Notes under the pieces: generated by a model | Told to the model about the DNA's origin: nothing | The model's database searches: none | The model's input: the letters and a program-made list of their open reading frames with translations, nothing else | In this document: positions 1 through 32,000 of the stretch, piece after piece | Layout of the letters: every line of letters starts with the position of its first letter | Numbering within the stretch: the first letter of the stretch is position 1 | Origin: an archaeon | Lineage (GTDB): Archaea; Iainarchaeota; Iainarchaeia; Iainarchaeales; CSSED10-239 | DNA length: 32,000 bases | Assembly: GCA_035390665.1 (NCBI GenBank) | Contig: DAOOUC010000007.1 | Span: forward strand, 12,728 to 44,727 | Reading direction: 5' to 3' | Program-made: the position numbers and the translations under genes

Positions 1-1098
1 TAATATAACAATATTAAAACTAATTAATATGTTTATTGTTATTCCAACTTGAGCGGCCACTAATTTAACAAGACTTGCTAAACCAAATCCAAGTAATACC
101 CCTATTGTTCCTCCAATTAAACCAATAATTCCAGATTCTAATAAGAATATTAAAAGAATGTCTCTTTTCTTAGCACCAACTGCTTTTAATATTCCAATTT
201 CTTTCTTTCTTTCAAATACAGAAGTGTACATGGAGTTTAATATTCCAATTCCTCCAACTAGAAGAGAAATACAAGCAATTCCAATAATAACAATACTAAC
301 CATTCCAAGAGTTTCTTCTCTGTTTTTTGCTTCTTGAATTGGGCTTGTTACAAATACATCTTCTGAACCTCTTTTTCTTTCAAGTCTATCTTTTATTTTT
401 TCGGAAGTAACTTCTACATCTTTTCCTTCTTTGGTAATTGCATAAATTGCATCAAAGGTATCGTTCTGTGTAATTTCTTTAAGATTATCATTAGAGATAT
501 AAATTGCACTATCTTTTCTTCCGTCTCCTGTTTTTTTAAGAACTCCTACAATTGTATATTCTGTGTCTGCAATTTTAATTTTCTTTCCAAGATCTAGAAT
601 TTTTCCAAAAAGATCATCTTCTTTTTCTATATCATAAAAACTATAACCAACAACAATTTCTTTTGCTTTATCTGAAGATATATAACTTCCAGTTAATATT
701 TCTTTATTTTCTTGTAGTAACATTTTTTCAAAATATTTTGGTTCATAAGAAGTATAAGAAAGCATTTGTGTTTTTTGATTATATTTAGTTTCAAGATATC
801 CATTTAATGATCCAGTCGCATAATCAACATCTGTAATTTTTTCTATAGTTTTAATATCTTCATCTGTTAATCCAAGTAAACTTCGGCCACCACCAAAACT
901 TTGGTATTTGGAAGTAATTGTTATCTTTTGAGAACCTAAATTATTAAATTCACTGGTTATTGCAGATTTAAGTCCTTCTGAAAGAGAAATCAAAGAAACA
1001 ATTGCAACAACTCCAACAATAATTCCAGCTATAGTTAACCAATTTCTTAATTTTCTTCTTCTTAGGTTTCTTAGAACAAAACTTAGTATTCCAATCAT
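1..1098 (-). CDS. ABC transporter permease, FtsX/MacB-like (C-terminus runs off the window start)
   Basis: Own minus-strand translation from the ATG (rc of 1096-1098) gives MIGILSFVLRNLRRRKLRNWLTIAGIIVGVVAIVSL... and stays open to position 1. Near nt 170-240 it reads LNSMYTSVFERKKEIGILKAVGA, a typical FtsX-domain motif. It starts 6 nt downstream of the ATPase stop, so the two form an operon pair. It is absent from the ORF track because it has no in-window stop. Confidence 0.85.
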   Translation of the reverse strand, partial: MIGILSFVLRNLRRRKLRNWLTIAGIIVGVVAIVSLISLSEGLKSAITSEFNNLGSQKITITSKYQSFGGGRSLLGLTDEDIKTIEKITDVDYATGSLNGYLETKYNQKTQMLSYTSYEPKYFEKMLLQENKEILTGSYISSDKAKEIVVGYSFYDIEKEDDLFGKILDLGKKIKIADTEYTIVGVLKKTGDGRKDSAIYISNDNLKEITQNDTFDAIYAITKEGKDVEVTSEKIKDRLERKRGSEDVFVTSPIQEAKNREETLGMVSIVIIGIACISLLVGGIGILNSMYTSVFERKKEIGILKAVGAKKRDILLIFLLESGIIGLIGGTIGVLLGFGLASLVKLVAAQVGITINILISFNIVIL

Positions 1099-1104
1099 TA
1101 ATTA

Positions 1105-1809
1105 TCAATGGTTTAGTTTATCTTCAATTATTTTTCCATCTTTTAGATTTATGTTTCTTTTTGCAGCTTTTGCAACAGTCTTATCGTGTGTAATAATTAT
1201 AACTGTTTTTCCTTTCTTGTTTAAATCTTTTAAAAGATCCATTATTTCTTCACTTGATTTGGAATCAAGAGCACCGGTTGGTTCATCAGCGAGTATAATT
1301 TCGGGGTCATTAACTAAAGAACGTGCAATTGCTACTCTTTGTTGTTGTCCACCGGAAAGTTCAGTTGGTTTATGATGTACTCTTTCTCCAAGACCAACTA
1401 GAGTTAATAATGCTTTACAATGTTTTTCTTGAAGTTCTATTGATTTATCTGTGTCTTGAAAAAGCATTGGAAGCATAACATTTTCTAGAGCAGTTAAAGT
1501 TGGTATAAGATTAAAATCTTGAAAAACAAAACCAATTTTTTGTCCTCTAATCTTTGCTAAATCGTCTTCTTCTAAATTAGAAACATCTGTTCCACCTAAA
1601 AGTACTTTTCCTTTACTTGGAAGATCTAAGGCTCCAATAATGTGCATCATTGTGGATTTTCCAGAACCGCTTGGGCCCATAATTGCAACGAATTCTCCAG
1701 TATTAATTCTTAAATCTACTCCATTTAAGGCATTAACACAAACAGAACCCATACAATAGATTTTGTAGATATCTTTAAGTTCCACAACAGCTTTATCTTT
1801 TATAGTCAT
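1105..1809 (-). CDS. ABC transporter ATP-binding protein (MacB/LolD-like)
   Basis: Walker A GPSGSGKST, ABC signature LSGGQQQRVAIARSL, Walker B IILADEPTGALD. The likely start is MTIKDKAVVELKDIYK (ATG at 1809); the 33 upstream codons of the track ORF (MVFFTCFFCFF...) look like AT-rich read-through. Confidence 0.92.
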   Translation of the reverse strand: MTIKDKAVVELKDIYKIYCMGSVCVNALNGVDLRINTGEFVAIMGPSGSGKSTMMHIIGALDLPSKGKVLLGGTDVSNLEEDDLAKIRGQKIGFVFQDFNLIPTLTALENVMLPMLFQDTDKSIELQEKHCKALLTLVGLGERVHHKPTELSGGQQQRVAIARSLVNDPEIILADEPTGALDSKSSEEIMDLLKDLNKKGKTVIIITHDKTVAKAAKRNINLKDGKIIEDKLNH

Positions 1810-2113
1810 GTTTAACTCACACAAATAGTTAGTAAATTTACTATATATTACATATATAGAAATATATTTAAATAGAAAAAAACAGAAAAAACAAGTAAAA
1901 AACACCATTTCTTGGACAACTCGTCAACAAACACATTTATATATATTTTTAATCTAAAATATATTATATCTATTTGAGACAATTATGTTTACCTAAGTTC
2001 TTAAATTTTGTTCTTTTGGGTATGCACAACAAAAGTTATTTTTTGTTGGCACAGAGAAATCACAAAGTGATTTGTCTTGTGAAGGAACTTTTCTTTCAAG
2101 AAAAGGGTCTCGT

Positions 2114-2196
2114 GCAGAGGTGGCGGAGTGGCCAAACGCGCTAGCCTGCTAAGCTAGAGTCGAAAGACTACACGGGTTCGAATCCCGTCCTCTGCG
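2114..2196 (+). tRNA. tRNA-Ser (anticodon GCU)
   Basis: Hand-folded cloverleaf. Acceptor GCAGAGG/CCTCTGC, anticodon stem CTAGC/GCTAG with loop CT-GCT-AA, long variable arm AGTC-GAAA-GACT, T arm ACGGG-TTCGAAT-CCCGT, discriminator G. No encoded CCA, and an oligo-T tract follows. Confidence 0.93.
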
Positions 2197-2268
2197 TTTT
2201 TCTTTTTCTAAGAATATCTTTAAATATATTATGTATTACTATATTGATACACTAAAATGTGATATATT

Positions 2269-2529
2269 ATGTTTAAAAAAAAAGTTGATTCAGATAGATT
2301 ACTGCAAGAAACCATTTATGGAACAGGCGGAATACCTAAACCAGAGGTTGGTGCAGTTTCAGTCGGTGCAAGTAAGAGAAGAAGAAATGAGCAAAATTTC
2401 TTACAGAGATTATTTAGCCCAAGAAAAGTTGTAAGGCCTGCACCAGGAAAGCCAAAAAAACCAGGATTTTTTGAAAATCTTTTTTCAGGCAATGGTTTTA
2501 AAAGAAGAAAAGGTATTGATGGTTTTTAA
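2269..2529 (+). CDS. hypothetical small basic protein (86 aa)
   Basis: ORF track. Its stop overlaps the start of the next gene (TAATG at 2526-2531), suggesting translational coupling. I recognise no domain. It competes with an alternative-frame ORF at 2231..2434. Confidence 0.5.
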   Translation: MFKKKVDSDRLLQETIYGTGGIPKPEVGAVSVGASKRRRNEQNFLQRLFSPRKVVRPAPGKPKKPGFFENLFSGNGFKRRKGIDGF

Positions 2530-2903
2530 TGTTAAAAAATAAATTTATTTATTGGATACCAAGAATTTTATCAATATTATTTATTCTCTTTTTAGCAATG
2601 TTTTCTTTAGATGTTATTACTCCAGAGGCAAGTTTTTTGGAGATTGTGGGCGGATTACTAATTCATAATATCCCTGTTTTTATTTTAACTGCAATTTTAA
2701 TAATTTCTTGGAAATATGAAATTGTAGGTGCTATTGCTTTTATTTTGGGAGGATTATTATATCTTCTAAATGTTTTGATTACTATAATTAGGACACCACC
2801 ATTTGAATGGTTTTATTTATCTTGGATTTTATTTATTTCAGGACCAGCATTCTTGATAGGAATATTATTTTTAATTGGCTGGTTAAAAAAAAAGTCTAAG
2901 TAA
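2529..2903 (+). CDS. hypothetical integral membrane protein (about 4 TM helices)
   Basis: ORF track. Four long hydrophobic stretches ([61 protein letters not shown]). Confidence 0.65.
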
Positions 2904-4593
2904 ATTCATTTTCTGAAGTATTATTCCCGTAAAAGCTATTAAGTTTATTACTCATACAACTCATAATTGTTAAGCAATCTGTATCTGAAATATATTTTGT
3001 GTCTTGATAATTAATGTTGATAATATTATATTCATTTAATGGATCAATATCGTTTGGATAATCAGGAACAGGAGTAATTGGTTGTGGCATATTTTCAATT
3101 CTTCGTTGTAAATTTTCTTGTCTAATTCTTTCATTTTCTTGTCTTTGTATTTCAGCTTGATTTTGTCTTTCTAATTCTTGTTTAGCAATAGGAAGTAAAT
3201 CGTTTATTTCTTTACCTGATTTAGAAATTAATTCTCCAGAATATCCATAAATTATTGAACATTCTAATTTAGCATCTTCATCTTTTATCCATATTCTAAA
3301 ATATCCATTATTCCCCCAGTGTTCTCCCCAATTATTTTTTAATATCCAGTATTCTTTATTTCTAATCTTATCTGTGCCCCATCCAACAATAGTAACACCG
3401 TGAGCAAGGGTTGGAGGGTCTTCGTCTGATATTTTAGACCAAATTCCAGATTCAAAATTATAAAGAGACGGATAAAAATAAATAGATGTTGCTAGAGGAG
3501 ATAATTTAAGTGCTTCTTTAATATTATTGATTGTTTGAGTTTTATTTATAGTTCTACAATCAGAATTATCAATTCTAAAATGAGATTCTATAAAATACTT
3601 GGTATAGTTGTCATTTTTTCTAGGCAAATAAATTGAATTTTCAGTATCTGAATCAGAAGTATCTGGACAAAAATTAGAGTTTATATTATTAATATTTAAT
3701 CGGCCTTGACCAGTAATTAAAAGAGGGGTAATATTCATATTTGTTGTAGTTTTCTTAGTAGTTCTATTTAAATTAACAATTTCACAAGAATCATATGCCA
3801 AATAATTTAGTTGATTTTCTAAAGGAACACCAAAAGGAACTTCTCCAGCAGCTAAACTTAATTGGGTTCTTGTTTGTAAATGTTCTGTGCCTGCAATTAA
3901 TTTATTTTCTAAACCTAATTCTCCTTTTATTTTATTTTTTAAATAATTATTAAAATCACTATTTTGATTATAAGAGGCTAAAGATAAGAATTTAATGTAA
4001 TAATCTAATCCAGCACCACGACAGCCAATGAAATTAGAATAGGATATAAGATATTGTTCAGATAAGTTTAATTTATTATTTTCTGAAAGATTATCTTTTC
4101 TATTTATGTATCCTTCTAAAGCTCCAAGAATTGCAAAAGTGTTACAAGAACCACAAGTTGTTTGATTTTTACCTAGCGTCATATATGTTGCCCAATTTAT
4201 TTGGTCTTCAAATTCATAAATTGGAGCAGAAATGGTGGCATCGGTTAATAAGAATAATCCAGTATTCCTATTTTTTTCTTTTTTCATAGAATTTAAGTCA
4301 TCATATTTGTAGTTTTCTGGAAAGAAATTATTTTTATTTTCGGTATTAAAAATAGGCGATGGATCAGGATTTGCATTTGAATAAGAATCAATTTCATCAA
4401 TTCTTTGAGTGATTGGAATTTTCATAATTTCTTTAGAGTAATTTGTAGCAACCCAAGATGCATTTTGTTTTCTTAATTGTTCATTAATAATATCTGCTTG
4501 TGTTTTTTCTTTAGATATTGATAAAAATAACATTATAGAGATAATTATTATAGAAATAATAATTGCAATTATGGAGTTTAATTTTTTATTCAT
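2896..4593 (-). CDS. membrane-anchored papain-family (C1A) cysteine peptidase
   Basis: N-terminal anchor [17 protein letters not shown]. Papain catalytic motifs occur in canonical order: [13 protein letters not shown] (Gln-6 plus catalytic Cys), [11 protein letters not shown] (His), [20 protein letters not shown] (Asn-Trp). The C-terminus has a charged coiled-coil-like stretch [29 protein letters not shown]. Confidence 0.85.
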
Positions 4594-4709
4594 TTATTGT
4601 CCCCATATAATATAATAATATGAATGTTTATAAAATGTTTATCTCAAGAATATATTAGATGAAAACAGTATAAATTGATTGTGTATCAAGCTTGAACGTA
4701 ATAGGTCAG

Positions 4710-4791
4710 GCTAGGGTTTCCGAGCGGTCAAAGGAGCCAGACTCAAGATCTGGTGCTTAGTGCTTCGCAGGTTCGAATCCTGCCCTTAGCA
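4710..4791 (+). tRNA. tRNA-Leu (anticodon CAA)
   Basis: Hand-folded. Acceptor GCTAGGG/CCTTAGC (one G-U pair), anticodon stem CCAGA/TCTGG with loop CT-CAA-GA, long variable arm, T arm GCAGG-TTCGAAT-CCTGC, discriminator A. It stands out as a GC-rich island in AT-rich sequence. Confidence 0.92.
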
Positions 4792-4813
4792 GATTATAAT
4801 CTATTTGAATATT

Positions 4814-5395
4814 ATGAAATTTGAAAATATTATTCTAAATAAACCAGAAGATGTCGTGTCTTTTCTAAAAAGAGAAGATTTGATTAATCAACTATATGAA
4901 ATAGAATATACTACCAATCTGACTTATAGTTCGAAAGAAAAATTTATTGAAAGATTAAAAGAAAACCTATATCTTGAAACTCTTAATTCTAAAGAAATGG
5001 GCGTTTATTTTAATTTATTACATGAAAATAAAAAAATAATTGGTTTTTCTATATCAAATAAAGAAGATAAAGAAAGAGCATATATTGGAAGAATTGCAAT
5101 TAGAAAAGAATATCAAGGTAAAGGTCTTGGAAAGAAATTATTGATTAATACTGTTGCAAAATTAAGAGTAAAGGGTTTTACTTATATTGATTTAACTGCA
5201 AAACCAGCATTACATAAGCCATTAAAACAAATAACTGGCCAATCAAATATTGGGAAATCAAGACGAAAATTTAATTCTGATTTTAAGTATTCTATAAATA
5301 ATAGAAAATTTAATCCAGAAAGTAATAAGCCGATTACAATTACAATAAAAAAACAAAAAAGGAAAATTCCTGTTTATAGGCCACGAATAAAATAG
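4814..5395 (+). CDS. GNAT-family N-acetyltransferase with a Lys/Arg-rich C-terminal tail
   Basis: Acetyl-CoA binding motif RIAIRKEYQGKGLGKKLL (Q/R-x-x-G-x-G/A). C-terminal tail KKQKRKIPVYRPRIK. The track ORF begins at a TTG at 4805; I prefer the ATG at 4814. Confidence 0.75.
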   Translation: MKFENIILNKPEDVVSFLKREDLINQLYEIEYTTNLTYSSKEKFIERLKENLYLETLNSKEMGVYFNLLHENKKIIGFSISNKEDKERAYIGRIAIRKEYQGKGLGKKLLINTVAKLRVKGFTYIDLTAKPALHKPLKQITGQSNIGKSRRKFNSDFKYSINNRKFNPESNKPITITIKKQKRKIPVYRPRIK

Positions 5396-5401
5396 ATAAT
5401 T

Positions 5402-5782
5402 TTAACATTCTCCTTCTTTTAATATTGGTACATTGTCTGCTGTACATGCGTTTCCATAAGTAACTCCATTAACTCCACAAACAGGCATATATTCCATTGT
5501 ACAAACCTTTCCTTCTGTTGGAGGATATTGCCCTTTAAAACATTCTTCTCTATAAAGCTTCCATTCTTCACATTGAGATCCATCTTCAAATGTACAGATT
5601 CCATATTCTCCATGTTCTGAATTGACAATATTTAATGTACCTCCAAGATTTTTACAATAAACAGAAGCAGGGTTTGCAATTTCAGTTGTATTCTTTTCTG
5701 AAAAAATTAAAAATCCTGCAACAATTCCTGATACAAAAACAATTGCCATAATTATTCCTATTATTATTCTTTTATTTATCAT
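5402..5782 (-). CDS. membrane-anchored DUF333-like plus Kazal-like (serine protease inhibitor-type) domain protein
   Basis: N-terminal TM IIIGIIMAIVFVSGIVAGFLIF. NPASVYCKNLGGTL...GEYGICTFEDGSQCEEWKLYREEC matches the DUF333 pattern as I recall it. The C-terminal CTMEYMPVCGVNGVTYGNACTADNVPILKEGEC matches the Kazal core PVCG-x-[DN]G-x-TY-x-N-x-C. Its start overlaps the upstream gene by 4 nt. Confidence 0.75.
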   Translation of the reverse strand: MINKRIIIGIIMAIVFVSGIVAGFLIFSEKNTTEIANPASVYCKNLGGTLNIVNSEHGEYGICTFEDGSQCEEWKLYREECFKGQYPPTEGKVCTMEYMPVCGVNGVTYGNACTADNVPILKEGEC

Positions 5783-6648
5783 TTATTTTCACCTTTTTTA
5801 AATACTTCTCCAAGGAAAAGTTTATTACTTACTCCGTATTTTTTTATATCAATATATCCTTTATCTATTAGTTTTTTAATATTTCTTGAAACTGTGCCTT
5901 TAGGCAAGAAACTTTTAGCAGTTATTATTTTTTGAGATTGTCCTTCGTTTTCAATAATTATCTTCATAATCTTTTGTTCATTCTCATTTAGTCCCAAAAG
6001 TAAATCTTTTCCTTTTTCTGTAGTTTTTATTTCTTTTTTAGTTTTTGGTTTCTTTTTAATTAATAGGTATGCCCCAACTAAAATAATTGGAATAATTAAT
6101 AAATAATAATAATAATTATTAGATTCAACATTCTTTAAATCATAATTAATATTTATTTCTTTGATATCTTTAAAAGAAATAACAATTTGTCCATTGATTA
6201 CTTGAACCGAAGAAGAGATGGGCGTTTCTTTTATTTCTGAATTTTTGGGTAGAGTTATTTTTAAGTTATTAGATGTGTCTAAATATCTAGATTTATAATT
6301 TAGATTCCAAAGTCCATTATTTTTATTTGTGTAATAATCAGTAAGAGAGATGATTTCTATATTTAATGTTTCTGGTATGTTGCTTAGGTTAATTGTTAAT
6401 AATTCAGTTGTGTATGAAAAATTAGAATATTTTTGATTATTAATCTTTACAACAACATCATAGCTTGGAACAATTGGTAATTCTAATTTTTCTGAATTAA
6501 TGTCTGTAATTATTAATTTTTCTGAAATTTTATAACTATCAAATTTATCTGCAAATATTTCTGTGTCTTGAGATATAACATTGTATGCATAATTATAATT
6601 AATTATTGTAATAAAAACAAAAAATATTAATATTTGTTTCTTAATCAT
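5779..6648 (-). CDS. membrane-associated winged-HTH transcriptional regulator (extracellular domain - TM - cytoplasmic wHTH)
   Basis: Signal or anchor ILIFFVFITIINY, a roughly 165-aa extracytoplasmic region, TM YYYLLIIPIILVGAYLLI followed by KKKPKTKK, then a MarR/TrmB-like wHTH NENEQKIMKIIIENEGQSQKIITAKSFLPKGTVSRNIKKLIDKGYIDIKK. This architecture recalls COG2512-type predicted archaeal membrane-associated regulators. Confidence 0.7.
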   Translation of the reverse strand: MIKKQILIFFVFITIINYNYAYNVISQDTEIFADKFDSYKISEKLIITDINSEKLELPIVPSYDVVVKINNQKYSNFSYTTELLTINLSNIPETLNIEIISLTDYYTNKNNGLWNLNYKSRYLDTSNNLKITLPKNSEIKETPISSSVQVINGQIVISFKDIKEININYDLKNVESNNYYYYLLIIPIILVGAYLLIKKKPKTKKEIKTTEKGKDLLLGLNENEQKIMKIIIENEGQSQKIITAKSFLPKGTVSRNIKKLIDKGYIDIKKYGVSNKLFLGEVFKKGENK

Positions 6649-6725
6649 AATTATTCACTAATATTATATTACAATCATATATTTAAAGTTACTTTTTTTA
6701 AAAAAAATAAAAAAAGAAGAGAAAT

Positions 6726-7724
6726 TTATTCTTTAATTTCTCTTATAGCAGATATTCTTTTTTGTATTATCTTTTCTCCGAAAGGAATAAACCCTAAGAA
6801 TTTCTTTTTTTCTTTAACTTCAAAAACATATTCTGGATTTTCTGATTCTGTTTCTAAAATAATTTCTCCGATTATCTTTTCAGAATCAATTTTGTTTTCT
6901 TGAAGTATTTGTGTTACAGGTATTATCTTTTTTGTAGAGTTATTGTTTGTTATATAAATTTCAGAATCCTTTATTTCCATTTGAGATCTTGTTCTTAATT
7001 GTTCTTTTGGTTTTTCTGCAGTTGTTAATTCTTCTTTGTTTGGTTTAGAATTTTGTGCATTAGGGTTTGCTTGTATTTGATTTTGATTTCTGGCTCTTGC
7101 ATTTTCTGCAACAATTCCAGAATTGTCAGAATCAATAATTAAATAATGTATGTTTCCAAGATTATTCCCTTGAATTTCGGTTCCATCATTTAGTTTGATT
7201 GTGGCTTTAAATTTAAGCAATTTATCTATTCCACAAGAATTAATAAATCCAGTCATATTTTCTTGTGCAAATTCTTCTGTATCGTTTTCTTTTACATAAC
7301 CAATCTTTCCATGAAATAAAGAATCTGTTGAGCTTTTGCTTAATTTTCTTGTAAAACAAGCTTGTTCTTGTCCGTCTGTAAAAATTTCAAGAACTACCAA
7401 TTCTATTTCTGAAAGATTAATAGTTTTAGTATTAGCAATAGGCAATAATTCTAAATCTAAATAATAGCCTTCATTTTTCTTTAAATGATAGGTATTAGTT
7501 TCAGAATTAAAATAAGCACTAGAATTACATCTTTCTTTATATGGCCCAGTATAATTTTGATCAAAACGCACAGGTACAACAATTTGTGCTCTGTCTATTG
7601 CACAAGGAATTTGAAGTTCATAACTCATAGCTTCTTGAGCATAAAGTTTAGGAACAACAGCAAGTGCAAAGATTGTTAATGCAAATATTGCAACCACATA
7701 ATTTATTATTTTTTTTTCATTCAT
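6726..7724 (-). CDS. secreted hypothetical protein (332 aa), possible PepSY-like C-terminus
   Basis: Signal peptide VVAIFALTIFALAVVPKLYAQEA. AGGAGG Shine-Dalgarno (rc of 7731-7736) upstream of the ATG at 7724. Q/N-rich linker ARARNQNQIQANPNAQNSKPNK. The C-terminal EYVFEVKEKKKFLGFIPFGEK weakly resembles PepSY-type repeats. Confidence 0.7.
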   Translation of the reverse strand: MNEKKIINYVVAIFALTIFALAVVPKLYAQEAMSYELQIPCAIDRAQIVVPVRFDQNYTGPYKERCNSSAYFNSETNTYHLKKNEGYYLDLELLPIANTKTINLSEIELVVLEIFTDGQEQACFTRKLSKSSTDSLFHGKIGYVKENDTEEFAQENMTGFINSCGIDKLLKFKATIKLNDGTEIQGNNLGNIHYLIIDSDNSGIVAENARARNQNQIQANPNAQNSKPNKEELTTAEKPKEQLRTRSQMEIKDSEIYITNNNSTKKIIPVTQILQENKIDSEKIIGEIILETESENPEYVFEVKEKKKFLGFIPFGEKIIQKRISAIREIKE

Positions 7725-7735
7725 ATTTTTCCTCC

Positions 7736-7855
7736 TTAAATTTTTGTTTTTATTCTTAGTATTGTAAATAATAATGTTATTACAATAGCAAGGTAAATAA
7801 AAATAGCCAAAAAATATTGTCTAATTTTTCTTGCTGGACAACTTAATTTTTTCAT
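7736..7855 (-). CDS. possible 39-aa single-TM microprotein
   Basis: Own translation: MKKLSCPARKIRQYFLAIFIYLAIVITLLFTILRIKTKI. It is preceded by GAGGTGA 8 nt upstream of the ATG and ends 11 nt before the next gene's start. It is too short for the ORF track. Confidence 0.4.
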   Translation of the reverse strand: MKKLSCPARKIRQYFLAIFIYLAIVITLLFTILRIKTKI

Positions 7856-7966
7856 TTTTATTTCACCTCGCTTTATTTTTTTTTCTTAAAGGGGATTTAA
7901 TGGCATTGTCATTAAATCGTTTGTTTATACAAAACTTATGATTTTTTCTATTTAAATACTTTTAGC

Positions 7967-7995
7967 GAAACTTAGTGAAACTTAGTGAAAACTAC
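7967..7995. repeat. 10-bp direct tandem repeat, GAAACTTAGT x2 plus partial GAAAACTAC
   Basis: Read directly at 7967-7976, 7977-7986 and 7987-7995. It lies in the divergent intergenic region between the 7855 (-) and 8087 (+) gene starts. Confidence 0.8.
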
Positions 7996-8033
7996 AGAAA
8001 TATACTGGAATTTAGGGAAGATATTATGAAATG

Positions 8034-8041
8034 TTTATATA
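8034..8041 (+). promoter_or_regulatory. TATA-box-like element (TTTATATA) upstream of the 1657-aa gene
   Basis: TTTATATA lies about 50 nt upstream of the ATG at 8087, with a GAAGTGA SD-like element at 8072-8078. The same TTTATATA core recurs upstream of other genes here (1936, 14393, 26490). Confidence 0.4.
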
Positions 8042-8086
8042 TTTTTATATCTTATATATTATATATCTCTAAGAAGTGAAAAGATT

Positions 8087-11000
8087 ATGAAATATACAAA
8101 AATACTATCTATAATTCTTATAATTTTAATATTGCCTTTTATCTTTGCAGAAGATGAAGGCAATTCTATTATTGTTCCTTTGGCAATAAATGGAACAGAA
8201 GGAGAATTAGATGTTTTTACAATACAAACAAACTATCCAGAAATAGAACTTGATGAATCTCAAGACCTAATTACAAGTTTTTCTTCTTTTGATCAGAATT
8301 CATCATTTTCTTTAAATTCTCAAGTTAATTATAAATCTCTTAATATTCCTCATTATTTCTTAAAAGAAAATCAAAATACTAAAAAAAGAATATATCCATT
8401 TAACCAAGGAAGAACTTATGTAATAAATAATTCTTCGCAAGAAATTGCAAAAGACAAAACCTTAGAGCTTAAATTAAATTTGTCTAATACCACACAAAAA
8501 GTTTATTTAATTATTGACCAAGCGCAATCAAATCCAATACCAGCTATGACTCAATTTGTAAATATTAGTTCTTCAACAATTGAGATTAACACCATTCCAA
8601 GATATCTAAAAATAAATAAAAGTTCAATTGTAAATGGCAAACTACTTTTAAATCTTAAAGCTAATATTCCTAATTTTTCTTTACAAATAATAGAATTGGA
8701 TAATAATCAAAAAGTTAGTGGAGTTTATAGTACAAATATTTTACAATTAGATTATGATTCTTTTAACAAATATACTTTATTTCAGATAAATAGAAACCTT
8801 ATTGAATTTTATTGTCCTTATTGTCATCTTAAAGACTATGGGATAAATGAAAATGGTTTTTCTTCTTGTGGCAAGTCTGTTTTTGAACAAGAGAAGAAAT
8901 CAATAACGGAATATTTAAGTGCGAAAGAAAATGTTTGTCTTTTACCAGATGGTTCAAGGATCTCTGGTTTTACAAATGAGTCCTTGGAATTATTTGGTTT
9001 GAATAGATTATATTTTGAATGGAATGATAATATTCCTTCTGATTTCTTTGATTATGGAGAATACTATGTAGATCAAGATCAACTAAGAATTGCAGTTTCT
9101 AAAAAATTAGATGAGATAAGTAATAATAATTATGTTGAAATTGAAACTACAAAATACAAAAAAGGAAAAAACACCTTAATTTCAAAAGTTGGAACAGATA
9201 TAGAATATGACTTGTCTGAAGTTACAGAACTTTCAACAAACAGTTCAATAAACGAGTCATTGGATTTTTCTATTGCAGTATTAAATTCAATTCCCGAAGA
9301 ATATAAAAAATTAACAATAATTGATTTAACAAATAATGAACCATCTGTAAGTGTTTCTGAATTTGATAGAATAATGCAAGAGATTTTAGTTTCAAATTAT
9401 TATAAAGTAACAGACTATCACACACATTATCAAATAACTCTTGAGAAATATTTAAGTTCAATTAGTAATTTTAAAATATCAAGAGCAAATAACGATATTT
9501 ATTCTAAACTTTTATATGGCCTAGAATATAAAACACAAGGTTATTCTAATGTTTATTTATCAGAAGGATTAAATTATTTTATATATAATATTAAACCATT
9601 TGGAGAAGATATAGAAGCAATTCTAAATAATGAGCACACACAATTGTTTGGAAACTATTGGAAACTAAATCTTTTAGATAATAACCAAACCACACAACCA
9701 AAAACAGTTATTGTAAATCTTTCAGAGATTGTTCCTGAAAGAAAAGAAGCAAATATTAGTTTTAATGATCCAACTACAGATTTATATGTTAATTATTATT
9801 CAGGAAATCAATATTTTTCTAATAATCCTTTATTTTTAATGCCACTAAATGTATTAAGTTACAATCGTGGAAACTTTTTTGAGAATACTACGTCTGTTAC
9901 TTCAAAGCAACCAGATATCATAAACAATTATAATAATCTCCAAGAAGGCAAAATTGTTTCTATAGATACAACAAGTTCTGATTTTGTAATTAATTTAACA
10001 AAACCAATAATTATTACTAAAGATACTGGAGAAGAAATTTTAGTAAAGTATTATAATGGTAGAGAATATGTTAATTATTCTAATAATTTAATAAAAGTAA
10101 ATAATTCAAGAGAAGACTTTCCAACTAAAGAAACAATTGTTATTTATCCGCCAAAGTCAGAATTTGTAAATTTTCCATTAATTGTTGAATCATCAACTCC
10201 TTTAATTTTTAATAAAGAAGTTATTGAAAATAAAGAGCAAGAAAAATATGTATATAGATTAAATTCAGAAACTCAGAATTTAAGCTTTTCTGAATTAATA
10301 AACAATATTTCAAATAATCAAACTTGTTTTTCAGTTATAGATAATAGTTTTTCTTTATGGATAAATGTTGATCAAGAATTAGATGTTACAAAATCTTATA
10401 GTTATCAAGAATTTGCAAGTGCTTTACAATCAGAAGAAAATAGTCCTTCTGAAAGTCTTGCAACAACTTTAAATCAAAACCCCGAAGTAAATACAACCTT
10501 TGCAGTATATACAATTGATGAATCTCAAAATCTTTACAAACAAGTACAAGCAGTTAATTCTTATATTCAAACAGAAACAGAGACAAGGAATTTAAAAATT
10601 TTAGAAAGTTATAATGAAGTATATCAAAAAGTATTAGAAAGTGAGCCTGCATTAAAAAAAGACTTTATAAATTTATTAAATTGTAATGAAACTTTAATTT
10701 GTAGGATTTCAAAAACAAGATTTACTCCAGAGGGTTCCTTCTTTGAGAGATTTAAAAATGTGTGCATAGACAATACTCCTACAGAATGTGTAAGTTTCTG
10801 GTCAAATCCAAAAGTAAGTTATTGTTCTGCATTTATTAGAAATTTTAATAATTATTATTTTGGATATAGATTTGATTCTGCAAATGCTTGGGATTTAGCT
10901 AAACAACAAAATAATAAAAGTATTTGGAAGGCAACAACCGGCTCTCTTTCGGAAAGTAGTTATGATTATTTAATTCCTGGTTCTGTTCTTGGAATTAAGC

Positions 11001-13060
11001 ACAATAATACAAGTTATTGGGATAAAGAATATAGTCATGTTGTTGTTTATTTAGGGAAAATGGGTTCTAGTCATTATATTATTCATTCTTGGTTAAATAC
11101 CTTAAAAATTGAAAAACTAGATGTTTTCTTAAAAACAACAGCCAGAGGAAAAAATGCATATGGGTATTATGAAGATGGGCAAATAAAAGAAGTAATGATT
11201 TCAAATAACCTTTATCAGAAATTAAGAACAAAAGCTAGAATTGAAGGAATTTCTCTTGGTTCTGTTGATTCTTCTATTTATCAAGGCATTGTTTCTAATT
11301 ACATATTAGATTCATTTAACAATTTTGAAATGGTTTCAACAACTCAGAGAAGCACACTAAATCAAAATATGTATCAGGAATTAGAGGTTGTTTATAATAG
11401 AATTTTAAATAAGGACTTTAGTATTTATTATAAAACAAACTATTCTAATAATTCAACACCAGAAGTAAATCAAAACATAAGATTAACACCAGGAGAGCCA
11501 ATGATAATAATTCTTGGCAAATATAAAAAAGTATTTTTAGTTAATAAAGAGAATGGAATAACTAATATTATTTCTGAATATCCAATAGCAACAGGAGTTA
11601 ATGGTTTTGGTTGTGTGAACGATAGTTTAAAAACACCAATTGGGCTATTTAAAATTGTACAAAAAGTTGGACAAAATTGTAGTCCTTTACAAGTTATAGG
11701 TGCTAATGGTTGTCAATATCAAAACGGAAACCCCGTACTTGCAAGTTATAATTCAGGAACAGCTAAAGTTGTAACCAGAAAACTTGTTCTTGATGGTCTT
11801 GAAAAAGAAAATATTGGTGTTGGTTGTGACACAGGTAATAGAAACACAATATATAGAGGGATATTTATACACGGAACAAATTATGAAAACTCAATGGGAC
11901 AACAAAGATCTCATGGTTGTATTAGAATGTTAAATAATGATGTTATTACTTTGTTTAACAATGTGCAAAACGGAACGTATGTTTATATTTATAATTCTGA
12001 AACAAGTTATTCAAGTCTTTTAGATTTAGAAAACAAATTAACAAATTCAGGAAACAACTTAGAATTCACATTAACTAGTGCAAGAAAACCATCAAATTCT
12101 AGAATTACAGCAACGAAGACAATGCAAGATGTTGACAATTATATTGATGAAAGAATAAATACATTTAGAATGTTAGATAATACAACAGGAGTAAGTCTAA
12201 GTTATGGTAGAGAATGTAACACAACAACCTTGAAGTTTCCTTGTTTTTTAAAAGAAGCCTTAGATGTAGAATATGATGCACATGTAATAAATCCACAATC
12301 TTCTGAGTTTAATTATATTGTTTTTAGAGTAACTAAAGCTTTTGGTTATACTTTAGAAGAAACAGCACAATTTTGGGGAAGTCTTTCTCAAGAGAGTGGA
12401 ACTTCAACAAACATAAGTGGATCACAATCACAATATGGTAATTCTCTTACAGGAAAACCAGCATATGGTATTGCACAAATAGAAAAAGCACCATGGTCAC
12501 AATATAATGCAAATAGATACACATTTGACGAAATGGTTCAAGATTTTAATTCTGTAGATTTATCTAGTATTATTGAAAGAGACCCTAGAATTGGAACCGT
12601 TACAGGCAGTAATAATAAAATAGACAGTAGAACAGAAATAATTGCTTTATTAGATTTAATTTGGACAAATAAAAGTAAATATGCATCTGTTGTTTTTTCT
12701 GCAGGATTAAAAAGATATATTGGTAGAAAGATAATTACAACTTCTCAAATTAATTACAATTCTGGAACAATAAGAGAGCCGTTTTGGCATGCTCATAGAA
12801 CGACATACGATCATTTAAATTCAATTAATTTTAATTTTGCTGTAATTTATAAATATAAATATACAGGAACTCAAAGAATGTATGATGGTATAAAAAGATA
12901 TTCTGGATTAGATGGCGGAGAAGACACAATTAAAACAATTGCATTAAAGCTTGCAAATTATCTTGCTTTTAAAAAAGAATATTATATGTATAAATATGGA
13001 ATAATAAATGGAAATCATTCTGATTTATTGGCAAGTATGATAAATGCAGGGATAATTTAA
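8087..13060 (+). CDS. giant secreted multidomain protein: unknown N-terminal ~900 aa, then NlpC/P60-like, YkuD L,D-transpeptidase and SLT-like (lytic transglycosylase) regions
   Basis: Signal peptide MKYTKILSIILIILILPFIFAEDE. YCSAFIRNF...LIPGSVLGI...EYSHVVVYLGKMGSSHYIIHSW follows the NlpC/P60 Cys/His pattern (nt ~10785-11115). TPIGLFKI...IFIHGT...QRSHGCIRMLNNDV is the YkuD core (nt ~11498-11995). SQESG...AYGIAQIE is SLT-like (nt ~12290-12750). Confidence 0.85.
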   Translation: MKYTKILSIILIILILPFIFAEDEGNSIIVPLAINGTEGELDVFTIQTNYPEIELDESQDLITSFSSFDQNSSFSLNSQVNYKSLNIPHYFLKENQNTKKRIYPFNQGRTYVINNSSQEIAKDKTLELKLNLSNTTQKVYLIIDQAQSNPIPAMTQFVNISSSTIEINTIPRYLKINKSSIVNGKLLLNLKANIPNFSLQIIELDNNQKVSGVYSTNILQLDYDSFNKYTLFQINRNLIEFYCPYCHLKDYGINENGFSSCGKSVFEQEKKSITEYLSAKENVCLLPDGSRISGFTNESLELFGLNRLYFEWNDNIPSDFFDYGEYYVDQDQLRIAVSKKLDEISNNNYVEIETTKYKKGKNTLISKVGTDIEYDLSEVTELSTNSSINESLDFSIAVLNSIPEEYKKLTIIDLTNNEPSVSVSEFDRIMQEILVSNYYKVTDYHTHYQITLEKYLSSISNFKISRANNDIYSKLLYGLEYKTQGYSNVYLSEGLNYFIYNIKPFGEDIEAILNNEHTQLFGNYWKLNLLDNNQTTQPKTVIVNLSEIVPERKEANISFNDPTTDLYVNYYSGNQYFSNNPLFLMPLNVLSYNRGNFFENTTSVTSKQPDIINNYNNLQEGKIVSIDTTSSDFVINLTKPIIITKDTGEEILVKYYNGREYVNYSNNLIKVNNSREDFPTKETIVIYPPKSEFVNFPLIVESSTPLIFNKEVIENKEQEKYVYRLNSETQNLSFSELINNISNNQTCFSVIDNSFSLWINVDQELDVTKSYSYQEFASALQSEENSPSESLATTLNQNPEVNTTFAVYTIDESQNLYKQVQAVNSYIQTETETRNLKILESYNEVYQKVLESEPALKKDFINLLNCNETLICRISKTRFTPEGSFFERFKNVCIDNTPTECVSFWSNPKVSYCSAFIRNFNNYYFGYRFDSANAWDLAKQQNNKSIWKATTGSLSESSYDYLIPGSVLGIKHNNTSYWDKEYSHVVVYLGKMGSSHYIIHSWLNTLKIEKLDVFLKTTARGKNAYGYYEDGQIKEVMISNNLYQKLRTKARIEGISLGSVDSSIYQGIVSNYILDSFNNFEMVSTTQRSTLNQNMYQELEVVYNRILNKDFSIYYKTNYSNNSTPEVNQNIRLTPGEPMIIILGKYKKVFLVNKENGITNIISEYPIATGVNGFGCVNDSLKTPIGLFKIVQKVGQNCSPLQVIGANGCQYQNGNPVLASYNSGTAKVVTRKLVLDGLEKENIGVGCDTGNRNTIYRGIFIHGTNYENSMGQQRSHGCIRMLNNDVITLFNNVQNGTYVYIYNSETSYSSLLDLENKLTNSGNNLEFTLTSARKPSNSRITATKTMQDVDNYIDERINTFRMLDNTTGVSLSYGRECNTTTLKFPCFLKEALDVEYDAHVINPQSSEFNYIVFRVTKAFGYTLEETAQFWGSLSQESGTSTNISGSQSQYGNSLTGKPAYGIAQIEKAPWSQYNANRYTFDEMVQDFNSVDLSSIIERDPRIGTVTGSNNKIDSRTEIIALLDLIWTNKSKYASVVFSAGLKRYIGRKIITTSQINYNSGTIREPFWHAHRTTYDHLNSINFNFAVIYKYKYTGTQRMYDGIKRYSGLDGGEDTIKTIALKLANYLAFKKEYYMYKYGIINGNHSDLLASMINAGII

Positions 13061-13061
13061 T

Positions 13062-13721
13062 TTATTCTAATAATTTATCTTTTATTTTCTTTATTTTTGT
13101 TTTAGATTTAATTATGTAATGTCTTTTCGCATGTTCCACTAAAAGAGCATGATATTCTTGGTATATCTTGAAATCTTTTGGAAGGTTATCCATAAATAGT
13201 TTTTGTATTTCTTCGTATTTTGCATTTTTTTTAATAATTTTAAGATTTAATAATATTCTTATAGTATATGCATCAACAACAAAGATTGGTTCTCTATGTG
13301 CATATAAAAGAATGGAATCAGCTGTTTCTTTTCCAATTCCTTTAACTGAAAGAAGTTCGTGTCTTGTAGGCATTCTGTCTTTCAAAGATAAATAAAATTT
13401 AGAAATATCAACAAGTCTTTCATATTTTTGATTATAATAGCCAACAGATTTAATTGCGTGTTTGATAATTTCTTCATCTTTTTCTATTATTGCTTTAGGA
13501 TTCAGTAAATCGTTTTTCTTAAGATTATAAATTGCTTTTTCAACATTTTTCCAAGAAGTACTCTGAGTTAATATTGCCCCAACATATACTTCAAATATTT
13601 GAGAATGTGTTTTAATTAAATAATATTTCCCTGGATGATAACCAATATCAGATAATGGCCACCAACCCTGTGGTCCATAGTTTGTAAGTAAAACATCATA
13701 TATTTTTTGTATAGTATTCAT
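13062..13721 (-). CDS. HhH-GPD superfamily DNA glycosylase (endonuclease III-related, COG2231-like)
   Basis: Helix-hairpin-helix LLSVKGIGKETADSILLYA followed by FVVDAYTIRIL; N-terminal YGPQGWWPL motif. The likely start is MNTIQKIYDVL (ATG at 13721) rather than the track start at 13754. Its stop is 1 nt from the stop of the convergent 1657-aa gene. Confidence 0.8.
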   Translation of the reverse strand: MNTIQKIYDVLLTNYGPQGWWPLSDIGYHPGKYYLIKTHSQIFEVYVGAILTQSTSWKNVEKAIYNLKKNDLLNPKAIIEKDEEIIKHAIKSVGYYNQKYERLVDISKFYLSLKDRMPTRHELLSVKGIGKETADSILLYAHREPIFVVDAYTIRILLNLKIIKKNAKYEEIQKLFMDNLPKDFKIYQEYHALLVEHAKRHYIIKSKTKIKKIKDKLLE

Positions 13722-13783
13722 AGCTTTTTCACAAATAATAATATAACAATACAATTATTAAATGTTTTTGTGTTATTGTTTTT

Positions 13784-14332
13784 ATGCTTAGAAGAATTTT
13801 AATATTTTTGTGTTTAGTTTTATTTTTAGGAACTTTATTTTATGTTCTTATCGAAAATAATAACAAAACAGAAACAGACAAAACCTATTATTTCGGTTAC
13901 GGAAGTAATATGGATATTGATCTTTTAAGAAAAAGGATTGATAATAATTCTATAGTTCCAGTAAGTTATGCTAAACTTGAAAACTATCGTCTAATCTTTC
14001 CAAGAGGAGTAGGTTCTGTTATTCCTGATGAAACTACAGATGTCTATGGTTGTCTTTTTCTTTTAACAAAAGAAGAAATAGCAAAACTGGATATTATTGA
14101 AGGATATAGAGAAGATAGAAATAAATCATTAAACAGTTACAATAGAGAATGGATAGATGTTTTGTCTCCAAAAGGTAAAAAAGTATCTGCAGAAATCTAT
14201 ATTCAGACAAACAATTCTGATGTAAATGCAAAACCAAGTAATAGTTACAAGCAAACACTTGTAAAAGGTGCAAGCGATTGTTCTCTTCCTGATTTTTATC
14301 AAGAACAATTAAAGCAAATTGAAGTTAGATAA
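13784..14332 (+). CDS. gamma-glutamylcyclotransferase / AIG2-like family protein with N-terminal TM anchor
   Basis: YYFGYGSNMDIDLLRKR matches the YGSN(L/M) GGCT motif, and LDIIEGY supplies the conserved Glu region. N-terminal hydrophobic ILIFLCLVLFLGTLFYVLI. Confidence 0.6.
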   Translation: MLRRILIFLCLVLFLGTLFYVLIENNNKTETDKTYYFGYGSNMDIDLLRKRIDNNSIVPVSYAKLENYRLIFPRGVGSVIPDETTDVYGCLFLLTKEEIAKLDIIEGYREDRNKSLNSYNREWIDVLSPKGKKVSAEIYIQTNNSDVNAKPSNSYKQTLVKGASDCSLPDFYQEQLKQIEVR

Positions 14333-14392
14333 TTTTCTTAATTTTGTGAATTTGTTATTTTTCGTAAAATTTTTGCATTTTCCCAAATAACA

Positions 14393-14400
14393 TTTATATA
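14393..14400 (+). promoter_or_regulatory. TATA-box-like element upstream of the KilA-N gene
   Basis: CATTTATATAC lies about 72 nt upstream of the ATG at 14472. The predicted transcription start would fall at or near the C7 tract (14419-14425). Confidence 0.35.
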
Positions 14401-14471
14401 CTCTGCACTGGACAGCAACCCCCCCGAAAATGACACCGTTTTCTAATAACTATATTATTTTGTGAACAATT

Positions 14472-15281
14472 ATGAATAAAGTAAATGTATTAGGAAATGA
14501 TATTTCATATTATACAAAACAGGAAAACGACTATATTTCTTTAACAGACATGGTTAAAAATTTAAATAATGGTTTAGTATTAATAGAAAAATGGTTAAGA
14601 AATAAAAACACTATTGAATTTATAGGGATTTGGGAAGAAATGAACAACCCTGAATTTAATTCCCCCGAATTCGGGGGAATTAAAAATGAAGCAGGAACAA
14701 ATAGATTTGCATTGTCTGTAAGTCAATGGATAATTAGAACAAATGCTATTGGAATTAAAGCAAGTGCAGGAAGGTATGGCGGAACCTTCGCACACAAAGA
14801 TATTGCTTTTGAGTTTGCTTCATGGATATCTCCTAAATTTAAATTATATCTTATTAAAGAATTTCAAAGATTAAAAATAGATGAAAGTCAAAGGTTAAAA
14901 CTTGATTGGGACATTAAAAGAAATCTTGCTAAAATTAATTATCATATACACACAGACGCTATAAAGAACAATTTGATTCCTGAAAAGATATCTAAAACAA
15001 AAGAATATTTAATTTATGCAACAGAAGCAGATATCTTAAATCTTGCTCTTTTCGGATTAACTGCAAAAGAATGGAAAAATAATAATCCTAAATTAGAAGG
15101 GAATATTAGAGATTATGCAGATATTTCTCAATTAGTTTGTCTTTCAAATCTTGAAAACTTAAATGCGTTGTTCATTAAAGAAGGAATGGACAAATTAGAG
15201 AGATTGAAAAAATTAAACATTATAGCAATTGAGCAAATGACTATTTTAACTAATCAGCAAGTAATTAAAAAATTAAAATAA
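14472..15281 (+). CDS. KilA-N domain-containing protein (phage/mobile-element-type DNA-binding domain)
   Basis: NDYISLTDMVK...IEKWLRNKNTIEFIGIWEEMNNPEFN...RYGGTFAHKDIAFEFASWISPKFKLYLIKEFQRLK is the pattern of roughly 270-aa bacterial KilA-N proteins as I recall them. Confidence 0.8.
   Translation: MNKVNVLGNDISYYTKQENDYISLTDMVKNLNNGLVLIEKWLRNKNTIEFIGIWEEMNNPEFNSPEFGGIKNEAGTNRFALSVSQWIIRTNAIGIKASAGRYGGTFAHKDIAFEFASWISPKFKLYLIKEFQRLKIDESQRLKLDWDIKRNLAKINYHIHTDAIKNNLIPEKISKTKEYLIYATEADILNLALFGLTAKEWKNNNPKLEGNIRDYADISQLVCLSNLENLNALFIKEGMDKLERLKKLNIIAIEQMTILTNQQVIKKLK
14655..14684. repeat. 30-bp perfect palindrome TTTAATTCCCCCGAATTCGGGGGAATTAAA inside the KilA-N CDS
   Basis: Verified base by base as its own reverse complement; centred on GAATTC. 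It has G5/C5 arms in an otherwise AT-rich gene and encodes ...EFNSPEFGGIK... Confidence 0.95.
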
Positions 15282-15285
15282 GAAG

Positions 15286-15358
15286 TGGTCCTGCCCGGAT
15301 TTGGACCGGGGATCTCTGCCATGTGAAGGCAACATCATAACCGCTAGACCACAGGACC
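15286..15358 (-). tRNA. tRNA-Val (anticodon CAC) with atypical T-loop
   Basis: The rc reads GGTCCTG-TG-GTCT-AGCGGTTA-TGAT-G-TTGCC-TTCACAT-GGCAG-AGATC-CCCGG-TCCAAAT-CCGGG-CAGGACC-A. The cloverleaf is good and the anticodon loop is TT-CAC-AT. The T-loop is TCCAAAT (C at position 55), not the TTCGAAT of the other two tRNAs. The 5' end directly abuts the stop codon of the upstream gene. Confidence 0.8.
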
Positions 15359-15925
15359 TTATTGTAATTTATAGGTTTTTTCTATAACACATCTTCTTGT
15401 TGGTTTTTTAGCTGTAGAATATTTCATAATTGTAATATTATCAAAATATGAATCAAAGTATTTTTCTTTTCCTTTTAAGAATTTCATAATTTTGGGATAT
15501 AGCTTTTCATTACATTCTTCAGTAATAGTTGTGTGCAAATGTATTCCATTGTCTTCAATATTTTTGTGCCAAGTTAGCCATTTTAGTTTTTTTAATTCTT
15601 TGTGTAATTCTAAAATTATATTATTTATTTTTTGCGATTGACTTCCTTTTACAAAAACCACTCTTTTATGAAAATTATCAAATCCACCAACTTTTATTTT
15701 TTGTTTAGTGTGTGTTTTTGAAAATTTAGAAAGAGTTTCTTTTAATTTCTCTAATTGTTTTGTATTTGCTTTAAATTTGTATTTTAAAGTAAAGTGTGCA
15801 TAATTGTTTGCTTTCTTAGTGTGCATAAGACCAAATTCATTAGCGATTGCGCATACTAAATCTCTTCTATAGTTATCTATTTCTTTATTATGCAAAAAAA
15901 ACAAACAATATTCCATATTATTCAT
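15359..15925 (-). CDS. 2H phosphoesterase superfamily protein (LigT / 2'-5' RNA ligase-like)
   Basis: Two H-x-T/S-x motifs about 85 aa apart: YAHFTLKYKF and IHLHTTITE. IKVGGFDNFHKRVVFVKG resembles the LigT inter-motif strand. It lies 3 nt downstream of aspS. Confidence 0.6.
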   Translation of the reverse strand: MNNMEYCLFFLHNKEIDNYRRDLVCAIANEFGLMHTKKANNYAHFTLKYKFKANTKQLEKLKETLSKFSKTHTKQKIKVGGFDNFHKRVVFVKGSQSQKINNIILELHKELKKLKWLTWHKNIEDNGIHLHTTITEECNEKLYPKIMKFLKGKEKYFDSYFDNITIMKYSTAKKPTRRCVIEKTYKLQ

Positions 15926-15928
15926 CCT

Positions 15929-17203
15929 TTAAGGAGTTAATCTTTCTGGATCTCTTGGAAGAAGTACTGCTTCTTTGACGTTAGCAAGATTTAACATTAA
16001 TTGTGTGATTCTATCAAGCCCTAAACCGGCACCGCCATGACTTGGAACACCATAACTTAACATCTTAACATAGTAGTCCATGTCTTCTAAGGACATTCCT
16101 TTTTCTAAGATTTGTTCTTTTAGAACAGAAGTTCTATGTTCTCTTTGAGCACCAGTTGATATTTCACAACCTTTCCAAATAAGATCAAAGCTTTTTGTTA
16201 TCTTTAATCCATCTTCTTTCTCGTCTTTACACATATGATAGAATGGTCTTTTAGTGAATGGGAAATCAGTTAAGAAAACAAATTCAGAATTATATTTTTC
16301 TAAAACATAATCTCCAAGCATTTTTTCTCCTTCTGAATCTAAATCTTCTTCAGGAGGATAGTTTTTTCCTTTTGTTTTAAGAATAACTTTTGCTTCTTTC
16401 ATTGTTATTCTTGGAATTTTTTCTGGTATCTTAATTTCAACCTTTAATATTTCAAGTTCTTGTTTACATTCTTTATCTATTTGTGTTAAAGTATATTTTA
16501 ACATTTCTTCAAGAACAACCATTACTTCTTCTGGGTCTTTGATATATCCCATTTCCATATCAATTCCAGTAAATTCAGTTAAATGTCTAGTTGTGTGACT
16601 TTTCTCTGCTCTAAATACTTCTCCAATCTCATAAACTTTATTAAATCCCCCAGCAATCATCATTTGCTTATAAACTTGAGGAGATTGTGAAAGGAATGCT
16701 TTGTTTCCAAAGTAATTTATTTCAAATAATTCTGCTCCGCTTTCTACACCATTACTTACCATTTTAGGAGTGTTCATATTTATGAAACCTTGATTATCAA
16801 AGAAATCAGTAACTGCTCTAACAATCTTTGATCTAACTTTAAATATTGCAAGATTTTCTGGAACTCTTAAGTCCACATATCTGTAGTTGATTCTTGTATC
16901 AAATCCACTTTCAATCTTTCCAGAGATATCGAGAGGAACAGGAGCATCAGAAATGGAAAGAATATCTAAGGTTTCAGGAATCACTTCATAGCCATTCATT
17001 GCTTGTTCAGAATCTTTTTTAGTTCCAGAGACAACAACAACTGATTCTTTAGTAACCTCTTTTGCTTTGTTGAAAAGTTCAGGATTATCTTTCTTAAAGA
17101 AAGTAATTTGTTCTTTCTTGTATTGGTCTCTTAAGATAAAAAACATTAAGTTTCCAAAATTTCTTATCTCTGAGACATAACCTCTTGCTATATATTTTTC
17201 CAT
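15929..17203 (-). CDS. aspS: aspartyl-tRNA synthetase, archaeal/eukaryotic type (class IIb)
   Basis: N-terminal OB fold. Motif 2 region FRAEKSHTTRHLTEFTGIDMEM; motif 3 and C-terminus GGAGLGLDRITQLMLNLANVKEAVLLPRDPERLTP. AAGGTG SD 8 nt upstream. From motifs alone I cannot decide whether it discriminates tRNA-Asp from tRNA-Asn. Confidence 0.9.
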   Translation of the reverse strand: MEKYIARGYVSEIRNFGNLMFFILRDQYKKEQITFFKKDNPELFNKAKEVTKESVVVVSGTKKDSEQAMNGYEVIPETLDILSISDAPVPLDISGKIESGFDTRINYRYVDLRVPENLAIFKVRSKIVRAVTDFFDNQGFINMNTPKMVSNGVESGAELFEINYFGNKAFLSQSPQVYKQMMIAGGFNKVYEIGEVFRAEKSHTTRHLTEFTGIDMEMGYIKDPEEVMVVLEEMLKYTLTQIDKECKQELEILKVEIKIPEKIPRITMKEAKVILKTKGKNYPPEEDLDSEGEKMLGDYVLEKYNSEFVFLTDFPFTKRPFYHMCKDEKEDGLKITKSFDLIWKGCEISTGAQREHRTSVLKEQILEKGMSLEDMDYYVKMLSYGVPSHGGAGLGLDRITQLMLNLANVKEAVLLPRDPERLTP

Positions 17204-17224
17204 TTTCTAACACCTTTATTTTTT

Positions 17225-19162
17225 TTATTTATTTCTAGATATCCTTTTCTCTTTGATTTCTTCATGTAGTTCTTTTATGAACGCTTCAATTTTTTGTTCT
17301 CCAAGTATTTCATTGTCTCTTGTTCTTATGTTTACTGTTTGATTCTTTGCTTCGCTGTCTCCGACTACAAGGATGTAATTGATCTTTGAAAGCTCTGCAT
17401 TTCTTATCTTCTTGTTCATTGTTAAAGCATTATCGTCTATCTCAACACGAAGACCTGCTTCTTTTAATTTCTTAGAAACAAAAGATGCATAGTCATTATG
17501 TCTGTCAGCGATTGGAAGCACAATTACTTGGACAGGAGAGAGCCACAATGGAAACTTTCCTTCAAATTCTTCAACTAAGATTCCTAAAAATCTCTCAACA
17601 CTACCATAGATTGCTCTGTGTATCATTACTGGTCTCATTTTTTCATTATTTGGTCCTTCATAAGTTAAATTAAACTTCTCAGGCATTTGGAAATCAAGTT
17701 GTATTGTTCCACATTGCCAGTCTCTTCCAATTGCATCTTTTAAATGGAAATCAATCTTTGGTCCGTAGAAAGCTCCATCTCCCGGATTAAGCTTGTATTC
17801 TTTACCAAGAGTTTCAAGAACTTCTTTAAGAGTGTCTTCAGCTAAATCCCAAAGTGCTGGATCTCCCATTGCTCCTTCTGGTTTAGTTGAAAGTTCCATG
17901 TGATAAGAAAAACCAAAGACCTTGTAAACTTCGTCAAGAAGATTAATTAAATCAATAATCTCGTCTTTCATTTGATCTCTTGTACAAAATACATGAGCAT
18001 CGTCTTGAGTAAAGCATCTTACTCTAAACATTCCTGAAAGTGCTCCTGAAAGTTCATGTCTATGAACTAATCCAAATTCTCCTGCTCTTATTGGTAAGTC
18101 TCTATAAGAGTATTGATGTGCTTTATAGACTAAAAGATTACCAGGACAGTTCATTGGTTTAACTGCAAAGTCCTGATCATCTATTTTTGTAAAATACATG
18201 TTGTCTTTATAGTGATCCCAATGTCCTGATTGTAACCATAATGATTTGTTTAGAATCATTGGTGTTTTGTTAATCTCATAATTTCTTTCATAAAGTTTTT
18301 CTGTTAAAAACTCAACAAGTTTATTCCATATAATTGTTCCTTTTGTGTGAAAGAAAGGCATACCTGGTGCTTCTTCTTGGAAACTGAAAAGATCTAATTC
18401 TCTTCCAATCTTTCTATGGTCTCTTTTAGCTGCTTCTTCTAATCTAGTTAAGTATTCTTTTAGTTCTGTTGCTGACTGGTAAGATACACCATAGATTCTT
18501 TGTAATTGTTTATTCTTAGCATCTCCTCTCCAGTAGGCTCCTGATGCCTTTAATATTTTGAATGCTTTTATTTTTCCACTTGATGGGATGTGTGGTCCTC
18601 TACAAAGATCAATAAATTCTCCAAGCTTGTAGTAGGATAATTTCTCGCCTTTATCTTTAAGTTCATTTATCATTTCTGTTTTGTAAGGTTGGTTCTTGAA
18701 AAGCTCTAAAGCTTTGTTAAAATCAACTTCATACCTTTCAAACTTAATATCTTCTTTAATAATTTTATTTACTTCTTCTTCTATTTTTTGTAATTCTTCT
18801 TCAGTAAAAGCCCTATTGATATCTACATCATAGTAGAATCCTTCATCAATTGCTGGCCCAATAGCAAATTTAACTTCAGGGAATAATCTTCTAATTGCAA
18901 GAGCCATGATATGTGAAGAACTATGCCAAAAGATTTCCTTACCTTCTTTATCTTTATAAGTTATTACTAAAAAATCTGTGTCTGTGGTAATAGGTGTTTC
19001 TAAGTCTATCAACTTCTGGTTTATTTTAGCAGCCATAGCTACTCTGAGTAGTCCTTCTCCAATATTTTCAAGGATAACTTCCTTTGCTTTTTTTCCTGAT
19101 TCTATTTCTTTAATATTACCATCAGGAAACTTTACATTTATTTTCATTTCTGATTCCTCCAT
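17225..19162 (-). CDS. thrS: threonyl-tRNA synthetase, bacterial-type architecture (TGS + N2 editing + class II core + anticodon-binding)
   Basis: TGS-like N-terminus KINVKFPDGNIKEIESG; editing-domain motif FWHSSSHIMALAIRRLFP; class II core FRVRCFTQDDAHVF and RPVMIHRAIYGSVERF. The start may instead be the second ATG at 19147 (MKINV...), which has GGAGGA 8 nt upstream. Confidence 0.93.
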   Translation of the reverse strand: MEESEMKINVKFPDGNIKEIESGKKAKEVILENIGEGLLRVAMAAKINQKLIDLETPITTDTDFLVITYKDKEGKEIFWHSSSHIMALAIRRLFPEVKFAIGPAIDEGFYYDVDINRAFTEEELQKIEEEVNKIIKEDIKFERYEVDFNKALELFKNQPYKTEMINELKDKGEKLSYYKLGEFIDLCRGPHIPSSGKIKAFKILKASGAYWRGDAKNKQLQRIYGVSYQSATELKEYLTRLEEAAKRDHRKIGRELDLFSFQEEAPGMPFFHTKGTIIWNKLVEFLTEKLYERNYEINKTPMILNKSLWLQSGHWDHYKDNMYFTKIDDQDFAVKPMNCPGNLLVYKAHQYSYRDLPIRAGEFGLVHRHELSGALSGMFRVRCFTQDDAHVFCTRDQMKDEIIDLINLLDEVYKVFGFSYHMELSTKPEGAMGDPALWDLAEDTLKEVLETLGKEYKLNPGDGAFYGPKIDFHLKDAIGRDWQCGTIQLDFQMPEKFNLTYEGPNNEKMRPVMIHRAIYGSVERFLGILVEEFEGKFPLWLSPVQVIVLPIADRHNDYASFVSKKLKEAGLRVEIDDNALTMNKKIRNAELSKINYILVVGDSEAKNQTVNIRTRDNEILGEQKIEAFIKELHEEIKEKRISRNK

Positions 19163-19272
19163 TTTGTTGACACCTAAATTTTCCTATTACCACATAGTTA
19201 ATTTTAGGTAAGGTCTATAATATATTATATAAAACAGAAATAAATATAAATAAACAAGAAAAAGAGAAAAAG

Positions 19273-22200
19273 TTATTGTGGAAGAGGACTTTGAGTATTA
19301 CTTCTCAAGTATGGATAAGTTGTGCTTTCGGTCATATTCCAAATGGTTGAAAAATCCCAACTTGTAAATGTACTTTGTGCTTTCATTTCTGCTGTTGTTT
19401 TTCCAGTTCCTGTTGCACTTGTTGTTTGCCCAGAGGTATTCATATCCCAGAATCCATTAGAGACTGTTATGTATCCTGAACTATATCCAATAAGTCCGCC
19501 TATATTAGATCCACTTCCAAATACTGAACCATTAGAATAACTTCTATATACTGTTGCAGGAAGACCAGATACTTCACTATACATATATCCTACAAGTCCT
19601 CCTACACGACTTAAACCAATTATTGAATTTGTAGAATAACTGTCTTCAATTCTAAATCCGGTAGTAATGTGTCCTGCAATCCCTCCAATATAAGAACTTG
19701 TTCCAGAAACATTTCCTTTAGAATAACAATATGAAATTTTTGCAGTTGTATTGTATGATCCAGATGCCGATCCTATTATTCCTCCTATTTTTTGGTTTCC
19801 AGAAATATTTGAATCAGAATAACTTGTGGTAATTAATCCAGAACCCATATATCCTACAAAACCTCCTACATAATCGTGTGCAGAAATTATTAAATTAGAA
19901 TTACTATATGATATTGTTGCATAATTTGATTTTCCTGCAATTCCCCCAACATAATCATATCCTGTAATATATCCTGTAGTGTTACTTCTTGTAATTAGTC
20001 CATAATTTTGATTACCGGTAATTCCACCAGTATAGTTTTTTCCAATAATGTTTATATCTTCCAAAATTATATCAGATAATTGAGCATATCTATCTGTAGC
20101 TCCAAACAATCCAACATAATCTGTAGCCGAATTATTTATGTAAAGATTATAAATTTTATATCCGTTTCCTTCTAGTCTTCCATTAAATGGACTTGCTAAA
20201 GTTCCAATTGGTGTCCATCCACTTCCTGTGTTATATGGTGAAATATCTAAATCTATGTCATTTGCTAATTTATAATATGCTGTTCTACTTATATCGTTTC
20301 TTATATTATAAAGATCTTCTGCAGTATAAATCATTGTAGGTGTTGGTGGTGCTACTGATGTTGGTGCTGGAGACTGCGTATTATTTATTAAATATGGATA
20401 ACTTGAGCCTTCTGTAATTGCCCAAGGAGAAGTAAAATTATAGGTTGTAAATGTTGCTTGTTGTTTCATTTCTGTAGTAGTTTTTCCTGTTCCTGCTGAA
20501 CTTGTTGTTTGTCCAGAAGTATTTATATCCCAGAAACTATTTGATATTGTTGTGTATCCAGAACTATATCCTATTAATCCTCCAACATTATTATTATATG
20601 ATCCATAAACATATCCTGAAGAATAACTTCTATTTACTGTTGTATAAAGAGATGAAACATCACTATACATATATCCAACAAGCCCACCAGTACGACCTAA
20701 GCCAATTACTGAACTTGTGGAATAACTGTCTTCAATTCTAAATCCAGTAGTTATATGTCCTGCAAGCCCTCCAACATAAGATCCTGTTCCAGAAATATTT
20801 CCTTTAGAATAACAATATGAAATTTTGGCAGTTACATTGTGTGTTCCTGTTGCAGCTCCAACTAATCCACCTACATAATCGTCTCCAGAAATATTTGAAT
20901 CAGAATAGCTTGTCGTAATGGATCCAGTACTTGTATATCCTGAAATTCCACCAACATAGTCTGTTGCAGTAATTGTGGTGCTTGAATGACTTAAAGAAAT
21001 TTCTGCGTAAGAAGAGAGGCCAGTGATTCCTCCGATATAATTTGTTCCAGAAATATTTCCAGTAGTATAACTTCTAGTAACCAACCCGTAATTTTGATAA
21101 CCAGTTATTATTCCAACATAATTTTGTCCTCTAATATTTGCATCTTCAATAATTAAATCTTCAAATCTCGCATACCTATTTGTATATCCAAATAATCCAA
21201 CATAGTCTGTTGTTGGTTTATTGATATATAGATTCCTAATTTTATACCCATTACCATATAATATTCCGGCAAATGCATTAGATGAACTAGTACCTATAGG
21301 TGTCCAGCCTTCTCCTGTGTTATATGGTGAAACATTCAAATCAATGTCGTTTGCTAATTTGTAATAAGCAGTTCTACTTATATCATTTTTCATATTATAA
21401 AGATCTTCTGCAGTATAAATCATAATCGGTGCAGGTGGATCTATTGGTGTTGGTGTAGGAGATTGTGTATTAGTTCTTAAATATGGATAACTTTCTCCTT
21501 CTGTAATATTCCATGTTGTTGTGAAATTTAAAGTAGTATAAGTACTTTGTGATTTCATTTCTGCTGTTGTTTTTCCAGTTCCTGTCGCACTTGTTGTTTG
21601 TCCAGAGGTATTTACATCCCAAAAATTTCCAGTTAAGGTATAATAAGATCCTTTTAATCCAACTAATCCTCCAACATCTGCAGGATAAGATCCTCTAACA
21701 TAACCTGAAGAATAACTGTTTGTTATTGTTGTTTTATAGGACATAGAACTATATGCAGATAAACATCCAACAAGCCCGCCAATTCTATAATTTCCAATAA
21801 CCATTGCTGTAGAATATGAATTATTTACTGCAGTACTGTCTTCCATTATACCTATTAGTCCACCAACATTTAGATTTCCAGTTATTGTTCCATTAGAATA
21901 ACTTGAATTTATTGTTCCTGCAGTAGTAGTTCCTTTTATTTCTCCAATTAATCCACCAACATAATCATTTGCAGTTATTGTTATATCTGATTTACTATTT
22001 GAAACAGTAGCATAGGTCATATATCCTACAAGTCCACCAACATAATTATTTCCGGTAATATTTCCTGTAGCATAATTGGTATTATATGTTCCATAACTAA
22101 TATATCCTGAGAAGATTCCAACATAATTCTGGCCAATAATATTTGCATTTGTTAATCCAAGAGAACTAATATTTACTGCAGAACCATTTGTGTATCCGAA

Positions 22201-23247
22201 TAATCCAACATAATCTGTAGTTGATCTATTGATATATAAATTACTAATTTTTTTACTATTTCCATTAAATGTTCCAGTAAATTTTGTTGATGAATTTCCA
22301 AGTGGAGTCCATCCATTTCCTGTTGTCCATGTAATTTTGTTAGCGGTATCATAATAACTAGAATCGTCACTAAAATTTAAGTCTCTCATTAATGTGTATG
22401 CTCCTGCAAGAGTTGTTGAGTTTGTATCTATATAATCAAGATGTTCAAGATACCATATTTCTCCGTTTGTTGGAATTAAACCAATTCCGTCAGGAACTTC
22501 AGAGACATTTACAATTATTGTATATATTTTTGTACTTTCGTCTTCTGCAGTAACAGTATAATTTACTGGATTTGTAAAATCTTGAGCAACACCTGATTCA
22601 GGACTAATTGTTGCATCTTCAGAAATAACTATTGTTGGTGTAAGATTTGTAATTGTTGTACCATAAGCAAAAGAAAAAGTAATTGTGTTATTATTTATAT
22701 CAATTGTTCCATTAGTATCATTAATTGTAAAATAAATTATTTCTTTTTCTGATGATGATATTATTGGTGGCTCTTCAGTATTTGTATCTTGTCCACCATC
22801 TTCTGTTATATTAGAATTATTATTTAAGATATTAGTTAAGGTTATTTTTTTATTATCCAAAGTCAATAATTCAATTGCTATTTTATTTTCTGGTGGCAAT
22901 TTATTTAAAGAAAGTATTCCTGTTGCTCCAGGGGTAAGAGTAATTGGATTTTCTAATATTACATCTATATTAAAATTAGAATCTTCAGAATTACTTAATA
23001 TTTTATATCCTGTTATTGTCACAGTTTTTTTTGGACTTATATTTTTAAAAGATAAATTAGTGTTTTGTATTTTTGTAGATCCAATTATATAATCATTTGT
23101 TTCTTCAAATATAATTTCACTTTTATCTGTTCCTTTTGTTGTAAAATCTGTTCCCCAAGTTAAAATAATTGTTGTTAATATTACTGCAATAGAAATTAAT
23201 AAAATTACAGAGATAATTGGAGTGATTGCTTTTTTTCTAGTTATCAT
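19273..23247 (-). CDS. giant surface protein: archaeal type IV pilin-like N-terminal domain + Ig-like domain + three tandem GLUG-motif modules
   Basis: N-terminus MITRKKAITPIISVILLISIAVILTTIIL matches the archaeal Pilin_N / class III signal pattern (K-A/G then xSPVIxxVLLIxIxV). There are many YVGGLVG/IGGITG GLUG motifs. Each module ends FWD-x-NTSGQTTSATGTGKTTAEMK...YPYL-x-NTQSP. Confidence 0.88.
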   Translation of the reverse strand: MITRKKAITPIISVILLISIAVILTTIILTWGTDFTTKGTDKSEIIFEETNDYIIGSTKIQNTNLSFKNISPKKTVTITGYKILSNSEDSNFNIDVILENPITLTPGATGILSLNKLPPENKIAIELLTLDNKKITLTNILNNNSNITEDGGQDTNTEEPPIISSSEKEIIYFTINDTNGTIDINNNTITFSFAYGTTITNLTPTIVISEDATISPESGVAQDFTNPVNYTVTAEDESTKIYTIIVNVSEVPDGIGLIPTNGEIWYLEHLDYIDTNSTTLAGAYTLMRDLNFSDDSSYYDTANKITWTTGNGWTPLGNSSTKFTGTFNGNSKKISNLYINRSTTDYVGLFGYTNGSAVNISSLGLTNANIIGQNYVGIFSGYISYGTYNTNYATGNITGNNYVGGLVGYMTYATVSNSKSDITITANDYVGGLIGEIKGTTTAGTINSSYSNGTITGNLNVGGLIGIMEDSTAVNNSYSTAMVIGNYRIGGLVGCLSAYSSMSYKTTITNSYSSGYVRGSYPADVGGLVGLKGSYYTLTGNFWDVNTSGQTTSATGTGKTTAEMKSQSTYTTLNFTTTWNITEGESYPYLRTNTQSPTPTPIDPPAPIMIYTAEDLYNMKNDISRTAYYKLANDIDLNVSPYNTGEGWTPIGTSSSNAFAGILYGNGYKIRNLYINKPTTDYVGLFGYTNRYARFEDLIIEDANIRGQNYVGIITGYQNYGLVTRSYTTGNISGTNYIGGITGLSSYAEISLSHSSTTITATDYVGGISGYTSTGSITTSYSDSNISGDDYVGGLVGAATGTHNVTAKISYCYSKGNISGTGSYVGGLAGHITTGFRIEDSYSTSSVIGLGRTGGLVGYMYSDVSSLYTTVNRSYSSGYVYGSYNNNVGGLIGYSSGYTTISNSFWDINTSGQTTSSAGTGKTTTEMKQQATFTTYNFTSPWAITEGSSYPYLINNTQSPAPTSVAPPTPTMIYTAEDLYNIRNDISRTAYYKLANDIDLDISPYNTGSGWTPIGTLASPFNGRLEGNGYKIYNLYINNSATDYVGLFGATDRYAQLSDIILEDINIIGKNYTGGITGNQNYGLITRSNTTGYITGYDYVGGIAGKSNYATISYSNSNLIISAHDYVGGFVGYMGSGLITTSYSDSNISGNQKIGGIIGSASGSYNTTAKISYCYSKGNVSGTSSYIGGIAGHITTGFRIEDSYSTNSIIGLSRVGGLVGYMYSEVSGLPATVYRSYSNGSVFGSGSNIGGLIGYSSGYITVSNGFWDMNTSGQTTSATGTGKTTAEMKAQSTFTSWDFSTIWNMTESTTYPYLRSNTQSPLPQ
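19276..22470 (-). repeat. three in-frame tandem modules of about 1.08-1.09 kb within the GLUG gene
   Basis: Anchor ATTATAAAGATCTTCTGCAGTATAAATCAT occurs at 20305 and 21394 (offset 1089). Anchor TTTCATTTCT occurs at 19381, 20464 and 21553 (offsets 1083 and 1089). Modules 2 and 3 look about 85% identical at the DNA level by eye; module 1 is more divergent. Confidence 0.85.
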
Positions 23248-23334
23248 TATATAGTCACATTTCTAAAATAATTAGTAATAATAATATAAATACAAATATA
23301 ATATAAATAGTAATGTTAAAAAAAGAAAAAGAAA

Positions 23335-23358
23335 AATTGATTTTTAAAAAAATCAATT
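23335..23358 (-). terminator. AT-only 11-bp inverted repeat (AATTGATTTTT-AA-AAAAATCAATT) downstream of the Zn-ribbon gene
   Basis: Read directly. It lies 29 nt past the stop of 23387..23587 (-) and upstream of the GLUG gene start. The hairpin is weak (all A/T), so any terminator role is speculative. Confidence 0.25.
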
Positions 23359-23386
23359 AAATTGCTTAAGTATTATAGTTCTTACT

Positions 23387-23587
23387 TTATTCATTCTTCA
23401 TACTTATATAACAATCTTTACAATAAACAGGTCTTCCTTCTACTGGTTTGAATGGTACTTCACATTCTTTACCGCATTTAGAACAAACTGTTTTATGCAT
23501 TTCTCTAGGTCCTGTATTTCTACTGAAATTCCCTCTTGAATTTCCTCTGTTATTATCTCTTCTTGGACCTCTATAGTCGTCACTCAT
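23387..23587 (-). CDS. CxxC-x17-CxxC zinc-ribbon protein with Arg/Gly/Asn-rich disordered N-terminus
   Basis: CSKC-GKECEVPFKPVEGRPVY-CKDC has exactly 17 residues between the Cys pairs and a VPF.P...RPVYC core. The N-terminus is RGPRRDNNRGNSRGNFSR. GGAGGA SD upstream. Confidence 0.8.
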   Translation of the reverse strand: MSDDYRGPRRDNNRGNSRGNFSRNTGPREMHKTVCSKCGKECEVPFKPVEGRPVYCKDCYISMKNE

Positions 23588-23865
23588 ACTTTTTTTCTCC
23601 TCCGAAAAACTAACTTATCTTATGTATGAAGAATTTTCTTTATACAATAATAGTATATGTATATCATATACAAACATATCTATGATTAGAAAGGCTTTTA
23701 AAATAGAAGCATTTTTGATTTCTCGAAATTTTTGGTATTTTTTAATAACTGATACAATATATCTTTATTTATTAGTAAAAATTAAAGCAAAAATAACATT
23801 TATTATTTAAATTAGAGTTAAAATAACGCTTTTTGTTATTTTCAGCCATTTTTAAGTATTTTCTA

Positions 23866-23886
23866 AAAAAGAATACCTATATAAAG
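23866..23886 (+). promoter_or_regulatory. BRE/TATA-like promoter of the SRP RNA gene
   Basis: The purine-rich stretch AAAAAGAATA precedes CCTATATAAAG, with the TATA core at 23878-23885. That is about 25-30 nt upstream of the inferred RNA 5' end. Confidence 0.55.
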
Positions 23887-23907
23887 AGTTTTATCCCTAA
23901 TTATATT

Positions 23908-24152
23908 GGACAGACTGGGGGGCTTGCGGTCTCTTGTAACCTGAAATCCGCATATGCAGGGGTTATGCCTAAAGTGAGGGAAATAAGCAATATTTTGTCC
24001 TTTGTAAGGTTGCCGACGATTCGTCCAGTAAGAGTGGATGATTTAGATAATTCTGTGAGGTCCGGAAGGAAGCAGCAGTAAGCTAGACACCCATTGCTTA
24101 TTGGGGCGCGGATCCGAGATCTTATAGAGTTCAACAAGATGTTGGACTGTTT
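23908..24152 (+). ncRNA. signal recognition particle RNA (7S/SRP RNA), compact; boundaries approximate
   Basis: GC-rich island with no credible ORF. 24056-24074 AGGTCCGGAAGGAAGCAGC is identical to the helix 8 core of E. coli 4.5S RNA, including the GGAA tetraloop. There is a 5' Alu-type element TGCGG-TCTCTTGTAACCTGAAAT-CCGCA and a 10-bp helix 5 pairing AATAAGCAAT (23982-91) with ATTGCTTATT (24093-102). The 5' GACAG can pair with the 3' CTGTT, and an oligo-T tract ends the gene. Confidence 0.85.
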
Positions 24153-24379
24153 TTCGAGCTTTAGGTGTCCAATAATGTTTTTCTGTTTCTAAAAAAGTAT
24201 TTTTTTATATATAAAAAAGTAGTATTTAAAAACCTTTTGGTTCATATAGATATAATTGAAATGTATTTTTCCAAGAATAAAGCAAAAGGAGCGTATTATG
24301 AGCTTCTTTTTATTCTTTTAAAGGATTTCTGTTTGAGAAGTTCTATTGTGGAAAAAGGAAAAAATGAGGTGTAAAAAAC

Positions 24380-25483
24380 ATGAAGTCATTAGTAAACAAC
24401 GCAGTCAGCGCAAAAAGTAATAATAGTGCCGAATATGCAAAAGACGGCGAATTTGCTGCTCCTAAGATTATGGTAATAGGTGTCGGTGGTGCAGGTAATA
24501 ACTCCGTAAACAGAATCTCAGCAATGGGAGTTGCAGGTGCTGAATTAATTGCTGTTAACACAGACAGAGCACACTTAGGTATTATCTCAGATGATATTAC
24601 AAAATTATTAATCGGTAAATCAGTAACAAACGGACTTGGTGCAGGTGCTTACCCAGAAGTTGGTGCAAAGGCTGCTGAAGTATCCAAGGCAGCATTAGAA
24701 GAAATTTTAGATGGTGTTGATTTATTATTCATTACAGCTGGTATGGGTGGTGGAACAGGTACAGGTGCTGCTCCAGTAGTTGCTCAAATAGCTAAACAAC
24801 AAGGTGCAATCGTTGTTGCAATTGTTACATACCCATTCGCTTTAGAAAGAGCAAGAATGAAGAAAGCAGAAGAAGGAATAGACATCTTAAAAGATATATG
24901 TGATACAGTTGTTGTTATCGATAACAACAGATTAGTTGAATTAGTTCCAAACTTACCAGTACAAGACGCATTCAAGGTTGCTGATGAAGTAATCGCAAGA
25001 GCAGTAAGAGGAATAACTGAAACTATAACACAACCATCATTAATTAACTTGGATTACGCAGATATTAGAACAGTAATGGGCGGTAAAGGATTATCTGTTA
25101 TTGCTGTTGGTGAATCACAATCAGTAAACAAAGTTGATGAAGTAGTTGAAGACACATTAAAGAACGCATTACTTGATGTTGATATTACAGGAGCAACAGG
25201 ATGTTTAATACACATCACAGGTGGAACTGAATTAACATTAGGTGAAGCAAACGCAGTTGGTGAAATGTTAACAGAACAAATCGATCCTAACGCTCAAGTT
25301 ATTTGGGGTGCAAGAATTGATCCAACATTCGAGAACAAATTAGAAGTAATCGCAATCTTTACAGGAGTAAAGTCACCATTCATAAAAGGAAGTAAGAAAT
25401 TTACAGGTGGCAATCAACCAGCAAGTAATTCTGGAAGAGGATCTGGAAGATACAACGATGATTTCGGAATAGACATGTTATAA
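24380..25483 (+). CDS. ftsZ: cell division GTPase FtsZ
   Basis: Tubulin signature [13 protein letters not shown]; [16 protein letters not shown]; NTDRAHL; [23 protein letters not shown] 10 nt upstream. Confidence 0.97.
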
Positions 25484-25512
25484 GTGAGAAATCACAAACA
25501 ATACACCAAAAG

Positions 25513-25550
25513 AAAAGACAGTTTTTGTCTTTTCCATTTTTTCTTTTTCT
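25513..25550 (+). terminator. hairpin plus T-tract downstream of ftsZ
   Basis: AAAAGACA-GTTTT-TGTCTTTT (8-bp stem, 25513-25533) is followed by CCATTTTTTCTTTTTC, 30 nt after the ftsZ stop. Confidence 0.45.
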
Positions 25551-25651
25551 AATTTAATTTAAAAACTAAAGTCTTAACTTCTGTGGTTATAAACAATCGC
25601 TTTAAAAGCTCTATCTTTGTAGTAGATATATATCAAATAGAGGTGGTATAT

Positions 25652-25795
25652 ATGCCAGCAGATGTAAAAATAGAATGTGAACAATGTAAACAGAAAGTAA
25701 TAACATCAGGATTAACATACAAAGACAAATGGTTCTGTTCAAAGAAATGTTTAGATGAATACAAGAAACAATTGTTAACACCAAAAACAGAATAA
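25652..25795 (+). CDS. small zinc-ribbon protein (47 aa), TRASH-like C-x2-C-x17-C-x3-C
   Basis: MPADVKIECEQCKQKVITSGLTYKDKWFCSKKCLDEYKK. GAGGTGG SD sits 6 nt upstream of the ATG at 25652. The upstream part of the track ORF (from 25583) lacks an RBS and looks like non-coding read-through. Confidence 0.65.
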   Translation: MPADVKIECEQCKQKVITSGLTYKDKWFCSKKCLDEYKKQLLTPKTE

Positions 25796-25867
25796 AATTA
25801 ATTATTTTTTTCTAATTTTAATATAAAATTAGTGGGTATTAATAAAAAATAAAAAGAGGGAAATGCA

Positions 25868-26149
25868 ATGTCGAAAAAAATAAAAATAATAGATTTTATA
25901 CCAGGCGTTCTTGCAATTTTATTATTTGTTGCAAGATATATAAAGTTCTTTAAAGTAATAGATTTTGGAGATCTTGGGAAAGTATATATATCTTTTGTAC
26001 AAAAGATTCAAGAATGTAGTAAGCCATTAATTTCAAGACTAGATACTTGTTCAGGAATAGGAACAACAAACGTGATCTGGTGGATAGCTATTGTAGTATT
26101 ATTGGCAGTGCAAGGTTTTATTTTATATAAAAAGTTTGCTAAAAAGTAA
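25868..26149 (+). CDS. hypothetical membrane protein (93 aa, 2 TM)
   Basis: ORF track; TM stretches FIPGVLAILLFVA and VIWWIAIVVLLAVQGFILY; no domain recognised. Confidence 0.55.
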   Translation: MSKKIKIIDFIPGVLAILLFVARYIKFFKVIDFGDLGKVYISFVQKIQECSKPLISRLDTCSGIGTTNVIWWIAIVVLLAVQGFILYKKFAKK

Positions 26150-26170
26150 TTTTTAACTTTTCTTTTTCTT

Positions 26171-26443
26171 TTATTTTTTCTTAGTTTTTTTATTTATGAA
26201 AAAGATATAGATTATTGGTAGAATACCTACTGTATTAAAAATTAATAAACAAACAAACCAAGTAAGTTGGTTATTTCTTCCTGCTTTCCATAAAGCAATA
26301 CCTTTCCAAACAAGTTCCCAAATCATTAATGGTATTAGCCAAACTAACATAGTATTTGTAATCATAGATAAAATAGATAATAAAAATAAATATAAATGTG
26401 TTTTATTTCTGTGACCATTAATTGCGGTTTTGTATTTTTGCAA
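26171..26443 (-). CDS. small membrane protein with WKGIALWKAGRNNQ-x3-WF motif (I recall this as the DUF5652-type family; unverified)
   Basis: LVWLIPLMIWELVWKGIALWKAGRNNQLTWFVCLLIFNTVGILPIIYIFF. The track start is a TTG at 26443. An ATG at 26365 (MITNTML...) would give a 64-aa 2-TM protein, so the start is uncertain. Confidence 0.6.
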   Translation of the reverse strand: MQKYKTAINGHRNKTHLYLFLLSILSMITNTMLVWLIPLMIWELVWKGIALWKAGRNNQLTWFVCLLIFNTVGILPIIYIFFINKKTKKK

Positions 26444-26489
26444 TTTACTAACTTAAAATTTCAAATCCACAAAATATCTCAAAAATAGC

Positions 26490-26497
26490 TTTATATA
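26490..26497 (+). promoter_or_regulatory. TATA-box-like element positioned for a leaderless toxin-antitoxin transcript
   Basis: TTTATATA is centred about 26 nt upstream of the ATG at 26520, with no SD in between. Confidence 0.4.
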
Positions 26498-26519
26498 TAT
26501 CTAAGAGTAATAAATATTT

Positions 26520-26660
26520 ATGAAATCTAAGTTGAAGTCAAGTGGAAAGTTAAGATATTTTGTTTCAAGACAAAATAAGCCAAGATTAACTATACTAGAA
26601 ACAGAACTTGCAAAGTCTTGGTTAACAAAAGAAGAAGATGAAGCATGGAAGAATTTGTAA
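26520..26660 (+). CDS. putative antitoxin (46 aa) partnered with the MazF/PemK-like toxin
   Basis: Own translation: MKSKLKSSGKLRYFVSRQNKPRLTILETELAKSWLTKEEDEAWKNL. Its 3' end overlaps the toxin start by 16 nt (toxin ATG at 26645, antitoxin TAA at 26658-60), the classic type II TA layout. The acidic tail W-x-x-x-EEDEAW resembles antitoxin C-termini I recall, but no DNA-binding fold is recognisable. Confidence 0.5.
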   Translation: MKSKLKSSGKLRYFVSRQNKPRLTILETELAKSWLTKEEDEAWKNL

Positions 26661-26977
26661 AAGGACAAATTGTTGTTGTCCCTTTCCCTTTCTCAGATTT
26701 AACCGATTTAAAAAAAAGACCAGCAATGGTTATTAGTTCTCTTGAAGGAAATAATCTTATTCTTGCACAAATAACAAGTAGATATAGAACGCAAAAATAC
26801 TCATTAGATATTAAAATCAAAGACTTTGAAAAAGGAAATCTACATATAGATTCATATGTTAATTGCGATAAGATATTCACACTAGATAAAAACATAATAC
26901 TAAATTCTGTAGGAATATTAAAAGCAGAAAAAACATACAAAATTGTTTCTAAAATAATTGAAATTATTAAAAACTAA
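26645..26977 (+). CDS. PemK/MazF-family type II toxin (mRNA interferase-like)
   Basis: VKGQIVVVPFPFSDLTDLKKRPAMVISS...LILAQITS matches the MazF/PemK N-terminal pattern (G-D/Q-I-v-x-v-x-F-P-f-s-d...k-k-R-P-a-v-V). Confidence 0.8.
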   Translation: MEEFVKGQIVVVPFPFSDLTDLKKRPAMVISSLEGNNLILAQITSRYRTQKYSLDIKIKDFEKGNLHIDSYVNCDKIFTLDKNIILNSVGILKAEKTYKIVSKIIEIIKN

Positions 26978-27110
26978 TATAGTTCTTCAGAATTGGGTGG
27001 ATTAAGAAAAATCTAAACCCAAAAAAGTTTAAAAATCAAAACCTTTAACATTATTTTATAAAGATAATGCTTTACTATTTTTATATAAAAAAATATTTTA
27101 GGTGGATTAA

Positions 27111-30086
27111 ATGTTTATTAAAAAAAAGGGTCAAATTTCTATAGAAGCTTTAATTATTGTAAGTGTCTTAATTGTTGGAGGAATAATCTTTGCAACAGTT
27201 TATCTTGGACAAAGAAATAAACTTGCACAAGATCAATCTAGAGTTTTAGGAACAATTGATAATATTGATTATTCAGGAGATTTTGAAACAATTACAAATC
27301 CACCAACACCACCAGAGCCACCAAATCCAAATGAATGTTCACCTTATCCTGAGCATTGTTGTAATAATATCCCAGATTATGATGAAGATGGATTAGATTG
27401 TGGAGGTTCAGATTGTACGCCATGTGGAACACCAGAGTATGGTTGTGAAAATTTAGGAGAACCAACATTTAGTCCAGAGGGTGGAGTATTTAGTGAAACA
27501 GTAAATTTAAATTTAAATTATATTGATGAGTCTTGTCCAGATGCAGAAATACATTATACAATAGGAACAACTCCAGCAGAACCAACAACAAGTGATCAAA
27601 TCTTTGTTCCATTTTCTGGTCCAATAGAAATAACAAGTACACAAACGGTTAAAGCAAAAGTTTTTGCAGAAAGAAATGGAAACACATTATCTGGAGATAC
27701 TGCAACTAGATATTATGAAATAAATCCAAGTGTTTGTAATAAAATTCCAGGAACTGTAACATTTATTCCAAAAGGAACAACCTATAATTCTTCATTAAAG
27801 GTAGAATTAGAATATTATGAAAAAAACTGTTCAACATATGATATATTGTATACAATAAGTGATGTAGGTATTCCACCAGTAATAGAAAATATATATTCTG
27901 CACCTATAATAATAGCAAATAAAGATAAAAACATTACTGCACGTGTAAGAGTTTTAAATTCTTTAGGAACTTATGTTTATGGACTTCCAAAAACTGAAAT
28001 ATATACTTATAATAAAAATGGTTGTGATGGAACAATAGAACGTCCAACATTTAATCCAGTAGGGGGAACATATAATCAGCCAGTATATTTAAGTTTAAGT
28101 TATAATAACGCAACATGTTCAGATTATAATATTCATTATACAACAAACAATACAGAACCAACAACATTATCACCAATTGCTGGGAGAAATAAATCAATAA
28201 ATATTTCTGTAGATAAAAATATTACTGCAAAAGTCTTTGCAAGAAATTCATCTGGAATCATAGTTTCAGGACCATCAAAAAAAGAAAACTATAGAATAAC
28301 AGCAGGTGGTTCTGTGTTATGTGCAAGCGGAGTTGGCGGAGGAACAGGAACAATAACTGATCCAAAAATCATTTGTACTCCAGAGGAACTTAACGATATA
28401 AGATTTGGAGCTAATCTAGGAAAATATTATGTTTTAGGTCAAGATATAGATCTTAATCACTCAATTCTTTCAAATTTAGATTTAAGCTGGGGATATAGTT
28501 CAACATATGGTTGGACACCAATAGGTTTACAAACAAATGTATTTACTGGGTCTTTAGATGGTAACGGATATAAGATAAAAAATCTATATATTAATAGACC
28601 TACAAATTATAATGGAGAATATCTTGGATTATTTGGATATCTTGGTGGAACAAATCCAACAATTAAAAATTTGGAATTAGTTAATGCAAATATTACAGGA
28701 TATGGATATGTTGGAGGATTAGTAGGAGTTTCTCCAAATAATGTTAATTCAATTATAGATAATATAACAGTTACAAATATTAATCTAAATTCAAATAATT
28801 TATCAGCAGGTGGAATTATTGGTGCAAATTATAGAGGAGTATTACAAAATAGTACATCTACAGGAAACATAACTGGGGTAATGGTTGTAGGTGGATTAGT
28901 TGGATCCACAGGTCAATATTCTTCAATAATTAATAGTAATTCTAGTGCTTCTGTTTCAGGTACAGAAATAATAGGCGGGTTAGTTGGAATAGCTGGCGGA
29001 TCAATATTAAATAGTTATTTTGAAGGAGATGTTTCTGGAGATGAATATATAGGAGGTATTTCTGGATCTTTATCAACAGGAAACATAAATAACAGTTATT
29101 TTAATGGAACAGTAACAGGTGATACAGTTGTTGGAGGAATCTCTGGAAATGCAAATCAAACAGCAAAAATAATGTCTAGTTATTGTACTAATATTGCATC
29201 AATAAATGGACAAACAAAAATAGGCGGAATTGTAGGAAATATATCTTTAGGACAAAGTACTTTTTCTATAATTGAAGACAGCAATTTTAATGGAACAGTA
29301 ACAGGAATTTCAGAAATTGGCGGAATATTAGGTTATGGAAAGGCAACACAATCTGGTAGTTATTCTAGAACAATTATAAATTCAAATTTACTAAATGGCA
29401 CAATCACAGGCGATTCAAATGTTGGAGGAATAGTAGGATATAGTAATCAAACAAATATTGAAGGATGTAAGTCTAATGGAAACATAGTAGGTAAAAATAA
29501 TGTAGGTGGAATTACTGGACAAAGTTCTTCTCAACTAATATCAAATTCTTCTTTTTCAGGAACAATAACAAGCTCTGGTTCTGGAAATAATTTTGGAGGA
29601 ATAGCAGGATTTAATCAATCTAGTTATTTATTTAATAATTATTCTAAAGGAAATGTAACTGCAGGATCAAATGTAAATAATGTTGGTGGTCTTGTAGGGC
29701 AATGTAAATATGTTGCATCCAATATTTATAATAATTATTGTGTAAGTCCAGTAACTGGTGGTAATAATGTAGGTGGATTTATAGGATATTCAGAAAATTG
29801 TGGTGTTCAAAAAAATTATTCTACAGGAGCAGTAACAGGTACTACAAATGCAGGTGGATTTATTGGATCTATATCTGCTGGATTTTATAATTTTAATTAT
29901 TGGAATACACAAACATCAGGTAAAACAACAAGTGCAACAGGAACAGGAAAAACAACCGCCGAAATGAAACAACAAGCAACATTTGTTGGTTTTAATTTTA
30001 ATCCAGGAGATAATTTATGGAATATTAACGCAGGAAGCACATATCCATATTTAAGGCAAAATACACAAATGCCACTCCCAAATTAA
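27111..30086 (+). CDS. giant surface protein: class III (prepilin-type KG/QxSxE) signal + Cys-rich DCGG module + 3 chitobiase-C-like domains + GLUG-motif region
   Basis: MFIKKKGQISIEALIIVSVLIVGGIIF has KG then Q+1 and E+5, the DUF361/class III signal pattern. HCCNNIPDYDEDGLDCGGSDCTPCG follows. There are three roughly 95-aa repeats of type PTFSPEGGVF...AEIHYT...VKAKVFA (nt ~27441-28300) and many VGGLVG/IGGISG motifs. The C-terminus YWNTQTSGKTTSATGTGKTTAEMKQQATF...YPYLRQNTQMP is shared with the 19273..23247 gene. Confidence 0.88.
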   Translation: MFIKKKGQISIEALIIVSVLIVGGIIFATVYLGQRNKLAQDQSRVLGTIDNIDYSGDFETITNPPTPPEPPNPNECSPYPEHCCNNIPDYDEDGLDCGGSDCTPCGTPEYGCENLGEPTFSPEGGVFSETVNLNLNYIDESCPDAEIHYTIGTTPAEPTTSDQIFVPFSGPIEITSTQTVKAKVFAERNGNTLSGDTATRYYEINPSVCNKIPGTVTFIPKGTTYNSSLKVELEYYEKNCSTYDILYTISDVGIPPVIENIYSAPIIIANKDKNITARVRVLNSLGTYVYGLPKTEIYTYNKNGCDGTIERPTFNPVGGTYNQPVYLSLSYNNATCSDYNIHYTTNNTEPTTLSPIAGRNKSINISVDKNITAKVFARNSSGIIVSGPSKKENYRITAGGSVLCASGVGGGTGTITDPKIICTPEELNDIRFGANLGKYYVLGQDIDLNHSILSNLDLSWGYSSTYGWTPIGLQTNVFTGSLDGNGYKIKNLYINRPTNYNGEYLGLFGYLGGTNPTIKNLELVNANITGYGYVGGLVGVSPNNVNSIIDNITVTNINLNSNNLSAGGIIGANYRGVLQNSTSTGNITGVMVVGGLVGSTGQYSSIINSNSSASVSGTEIIGGLVGIAGGSILNSYFEGDVSGDEYIGGISGSLSTGNINNSYFNGTVTGDTVVGGISGNANQTAKIMSSYCTNIASINGQTKIGGIVGNISLGQSTFSIIEDSNFNGTVTGISEIGGILGYGKATQSGSYSRTIINSNLLNGTITGDSNVGGIVGYSNQTNIEGCKSNGNIVGKNNVGGITGQSSSQLISNSSFSGTITSSGSGNNFGGIAGFNQSSYLFNNYSKGNVTAGSNVNNVGGLVGQCKYVASNIYNNYCVSPVTGGNNVGGFIGYSENCGVQKNYSTGAVTGTTNAGGFIGSISAGFYNFNYWNTQTSGKTTSATGTGKTTAEMKQQATFVGFNFNPGDNLWNINAGSTYPYLRQNTQMPLPN

Positions 30087-30163
30087 TTTTACTTTACCTT
30101 TTATATTTATTTCTTTTCTTAAATATATTTATTAATTGAATATAATTAATAGAAGAAATATTT

Positions 30164-32000
30164 ATGAATACAAAAAGTTATTTATTAATCTTATCAATTT
30201 TATTAATCTTCTTATCTAATTTTATATGTGCAGAAGAGTTAGATTTTTCTATTACTCAAAAGATATTTACTAATTTAGGAATAACAGAAAATAAAGAAGA
30301 AATATACTTAGATCATGGAGGAGTATTATATCCCCCAGAAAATGAATTAAGAAAACAAGGATTAAATTTAAGTTCTTATAAACAACAATTAAGAGATACA
30401 GCATCAATAAATAGAAATTCAAGTGTTGCAAATATTTGGGGAACAAGTCCATTGTCTGGAACTGTCCATATTCCTGTTCTTTTAGTTCAATTTTCAGATA
30501 ATCAAGCAACCTATACTCAATCTCAATTAAATGAAGCATTTAATAGTAGTAATTATCTGGTAAATAATATTTCAGGAATAAGTTTAAGTAAATATTATTA
30601 TAAGCAATCATATGGAGACCTTAATTTAGTATTTGATGTTTATGATTGGAGAACCGCACCAAGCACCTATTCTTATTATTCTCAAAATAATACAACTTCT
30701 TTTCAATTAGGAATTGATACAGTTAATTTATTTAATCCATATATTGATTATACACAATATGATAATGATAATGATGGAAGATTAGATGGTATGATAATAA
30801 TTTATCCTGGAGTTGGCACGAATGCACCAAATGGTATTTGGCCACATGCTAGAATCTTAAGACAATATAATTCTAATCCAATGGATGGAAAATATTTAGG
30901 AAATATTGCATTTGTTCCTGAGAAATCTACAGGTTCTTTAAATGCTTTTTCTGTAGTTACTGTAGCTCATGAGTTTGCACATGTTTTAGGGTTAATGGAT
31001 CTTTATTCAATCAACCCAACAACAGGAGCACAAAGTAATGGTGCTGTAAGGCAAATGACAATGATGGCACATAGTGTTCCAAGTTTTGCTTGTGCAATTA
31101 AGCCAATTAACTTAGACGTTTGGTCTCGTTATTTCTTTGGTTGGATCGAGCCAGAAATCTTAACCACAGATAGTAATAAAAATATAAGTCTTAGAAGTGT
31201 AAATGATTATCCAGACGCAGTAATTTTAAAAAATAATAATTTTGGTACAAGAGAATTTTTTATAATAGAAAATAGATATAGAAGTTTAACAGATCCAAAT
31301 AATTTAGACAAATGTATGTTTAGTGATTCTACATACGATACTGGAGGATTTGCAATTTATCATGTTGATGAACAATATATAGAGGAGAATTATCCTACAA
31401 ATTCTATAATGTATGATTCAGATAGCAATTATTGTGGAGACACCATAAGTCACCCAGGACTTTTATATGAACAAAATTATGTTACATCTTGTAGTACTTC
31501 AATAAATGTAGATAGAACAGATCTATATTTTAATAGTGAAATAAATAATTGTAATTTATCTAGATTTGATGAAAATCAATATATGTGTCCAGGACCATTT
31601 TGGTTTCCAATTTTAGATTTAACAACAAGAAGTTATACTGGAGTAAATAATACTTTTGTTAGATTTCAAGCAATTAGCCCTGCAAGTCAATTTACAATGA
31701 ATGCAAAAATGCTTGTTGGGCAAGAGACCGCAAATCCTGAATTGTTTCCAAATCCAGGAACATATCCTCAAACTACACAAGTTACCATAAATACAACAAC
31801 ACCTAATGCTATAATTTATTACACAACAGACGGAACAAATCCAACAACAAACAGTCTAATCTACACATCTCCAATAACTGTAACTGAAGGCACAACAACA
31901 ATAAAAGCAATAGCAAAAAGAAATGATTATTATATAAGTGACATTATGTCAAGTACATACACAATAACTGGGACTGTTGCAACACCAACAGCTAATCAAA
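30164..32000 (+). CDS. secreted M6-family (immune inhibitor A / InhA-like) metalloprotease with C-terminal chitobiase-C-like domain (3' end beyond window)
   Basis: Own translation from the ATG at 30164: MNTKSYLLILSILLIFLSNFICAEE (signal)...GTVHIPVLLVQFSDNQ...DNDNDGRLDGMIIIYPG...VTVAHEFAHVLGLMDLY (HExxH followed by GL-x-DLY, as in InhA)...FPNPGTYPQTTQVTINTTTPNAIIYYTTDGTNPTT. The frame is open to the window end and is absent from the ORF track for that reason. Confidence 0.85.
   Translation, partial: MNTKSYLLILSILLIFLSNFICAEELDFSITQKIFTNLGITENKEEIYLDHGGVLYPPENELRKQGLNLSSYKQQLRDTASINRNSSVANIWGTSPLSGTVHIPVLLVQFSDNQATYTQSQLNEAFNSSNYLVNNISGISLSKYYYKQSYGDLNLVFDVYDWRTAPSTYSYYSQNNTTSFQLGIDTVNLFNPYIDYTQYDNDNDGRLDGMIIIYPGVGTNAPNGIWPHARILRQYNSNPMDGKYLGNIAFVPEKSTGSLNAFSVVTVAHEFAHVLGLMDLYSINPTTGAQSNGAVRQMTMMAHSVPSFACAIKPINLDVWSRYFFGWIEPEILTTDSNKNISLRSVNDYPDAVILKNNNFGTREFFIIENRYRSLTDPNNLDKCMFSDSTYDTGGFAIYHVDEQYIEENYPTNSIMYDSDSNYCGDTISHPGLLYEQNYVTSCSTSINVDRTDLYFNSEINNCNLSRFDENQYMCPGPFWFPILDLTTRSYTGVNNTFVRFQAISPASQFTMNAKMLVGQETANPELFPNPGTYPQTTQVTINTTTPNAIIYYTTDGTNPTTNSLIYTSPITVTEGTTTIKAIAKRNDYYISDIMSSTYTITGTVATPTANQ

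Follow-up and report, generated by a model that had tools for sequence, protein, structure and literature searches.

A protein of 1657 aa with domains of the kind that act on bacterial murein raises the question of what it does in an archaeon. We analyzed the stretch of 32,000 nucleotides that holds its gene, called the window below. A preliminary description of the locus had proposed an exported protein in which a region matching nothing is followed by three enzyme signatures (NlpC/P60-like, YkuD, and SLT-like), pointing to action on the wall of a bacterial neighbour or host or on an unknown archaeal substrate. The open reading frame is real, and in the ORF listing no frame of at least 80 aa lies antisense to it. 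Exact-sequence look-up at NCBI identified the deposited protein as HOW29673.1, named 'L,D-transpeptidase family protein [archaeon]'. All residue coordinates given earlier proved correct, as the motifs YCSAFIRNF (residues 912-920), EYSHVVVYLGKMGSSHYIIHSW (981-1002), TPIGLFKI (1183-1190), IFIHGT (1259-1264), QRSHGCIRM (1273-1281), SQESGTS (1434-1440), and AYGIAQI (1459-1465) were found in place, together with the codons of Cys913, His984, Cys1278, and Glu1436. The features are as follows.

8087 to 13060, + strand: whole gene for the predicted exported multidomain protein of 1657 aa (HOW29673.1; ORF listing).
8087 to 8152, + strand: putative signal peptide or N-terminal anchor, aa 1-22 (MKYTK-ILSIILIILILPFIF-A before EDE; hydrophobicity).
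8159 to 10651, + strand: N-terminal module, aa 25-855, a fold without match in Pfam, NCBIfam, or PDB.
10784 to 11266, + strand: probable CHAP-like papain-fold cysteine amidase/peptidase domain, aa ~900-1060 (conservation, model, spacing).
10823 to 10825, 11036 to 11038, and 11084 to 11086, + strand: candidate triad Cys913, His984, and His1000 (conservation).
11567 to 12001, + strand: YkuD L,D-transpeptidase/carboxypeptidase-fold domain, aa 1161-1305 (Pfam PF03734).
11870 to 11872 and 11918 to 11920, + strand: predicted YkuD catalytic residues His1262 and Cys1278 (conservation, alignment).
12299 to 13057, + strand: probable divergent lysozyme-like domain (muramidase or lytic-transglycosylase type), 'type A', aa ~1405-1657 (marginal profile matches).
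12392 to 12394, + strand: candidate catalytic Glu1436, with G-I-A-Q at residues 1461-1464 (invariance).

The window is archaeal, as had been supposed. It contains an Archaea_SRP RNA (136 bits), and both the NCBI and GTDB records read 'archaeon'; the source is a small-genome, DPANN-like archaeon. Sixteen full-length homologues with 43-95% identity were found, all of them archaeal or without a taxon name, and the gene order around the 1657-aa gene is conserved with archaeal housekeeping genes in several metagenome-assembled genomes (MAGs). The gene has a GC content of 0.25-0.285, equal to that of its flanks, in a window of about 28% GC. A mis-binned bacterial contig or a recent bacterial insertion was rejected because of this uniform GC content, the archaeal SRP RNA, and the synteny in several MAGs. 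The gene is chromosomal, syntenic, and core-like, not patchy or plasmid-borne. The contigs occur in landfill or digester samples. No murein-synthesis genes were found within the 32,000-nt window. Other secreted degradative proteins are frequent nearby, among them a papain C1 peptidase, giant proteins of the GLUG type, and a GGACT protein anchored in the membrane.

The protein looks exported. Its only hydrophobic segment lies at the N-terminus, at about residues 1-25 (MKYTKILSIILIILILPFIFA, then EDE), and provides the sole Kyte-Doolittle window above 1.6; no further transmembrane-like segments or anchors were found in the protein by this measure. The hydrophobicity profile thus agrees with the signal peptide proposed before, which is probably cleaved.

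The YkuD domain is the most firmly identified of the three putative enzymes. Residues 1161-1301 matched PF03734 with 63 bits against a gathering cutoff of 23.4 (E=5.9e-17), and the same model matched all 17 family members. A profile alignment to the solved YkuD of Bacillus subtilis (2mtz/1y7m) ran over the catalytic motif IHGTN…RSHGCIRMLNND. His1262 is present in 17 of 17 homologues and Cys1278 in 16, the remaining one having Asn at position 1278. These results bear out the earlier YkuD call: the domain identity is genuine, and its enzyme activity is predicted. Among NCBIfam models the best was the L,D-carboxypeptidase ElsL (3e-24); assignment as an ElsL equivalog was rejected, as the score of 85.6 bits is far under the cutoff of 270. 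When Pfam, NCBIfam, and PHROGs were run over the protein, the YkuD domain was found and the NLPC_P60, CHAP, and SLT domains expected from the preliminary description were not.

We therefore turn to the other two regions by their conserved residues. In the middle domain, two of the 17 homologues have Ser in place of Cys913, which the other 15 retain; His984 is present in 16 and His1000 in all 17. Because some homologues carry Ser913 or Asn1278, not every module is expected to be active in every family member. Relatives of no more than 28-33% identity, in three different architectures, still have the three residues. The divergent relatives L009, a 201-aa secreted protein, and L017, a protein of 793 aa, retain the Cys, the His, and a third residue that is either His or Glu, and this pattern is invariant in the A6 and L017 alignments. 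His in this protein and Glu in some relatives is the variation expected at the third triad position of a papain-like fold. His996 was considered for that position as well, but it is position 1000 that divergent relatives conserve, and His996 was therefore rejected.

Sequence searches with the middle domain gave no significant match to a named family. With a limit of E≤1, neither this protein nor L009 and L017 matched an NLPC_P60 or CHAP model of Pfam, NCBIfam, or PHROGs. Searches of PDB by sequence and profile returned spurious matches only (a ribosomal protein, a lectin), an hhalign comparison with the true NLPC_P60 domain of protein P0024 aligned the His motif alone (E=0.22, not significant), and a word-indexed homologue search with the profile retrieved only fragments of its own family. 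An AF2 model of the region (pLDDT 67, pTM 0.73) places Cys913 where a helix starts (58-69, model numbering), His984 where a strand starts (129-137), and His1000 in the adjacent strand (140-147). With this model, the high-probability Foldseek matches in PDB were CHAP/NlpC enzymes, and those in BFVD were for the most part endolysins, CHAP proteins, and wall hydrolases; the best E-values were 4e-3 to 2e-2, and none was below 1e-3 in either database.

The best solved-structure match of meaningful probability, ranked second by E-value, was the CHAP domain of glutathionylspermidine (Gsp) amidase of Escherichia coli (PDB 3a30/2ioa). Its triad C59/H131/E147 has the same order as C913/H984/H1000 and nearly the same spacing (72/16 versus 71/16), and the two domains are collinear over C-x2-F-x-R-x-F…G…F-x-D…AW(D/E)(I/L), but their overall sequence similarity is below significance. 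The E. coli enzyme, cytoplasmic itself, cuts a small-molecule amide rather than murein as proposed here; the match therefore informs fold and chemistry, not substrate. Taken with the model, the conserved residues suggest that the middle domain is probably CHAP-like rather than NlpC/P60 proper. Of the earlier NlpC/P60-like assignment, what stands is a conserved motif that behaves like that of a cysteine amidase or peptidase; the family name does not, since HMM matches are absent, CHAP fits better, and the third residue is His1000.

The C-terminal domain was examined likewise. Glu1436 followed by Ser is present in all type-A homologues and in all 20 superfamily members, and neither E-S nor G-x-(A/G)-Q varies in the divergent alignment of these 20 sequences. 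The E-to-Q spacing is 28 aa here versus 21-22 aa in relatives without a loop insertion; the extra ~10 aa are a lineage-specific loop missing in those relatives. An exhaustive HMMER search with the type-A domain recovered about 26 cluster representatives at E≤1e-3 among 1.84 billion, and all named ones are archaeal. No match to SLT (PF01464) was found in the 1657-aa protein at E≤10. SLT_4 (0.021) and Transglycosylas (0.0028) were each matched by one homologue, and among sub-threshold Pfam matches of family members Phage_lysozyme2 reached 4.2e-5 at best (0.081 in the 1657-aa protein) and Lys 0.002-0.009. Profile A5 against PDB gave 252 matches at E≤10, of which the best 60 were all C-type lysozymes; the best E-value, 0.016, is marginal, and the corresponding alignment sets Glu1436 on Glu35 of hen lysozyme and GIAQI on GILQIN. 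'SVVFSAGL' may be a counterpart of the SLT AYNxG motif, but is poorly conserved.

An AF2 model of this domain from nine sequences was all-α and unusable (pLDDT 48.6, pTM 0.46), and its Foldseek search was meaningless. Matches of the C-terminal region to JAK2 kinase were rejected because they are chance matches to low-complexity 'KEYY' with E of about 0.1. One relative combines the lysozyme-like domain with a genuine Pfam NLPC_P60 domain. In six homologues a GH73-like glucosaminidase occupies the C-terminal slot in place of the type-A module, an argument for glycan cleavage as the selected function of the slot. The type-B C-terminal profile gave one marginal PDB match, an endolysin (E=0.066). 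From these sequence relations, the domain is probably a divergent member of the lysozyme-like superfamily, so far seen only in archaea, with C-type and phage tail lysozymes as its best link. The earlier SLT-like call was thus right about a real E-S…G-x-A-Q motif that behaves like that of a lysozyme-type glycosidase; the named family was not supported by the HMM searches.

The N-terminal module of ~830 aa had been said to match nothing, and indeed no match was found in Pfam, NCBIfam, or PDB. It is rich in Asn and Ser and contains five Cys, including an invariant CPYC motif at 243-246. It is also the least conserved part of the protein, with a mean identity of 0.60 versus 0.72-0.79 in the three putative catalytic modules, which are the most conserved. 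Residues ~120-250 are weakly similar to residues 208-350 of protein P0033. Over its full length the protein carries 38 N-X-S/T sequons, where 28.7±4.6 would be expected, and no internal repeats were found. The module presumably serves in target binding or as a spacer.

How could these parts work together? The best reading, which we hold to be reasonably probable, is that several enzymes act together as one tool to breach or remodel the murein of a bacterial neighbour or host, as the preliminary description had proposed; the YkuD domain is genuine, the protein looks exported, and the other two regions are enzyme-like. The CHAP-like domain, a cysteine amidase/endopeptidase, would cleave within the stem peptide or at the MurNAc-L-Ala amide. 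The YkuD-fold L,D-carboxypeptidase/transpeptidase would act at the mDAP/Lys–D-Ala bond in tetrapeptide stems through a Cys1278 acyl-enzyme, and the lysozyme-like domain, a glycosidase or lytic transglycosylase, would use Glu1436 to cleave the glycan strand. With the large, lineage-specific N-terminal module ahead of them for presumed binding or spacing, the three putative enzymes could jointly open or remodel the bacterial sacculus locally at a contact site, by which the archaeon may attach, reach the host membrane, or set free fragments of the wall. All three chemistries fit bonds that are specific to murein; D-amino acids and MurNAc are both absent from pseudomurein. No peptidoglycan-binding domain (LysM, SH3b, PG_binding) was recognisable in the protein.

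The same enzymology would serve a free or surface-bound digestive enzyme that acts on the murein debris of dead bacteria, has no specific bacterial host, and provides an archaeon of limited metabolism with amino sugars and amino acids. This we consider rather unlikely, even with several points in its favour: the YkuD domain is nearest to the model of a recycling enzyme, the L,D-carboxypeptidase ElsL, other secreted degradative proteins (the papain C1 peptidase, the GLUG giants, and the membrane-anchored GGACT protein) are encoded nearby, the gene is core and syntenic and not weapon-like, and dead-cell peptidoglycan has been proposed as a nutrient of Pacearchaeota (PMC11537232). However, ~1650 aa with a non-catalytic module of 830 aa would be costly for a diffusible enzyme and resembles a cell-surface contact structure, and no muropeptide transporter or catabolic genes were found in the window. 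An improbable alternative is a substrate other than murein, either an envelope polymer of the archaeon itself or the surface, pseudomurein or glycoprotein, of a host that is also an archaeon. Against it are the demands of the chemistry, since YkuD enzymes require an L,D stereocentre from which a D-amino acid leaves, lysozyme-type enzymes require β-1,4 MurNAc-GlcNAc, and pseudomurein has neither. The GH73-like module that replaces the type-A domain also belongs to a murein glucosaminidase family, and organisms with pseudomurein are reported to have no transpeptidase orthologues (PMC10117817). What speaks for such a substrate is that most cultivated DPANN archaea have archaeal hosts, that two of the three domains are too divergent for their substrate to be read by homology and both belong to families found in archaea only, and that CHAP domains also cut non-wall amides, Gsp amidase being the best fold match.

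There is little probability, too, that YkuD is the sole enzyme, with motifs in the other two regions that arose by convergence or chance in structural or binding domains of an adhesin. Neither region has a significant HMM or fold match and Ser replaces Cys913 in two homologues, but precisely the candidate catalytic residues are conserved at 23-33% identity; motif, spacing, and topology are all consistent with CHAP, the lysozyme alignment places the catalytic Glu exactly, and the C-terminal slot is interchangeable with GH73. Finally, by analogy with LdtA-C of E. coli, which attach Braun's lipoprotein, the YkuD domain might act as a covalent grappling hook. The CHAP-like and lysozyme-like modules would first open the murein and expose the stem peptide, with which Cys1278 would form an acyl-enzyme for transfer to an amine on the archaeal surface. 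Such a role is very improbable; if true, it would constitute a covalent archaeon-bacterium junction, a new form of cross-domain attachment, and direct evidence of bacterial hosts.

Under the reading of a murein-breaching tool, this family bears on whether bacteria, besides other archaea, serve as hosts of DPANN-type archaea, a point debated so far mainly from annotated murein-lytic genes. It is a concrete candidate that is conserved, chromosomally fixed, and probably exported, and that seemingly covers all three murein bond chemistries (glycan, stem-peptide amide, and L,D bond). The swap between type-A and GH73-like modules in the C-terminal slot suggests adaptation to different wall types. 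The CHAP-like and lysozyme-like families, here seen in archaea only, are missed by standard HMMs; since two of the three putative catalytic modules belong to such divergent families, Pfam-based surveys would under-count proteins of this kind. The isolated domains are possible new antibacterial lysins.

Among known systems, PrgK of pCF10, TraG of pIP501, and the virion-associated lysins of phages combine a CHAP domain with a lysozyme or SLT module in one polypeptide for local opening of murein where two cells touch. The 1657-aa protein appears to follow the same logic of a CHAP-type plus a lysozyme-superfamily module, the best Pfam link of the latter being 'Phage tail lysozyme'. Those proteins are bacterial or from phages, a few hundred residues long, and recognisable by standard HMMs, and they have neither the YkuD domain nor the unknown module of 830 aa that are found here. 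A YkuD/L,D-transpeptidase fold is used as an antibacterial toxin by the Tlde1 effectors of type VI secretion systems (T6SS) (PMC9638812), where it is turned against the peptidoglycan of another cell rather than to upkeep of its own wall, as we propose for the 1657-aa protein. Tlde1 proteins are small, single-domain, bacterial, injected by the T6SS, and paired with an immunity protein, whereas here the fold is one module of an archaeal giant with predicted Sec-type export. No immunity gene would be needed, because the producer is presumably without murein.

Closer to the source organism, Pacearchaeota and Woesearchaeota encode large extracellular proteins with a murein lytic-transglycosylase domain, which were proposed to bind or degrade the walls of bacterial hosts (PMC8204110, PMC9723730). 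They reach ~3000 aa and include fam00969 (PMC8204110) and the GH23 proteins of 'vampiristic' Woesearchaeota (PMC9723730). Like them, the 1657-aa protein is very large, appears extracellular, comes from a small-genome organism, and carries a probable murein glycan-cleaving domain; with fam00969 it agrees in size, export signal, and predicted role. It differs in that those proteins were found by standard SLT/GH23 annotation, whereas its glycosidase module is missed by SLT models, and in that it adds the YkuD and CHAP-like domains, which PMC8204110 and PMC9723730 do not mention. Strock et al. 2025 (PMC12352652) showed experimentally that modular peptidoglycan hydrolases of archaea kill bacteria. 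These are often secreted, most diverse in Nanoarchaeota, subject to domain shuffling, and patchy or plasmid-borne, and membership of the set required a Pfam catalytic domain together with a Pfam wall-binding domain. In the 1657-aa protein Pfam detects YkuD only and no recognised hydrolase or binding domain, so the protein is missed by that definition. Its core-like, syntenic gene is unlike the patchy 'weapon' pattern of PMC12352652, which counts against attack as its role. In view of these published proteins the novelty claimed for the locus in the preliminary description was overstated. Against the patchy or plasmid-borne set of PMC12352652, the 1657-aa protein is chromosomal, syntenic, and far larger; it shares with that set an archaeal origin, probable secretion, and predicted bacterial-type murein-cleaving domains, and it fits the already published idea of archaeal attachment to or predation on bacteria.

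The open reading frame at 8087..13060 (+) encodes 1657 aa and was the sole long ORF of its region in the ORF listing, which gave no ORF of at least 80 aa on the opposite strand. All motifs quoted in the preliminary description were found at the residue numbers it gave, and its codon coordinates for Cys913, His984, Cys1278 and Glu1436 were all four right. The signal peptide that had looked cleavable corresponds to aa 1-25 (MKYTK/ILSIILIILILPFIF/A-EDE), the sole strongly hydrophobic stretch of the protein, which fits either a Sec-type signal peptide or an anchor at the N-terminus, and putative export. Neither a second membrane segment nor internal repeats were found in the protein, and N-X-S/T sequons were mildly enriched (38 versus 28.7±4.6 expected).

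The proposed YkuD L,D-transpeptidase core was upheld. Pfam PF03734 matched aa 1161-1301 with E=5.9e-17 and was matched by 17 of 17 family members, and the family profile aligned on the catalytic segment of the solved B. subtilis YkuD (IHGTN…S-GCIRM-N-D). His1262 was invariant and Cys1278 was retained in 16 of the 17. The closest NCBIfam model, L,D-carboxypeptidase ElsL, scored 85.6 bits against a cutoff of 270, so far below it that no YkuD subfamily can be assigned. At the level of sequence, the YkuD assignment is solid.

The region at aa ~900-1060, previously described as NlpC/P60-type, gave no HMM match in Pfam, NCBIfam or PHROGs and no PDB sequence match, and hhalign against a genuine NLPC_P60 domain was non-significant. 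By the HMM criterion it belongs to neither PF00877 nor PF05257. Its candidate catalytic residues were conserved in the family (Cys913 in 15, His984 in 16 and His1000 in 17 of 17 members), and these are the positions retained in two very divergent relatives of differing architecture.

Divergent relatives of the CHAP-like region (positions in their own loci)
L009, 134-739: 201-aa secreted protein of a Nanoarchaeota MAG, NCARYA…YTHMIVYLGK…RFAHQF
L017, 1021-3402: C-terminus of a 793-aa membrane-anchored archaeal protein, WCSAYA…YTHVIVYLGK…FAENF

The gene of the 793-aa protein adjoins an archaeal L3/L4/L23 ribosomal operon. The third triad position was His or Glu among divergent relatives, and the domain defines an unannotated family, so far archaea-only. 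An AlphaFold model of the region (pLDDT 67, pTM 0.73) placed Cys913 at a helix N-terminus and both His residues on consecutive β-strands, a predicted papain-like topology. Foldseek gave no match to this model below E=1e-3. Against the PDB, CHAP or NlpC/P60 enzymes made up 13 of the 14 matches at a probability of at least 0.38 (among them Gsp amidase, Ly7917, PlyC, DVU_0896 and BACOVA_00612), with PlyGRCS next at 0.33; against viral BFVD, the top high-probability matches were mostly endolysins, CHAP proteins and cell-wall hydrolases, the best at E=4.2e-3 and probability 0.97. E. coli Gss (from NC_000913.3) has the CHAP triad C59/H131/E147 with a spacing of 72/16, compared with 71/16 in the giant protein. 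The segments following the nucleophile are collinear (CVEFARRFLFLNYGVVFTDVGMAWEI in Gss, CSAFIRNFNNYYFGYRF-DSANAWDL in the giant protein), and a single-target hmmsearch of the region against Gss gave E=0.015. The Cys/His pattern of the earlier call stands, but the NlpC/P60 label gives way to a probable, not proven, CHAP-like papain-fold amidase/peptidase.

The C-terminal region at aa ~1405-1657 received no SLT assignment by HMM. Sub-threshold lysozyme-clan matches fell on the motif region in homologues and, less so, in the giant protein (Phage_lysozyme2, 4.2e-5 at best among homologues and 0.081 in the giant protein; Transglycosylas, 0.0028; SLT_4, 0.021). Only 26 relatives at E<=1e-3 emerged when 1.84 billion representatives were searched exhaustively with HMMER, and in most of them the domain lies within a protein of 600-1400 aa; those named were 'archaeon' or Candidatus Iainarchaeum, some matched C-type lysozyme over the same region (0.002-0.009), and one also bears a genuine Pfam NLPC_P60 domain. 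Residues invariant among 20 divergent members include Glu1436-Ser and the Gly and Gln of 'G-I-A-Q'. The profile had 252 PDB matches at E<=10, and C-type lysozymes were the only proteins among the matches listed (best E=0.016); in this alignment Glu1436 fell on the catalytic Glu35 and GIAQI on GILQIN. The Asp52 position of C-type lysozyme is Ala in the giant protein, which therefore has a single carboxylate there, like lytic transglycosylases and goose-type lysozymes. The AlphaFold model of the C-terminus (pLDDT 48.6) was too poor for use. Judged by these alignments, the region is probably a divergent lysozyme-like domain of putative activity: the Glu-Ser/G-x-x-Q motif of the SLT-like proposal holds, its SLT identity is not borne out by HMM. 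The excess of about 10 residues in the Glu-to-Gln spacing is a loop insertion, missing from P0004, from P0021 and from distant relatives. P0021 is an apparently stand-alone relative of the lysozyme-like domain (309 aa; 4534-5463 in its locus L019); its gene shares 16 nt with the end of the 776-aa ORF before it (2219-4549), and the two may be one split or frameshifted large gene.

In six of the 16 full-length homologues (P0005, P0007, P0008, P0012, P0015 and P0016), this lysozyme-like module (type A) was replaced by a type B module of ~250 aa, which matched Pfam Glucosaminidase/GH73 at the same position (E=1e-5, slightly under the gathering score). The junction is sharp and lies just after the YkuD domain, at ~aa 1311-1325. 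Exchange at one position argues for a slot selected for glycan-strand cleavage. As had been noted, the N-terminal module matches nothing: no matches were found over ~830 aa. It is the least conserved part (0.60 identity, versus 0.72-0.79 for the three catalytic modules); its sub-region ~120-250, ending FYCPYC, weakly resembles part of a further archaeal protein that has this same lysozyme-like domain, and five homologues (P0006, P0009, P0010, P0012 and P0013) carry an extra 195-251 aa directly after the signal peptide.

The flanking features are as follows.

Features around the giant gene (positions in the window)
2896-4593 (-): papain-family (Peptidase_C1) protein, 565 aa; synteny conserved, counterpart at 2600-4291 in syntenic locus L001
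5402-5782 (-): small protein with DUF333 and a Kazal-type serine-protease-inhibitor motif; conserved in the vicinity of the giant gene on related contigs
6726-7724 (-): unknown secreted-type protein, 332 aa; signal-peptide-like N-terminus, no Pfam match
13784-14332 (+): GGACT/AIG2-like γ-glutamyl cyclotransferase; N-terminal hydrophobic anchor
14472-15281 (+): KilA-N domain gene, between GGACT and AsxRS
15285-15358 (-): tRNA-Val, between GGACT and AsxRS
15359-15925 (-): LigT-like 2',5' RNA ligase gene, between GGACT and AsxRS
19273-23247 (-): GLUG-motif giant protein, 1324 aa
23903-24175 (+): archaeal SRP RNA (RF01857, 136 bits versus a gathering score of 96.5)
27111-30086 (+): GLUG-motif giant protein, 991 aa

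No other feature marked the domain of life as clearly as the SRP RNA gene, ~200 nt upstream of ftsZ (24380-25483); the window also holds three tRNAs, AsxRS, ThrRS, FtsZ, an HhH-GPD glycosylase and several secreted proteins. The exact NCBI match of the giant protein is HOW29673.1, 'MAG TPA: L,D-transpeptidase family protein [archaeon]'; the labelled ones among the full-length homologues (43-95% identity) are all archaeal, and GTDB species representatives yielded only 'archaeon' MAGs and one distant Nanoarchaeota match. The earlier reading of the window as archaeal is supported. The gene order (ABC ATPase, C1 peptidase, DUF333, wHTH, unknown secreted protein, giant gene, HhH-GPD, GGACT, AsxRS, ThrRS, FtsZ) is kept on a 142-kb contig encoding a 50%-identical homologue. 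From the SRP RNA, the homologues and this neighbourhood, we conclude that the giant gene is chromosomal, was inherited vertically and belongs to an archaeal lineage that has low GC and DPANN-like features. The same evidence, with a gene GC (0.25-0.285) equal to that of the flanks, rules out a mis-binned bacterial fragment or fresh insertion. GC in the window falls to its minimum (0.21) at 6001-7000, a stretch that takes in the last part of the wHTH gene and the 3' portion of the secreted-protein gene.

The 332-aa protein gene is transcribed divergently from the giant gene, with a 341-aa counterpart beside it in the syntenic loci L001-L003, and its product could be a partner of the giant protein. 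The GGACT gene is conserved a short way downstream, with the convergent HhH-GPD gene in between, and could conceivably be connected with wall peptides that contain γ-glutamyl. At the syntenic place in L001 and L002, where tRNA genes are not listed, neither KilA-N nor LigT was called, and 14472-15925 may be a small insertion, variable or mobile, adjoining a tRNA. In L001 a second C1 peptidase (18555-20729, 724 aa), missing from the window, lies between AsxRS and ThrRS. Beyond GLUG motifs, one GLUG giant carries DUF5018 and the other CHB_HEX_C_1 and Fn3_assoc; both are likely surface or adhesin proteins, making the region rich in cell-surface equipment.

The best-supported reading is that the giant protein is a putatively exported, probably surface-exposed multi-enzyme protein that would act on bacterial murein. 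Its glycan-cleaving part would be the lysozyme-like module; the CHAP-like module would cut either the MurNAc-L-Ala amide or a peptide bond in a stem or cross-bridge. The YkuD module would work on the L,D bond of tetrapeptide stems, by trimming (carboxypeptidase) or exchange/transfer (transpeptidase), and the large N-terminal module would provide reach and target binding. The bonds addressed by all three chemistries are present in murein and not in pseudomurein or S-layers, and no wall-synthesis gene was found in the window. One rival reading gives the protein an archaeal substrate. Another makes YkuD, the one module with a Pfam match, the only catalytic one; the candidate residues of the other modules are conserved. 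Digestion of murein debris for nutrition would involve the same enzymology in another ecology. Murein-directed action on a bacterial neighbour, as first proposed, is partly supported, with activities and target putative, and the underlying observation was partly confirmed. CHAP plus lysozyme/SLT pairs are known in conjugation and phage wall-piercing enzymes. For experiments on whether DPANN-type archaea have bacterial hosts the protein is a good entry point, and its modules could supply novel lysin domains.

Archaeal proteins directed at bacterial walls are an already published concept (PMC8204110, PMC9723730, PMC12352652), and the protein is no conceptual surprise. In Pacearchaeota and Woesearchaeota, extracellular proteins as long as 3000 aa bear a murein lytic-transglycosylase domain and have been suggested to attach to the walls of bacterial hosts or break them down (Castelle et al. 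2021, PMC8204110), and 'vampiristic' Woesearchaeota have large GH23 proteins (Vigneron et al. 2022, PMC9723730). Modular peptidoglycan hydrolases occur in ~5% of archaeal genomes, notably Nanoarchaeota, and two haloarchaeal ones kill a bacterium (Strock et al. 2025, PMC12352652); YkuD-fold anti-bacterial weapons are known in Tlde1 (PMC9638812). In full-text search, the term YkuD was absent from the 15 best-ranked DPANN/archaea papers listed. Of the novelty first claimed, what stands is the joining of YkuD to two other chemistries in a single giant protein of an archaeon. Of its three catalytic modules, two come from families that were seen here in archaea only and that standard HMMs cannot detect, so that Pfam-based surveys such as that of Strock et al. 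miss the giant protein by definition; the type A/type B module exchange is likewise new.

Follow-up and report, generated by a model that had tools for sequence, protein, structure and literature searches.

The open reading frame and its modules

The window analysed here, a stretch of 32,000 nucleotides, carries on its minus strand an ATG-initiated open reading frame encoding a protein of 1324 aa, with a computed mass of 141.5 kDa (a sequence-only reading had given roughly 140 kDa) and a pI of 4.7. According to that reading, a complete archaeal pilin domain is fused to Ig-like and GLUG modules totalling about 1170 aa, a description that holds on every computable test. The features of this gene, hereafter referred to as the giant pilin gene, are listed below.

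19273..23247 (including the stop codon), minus strand: whole candidate modular-pilin gene, comprising the pilin module, linker, DUF5018 Ig-like domain and three GLUG modules (ORF and domain searches)
23227..23247, minus strand: class III signal leader MITRKKA, aa 1–7, with prepilin-peptidase cleavage predicted between Ala7 and Ile8 (family logo, deposited chain starts, TIGR02537)
23125..23226, minus strand: hydrophobic alpha-1 helix, about aa 8–41 (AF2 helix 9–41, pLDDT about 94)
22810..23124, minus strand: pilin head, a seven-strand beta-sandwich, aa 42–146 (AF2 strands between aa 55 and 141 with pLDDT 86–96; profile and Foldseek)
22753..22809, minus strand: acidic, Pro-containing flexible linker, aa 147–165 (AF2 pLDDT <50; sequence ITEDGGQDTNTEEPPIISS, pI 4.05)
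22498..22752, minus strand: DUF5018 Ig-like beta-sandwich, aa 166–250 (Pfam PF16410, E 7.4e-12)
21448..22497, minus strand: predicted GLUG beta-helix module 1, aa 251–600, 350 aa (AF2, Foldseek, Glug Pfam)
20359..21447, minus strand: predicted GLUG beta-helix module 2, aa 601–963, 363 aa (alignment A1; 69% aa identity with module 3)
19276..20358, minus strand: predicted GLUG beta-helix module 3, aa 964–1324, 361 aa (alignment A1)

Upstream of the ATG the frame stays open for only 5 more codons (1329 codons in all), so that the 7-aa leader cannot be the product of a wrongly chosen start. A false fusion created by a chimeric or mis-assembled frame, or by a mis-called start, could be suspected from the metagenome-assembled source, the internally repetitive gene and the fragmented versions (288, 398 and 601 aa) present on one ENA contig. 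However, the identical 1324-aa protein is found in three independent assemblies (an NCBI MAG, HOW29680.1; a JGI contig; an ENA contig), and the DNA of GLUG modules 2 and 3 is only 75% identical, with a longest shared exact run of 32 nt, a divergence too great for repeat collapse; the gene is therefore not an assembly artefact. Moreover, a homologue of 1271 aa (P0118), whose N-domain is 69% identical, has the same architecture, and a pilin module is joined to GLUG repeats in about 25–30 other members of the family. An artefactual origin is thus hardly credible, and it is confirmed that the frame is real and that all of the features previously described are present.

Pfam assigns Glug (E 1.2e-28, seven stretches), DUF5018, DUF5018-rel and Pilin_N to the protein, and nothing else. 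The acidic linker noted earlier, EDGGQDTNTEEPP, spans aa 149–161 and lies within a segment of very low model confidence (pLDDT <50 over aa 147–165). The following domain, described as Ig-like and of a type common on bacterial surfaces, matches DUF5018 at aa 162–250 above the Pfam cutoff (45.2 bits; cutoff 38.2). Among PDB sequences it resembles a Bacteroides levan-utilisome protein ('DUF4960 domain-containing protein', 8a9y/8aa2, chain T) as well as BT_2081, and its nearest homologues by sequence carry bacterial names wherever they are named.

The remainder of the protein divides into the three modules of roughly 360 aa that had been proposed, with 17 [VIT]GG[LIF]xG cores and 45–49% protein identity of module 1 to modules 2 and 3. 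As modelled by AF2, module 1 has the regular short-strand pattern of a solenoid (pLDDT 92–98), and Foldseek retrieves with it the IgA1 protease structures 7uvk and 6xja (E 3.8e-7), so that we are confident in predicting a beta-helix for the GLUG repeats. The GLUG repeat and beta-helix fold are common to the streptococcal/Gemella IgA1 proteases (Peptidase_M26_N), and the close homologue P0118 also matches Peptidase_M26_N. Unlike these proteases, the giant pilin is anchored by a pilin module and lacks the M26 catalytic domain, as indicated by the absence of both an HExxH motif and a Peptidase_M26_C Pfam match.

Class III signal, alpha-1 helix and pilin head

The N-terminus of the giant pilin reads MITRKKAITPIISVILLISIAVILTTIIL, that is, a short basic leader with K/R at position −2, G/A/S at −1 and hydrophobic residues from +1 (MITRKKA/ITPIISVILL), as is characteristic of class III signals. 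Of the HMM matches anticipated for the protein, Glug was recovered as given above and the archaellin/type IV pilin N-terminal domain was recovered through TIGR02537 (24.3 bits, cutoff 20), while Pfam Pilin_N stayed below its cutoff (15.9–18.2 bits, 25.2 needed). Among 121 family members, position −2 is K/R in 110 and −1 is S/A/G in 118, with I/L/V at +1, giving a family-wide motif K-K-[SAG]/[ILV]-S-P-[LI]-I behind a leader with a median length of 8 aa; the conservation of this motif together with the short leader argues for selection on the processing site. In addition, three archaeal filament subunits of known structure (8rey, 5kyh and 3j1r) have deposited chains that start at the profile position equivalent to Ile8. 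Both signal models matching the protein, TIGR02537 and Pilin_N, are archaeal, and the bacterial prepilin motif (IPR012902; G/F-T-L-x-E) is absent from A/ITPIIS, which lacks both Gly at −1 and Glu at +5. Because other large surface proteins encoded nearby bear ordinary Sec signals, the choice of a class III signal here is specific.

The hydrophobic helix that had been read behind MITRKKA is reproduced by AF2 at residues 9–41, and over aa 4–37 it is 59% identical to a small pilin from the T2SSF platform locus of a close relative. The model of the whole pilin module (pLDDT 85.9) adds seven strands to this helix, in agreement with the beta-rich, pilin-like head proposed before. A profile built from 40 family sequences matched the Pyrobaculum calidifontis type IV pilus subunit 8fk7 in the PDB (E 6.6e-9, profile positions 6–120), and also 8rey, 9myg, 8fj5 (H. 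volcanii), 8gi2 and Iho670. Similarly, the best Foldseek matches of the module were archaeal type IV pili, namely 8fk7 (E 1.7e-6), followed by 8fj5, 6nav and 6w8u, with modest TM-scores of 0.38–0.49 to the solved pilins. The pilin assignment is built on these four results (TIGR02537 above cutoff, family profile against the PDB, AF2 pLDDT of 86 and best Foldseek matches); the sequence and fold matches are of pilin type and far beyond chance. Hence, as shown by computation, aa 1–146 constitute a complete archaeal pilin, in which a class III signal precedes a hydrophobic alpha-1 and a beta-sandwich head.

These observations bear on whether the helix might instead stay uncleaved as a type II membrane anchor of a surface adhesin, with the head acting as a membrane-proximal beta-sandwich spacer. 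The sub-threshold Pilin_N score, the lack of a peptidase gene nearby and the TM-anchored CHB_HEX_C protein that occupies the same genomic slot in a close relative speak for such an arrangement. Against it stand the strict conservation of K-K-[SAG]/[ILV]-S-P behind a short leader in the 121 members, the likeness of the helix to its counterpart in pilins whose genes adjoin platform genes, and the fact that pilins, not generic spacers, top both the profile and the fold searches made with the head. Accordingly, we regard a signal-anchor as improbable; by these tests the N-terminus reads neither as an ordinary Sec signal nor as a TM anchor, and the head folds like a pilin, so that two of the three findings named beforehand as contrary to a pilin were not obtained.

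The pilin-module family and its genomic context

The module formed by aa 1–150 is matched by at least 176 clusters (50% identity), in which the match begins within the first ~40 residues except in a few truncated hits. Members range from 78 to 1295 aa in length (median 418) and carry varied cargo behind the N-terminal module, including GLUG repeats, lectins and beta-propellers (Glug in 19, Laminin_G_3 in 17, RCC1 in 7 and CHB_HEX_C in 7; also NHL, Kelch, PKD and HINT). Judged from these sequences, the N-terminal pilin module behaves as a carrier, and the lineage has several proteins with pilin-carried cargo, the giant pilin among them. In the literature searched, no description of this archaeal pilin-module family with GLUG cargo was found.

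FtsZ places the organism in the Iainarchaeota (Diapherotrites, DPANN). The giant pilin gene is flanked by ThrRS and by a zinc-finger/FtsZ gene pair, with no pilus locus, and it is absent from relatives whose FtsZ is 97–99% identical; it is a strain-specific accessory gene between housekeeping genes. Over the parts of the 44.7-kb source contig that were covered, namely the window and contigs from other samples overlapping both its flanks, neither a prepilin peptidase gene nor a T2SSE ATPase or T2SSF platform gene was found, and scans of GTDB genomes and JGI metagenomes yielded no pilus locus tied to this strain. In relatives, three to four small pilins (147–169 aa) with a closely similar alpha-1 are encoded directly downstream of two T2SSF platform genes, a locus kept in at least seven contigs, within 10 kb of which no ATPase gene was found. 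These small pilins resemble the giant pilin most strongly in the helix and less so in the head. In the assembly CAZPGO, with an FtsZ 92% identical to that of the window, this locus is present, and a modular pilin of 451 aa is encoded 8.6 kb from it.

This distribution also bears on the abundance of the giant pilin in a filament. As the major subunit, it would place a 125-kDa arm on every subunit and produce a fibre resembling a bottle-brush, which the flexible linker might permit; for bacterial modular pilins, a location in the filament body is not excluded given a flexible enough linker (PMC8179133). Nevertheless, three beta-helices of about 360 aa per subunit imply steric crowding, a gene missing where FtsZ is 97–99% identical is unlike a core structural pilin, and dedicated small pilins are encoded in the platform locus of this lineage. 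We therefore consider a major-subunit role very improbable.

A candidate modular type IV pilin and its relation to known systems

The giant pilin of this Iainarchaeota (DPANN) archaeon is, in our assessment, probably a modular type IV pilin, acting as a minor subunit at the tip of a pilus or sparsely along it. Its precursor would enter the membrane, a PibD/FlaK-type prepilin peptidase would cut off MITRKKA, and type IV pilus machinery would pack alpha-1 into a filament consisting mostly of pilins of about 150 aa with a similar helix. A cargo of about 125 kDa per copy makes a minor-subunit role the most likely, with the protein presumably present at low abundance, at the tip or scattered along the fibre. 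As the first 150 residues form a complete type IV pilin, the three beta-helix modules are probably displayed on a pilus, from which this adhesin or binding arm may project tens of nanometres from the cell. Its ligand may be the envelope of another cell, such as a host, or else a glycan or other substrate; the episymbiotic lifestyle mentioned in the sequence-only reading is conjectural. We know of no archaeal pilus for which so large a subunit has been demonstrated.

The closest parallel is provided by the bacterial modular type IV pilins, such as S. sanguinis PilB (vWA module) and PilC (lectin module) and ETEC CofB, which are adhesins displayed at the pilus tip (Raynaud et al. 2021, PMC8179133). 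The giant pilin has the same layout, with a pilin module (aa 8–146) followed by a disordered linker (aa 147–165), DUF5018 and three GLUG modules, and the two groups have in common the predicted tip display, adhesion or ligand binding and very diverse cargo (PMC8179133). ConA-like lectins (PF13385), carried by bacterial modular pilins, are the second commonest cargo in the archaeal family. However, the bacterial set is defined by the IPR012902 motif, whereas the giant pilin has an archaeal K-A/I-T-P signal and a head matching archaeal pilins; it would therefore work like a modular pilin while lying outside the bacterial set. Its 1324 aa go beyond the multi-domain extreme of 860 aa in PMC8179133, in which archaea are mentioned zero times, and it differs further in that its cargo consists of predicted GLUG beta-helices. 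Modular display on pili is known in bacteria; for this archaeal family, no description of it was found in the literature searched. With the solved archaeal type IV pilins (P. calidifontis 8fk7, H. volcanii 8fj5, S. islandicus 6nav and P. arsenaticum 6w8u) the protein has the signal, alpha-1 and beta-sandwich head in common; these subunits, however, measure only 131–145 aa, lack cargo and are 15–19% identical to it, with the modest TM-scores given above.

The Sulfolobus bindosome, named in the sequence-only reading as the closest precedent, does not hold that place: bacterial modular pilins are closer (PMC8179133), and bindosome substrate-binding proteins are described as not evolved from pilins (PMC4371748). 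The Sulfolobales bindosome and class III substrate-binding proteins, which are non-filament proteins, resemble the giant pilin in their large size, in their use of the prepilin-peptidase pathway, predicted for the giant pilin, and in genes that often lie outside pilus loci. A comparable use here, in which the protein, once cleaved, remains near the membrane in a short pseudopilus or stalk, or is simply anchored by its helix, as part of a cell coat and perhaps for substrate or glycan capture, is possible but rather unlikely. Class III signals occur on many archaeal non-pilin proteins encoded away from pilus loci, and 'functionalised' filament machineries have been proposed for substrate scavenging (bioRxiv 10.64898/2026.04.22.720090); the position of the gene outside any pilus locus, the resemblance of its Ig-like domain to a levan-utilisome component and the chitobiase C-terminal domains encoded by neighbouring genes would fit such a use. 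In contrast, bindosome proteins sit with ABC transporters, whereas the giant pilin has no substrate-binding domain and its gene is not beside an ABC transporter. Above all, it has a full pilin head, and a whole head homologous to filament subunits, kept in at least 176 clusters, is hard to explain without filament packing.

Beyond the bindosome, the prediction of archaeal proteins with class III signals and a length of 'well over 1000' aa goes back to 2007 (Szabo 2007, quoted in PMC4371748), and large adhesin-like proteins (DUF2341/PilY-like) have been proposed at archaeal pilus tips (Makarova 2016, PMC4858521). In these sources, a complete pilin head is not shown for large FlaFind-positive proteins or for DUF2341/PilY-like adhesins. 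Unlike the predicted adhesins of archaeal pilus loci, the giant pilin has no DUF2341 or PilY1 homology (no Pfam match to either at E <= 1). Type IV pili are also reported to drive the episymbiotic association of Saccharibacteria/CPR with their hosts (PMC9894109, PMC11623550); these organisms are likewise ultra-small with reduced genomes, but they are bacteria with bacterial pilins and provide an ecological analogy only.

Finally, the window contains a related gene, separate from the giant pilin gene:

27111..30086, plus strand: second GLUG surface protein, 991 aa (Pfam)

Its N-terminus, MFIKKKG/QISIE, is of an EppA/DUF361-like class III type unlike that of the giant pilin, with a sub-threshold match to Class_IIIsignal PF04021 (E 0.0027). 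Without a pilin head, this protein combines CHB_HEX_C/Fn3_assoc repeats with two GLUG modules (Pfam Glug, E 1.6e-15; CHB_HEX_C_1), and it is 31–36% identical to the GLUG modules of the giant pilin.

Gene integrity and the N-terminal pilin module

The gene is an ORF with an ATG start at 19273-23247 of the window (- strand) and encodes a protein of 1324 aa (141.5 kDa, pI 4.7). As an upstream in-frame stop lies only five codons before the ATG, its short leader is not an artefact of start calling. The identical protein was encountered in an NCBI MAG (HOW29680.1, 'GLUG motif-containing protein [archaeon]'), a JGI contig and an ENA contig, and its GLUG modules 2 and 3 have diverged (75% DNA identity, longest common exact run 32 nt). 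A mis-assembly is therefore excluded, a chimeric ORF was rejected on the same grounds, and we regard an artefact as exceedingly improbable. The ORF is real, and the pilin domain and GLUG fusion noticed in the sequence-only reading are both present in the 1324-aa protein.

The NCBIfam model TIGR02537 ('archaellin/type IV pilin N-terminal domain') matches aa 4-31 with 24.3 bits (cutoff 20), and Pfam Pilin_N is sub-threshold on aa 6-47 (15.9 bits, cutoff 25.2). Across 121 aligned members of the family of proteins matching aa 1-150, the signal is strict, with Lys at position -3, Lys/Arg at -2 (110/121) and Ser/Ala/Gly at -1 (118/121), followed after the cut by the consensus [ILV]-S-P-[LI]-I-A-T-I-L-L, with a median leader of 8 aa. 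Judged by these positions, the family signal is the archaeal class III pattern, and the predicted cut in the window protein falls between Ala7 and Ile8 (MITRKKA/ITPIIS). That the N-terminus acts instead as an uncleaved signal-anchor, a reading favoured by the sub-threshold Pilin_N score and opposed by these conserved residues, appears quite improbable to us.

Using a profile of 40 N-domains (alignment A3) against all PDB sequences, top matches were solely archaeal filament subunits. The best was the P. calidifontis type IV pilus (8fk7, E 6.6e-9), whose alignment over profile positions 6-120 reaches well into the beta head, and further matches comprised 8rey (E 2e-5), 9myg, 8fj5 (H. volcanii pilus), 8gi2 and Iho670. 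The profile position of Ile8 is the exact first residue of the deposited chains 8rey, 5kyh and 3j1r. The AlphaFold2 (AF2) model based on the same alignment (pLDDT 85.9) shows a helix at 9-41 and then seven strands, and the leading Foldseek matches in the PDB were archaeal type IV pili, with 8fk7 (E 1.7e-6) ahead of 8fj5, 6nav and 6w8u. TM-scores to those pili were modest (0.38-0.49), which may reflect a different helix-head angle. Taken together, the class III signal, the profile match and the structural match support the proposed complete pilin N-domain; on two of the three points at which that proposal could fail, the N-terminus is not an ordinary Sec signal or TM anchor, and the N-domain folds like a pilin.

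A Cys pair is conserved in many family members (A3 columns ~150 and ~180), one Cys being part of 'C-x-P-E' within a late strand and the other lying where the head domain ends. The pair recalls the D-region disulfide of bacterial pilins; both Cys are absent from the window protein and its closest relatives. The window protein contains 41 N-glycosylation sequons compared to 28.7 +/- 4.3 in shuffles, a mild enrichment that is suggestive only. Oligo-T runs and TATA-like AT-rich boxes in the intergenic regions upstream and downstream of the gene are consistent with a separate transcription unit, a sign of little weight in a 28% GC genome (about 28% in the window). In one sample the gene appears split into fragments of 288, 398 and 601 aa (P0079, P0080 and P0082, on one 14,408-bp ENA contig), which could represent a pseudogenised allele or sequencing frameshifts in the assembly.

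Cargo domains and the family of modular pilins

Downstream of the pilin module, Pfam identified DUF5018 (aa 162-250, 45.2 bits, cutoff 38.2) and seven Glug stretches (E 1.2e-28). The C-terminal 1074 aa are organised in three modules (aa 251-600, 601-963 and 964-1324), with modules 2 and 3 sharing 69% protein identity and module 1 sharing 45-49% with either. AF2 was also applied to aa 1-610 with an alignment of 27 family sequences (pLDDT 86.8). In this model the pilin module was again present, the acidic linker (aa 147-165) was disordered (pLDDT <50), an Ig-like sandwich occupied aa 170-248, and a short-strand solenoid at aa 265-600 was very confident (pLDDT 92-98). Foldseek again retrieved 8fk7 for the N-terminus of this model, a Bacteroides levan utilisome component (8aa2) and BT_2081 (35% identity) for the Ig-like domain, and IgA1 proteases of Gemella and S. 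pneumoniae (7uvk, E 3.8e-7; 6xja) for the solenoid. The nearest sequence relatives of the Ig-like domain are ~50% identical and have bacterial names wherever named. No HExxH motif is present in the window protein; it is therefore not a protease, and an M26 protease identity was rejected. The claimed Ig-like domain and three GLUG modules were borne out by Pfam, AF2 and the module alignment: a flexible linker connects a complete pilin module with an Ig-like domain, and three beta-helix modules follow.

Searched exhaustively with HMMER for matches to aa 1-150, a set of 1.84 billion representatives yielded 176 clusters at E <= 1e-3, 40 of them at E <= 1e-10, and the match begins in the first ~40 residues for all but a few truncated hits. 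Members are 78-1295 aa long (median 418), with 109/148 exceeding 300 aa. Pilin_N was found in 41 of the 111 members scanned with Pfam, and one member (P0135) attains its gathering score. As cargo, the same scan identified Glug (19 members), Laminin_G_3 (17), RCC1, CHB_HEX_C_1/Fn3_assoc and Lcl_C (7 each), and further Kelch, PKD and PT-HINT; NHL propellers and Listeria-Bacteroides repeats are present in the family as well. The pilin and GLUG combination occurs in about 25-30 members, most of which have one module and a length near 500 aa. The window protein is an expanded form of this combination, with an architecture in common with P0118 (1271 aa, N-domain 69% identical). In the literature on pilins, adhesins and GLUG proteins of DPANN archaea and Iainarchaeota, we found no description of pilin-GLUG fusions or of this Iainarchaeota family.

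In three of the family members P0118-P0265 (alignment A2), PT-HINT/Hint/intein-splicing domains lie behind the pilin module, so that the cargo mounted on the pilin may resemble polymorphic toxins; propellers (NHL, RCC1 or Kelch) or ConA-like lectins occur in others.

A candidate minor pilus subunit

No pilus-related genes were found in the window or in contigs overlapping its flanks. A conserved Iainarchaeota locus, seen in relatives, comprises in this order a DRG GTPase, two T2SSF platform genes and 3-4 small pilins (147-169 aa homologues), and its opposite strand encodes several small proteins with class III-like N-termini (K-G/A before Q, or K-G before F). It is present in at least seven contigs.

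T2SSF/small-pilin locus in contigs of relatives
L008, 7107-13985 and 19108-20463, modular pilin included
Also L010-L013, L096, L097 and L100

One assembly with this locus, CAZPGO, has an FtsZ 92% identical to that of the window; its locus pilins start MKFKKKAVSPLIATILLIVVAVILVTIVLTWGK, a stretch sharing 59% identity with aa 4-37 of the window protein, and a 451-aa modular pilin is encoded 8.6 kb away. The relatives' T2SSF loci showed neither a T2SSE ATPase nor a prepilin peptidase gene within a distance of 10 kb. Scanning metagenomes with a relative's T2SSF returned 5 loci, 0 of them from samples with the window strain, and confirmed the conserved platform-plus-pilin locus. A GTDB genome scan with the 6 closest N-domain sequences returned no relative; gene and strain are therefore missing from the species representatives. 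The 451-aa modular pilin of L008 carries an FGE-sulfatase-like domain.

We consider it probable that the window protein is a modular pilin that is cleaved and then built into a pilus as a minor subunit. A prepilin peptidase would process it at Ala7/Ile8, and alpha-1 would anchor it among the small pilins of a filament, either at the tip or sparsely along the fibre; the cargo would bind a glycan or the surface of another cell. A minor role is proposed since each subunit brings with it about 125 kDa of sterically demanding cargo; a bottle-brush fibre with this pilin-bearing protein as major subunit would carry that bulk throughout and seems very improbable.

The closest concept is the bacterial 'modular pilin' (S. 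sanguinis PilB, PilC; CofB). A survey based on the bacterial IPR012902 motif recovered more than 1,200 of these proteins; it leaves archaea unmentioned and singles out an 860-aa protein as the most extreme multi-domain case (PMC8179133); the cargo of the window protein is larger than this largest example. Large adhesins in archaeal pilus loci were proposed by Makarova et al. (PMC4858521), and class III-signal substrate-binding proteins have been catalogued together with a proposal of 'functionalised' filament machineries (2026 preprint, bioRxiv 10.64898/2026.04.22.720090). The bindosome, initially named as nearest precedent, is more distant, its substrate-binding subunits being described as not evolved from pilins (PMC4371748); the sequence-only reading thus holds for the pilin fused to Ig-like and GLUG modules and not for this comparison. 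Bindosome membership was rejected, as Pfam detects no substrate-binding domain in the window protein, and a bindosome-like membrane-proximal assembly, with which the class III signal would be shared, is rather unlikely.

More tentatively, the pilin module may serve the Iainarchaeota/DPANN lineage as a whole as an all-purpose carrier for display, with swappable strain-specific cargoes setting binding partners or substrates. One pilus machinery would then serve dozens to hundreds of interchangeable cargoes (GLUG beta-helices, ConA-like lectins, NHL/RCC1/Kelch propellers, HINT-type toxin-like modules), whose strain-specific genes would enter core-genome hotspots and decide which partner cells or substrates each strain binds. 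If true, Archaea would have a counterpart of the exchangeable receptor-binding proteins of phages, and the host range of DPANN archaea could be approached directly. Little is known about the means by which DPANN archaea identify other cells or surfaces and stay attached to them. Placed on a type IV pilus, the window protein would be a concrete, testable attachment device, accompanied by at least 176 clusters of candidate specificity determinants, and would extend the bacterial 'modular pilin' principle to Archaea. GLUG, DUF5018 and CHB_HEX_C are typical bacterial surface-protein domains, so the family illustrates inter-domain module acquisition onto an archaeal secretion/assembly route.

Genomic setting and neighbouring surface proteins

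The nearest named FtsZ relatives belong to Ca. Iainarchaeum (86%), Ca. Forterrea multitransposorum (85%) and 'Diapherotrites' MAGs, which places the organism in the Iainarchaeota, within DPANN. The slot holding the gene, between ThrRS and a zinc-finger/FtsZ pair (window 19163-23386), varies among relatives with 97-99% identical FtsZ.

Slot content in contigs of relatives
L016 and L030: empty
L018: methyltransferase remnants
L017: a different protein, 628 aa, TM-anchored, CHB_HEX_C

These differing contents mark the slot as a variable hotspot and the window gene as accessory and strain-specific. Further large surface proteins near the gene have ordinary Sec signals, so its class III signal is a specific choice.

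Second GLUG gene of the window
27111-30086, + strand: 991 aa, class III-like N-terminus MFIKKKG/QISIEALIIVSVLIV

The N-terminus of this second protein (MFIKKKG/QISIE) carries the two residues that typify EppA substrates, Gln at position +1 and Glu at position +5 (PMC4371748), and fits EppA/DUF361 substrates. Its helix passes directly, without a pilin head, into a Pro-rich linker, after which come a stretch rich in Cys, repeats of CHB_HEX_C/Fn3_assoc and a pair of GLUG modules. Class_IIIsignal PF04021 was sub-threshold (E 0.0027) and no PDB relative of the N-terminus was found; as far as its residues indicate, a class III-type N-terminus is possible.

L005, a contig of another sample that shares this GLUG gene, extends past the right end of the window. 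About 5.5 kb downstream of the gene it encodes a 385-aa paralogue (P0176, L005 9591-10748) with pilin module, DUF5018 and a C-terminal domain of ~130 aa. It also encodes a 985-aa Sec-signal protein (L005 4219-7176) with several CHB_HEX_C/Fn3_assoc repeats, a segment resembling DUF5018 and a metalloprotease-like motif, HEFAH. These two genes and those of the window look like a surface-protein island.

Further genes of the window
2896-4593, - strand: papain-family (C1) protease, membrane-anchored
5402-5782, - strand: small protein with DUF333 and Kazal-type inhibitor domain
8087-13060, + strand: 1657-aa Sec-signal protein with YkuD L,D-transpeptidase domain (E 5.9e-17)
26645-26977, + strand: MazF/PemK toxin gene, between FtsZ and the second GLUG gene

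The first two are additional examples of proteins, secreted or on the surface, whose domains are of bacterial or eukaryotic type. YkuD is a peptidoglycan-type enzyme domain, present here in an archaeon without expected peptidoglycan synthesis, and its target could be the wall of a bacterial partner or something else. The start of the MazF/PemK gene is overlapped by an ORF of 46 aa on its upstream side (5385-5525 of contig L001) that may encode the antitoxin.

What the first reader, a model, noticed from the sequence alone, without database searches (positions are those of the whole stretch)
27111..30086. Second GLUG giant uses a different class III signal family (KG/QISIE) and adds a Cys-rich DCGG module and three chitobiase-C-like domains
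MFIKKKG/QISIEALIIVSVLIVGG has Gln at +1 and Glu at +5. That is the DUF361/EppA-substrate style of prepilin signal, distinct from the Pilin_N style of the 19273..23247 paralog. After a Pro-rich linker (TNPPTPPEPPNPNE) comes CSPYPEHCCNNIPDYDEDGLDCGGSDCTPCG, a small Cys/Asp-rich module of the DCGG-x-C kind that I recall as frequent in surface proteins of ultrasmall prokaryotes. Three roughly 95-aa repeats follow (PTFSPEGGVF..AEIHYT..TQTVKAKVFA), resembling the chitobiase/hexosaminidase C-terminal domain. Then come about 500 aa of GLUG repeats and the shared C-terminal TSG-x-TTSATGTGKTTAEMK...YPYLR-x-NTQ module. Two different prepilin signal families on paralogous cargo suggest either two assembly pathways or one broad-specificity peptidase displaying a family of adhesins.
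Basis: partly seen in the sequence, partly recalled or inferred. Interest (0 to 1): 0.65.

Follow-up and report, generated by a model that had tools for sequence, protein, structure and literature searches.

The report
Archaeal pilin-signal adhesin paired with protease
This gene from a tiny uncultured archaeon (DPANN group) encodes a large sticky-looking surface protein that starts with a pilus-type export signal different from the one on its neighbouring relative. The genome has separate machinery for each signal type, and this type of protein nearly always sits next to a secreted protease.

Summary
Window 27111-30086 (+) is an intact 991-aa gene with, in order:
- a KG/QISIE class III (prepilin-type) signal;
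- a Pro-rich linker;
- one six-Cys DCGG module;
- three Ig/FN3-like CHB_HEX_C_1 domains;
- a ~510-aa GLUG beta-helix;
- a C-terminal cap shared with the 1324-aa neighbour.

Orthologues at 99, 81, 61 and 55% identity from independent assemblies keep the whole architecture, so it is not a chimera.

The genome (848 kb, Diapherotrites/Iainarchaeota-like) has 17 KGQxSxE ("type A") and 16 Pilin_N-type ("type B") N-termini. It has three A24 prepilin peptidases. One is a ~9-TM EppA-like enzyme inside an Epd-like operon full of type-A pilins. Type-B small pilins sit behind a different platform-gene pair. This favours two assembly pathways, as in Methanococcus maripaludis, but no cleavage has been shown.

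Two corrections:
- The Pfam class III model scores below its threshold.
- The DCGG module is one unit of a very widespread, unnamed four-Cys repeat, not something special to ultrasmall cells.

New here: type-A cargo proteins form a conserved, co-oriented pair with a secreted M6 metalloprotease across the family, while the cargo varies.

This scan has already found similar cargo-bearing archaeal pilin-like proteins on other DNA several times.

The parts
27080..27105 (+). AT-rich TATA-like box (TTTATATA, 27080-27087) and a Shine-Dalgarno-like AGGTGG (27100-27105) upstream of the ATG
   Evidence: Read directly from the sequence. The promoter scan uses a bacterial consensus and was uninformative: 22 sites found against 25.9 expected.
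27111..27131 (+). Class III signal leader MFIKKKG (residues 1-7), with predicted cleavage after G7
   Evidence: The rule for EppA substrates comes from PMC3875500 and PMC4390842.
27132..27293 (+). Mature pilin-like 'handle' (residues 8-61): Q8 at +1, E12 at +5, a hydrophobic helix, then a short polar tail. There is no globular pilin domain.
   Evidence: AF2 models a helix at residues 6-47. The handle is invariant in orthologues down to 55% identity. It scores 31.3 bits against the genome's own type-A pilin HMM.
27294..27335 (+). Pro-rich linker TNPPTPPEPPNPNE (residues 62-75)
27336..27425 (+). Six-Cys module (residues 76-105). It is one canonical four-Cys DCGG unit (C84, C97, C102, C105) plus a two-Cys N-terminal extension (C76, C83).
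   Evidence: All six Cys plus H82, N85, G98 and G99 are invariant in the orthologues. A profile of the module finds 1154 representative proteins carrying tandem CxNGxxDxxExGxDCGGxCxxC units. No Pfam model matches. It is the only copy in the genome. AF2 is not confident here.
27438..28304 (+). Three tandem Ig/FN3-like CHB_HEX_C_1 domains (residues 110-206, 207-302, 303-398), each with one Cys pair
28350..29885 (+). GLUG right-handed beta-helix (residues ~414-925), including an N-terminal cap (DPKIICTPEELNDIR...)
29886..30086 (+). C-terminal cap module (WNTQTSGKTTSATGTGKTTAEMK...YPYLRQNTQ) and the stop codon
   Evidence: It is 61% identical at the protein level to the cap of P0002 and 71% identical at the DNA level over 174 nt.
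30164..31999 (+). Co-oriented secreted M6 (InhA-like) metalloprotease with a Sec signal, HEFAH at residue 269 and a CHB_HEX_C_1 domain. It is cut off by the end of the contig.
   Evidence: TIGR03296 scores 117.8 bits against a cut-off of 110.8. The same neighbour occurs in the orthologous loci L004 and L005.
19273..23247 (-). Paralogous 1324-aa GLUG protein (P0002) carrying the other (Pilin_N / archaellin-type) class III signal
   Evidence: TIGR02537 scores 24.3 bits against a cut-off of 20.

Best explanation
P0001 is a cargo-bearing, pilin-like surface adhesin of a DPANN archaeon (Diapherotrites/Iainarchaeota-like).

Shown:
- It begins with a DUF361/EppA-substrate-type class III signal and a ~55-residue helical 'handle' of the size of minimal Flp/MMP1685-type pilins.
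- The handle is followed by a Pro-rich linker, one disulfide-type DCGG bead, a three-domain Ig-like stalk and a GLUG beta-helix head.
- The genome holds two separate families of class III N-termini and three prepilin peptidases. One of these is an EppA-like ~9-TM enzyme encoded among type-A pilins, with its own ATPase and two platform proteins.

Inferred:
- The EppA-like peptidase cuts after G7.
- The mature protein, starting at Q8, is either inserted sparsely or at the tip of the Epd-like pilus, or is held in the membrane by its helix. Either way the beta-helix head projects about 20 nm or more from the cell to bind another cell's surface.
- The type-B paralogue (P0002) is handled by a different peptidase and platform set, so the cell displays related adhesive heads through two pathways.
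- The adjacent secreted M6 metalloprotease works with the adhesin, either on the bound target surface or on the adhesin itself. This is suggested because the pairing is conserved while the cargo changes.
For: Architecture.

Signal classification: 17 type-A and 16 type-B N-termini in the genome. The HMM scores are 31.3 against -6.9 bits for P0001, and the reverse for P0002.

Peptidases:
- Three A24 genes, each keeping both catalytic Asp.
- pep1 carries Peptidase_A24 plus Arc_PepC, has about 9 hydrophobic segments and aligns to EppA model positions 7-330 of 334. It lies within C1:83.5-92 kb together with an ATPase, two TadC-like genes and eight type-A pilin-like genes.
- Full-length pep1 homologues occur in about 110 of the 151 genomes of the phylum that were searched; 140 have a match of any length.

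Type-B small pilins follow another platform pair at C1:133.6-137.4 kb.

Literature:
- EppA substrates have a leader ending in Gly, +1 Gln and +5 Glu, and EppA and FlaK do not share substrates (PMC3875500).
- The +1 Gln appears essential for EppA processing (PMC4390842).
- EppA is the 9-TM variant found in its own pilus loci (PMC4858521).

Not a chimera: four orthologues from independent assemblies keep the full architecture.

M6 pairing:
- own genome, twice;
- orthologous loci L004 and L005;
- five of five inspected loci in related genomes, with gaps of 60-350 bp and cargo of 386-1151 aa.
Against: - No cleavage, filament or binding data exist.
- Pfam Class_IIIsignal is below its gathering score for this protein.
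- pep1 scores 44 bits against an equivalog cut-off of 450 for EppA, so it is EppA-like in architecture, not an established EppA.
- The handle lacks any globular pilin domain, and its helix is more like those of other cargo proteins (21/32 identical to C15:773) than those of the operon pilins (5-10/32). It may therefore never enter a filament.
- A 930-residue passenger is sterically hard to fit along a pilus shaft.
- The gene is about 100 kb or more, and on another contig, from the pilus operon.
- The GLUG head has no demonstrated ligand.
Confidence: 0.65

Rival explanations
1. One broad-specificity PibD-like peptidase processes both signal families. Under this reading the two families reflect ancestry of the handles rather than separate pathways.
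For: In most archaea studied, a single PibD removes the signals of pilins, archaellins and sugar-binding proteins (PMC4858521, PMC3875500). pep2 (277 aa, Peptidase_A24 only) sits among housekeeping genes next to SRP54 and FtsY, as a general enzyme might.
Against: The genome keeps three peptidases in only 848 kb. One is embedded among type-A pilins, and full-length homologues occur in about 110 of the 151 genomes searched in the phylum. In the one organism tested that has both EppA and FlaK, their specificities do not overlap (PMC3875500).
Confidence: 0.15
2. The N-terminus is an uncleaved signal-anchor (or an ordinary Sec signal). P0001 would then be a membrane-tethered or shed surface protein with no link to any pilus system.
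For: There is no globular pilin domain. The gene is not in a pilus locus. Pfam Class_IIIsignal is below threshold. The handle groups with those of other cargo proteins rather than with the operon pilins.
Against: The K-G-Q-x-S-x-E register is identical to that of the pilins encoded around the EppA-like peptidase, and it is invariant in orthologues down to 55% identity. The type-A HMM, trained without any cargo protein, scores it at 31.3 bits. The hydrophobic stretch starts directly after the Gly, and no A-x-A type site follows it.
Confidence: 0.12
3. The GLUG beta-helix is not an adhesin head. It would be an enzyme or a protease-accessory module, so that P0001 and the M6 protease form a degradative pair.
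For: The closest solved folds are the GLUG-type domain of IgA1 proteases, where the helix helps hold the substrate, followed at weak scores by polysaccharide lyases and phage tailspikes. The M6 neighbour is conserved.
Against: No catalytic family is detected in P0001. In relatives the M6 partner is paired with quite different cargo, including DUF285-like repeats and cysteine-rich domains. The pairing therefore follows the handle, not GLUG.
Confidence: 0.08

Closest known systems
EppA-processed DUF361 (Pfam PF04021 Class_IIIsignal) pilins of Methanococcus maripaludis (MMP1685, EpdA-E) and their Epd pilus locus
   Same: Short basic leader ending in Gly, +1 Gln, +5 Glu and a hydrophobic helix. 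The genome also has a dedicated long (~9-TM) peptidase encoded with an ATPase, two platform genes and many small pilins, plus a second FlaK/PibD-like peptidase for another substrate class (PMC3875500, PMC4858521).
   Different: The known substrates are 67-299 aa, whereas P0001 carries about 930 aa of cargo and lies outside the pilus locus. The host is a DPANN archaeon, a group in which a 2026 census found few type IV filament systems (PMC13705601). Pfam and NCBIfam scores fall below the curated thresholds.
Bacterial modular type IV pilins (Streptococcus sanguinis PilB and PilC)
   Same: A pilin-type N-terminus with an extra functional module grafted on for adhesion (PMC8179133, title and abstract as listed).
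   Different: Those proteins keep a complete globular pilin module and carry one extra domain. P0001 has only the helix, followed by a linker, a stalk and a beta-helix. Incorporation into a filament has not been shown.
[quoted passage not shown]
   Same: Large non-pilin cargo exported and surface-localised through a prepilin-type signal (mentioned in PMC4858521, PMC3875500 and PMC13705601).
   Different: The signal family is different (no +1 Gln or +5 Glu), the cargo is different (solute binding rather than beta-helix), and a single broad-specificity peptidase is used.
GLUG-domain proteins: BACOVA_03286 (PDB 3n6z) and the N-terminal domain of M26 IgA1 proteases (PDB 7uvk, 6xja)
   Same: The same beta-helix fold (Foldseek E 4.5e-6, TM 0.61 on the target) and the Pfam Glug repeats.
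   Different: Those are Sec-exported bacterial proteins, and the M26 enzymes carry their own catalytic domain. P0001 has none.
Unnamed four-Cys 'DCGG' bead repeat, possibly the 'archaeal protease-type (ARC) repeat' of Templeton et al. 2004 as quoted in PMC4501334
   Same: The spacing C-x-N-x(3)-D-x(2)-E-x-G-x-D-C-G-G-x(1,2)-C-x(2)-C.
   Different: It is present as a single copy with an extra two-Cys extension, not as a tandem array. Identity with the ARC repeat was not checked by sequence.

Membership tests
Class_IIIsignal / DUF361 (PF04021), EppA-substrate type | Short basic leader ending in Gly, with Gln at +1 and Glu at +5, followed by a hydrophobic helix | tested here: met
   MFIKKKG/QISIE followed by 21 hydrophobic residues. 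The rule is taken from PMC3875500.
Class_IIIsignal / DUF361 (PF04021), EppA-substrate type | Score at or above the Pfam gathering threshold (23.7 bits) | tested here: not met
   13.3 bits in hmmscan and 18.9 bits in the six-frame search. The alignment does cover the full model, 1-27/27. Eight other proteins of the genome pass the threshold.
Class_IIIsignal / DUF361 (PF04021), EppA-substrate type | Same N-terminal family as bona fide small pilins encoded with the dedicated peptidase | tested here: met
   An HMM built from 13 small type-A pilins of this genome gives 31.3 bits, against -6.9 bits for the type-B model.
Class_IIIsignal / DUF361 (PF04021), EppA-substrate type | Cleavage by an EppA-type prepilin peptidase | not testable with these tools
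   A candidate enzyme exists (pep1, C1:90102-91169). There are no biochemical data.
EppA prepilin peptidase (NF053826), for pep1 | A24 core with two catalytic Asp, the extended ~9-TM architecture, and a location in the pilus locus | tested here: met
   D21 and D83 are present. There are about 9 hydrophobic segments. The protein aligns to model positions 7-330 of 334. The operon context is shown.
EppA prepilin peptidase (NF053826), for pep1 | Equivalog score (450 bits) | tested here: not met
   44.3 bits. pep1 is EppA-like, not an assigned EppA.
Type IV pilin (structural) | N-terminal alpha-helix followed by a globular beta-sheet head domain | tested here: not met
   AF2 shows a helix at residues 6-47, then about 15 residues, then the Pro-rich linker. 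Only the helix part is present, as in Flp- or MMP1685-size pilins.
CHB_HEX_C_1 (PF13290) | Pfam gathering score and an Ig-like beta-sandwich fold | tested here: met
   55.4 bits against a cut-off of 22, with two stretches. The third unit is supported by 27-40% internal identity and by the modelled fold.
GLUG (PF07581) | Repeated GLUG motif forming a beta-helix | tested here: met
   56.8 bits against a cut-off of 20.5. There are 14 GGxxG turns. The AF2 beta-helix has pTM 0.85 and matches 3n6z.
DCGG four-Cys bead repeat (no database model) | C...D-C-G-G-x(1,2)-C-x(2)-C spacing, with N, D, E and G at the conserved positions | tested here: met
   No Pfam family matches. The structure was not resolved.
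M6 / InhA-type metalloprotease (the neighbour P0003) | M6 domain model score and an HExxH motif | tested here: met
   TIGR03296 scores 117.8 bits against a cut-off of 110.8. HEFAH is at residue 269. The Pfam Peptidase_M6 match is only 19.5 bits against a cut-off of 22.

The most novel reading that the evidence does not exclude
In this archaeal family, the EppA-type 'handle' plus secreted M6 protease may form a conserved two-gene contact cassette. A fixed pilin-like helix would plug interchangeable binding heads (GLUG, DUF285-like, cysteine-rich and others) into an Epd-like pilus system, while the partnered protease acts at the contact site or releases the head. That would be a dedicated host-attachment and host-attack device of episymbiotic DPANN archaea. 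A second, type-B handle system would run in parallel.
Probability: 0.3. Interest if true: 0.65.

Novelty: new variant of a known kind. Interest (0 to 1): 0.45.

Why it matters
How DPANN archaea attach to and exploit other cells is largely unknown, and they cannot yet be manipulated genetically.

This genome gives a concrete, testable picture. There are two distinct prepilin-signal "address labels", each with its own candidate peptidase and platform genes. They are used to display a changing set of large adhesive heads. The division of labour between two prepilin peptidases has so far been shown only in Methanococcus maripaludis (PMC3875500). Here it appears in a much reduced genome, and the EppA-like enzyme is found across the phylum.

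The conserved pairing of the type-A cargo proteins with an M6 protease points to a functional unit that could be tested in vitro. For annotation, it shows that "hypothetical" giants in these genomes can be sorted by handle type.

Tried and rejected
- Mis-assembled chimera: rejected. P0004 (99% identity, on 3 contigs), P0005 (81%), P0006 (61%) and P0007 (55%) come from independent ENA, Logan and JGI assemblies and keep every module.
- Naming or folding the Cys module: Pfam found nothing, even at E = 10. AF2 gave pLDDT below 50 for residues 37-110. The question of metal against disulfide chemistry is therefore unanswered.
- Recent gene conversion between P0001 and P0002: rejected. The best DNA match is 71% over 174 nt.
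- Recent intragenomic handle swap: not supported. The N-cap of the GLUG region is closest to type-A GLUG proteins of other organisms (50-61% identity) rather than to the type-B paralogues in this genome (44-47%).
- Co-occurrence test of the EppA-like peptidase with type-A proteins across the phylum: uninformative, because the peptidase is found in most genomes searched (140 of 151 with any match, about 110 of them full-length).
- Scan of named species genomes for relatives: one weak locus only.
- Sequence search of solved structures (phmmer against PDB chains) with pep2: no hit.
- Bacterial-type promoter and terminator scan: at chance level.
- N-glycosylation sequons: 28 found against 21 ± 3.7 expected, so not clearly enriched.
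Full report
THE GENE AND ITS ORGANISM

Window 27111-30086 (+) is an uninterrupted 991-codon ORF. It starts at the first ATG after a stop codon and has an AGGTGG six bases upstream.

The window is G000:C7:12728-44727 of an 848-kb, 21-contig genome that is 86% complete and has about 28% G+C. Its ThrRS is 84-86% identical to proteins named Candidatus Diapherotrites archaeon and Candidatus Iainarchaeum sp.. The organism is therefore a DPANN archaeon of that lineage.

ANATOMY

The protein reads as follows:
- leader MFIKKKG (residues 1-7);
- QISIEALIIVSVLIVGGIIFATVYLGQ (from residue 8);
- a short polar stretch;
- linker TNPPTPPEPPNPNE (62-75);
- CSPYPEHCCNNIPDYDEDGLDCGGSDCTPC (76-105);
- three ~95-residue units (110-206, 207-302, 303-398);
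- a GLUG region (~414-925);
- a C-terminal cap (926-991).

Pfam scores are Glug 56.8 bits (cut-off 20.5), CHB_HEX_C_1 55.4 bits (cut-off 22; two stretches) and Fn3_assoc 33.8 bits. Class_IIIsignal reaches only 13.3 bits against a cut-off of 23.7, although it aligns over the whole 27-position model.

The three units are 27-40% identical to each other. Each has a Cys pair in the same two positions.

AF2 on residues 1-430, with six homologues as the alignment, gave:
- a helix at residues 6-47;
- an unconfident stretch at 37-110 (pLDDT below 50);
- three beta-sandwich domains, with per-10-residue pLDDT mostly 80-93 (range 66-93).

Foldseek matched these domains to tandem FN3 arrays.

AF2 on residues 400-991 gave a beta-helix with pLDDT 83.6 and pTM 0.85. 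Its best solved relatives are the GLUG protein BACOVA_03286 (3n6z; E 4.5e-6) and the N-domains of IgA1 proteases.

NOT AN ASSEMBLY ARTEFACT

A search of 5.8 billion proteins found full-length relatives at 99, 81, 61 and 55% identity in independent ENA, Logan and JGI assemblies. All four keep the signal, the six cysteines plus H82, N85, G98 and G99, the three Ig-like units and the GLUG region.

TWO SIGNAL FAMILIES

Six-frame searches and a regular-expression survey of the genome found two sets of N-termini:
- 17 of the form K-G-Q-x-S/A-x-E plus a hydrophobic stretch (type A);
- 16 of the form K-K-A-L/I-S-P-I-I-A-T-I-L-L (type B, Pilin_N/archaellin-like).

I built one HMM from the 13 small type-A pilins and one from the four small type-B pilins, leaving out all cargo proteins.
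- P0001 scores 31.3 bits on type A and -6.9 on type B.
- The 1324-aa neighbour P0002 scores 27.2 bits on type B and 1.5 on type A.
- P0002 also passes NCBIfam TIGR02537, with 24.3 bits against a cut-off of 20.

All four other GLUG proteins of the genome are type B. P0001 is the only type-A GLUG protein here. Type-A (KGQ or KAQ) GLUG proteins do exist in related metagenomic organisms: 9 of the 120 best hits, with none of type B in that length range.

Type A matches the published description of EppA substrates: a leader of 5-13 residues ending in Gly, Gln at +1 and Glu at +5 (PMC3875500). The +1 Gln appears to be essential for EppA processing (PMC4390842).

PEPTIDASES AND ASSEMBLY GENES

The genome has three Peptidase_A24 genes. 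Each keeps both catalytic aspartates.

pep1 (C1:90102-91169, 355 aa):
- It has Peptidase_A24 plus Arc_PepC domains and about nine hydrophobic segments.
- It aligns to positions 7-330 of NCBIfam's 334-position EppA model, but at 44 bits against a cut-off of 450.
- It sits in a block comprising an ATPase, two TadC-like platform genes and eight type-A pilin-like genes.
- Makarova et al. describe EppA as the 9-TM variant found in its own pilus loci, and PibD/FlaK as the 5-TM form (PMC4858521).
- Homologues of pep1 were found in 140 of the 151 genomes searched in the phylum, about 110 of them full-length.

pep3 (C2:108116, 252 aa) has Peptidase_A24 plus Arc_PepC_II and aligns along the FlaK model. 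It lies next to a 788-aa ATPase homologue and platform genes.

pep2 (C2:66060, 277 aa) has only the A24 core and lies beside SRP54 and FtsY.

Four small type-B pilins directly follow a separate platform pair at C1:133.6-137.4 kb. Further ATPase and platform sets exist.

Taken together, this favours two or more pathways over a single broad peptidase. In M. maripaludis, EppA and FlaK do not share substrates (PMC3875500). Which enzyme cuts which protein here is inferred, not shown.

THE HANDLE

The mature N-terminus is only about 55 residues long before the linker, and no globular pilin domain follows it. This is the size of minimal pilins such as the 62-residue mature MMP1685 (PMC3875500).

Its helix is most like those of the other cargo-bearing type-A proteins: 21/32 identical to C15:773 and 12-13/32 to the C2 proteins. 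It is less like the operon pilins, at 5-10/32.

Across 22 genomes of the family there is no orthologue of residues 1-430. The handle (residues ~3-110) does match many other ORFs of 900-1160 aa. So the handle is conserved and the cargo is variable.

THE CYS MODULE

This is the only DCGG motif in the genome, and it has no Pfam match.

A 44-position profile built from five loci was searched against 1.84 billion representative proteins. It found 1154 proteins at E <= 0.001 and 178 at E <= 1e-10. Many of them carry 3-39 tandem units of the form C-x-N-G-x-x-D-x-x-E-x-G-I/V-D-C-G-G-x-C-x-x-C. Six such proteins had no Pfam model covering the repeat.

P0001 therefore holds one canonical four-Cys bead (C84, C97, C102, C105) plus a two-Cys extension (C76, C83).

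Earlier notes of this scan reached the same view of the repeat. One of them links it to the "archaeal protease-type repeat" of Templeton et al. 2004. I found that phrase quoted in PMC4501334 but could not check the identity by sequence.

THE PROTEASE NEIGHBOUR

Downstream of P0001, 77 bp away and co-oriented, lies a Sec-signal protein. It has an M6 domain (TIGR03296 117.8 bits against a cut-off of 110.8), HEFAH at residue 269 and a CHB_HEX_C_1 domain.

The same neighbour follows the 81% and 55% orthologues.

The genome's only other M6 gene (C2:11488-14325) lies between a small type-A pilin and a 582-aa type-A protein with DUF285-like repeats.

I compared the positions of handle matches with those of M6 matches in the 22 family genomes. 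At least 11 further M6 genes lie within about 3 kb of a handle. I read the ORFs in five of these loci. In all five:
- a type-A protein is directly adjacent to an HExxH protein, with a gap of 60-350 bp;
- the two genes are on the same strand;
- the cargo differs in each, at 386, 565, 989, 1083 and 1151 aa.

The pairing therefore follows the handle, not the GLUG head. More distant type-A GLUG proteins (P0008, P0010, P0013) did not show it on their short contigs.

HISTORY

The N-cap of the GLUG region is closest to type-A GLUG proteins of other organisms (50-61% identity). The C-terminal cap is closest to the neighbour P0002 (61% at the protein level). At the DNA level that match is only 71% over 174 nt. 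There has been no recent conversion, so the gene is an old mosaic.

VERDICT

The most likely mechanism is as follows. The EppA-like peptidase processes the protein. The protein is then displayed either on or near an Epd-like pilus, or held in the membrane by its helix. This puts a stalked beta-helix head outward, and a secreted M6 protease works alongside it.

In kind it is a variant of known things: EppA-type pilin-like proteins, modular pilins (PMC8179133) and class-III-signal cargo such as the Sulfolobus bindosome. This scan has already reported similar cargo-bearing archaeal pilin-like proteins on other DNA. A 2026 census of archaeal type IV filaments found few systems in DPANN archaea (PMC13705601). 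That makes the rich inventory here worth noting.

Two things are added here: the within-genome evidence for two handle systems, and the conserved handle-M6 cassette.

Noticed in passing
window 30164-31999; G000:C2:11147-16139; loci L004, L005, L017-L021: A secreted M6 (HExxH) metalloprotease is directly adjacent to, and co-oriented with, a KGQxSxE-signal cargo protein. This holds in the window, at a second site in the genome, in two orthologous loci and in five of five inspected loci of related genomes. The cargo differs in each case.
   Followed up: partly
G000:C3:69954-73829: A type-B (Pilin_N-signal) GLUG protein of 549 aa lies next to a 739-aa Sec-signal protein. That protein carries a Lon-type (S16) DGPSAG...K motif and a C-terminal membrane segment. 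It may be a second adhesin-protease pairing, this time on the other signal family.
   Followed up: no
G000:C1:83499-91993: An Epd-like (system 1) pilus operon: a 572-aa ATPase, two TadC-like platform genes, eight type-A pilin-like genes (including four QGALEYLL paralogues of 144-292 aa and 57- and 63-aa mini-pilins) and a ~9-TM EppA-like peptidase.
   Followed up: partly
G000:C15:773-2458 and C15:2484-4559: A 561-aa type-A protein has a handle 21/32 identical to that of P0001. It carries CGNxxCE...C..C cysteine modules instead of GLUG. It is followed by a 691-aa secreted protein with a Hint/intein-like C-terminal region (CFKSGTPV...VHN).
   Followed up: no
window 29886-30083 versus 19273-19480 (-): The C-terminal cap of P0001 is closer to that of the type-B neighbour P0002 (61% aa) than to caps of type-A GLUG relatives (34-48%). 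The N-cap of the GLUG region shows the opposite pattern. The orthologues P0006 and P0007 have a different, longer cap. The gene is a mosaic, with no recent DNA exchange (71% nt).
   Followed up: partly
L004:87-980: In the 81%-identical orthologous locus, a DDE transposase gene sits immediately upstream of the adhesin gene. In the window that position holds a MazF/PemK toxin gene (26645-26977). The surroundings of the cassette are therefore variable.
   Followed up: no
L019 (G155:C8:34000-49269): A relative has four consecutive large surface-protein genes (1047, 923, 913 and 1151 aa) followed by an M6 protease. Two have KGQ signals and two have a shortened 'MNSKAQMEVIIL' variant lacking the +3 and +5 pattern.
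   Followed up: no

Follow-up and report, generated by a model that had tools for sequence, protein, structure and literature searches.

Whether two adjoining genes for extracellular proteins are partners in one function or mere neighbours is the question raised by a locus of a DPANN-type archaeon with an 848-kb genome, in which an adhesin gene adjoins the gene of a secreted zinc protease, both on the + strand. To our knowledge, how DPANN archaea attach to partner cells and draw nutrients from them is largely unknown. An earlier note on this DNA had described a GLUG adhesin with a pilin signal and an InhA-like M6 protease, co-oriented and 77 nt apart, and this was confirmed in the window (the whole stretch of 32,000 nucleotides that was analysed), with the open reading frames located as follows.

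27111-30086, + strand: adhesin open reading frame, 991 aa
30087-30163, + strand: spacer between the adhesin and M6 genes, 77 nt
30164 to the window end, + strand: M6 protease open reading frame, 612 aa, open at its 3' end

We propose that adhesin and protease, extracellular proteins whose genes are conserved neighbours, form a linked 'attach and digest' module of the cell surface and would be functionally coupled, and place the probability of this reading at roughly 0.55. Export of both proteins, by a class III signal in the adhesin and a Sec signal in the protease, is likewise predicted here, as it had been before. The adhesin gene and the region upstream of it contain the following features.

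27027-27110, + strand: adhesin upstream region, read from sequence together with the three elements listed next
27027-35, + strand: TATA-like GTTTAAAAA, adhesin upstream
27080-89, + strand: TTTATATAAA, TATA-like, adhesin upstream
27100-27105, + strand: Shine-Dalgarno AGGTGG, 5 nt 5' of the adhesin ATG
27111-27209, + strand: type IV pilin-like (class III) signal with its hydrophobic helix, MFIKKKG/QISIEALIIVSVLIVGGIIFATVYLG, predicted cut after Gly7
27216-27449, + strand: Pro-rich linker and Cys-rich module (CSPYPEHCCN...DCGGSDCTPC...YGCE), a low-confidence region
27450-28316, + strand: three CHB_HEX_C/Fn3_assoc (PF13287) modules in tandem, each a beta-sandwich (aa 114-212, 213-309, 310-402), adhesin/pilin subtype
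28317-30086, + strand: GLUG-repeat beta-solenoid (about aa 420-935), C-terminal ...YWNTQTSGKTT...YPYLRQN tail and stop

The N-terminus of the adhesin (MFIKKKG/QISIEALIIVSVLIVGG) bears the hallmarks of a class III signal, namely a short basic leader, Gly at -1, Q-x-S-x-E and a hydrophobic helix, and AF2 modelled a helix at residues 4-46. The Pfam model PF04021 scored 16.6 bits against a cut-off of 23.7, though model positions 1-27 of 27 were covered. This signal type was found on 17 proteins of the genome, which also encodes three A24 homologues of prepilin peptidase (PF01478) and five PilB-type assembly ATPases (PF00437), all above cut-off. In the AF2 model the helix is followed by no globular pilin head; about 70 low-confidence residues lead to the Ig-like modules, with pLDDT <50 at residues 33-111, and incorporation of the adhesin into a filament is therefore uncertain. 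The fibre anchorage presumed in the earlier note would, judging from this model, be putative. The Cys pattern of the Cys-rich module is kept in orthologues. The three modules were modelled as beta-sandwiches, whose top Foldseek matches were triple FN3/Ig tandems and the stalks of SiiE and GhpA, while the GLUG region (Glug PF07581, 56.8 bits against a cut-off of 20.5, in four stretches) forms a regular beta-solenoid with pLDDT mostly 85-95 in the AF2 model, which has a second low-confidence linker at residues 543-573. Among solved structures the GLUG region had a marginal match only (7uvl, E 0.003). GLUG proteins matching at E<=1e-10 numbered 1917, many of them with SLH, LPXTG or T9SS anchors; full-length orthologues of the adhesin numbered only four.

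Several known systems resemble the adhesin in part. Archaeal type 4 filament loci encode large SPIII adhesin-like proteins (PMC13705601), which carry a class III signal and helix on a large module as the adhesin does here, and the same plan is seen in the modular type IV pilins PilB (vWA module) and PilC (lectin module) of Streptococcus sanguinis. For the large module, in these systems as in the adhesin, display on or beside a filament is presumed, and the source genome encodes prepilin peptidase and ATPases. The adhesin differs from both groups in that it has no globular pilin head, is encoded outside a pilus-assembly locus and bears a GLUG beta-helix on an Ig-like stalk. With the surface proteins of the GLUG-motif family (PF07581), among them the N-terminal region of streptococcal M26 proteins of the IgA1 protease type, it shares the GLUG solenoid and the motif ...GKTT..M....W.I...YPYL; however, the anchor of bacterial GLUG proteins is LPXTG, SLH or T9SS and that of the adhesin an archaeal class III signal, and the adhesin has the Cys-rich module and three CHB_HEX_C domains in addition. 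Fibrillar adhesins with Ig-like stalks, such as SiiE and the Aureispira grappling hook GhpA, likewise place a distal binding region at the end of a stalk of tandem beta-sandwiches, but the adhesin is much shorter, with three stalk modules and a different anchor and tip domain. The class III signal would serve export of the adhesin, prepilin peptidase probably cutting after Gly7, and the hydrophobic helix would be its anchor, set either in the membrane or in a filament resembling a type IV pilus. A stalk would be made up of the Cys-rich linker together with three Ig-like (CHB_HEX_C) modules of the disulfide type, and at its end the GLUG beta-helix of roughly 500 residues is the likely binding surface.

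The protease shows the following features.

30164-30232, + strand: Sec-type signal peptide, MNTKSYLLILSILLIFLSNFICA/EE, as read from the letters of the gene
30479-31285, + strand: M6 (InhA/thuringilysin-type) catalytic domain, aa 106-374, TIGR03296
30968-31000, + strand: zinc motif HEFAHVLGLMD (aa 269-279), HExxHxxGxxD, with Met301 downstream
31724-31990, + strand: CHB_HEX_C module 1, of the 'protease subtype' and without Cys; orthologue of domain 1 in other M6 proteases
31991-32000, + strand: contig end, past which the M6 gene runs on outside the assembly; about 340-430 aa are missing

The marks quoted for it earlier (...SNFICA/EE, IPVLLVQFSD, HEFAHVLGLMDLY and FPNPGTYPQTTQVTINTTTPNAIIYYTTDGTNPTT...TTTIKAIAKR) were all found in the translation, and its assignment as an InhA-type M6 enzyme stands, with the HExxHxxGxxD site intact. 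The signal pattern [VI][YFC][AS]/[EK][ED] recurs in M6 orthologues, and AF2 placed a helix at residues 2-20 and a disordered stretch at 20-50. The NCBIfam M6 domain model TIGR03296 matched above its cut-off (117.8 bits against 110.8) while Pfam PF05547 remained below (19.5 bits against 22), indicating a divergent member of M6. H269, E270, H273, G276, D279, Y281 and M301 are invariant among 25 homologues. The AF2 model of the protease (pLDDT 81, pTM 0.79) retrieved chains of the InhA2 zymogen (4yu6/4yu5) as its top four Foldseek matches, with E 1e-16 to 1e-17, probability 1.0 and TMq 0.49. A single-sequence search of the PDB with the protease did not find InhA and a profile was needed; with the profile of the M6 clade, InhA 4yu5 was the sole match among PDB sequences.

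Compared with InhA1/InhA2 (thuringilysin, MEROPS M6, of the Bacillus cereus group, 4yu5/4yu6) and Vibrio PrtV, the protease has in common the HExxHxxGxxD motif and a Met further downstream, an N-terminal pro-like segment behind a Sec signal, and C-terminal beta-sandwich accessory domains, and its catalytic fold matches that of InhA (Foldseek E 1e-17), though identity in the structural alignment is about 11-12%. Here, in contrast to both, the host is an archaeon and the gene has neighbours with pilin-type signals, and the C-terminal array comprises 3-4 CHB_HEX_C domains and a DUF5018-like module, whereas InhA has accessory domains of its own and PrtV has PKD domains. Within the library searched, we found no paper that combines 'immune inhibitor A' with DPANN. 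Sec-dependent export would bring the protease out of the cell, as an M6 zinc enzyme of InhA fold in which the HExxHxxGxxD/Met site is intact. C-terminal to the catalytic part, full-length relatives have 3-4 CHB_HEX_C modules without Cys as well as a charged tail, which would probably lengthen the enzyme or keep it at a surface rich in glycans, and the most likely substrates are extracellular proteins, either of a partner-cell envelope or from the environment, whose digestion would give access or amino acids.

The proposed pair is supported by its conservation. An M6 orthologue lies 60-80 nt 3' of the adhesin gene, on the same strand, in 3/3 of the adhesin orthologues with context (L047, L048 and L050), in which the adhesin is 81, 61 and 55% identical and the M6 copy 96, 79 and 79% identical, respectively. 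The synteny check proposed in the earlier note, under which a pair syntenic in no relative would have spoken against it, thus found the pair kept. The upstream neighbour of the adhesin gene is not constant: it codes for MazF in the window, for a DDE transposase in the case of L047 and for a methyltransferase in that of L050. About 95 nt directly 5' of the adhesin are conserved in L047 despite the transposase gene. GLUG genes with a class III signal also lie directly 5' of M6 paralogues in G002 (two loci), G007 and G009, and in G003 a GLUG gene lies about 4 kb upstream of one; all four genomes belong to the genus of the source. The second M6 gene of the source genome (contig C2) has class III-signal genes on both sides, out of only 17 genome-wide. 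As these relatives are kin, recurrence of the pairing is partly due to descent. The M6 clade occurs in 14/21 genomes of the family and sporadically elsewhere in the phylum, and is lineage-specific, almost confined to one DPANN family. Such a conserved, lineage-restricted pairing provides two concrete proteins to express and test, the adhesin for binding and the protease for its substrates.

The alternative that fares best, though we regard it as unlikely, is that the adjacency carries no meaning, the locus being a variable surface-protein island beside a ribosomal protein operon where genes of secreted proteins gather, duplicate and recombine. In some close relatives the gene directly 5' of M6 is a housekeeping gene, a small CHB pilin or another M6-like gene and not GLUG, and the more constant partner of M6 in relatives is a downstream class III protein, within a conserved block that runs from M6 through this protein and a Hint-domain protein to the ribosomal L3 operon. 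The link between adhesin and M6 is therefore not universal. The M6 tree within the genus was poorly resolved, so that orthology among the M6 paralogues could not be fixed. Consistent with an island, repeat-rich genes break assemblies here, with paralogous M6 tails at three contig starts, and dS of the adhesin varies fivefold between regions, which marks it as a mosaic. With dN/dS of 0.38-0.47 for the adhesin and 0.12-0.22 for M6, the adhesin gene, judged by substitutions, is fast-evolving and mosaic and the M6 gene slowly evolving. Against an island, the exact pair persists through a divergence that takes the adhesin to 55% identity and dS to about 0.7, while the flank was replaced three times, and in four genomes of the same genus different M6 paralogues are preceded by GLUG genes of divergent subfamilies. 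We favour the linked 'attach and digest' module over chance neighbourhood.

The spacer between the two genes is A/T-rich, without a Shine-Dalgarno sequence, and has the following features.

30119-30128, + strand: TATA-like TTAAATATAT, spacer
30131-30138, + strand: degenerate ATTAATTG, spacer
30100-30129 and 30139-30168, + strand: arms of an imperfect inverted repeat, a long A/U hairpin with its 3' arm over the M6 start codon

M6 orthologues have a conserved promoter-like element upstream, AGTTAAY with a TATA-like box, and no Shine-Dalgarno sequence; the clean arrangement of the relatives is not present in the window spacer. The M6 gene probably has its own promoter. AGTTAAY with the TATA-like motif precedes only 17/750 genes genome-wide, and was rejected as a shared regulon motif, being degenerate at both M6 genes of the genome and absent 5' of the adhesin; its distribution thus provides no evidence of co-regulation. 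The hairpin, with arms of 30 nt that are 80% complementary, folds with dG -19.6 to -21.6 kcal/mol (z -6.2 to -6.4), and 0/200 shuffles were as good. The spacer of L047 is identical to that of the window, L048 and L050 retain only a 12-bp stem and more distant orthologues have none. The hairpin was accordingly rejected as a conserved RNA element, being strong only in the lineage of the window and L047, weak in L048 and L050 and absent elsewhere. In the window lineage it may gate read-through or translation.

A bolder form of the proposal would see here a dedicated 'grapple and cut' device that depends on contact and belongs to one DPANN family: the GLUG adhesin, anchored in a pilus or in the membrane, would seize a partner cell, the CHB-tailed InhA-like protease would locally digest the surface protein layer of that cell to make way for a cell-cell bridge, and the lineage-specific hairpin would couple protease output to adhesin transcription; we consider this version decidedly doubtful.

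The earlier note had gone in another direction, taking both genes as a candidate operon and reading the chitobiase-C-like domain common to both proteins as a targeting domain that aims adhesin and protease at one host-surface ligand. The operon part can draw on the shared strand, the short spacer of 77 nt, the adjacency kept in orthologues and the lack of a bacterial-type GC hairpin terminator in the spacer; against it stand the promoter-like element of the M6 orthologues and their missing Shine-Dalgarno sequence, where the adhesin has AGGTGG. As for the domain, its presence on both proteins holds at the family level, CHB_HEX_C_1 PF13290 scoring 55.4 bits on the adhesin and 69.8 bits on the protease (residues 529-589) against a cut-off of 22, and a genome-specific HMM recovered three copies in the adhesin (E 4e-25, 6e-18 and 3e-22) and one in the protease (E 3e-28). 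The likeness does not extend beyond the family. With the protease module as a single sequence, phmmer did not match the adhesin at all and a profile was needed, and the identity of the protease copy is 55% with domain 1 of the M6 paralogue on contig C2 but only 20-30% with the copies in the adhesin. In the domain tree it falls inside the clade of M6 domain 1, grouping with this domain of other M6 proteases and not with the adhesin copies, which form a separate clade, so that the clustering proposed earlier was not obtained. Each module of the adhesin subtype has one Cys N-terminal to strand 1 and one in an inserted loop; domains with at least two Cys make up 13/15 of the GLUG-borne and 0/35 of the M6-borne set. 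One GLUG adhesin of G002 bears both subtypes, which indicates that modules move between the adhesin and protease classes and lends the shared-ligand idea some support. However, the genome holds 18 module copies in 10 ORFs, among them pilins, RCC1-repeat proteins and proteases, and the tandem Ig-like arrays resemble stalk folds. CHB_HEX_C is thus a general extracellular building block of this genome with at least two sublineages, its sharing is not evidence of a common target, and one operon aimed at one ligand appears quite improbable.

Least convincing is a protease that acts on its own cell surface, maturing, trimming or releasing pilin-signal adhesins or the downstream Hint-domain protein and so remodelling or shedding fibres, which we judge highly improbable because, although M6 genes of the genus nearly always lie beside class III-signal genes on either side, head the conserved block described above and here adjoin an adhesin with two cuttable low-confidence linkers, there is no visible cleavage motif or dependency, a specific substrate is hard to reconcile with partners that differ widely from locus to locus (GLUG, DUF285, CHB pilins), no class III neighbour was flagged for most M6 genes in other genera of the family, and InhA and PrtV, known M6 enzymes, degrade foreign proteins.

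The 3' end of the protease, finally, bears on how such genes are seen in assemblies. The window ends where contig C7 ends (44727), so the protease is truncated by the assembly and not by biology; full-length M6 orthologues have about 950-1040 aa and 3-4 CHB modules. Contigs C15, C16 and C21 each start with an M6-type 3' tail, and k-mers showed no overlap between the C7 end and other contigs. On C15 the tail is followed by a class III protein, a Hint protein and the L3 operon, that is, the conserved downstream block, and by synteny C15 is most likely the continuation of C7, although the join falls short of proof because C16 and C21 begin with near-identical paralogous tails. Repeats in the adhesin and protease genes systematically break assemblies, with the consequence that MAG annotation routinely misses such proteases or has them truncated.

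The adhesin and the M6 protease (an InhA/thuringilysin-type zinc metalloprotease) are best read, with a probability of roughly 0.55, as an "attach and digest" surface module whose genes are linked yet would each have a promoter, the protease's substrates and its functional coupling to the adhesin being putative parts of this reading. Both ORFs are real and lie on the same strand, 77 nt apart, with every sequence mark quoted for them in the earlier note found again:

27111-30086, + strand, adhesin ORF, 991 aa
30164-31999, + strand, M6 protease ORF, 612 aa, running off the contig end

The family calls stand as well, the adhesin exceeding the cut-offs for Glug (56.8 bits, cut-off 20.5) and for the chitobiase-C-like module CHB_HEX_C_1 (55.4 bits, cut-off 22), and the protease those for CHB_HEX_C_1 (69.8 bits at residues 529-589, Pfam cut-off 22) and for TIGR03296, the NCBIfam model of the M6 domain (117.8 bits, cut-off 110.8); the M6 model of Pfam itself reached 19.5 bits, short of its cut-off of 22. 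H269, E270, H273, G276, D279, Y281 and M301 (HExxHxxGxxD plus Met) are invariant in 25 homologues. Among solved structures the clade profile matched only InhA (4yu5, E 1.3e-3), and the AF2 model of the protease (pLDDT 81, pTM 0.79) has the InhA2 zymogen (4yu6/4yu5) at Foldseek ranks 1-4 (E 1e-16 to 1e-17, prob 1.0, TMq 0.49), thus on its modelled fold the protease is rightly labelled InhA-like M6, in a remote relationship with 11-12% identity to InhA2 in the structural alignment. Its N-terminus, MNTKSYLLILSILLIFLSNFICA/EE (the slash marks the cleavage site), has the form of a Sec signal, a prediction accompanied by a cleavage-site pattern repeated among orthologues. About 50 close homologues share 34-62% identity, and the named ones are labelled "archaeon" except for three short contigs binned as bacterial; beyond these, identity falls sharply to 28%, the level of bacterial M6 proteins. 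Of 21 related genomes in the family 14 carry the clade, against 0 of 39 from other families of the order (E<=1e-10), and of the 20 genomes with TIGR03296 matches among 215 in the phylum, 15, including the source genome, belong to this family.

The source assembly (21 contigs, 848 kb, G+C 28%, completeness 86%) has an archaeal gene content, with class III signals (type IV pilin-like signals cut by prepilin peptidase) and with SUI1, RNase P p29 and S8e on syntenic contigs. The window covers C7:12728-44727, its base 32000 being the exact end of contig C7, and since full-length M6 orthologues have ~950-1040 aa, with three to four CHB_HEX_C modules and in some a DUF5018-like module, the protease in the window is short by roughly 340-430 residues. 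The 3' tails of M6-type genes open three other contigs (C15:1-702, C16:3-1016 and C21:1-699) and are near-identical (84-91% at module level); such repeats evidently break the assembly. Relatives' contigs of the L044 and L046 type carry a constant block, in which M6 is followed by a class III-signal protein (~480-560 aa), a Hint-domain protein (~660-690 aa) and the ribosomal L3 operon. The source genome has its copy of this downstream block on C15 (identity to L044 of 49%, 44% and 96% for the class III-signal protein, the Hint protein and L3), and because C15 also starts with an M6-type tail, it is the probable continuation of C7. Contigs C16 and C21 likewise open with paralogous M6 tails, and no sequence overlap was found between C7, C15, C16 and C21.

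All three adhesin orthologues with recoverable context are followed after 60-80 nt by a true M6 orthologue in the same orientation, so the synteny called for in the earlier note is found in relatives.

Identity to the proteins of the window, and the gene upstream of the adhesin, at orthologous loci
Window: adhesin, reference; M6, reference; upstream, MazF
L047: adhesin, 81%; M6, 96%; upstream, DDE transposase
L048: adhesin, 55%; M6, 79%; contig starts upstream of the adhesin
L050: adhesin, 61%; M6, 79%; upstream, methyltransferase

GLUG genes with class III signals are the immediate upstream neighbours of M6 paralogues in the same-genus genomes G002 (two loci), G007 and G009; in G003 four housekeeping genes separate M6 from a GLUG gene ~4 kb upstream. 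The upstream neighbours of M6 are a 974-aa anchored protein and a small CHB pilin at L044, and another M6-like gene and an ATPase at L046, where positions 1-10702 hold two more tandem M6-type genes, with AbiEii and ATPase_2 between them, ahead of the conserved block. The second M6 gene of the source genome (945 aa, four CHB modules; 7148-12140 of L005, i.e. C2:4000-22000) has two same-strand neighbours, a pilin of 105 aa on one side and a class III-signal DUF285 (BspA-like) protein of 582 aa on the other, the group standing between genes for ribosomal proteins. As these neighbours at syntenic loci and on C2 indicate, M6 genes of the genus sit among class III-signal genes, and the adhesin-M6 pair persists despite considerable divergence. 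Co-location in a variable island, without meaning, would suit the changing gene upstream of M6 among close relatives and sits poorly with this persistence; it is an unlikely explanation, if the best of the rivals.

The two genes also differ in selection, with dN/dS of 0.12 (vs L047) and 0.22 (vs L048) for M6 against 0.38 and 0.47 for the adhesin. Against L047 the adhesin's dS is 0.52-0.54 in its three CHB modules and the middle GLUG block and 0.09-0.20 in the signal and in the GLUG blocks at either end, a mosaic pattern that suggests recombination of cassettes between strains. A fast, recombining adhesin beside a conserved enzyme would fit surface recognition plus catalysis.

The earlier note had proposed the pair as a candidate operon whose common targeting domain would direct both proteins to the same surface ligand. 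An HMM built from the source genome's own copies finds 18 modules in 10 ORFs, so by sequence the module is not specific to the pair. These ORFs include both M6 genes, the three M6-type tails left orphaned where contigs begin, two small pilins in which a class III signal is joined to one module (140 and 150 aa) and two Pilin_N-type proteins, one with RCC1-like repeats. The small pilins stand in tandem at C5:83-957 (- strand), one with a Cys-bearing module of the adhesin subtype and one with a Cys-free module; each is in effect a pilin headed by a CHB module. When the protease's module alone served as the query, the adhesin was not matched, and in the alignment this module shares 55% identity with domain 1 of the C2 paralogue vs 30, 20 and 27% with the adhesin's three copies, which are 28-38% identical among themselves and 40% identical to one small pilin, with a common inserted loop containing Cys. 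Across relatives, at least two Cys occur in 13 of 15 GLUG-borne modules and in 0 of 35 M6-borne ones, 33 of which have none. A tree of 70 modules, short and with only moderate support (SH-like 91), places an adhesin/pilin clade (16 rows, 13 GLUG-borne) apart from a clade with all 35 M6 modules; the protease's module groups with domain-1 modules of other M6 proteases and each adhesin module with its positional orthologue, so the clustering of the protease copy with the adhesin copies, the check named in the earlier note, is not seen. A 1161-aa GLUG adhesin upstream of M6 in G002 (L025, G002:C8, 6804-10286) has an adhesin-type module 1 and modules 2-3 in the M6-type clade; since it bears both subtypes, exchange between the classes is possible, though not the rule.

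The adhesin has a strong Shine-Dalgarno sequence (AGGTGG, 5 nt before ATG), and no AGGTGG-like site precedes the M6 start. In ten relatives the M6 upstream layout is (A)GTTAAY, ~10 nt, a TATA-like (C)TTTAAAAA, ~22 nt and ATG, kept whatever the upstream gene (L025-L035, L041, L044-L046; the TATA-like box also as CTTTAAAAA), which suggests transcription of M6 from a promoter of its own, giving an mRNA with a short leader or none. AGTTAAY lies upstream of only 17 of 750 genes in the source genome, is degenerate at both of its M6 genes (window 30119-30149), and could be where a regulator of an M6 regulon binds. The window's spacer deviates from this layout: an imperfect 30-nt inverted repeat (arms 30100-30129 and 30139-30168, 80% complementary) spans the M6 start codon, and the RNA fold covering that codon has a dG of -19.6 to -21.6 kcal/mol (z -6.2 to -6.4; 0 of 200 shuffles as good). 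L047 has an identical spacer, L048 and L050 only a 12-bp stem, and more distant orthologues none. The repeat might control read-through, mask the start codon or, as DNA, serve as an operator. The close same-strand spacing and the absence of a bacterial-type terminator from the spacer would suit a co-targeted operon; with the separate module clades and the putative M6 promoter, we consider that proposal improbable.

In the proposed attach-and-digest module, the adhesin N-terminus, MFIKKKG/QISIEALIIVSVLIVGG..., fits the archaeal class III pattern K-G/Q-x-S-x-E; the whole of the PF04021 model aligns, at 16.6 bits, below the cut-off of 23.7. The source genome encodes 17 proteins with class III-type signals, three A24 prepilin-peptidase homologues and five PilB-type ATPases.

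Regions of the adhesin in its AF2 model (pLDDT 74)
Residues 4-46, helix
Up to residue 111, Pro-/Cys-rich stretch, low confidence
Residues ~119-204, 216-300 and 313-396, three beta-sandwiches
Residues ~420-935, regular beta-solenoid, pLDDT mostly 85-95

The model contains no globular pilin head, so filament display of the adhesin is put forward conditionally. Foldseek ranks tandems of three FN3/Ig domains highest, some of them taken from the stalks of SiiE and of the Aureispira grappling hook, and a stalk role would fit the three beta-sandwich modules. Relatives of the GLUG part number 1917 at E<=1e-10 and are chiefly bacterial surface proteins with SLH, LPXTG or T9SS anchors, whereas the adhesin here has a class III signal; full-length orthologues number only four (99, 81, 61 and 55% identity). 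Large SPIII adhesin-like proteins are known from archaeal type 4 filament loci, with a protease unmentioned there (PMC13705601). Processing of the cell's own fibres by the M6 enzyme, suggested as it may be by the surrounding class III-signal genes, is the least probable reading.

A protein scavenging role has been proposed for secreted peptidases of DPANN archaea (PMC8091004), and our literature search found no paper joining InhA with DPANN. New here are the two module sublineages without specific sharing, the synteny of the orthologous pair, the selection contrast between adhesin and M6, and the spacer hairpin. Directly upstream of the adhesin lies a MazF/PemK-like toxin gene (26645-26977, PF02452 E 6e-15), whose start is overlapped by a 46-codon ORF (26520-26660), the two probably forming a toxin-antitoxin pair.
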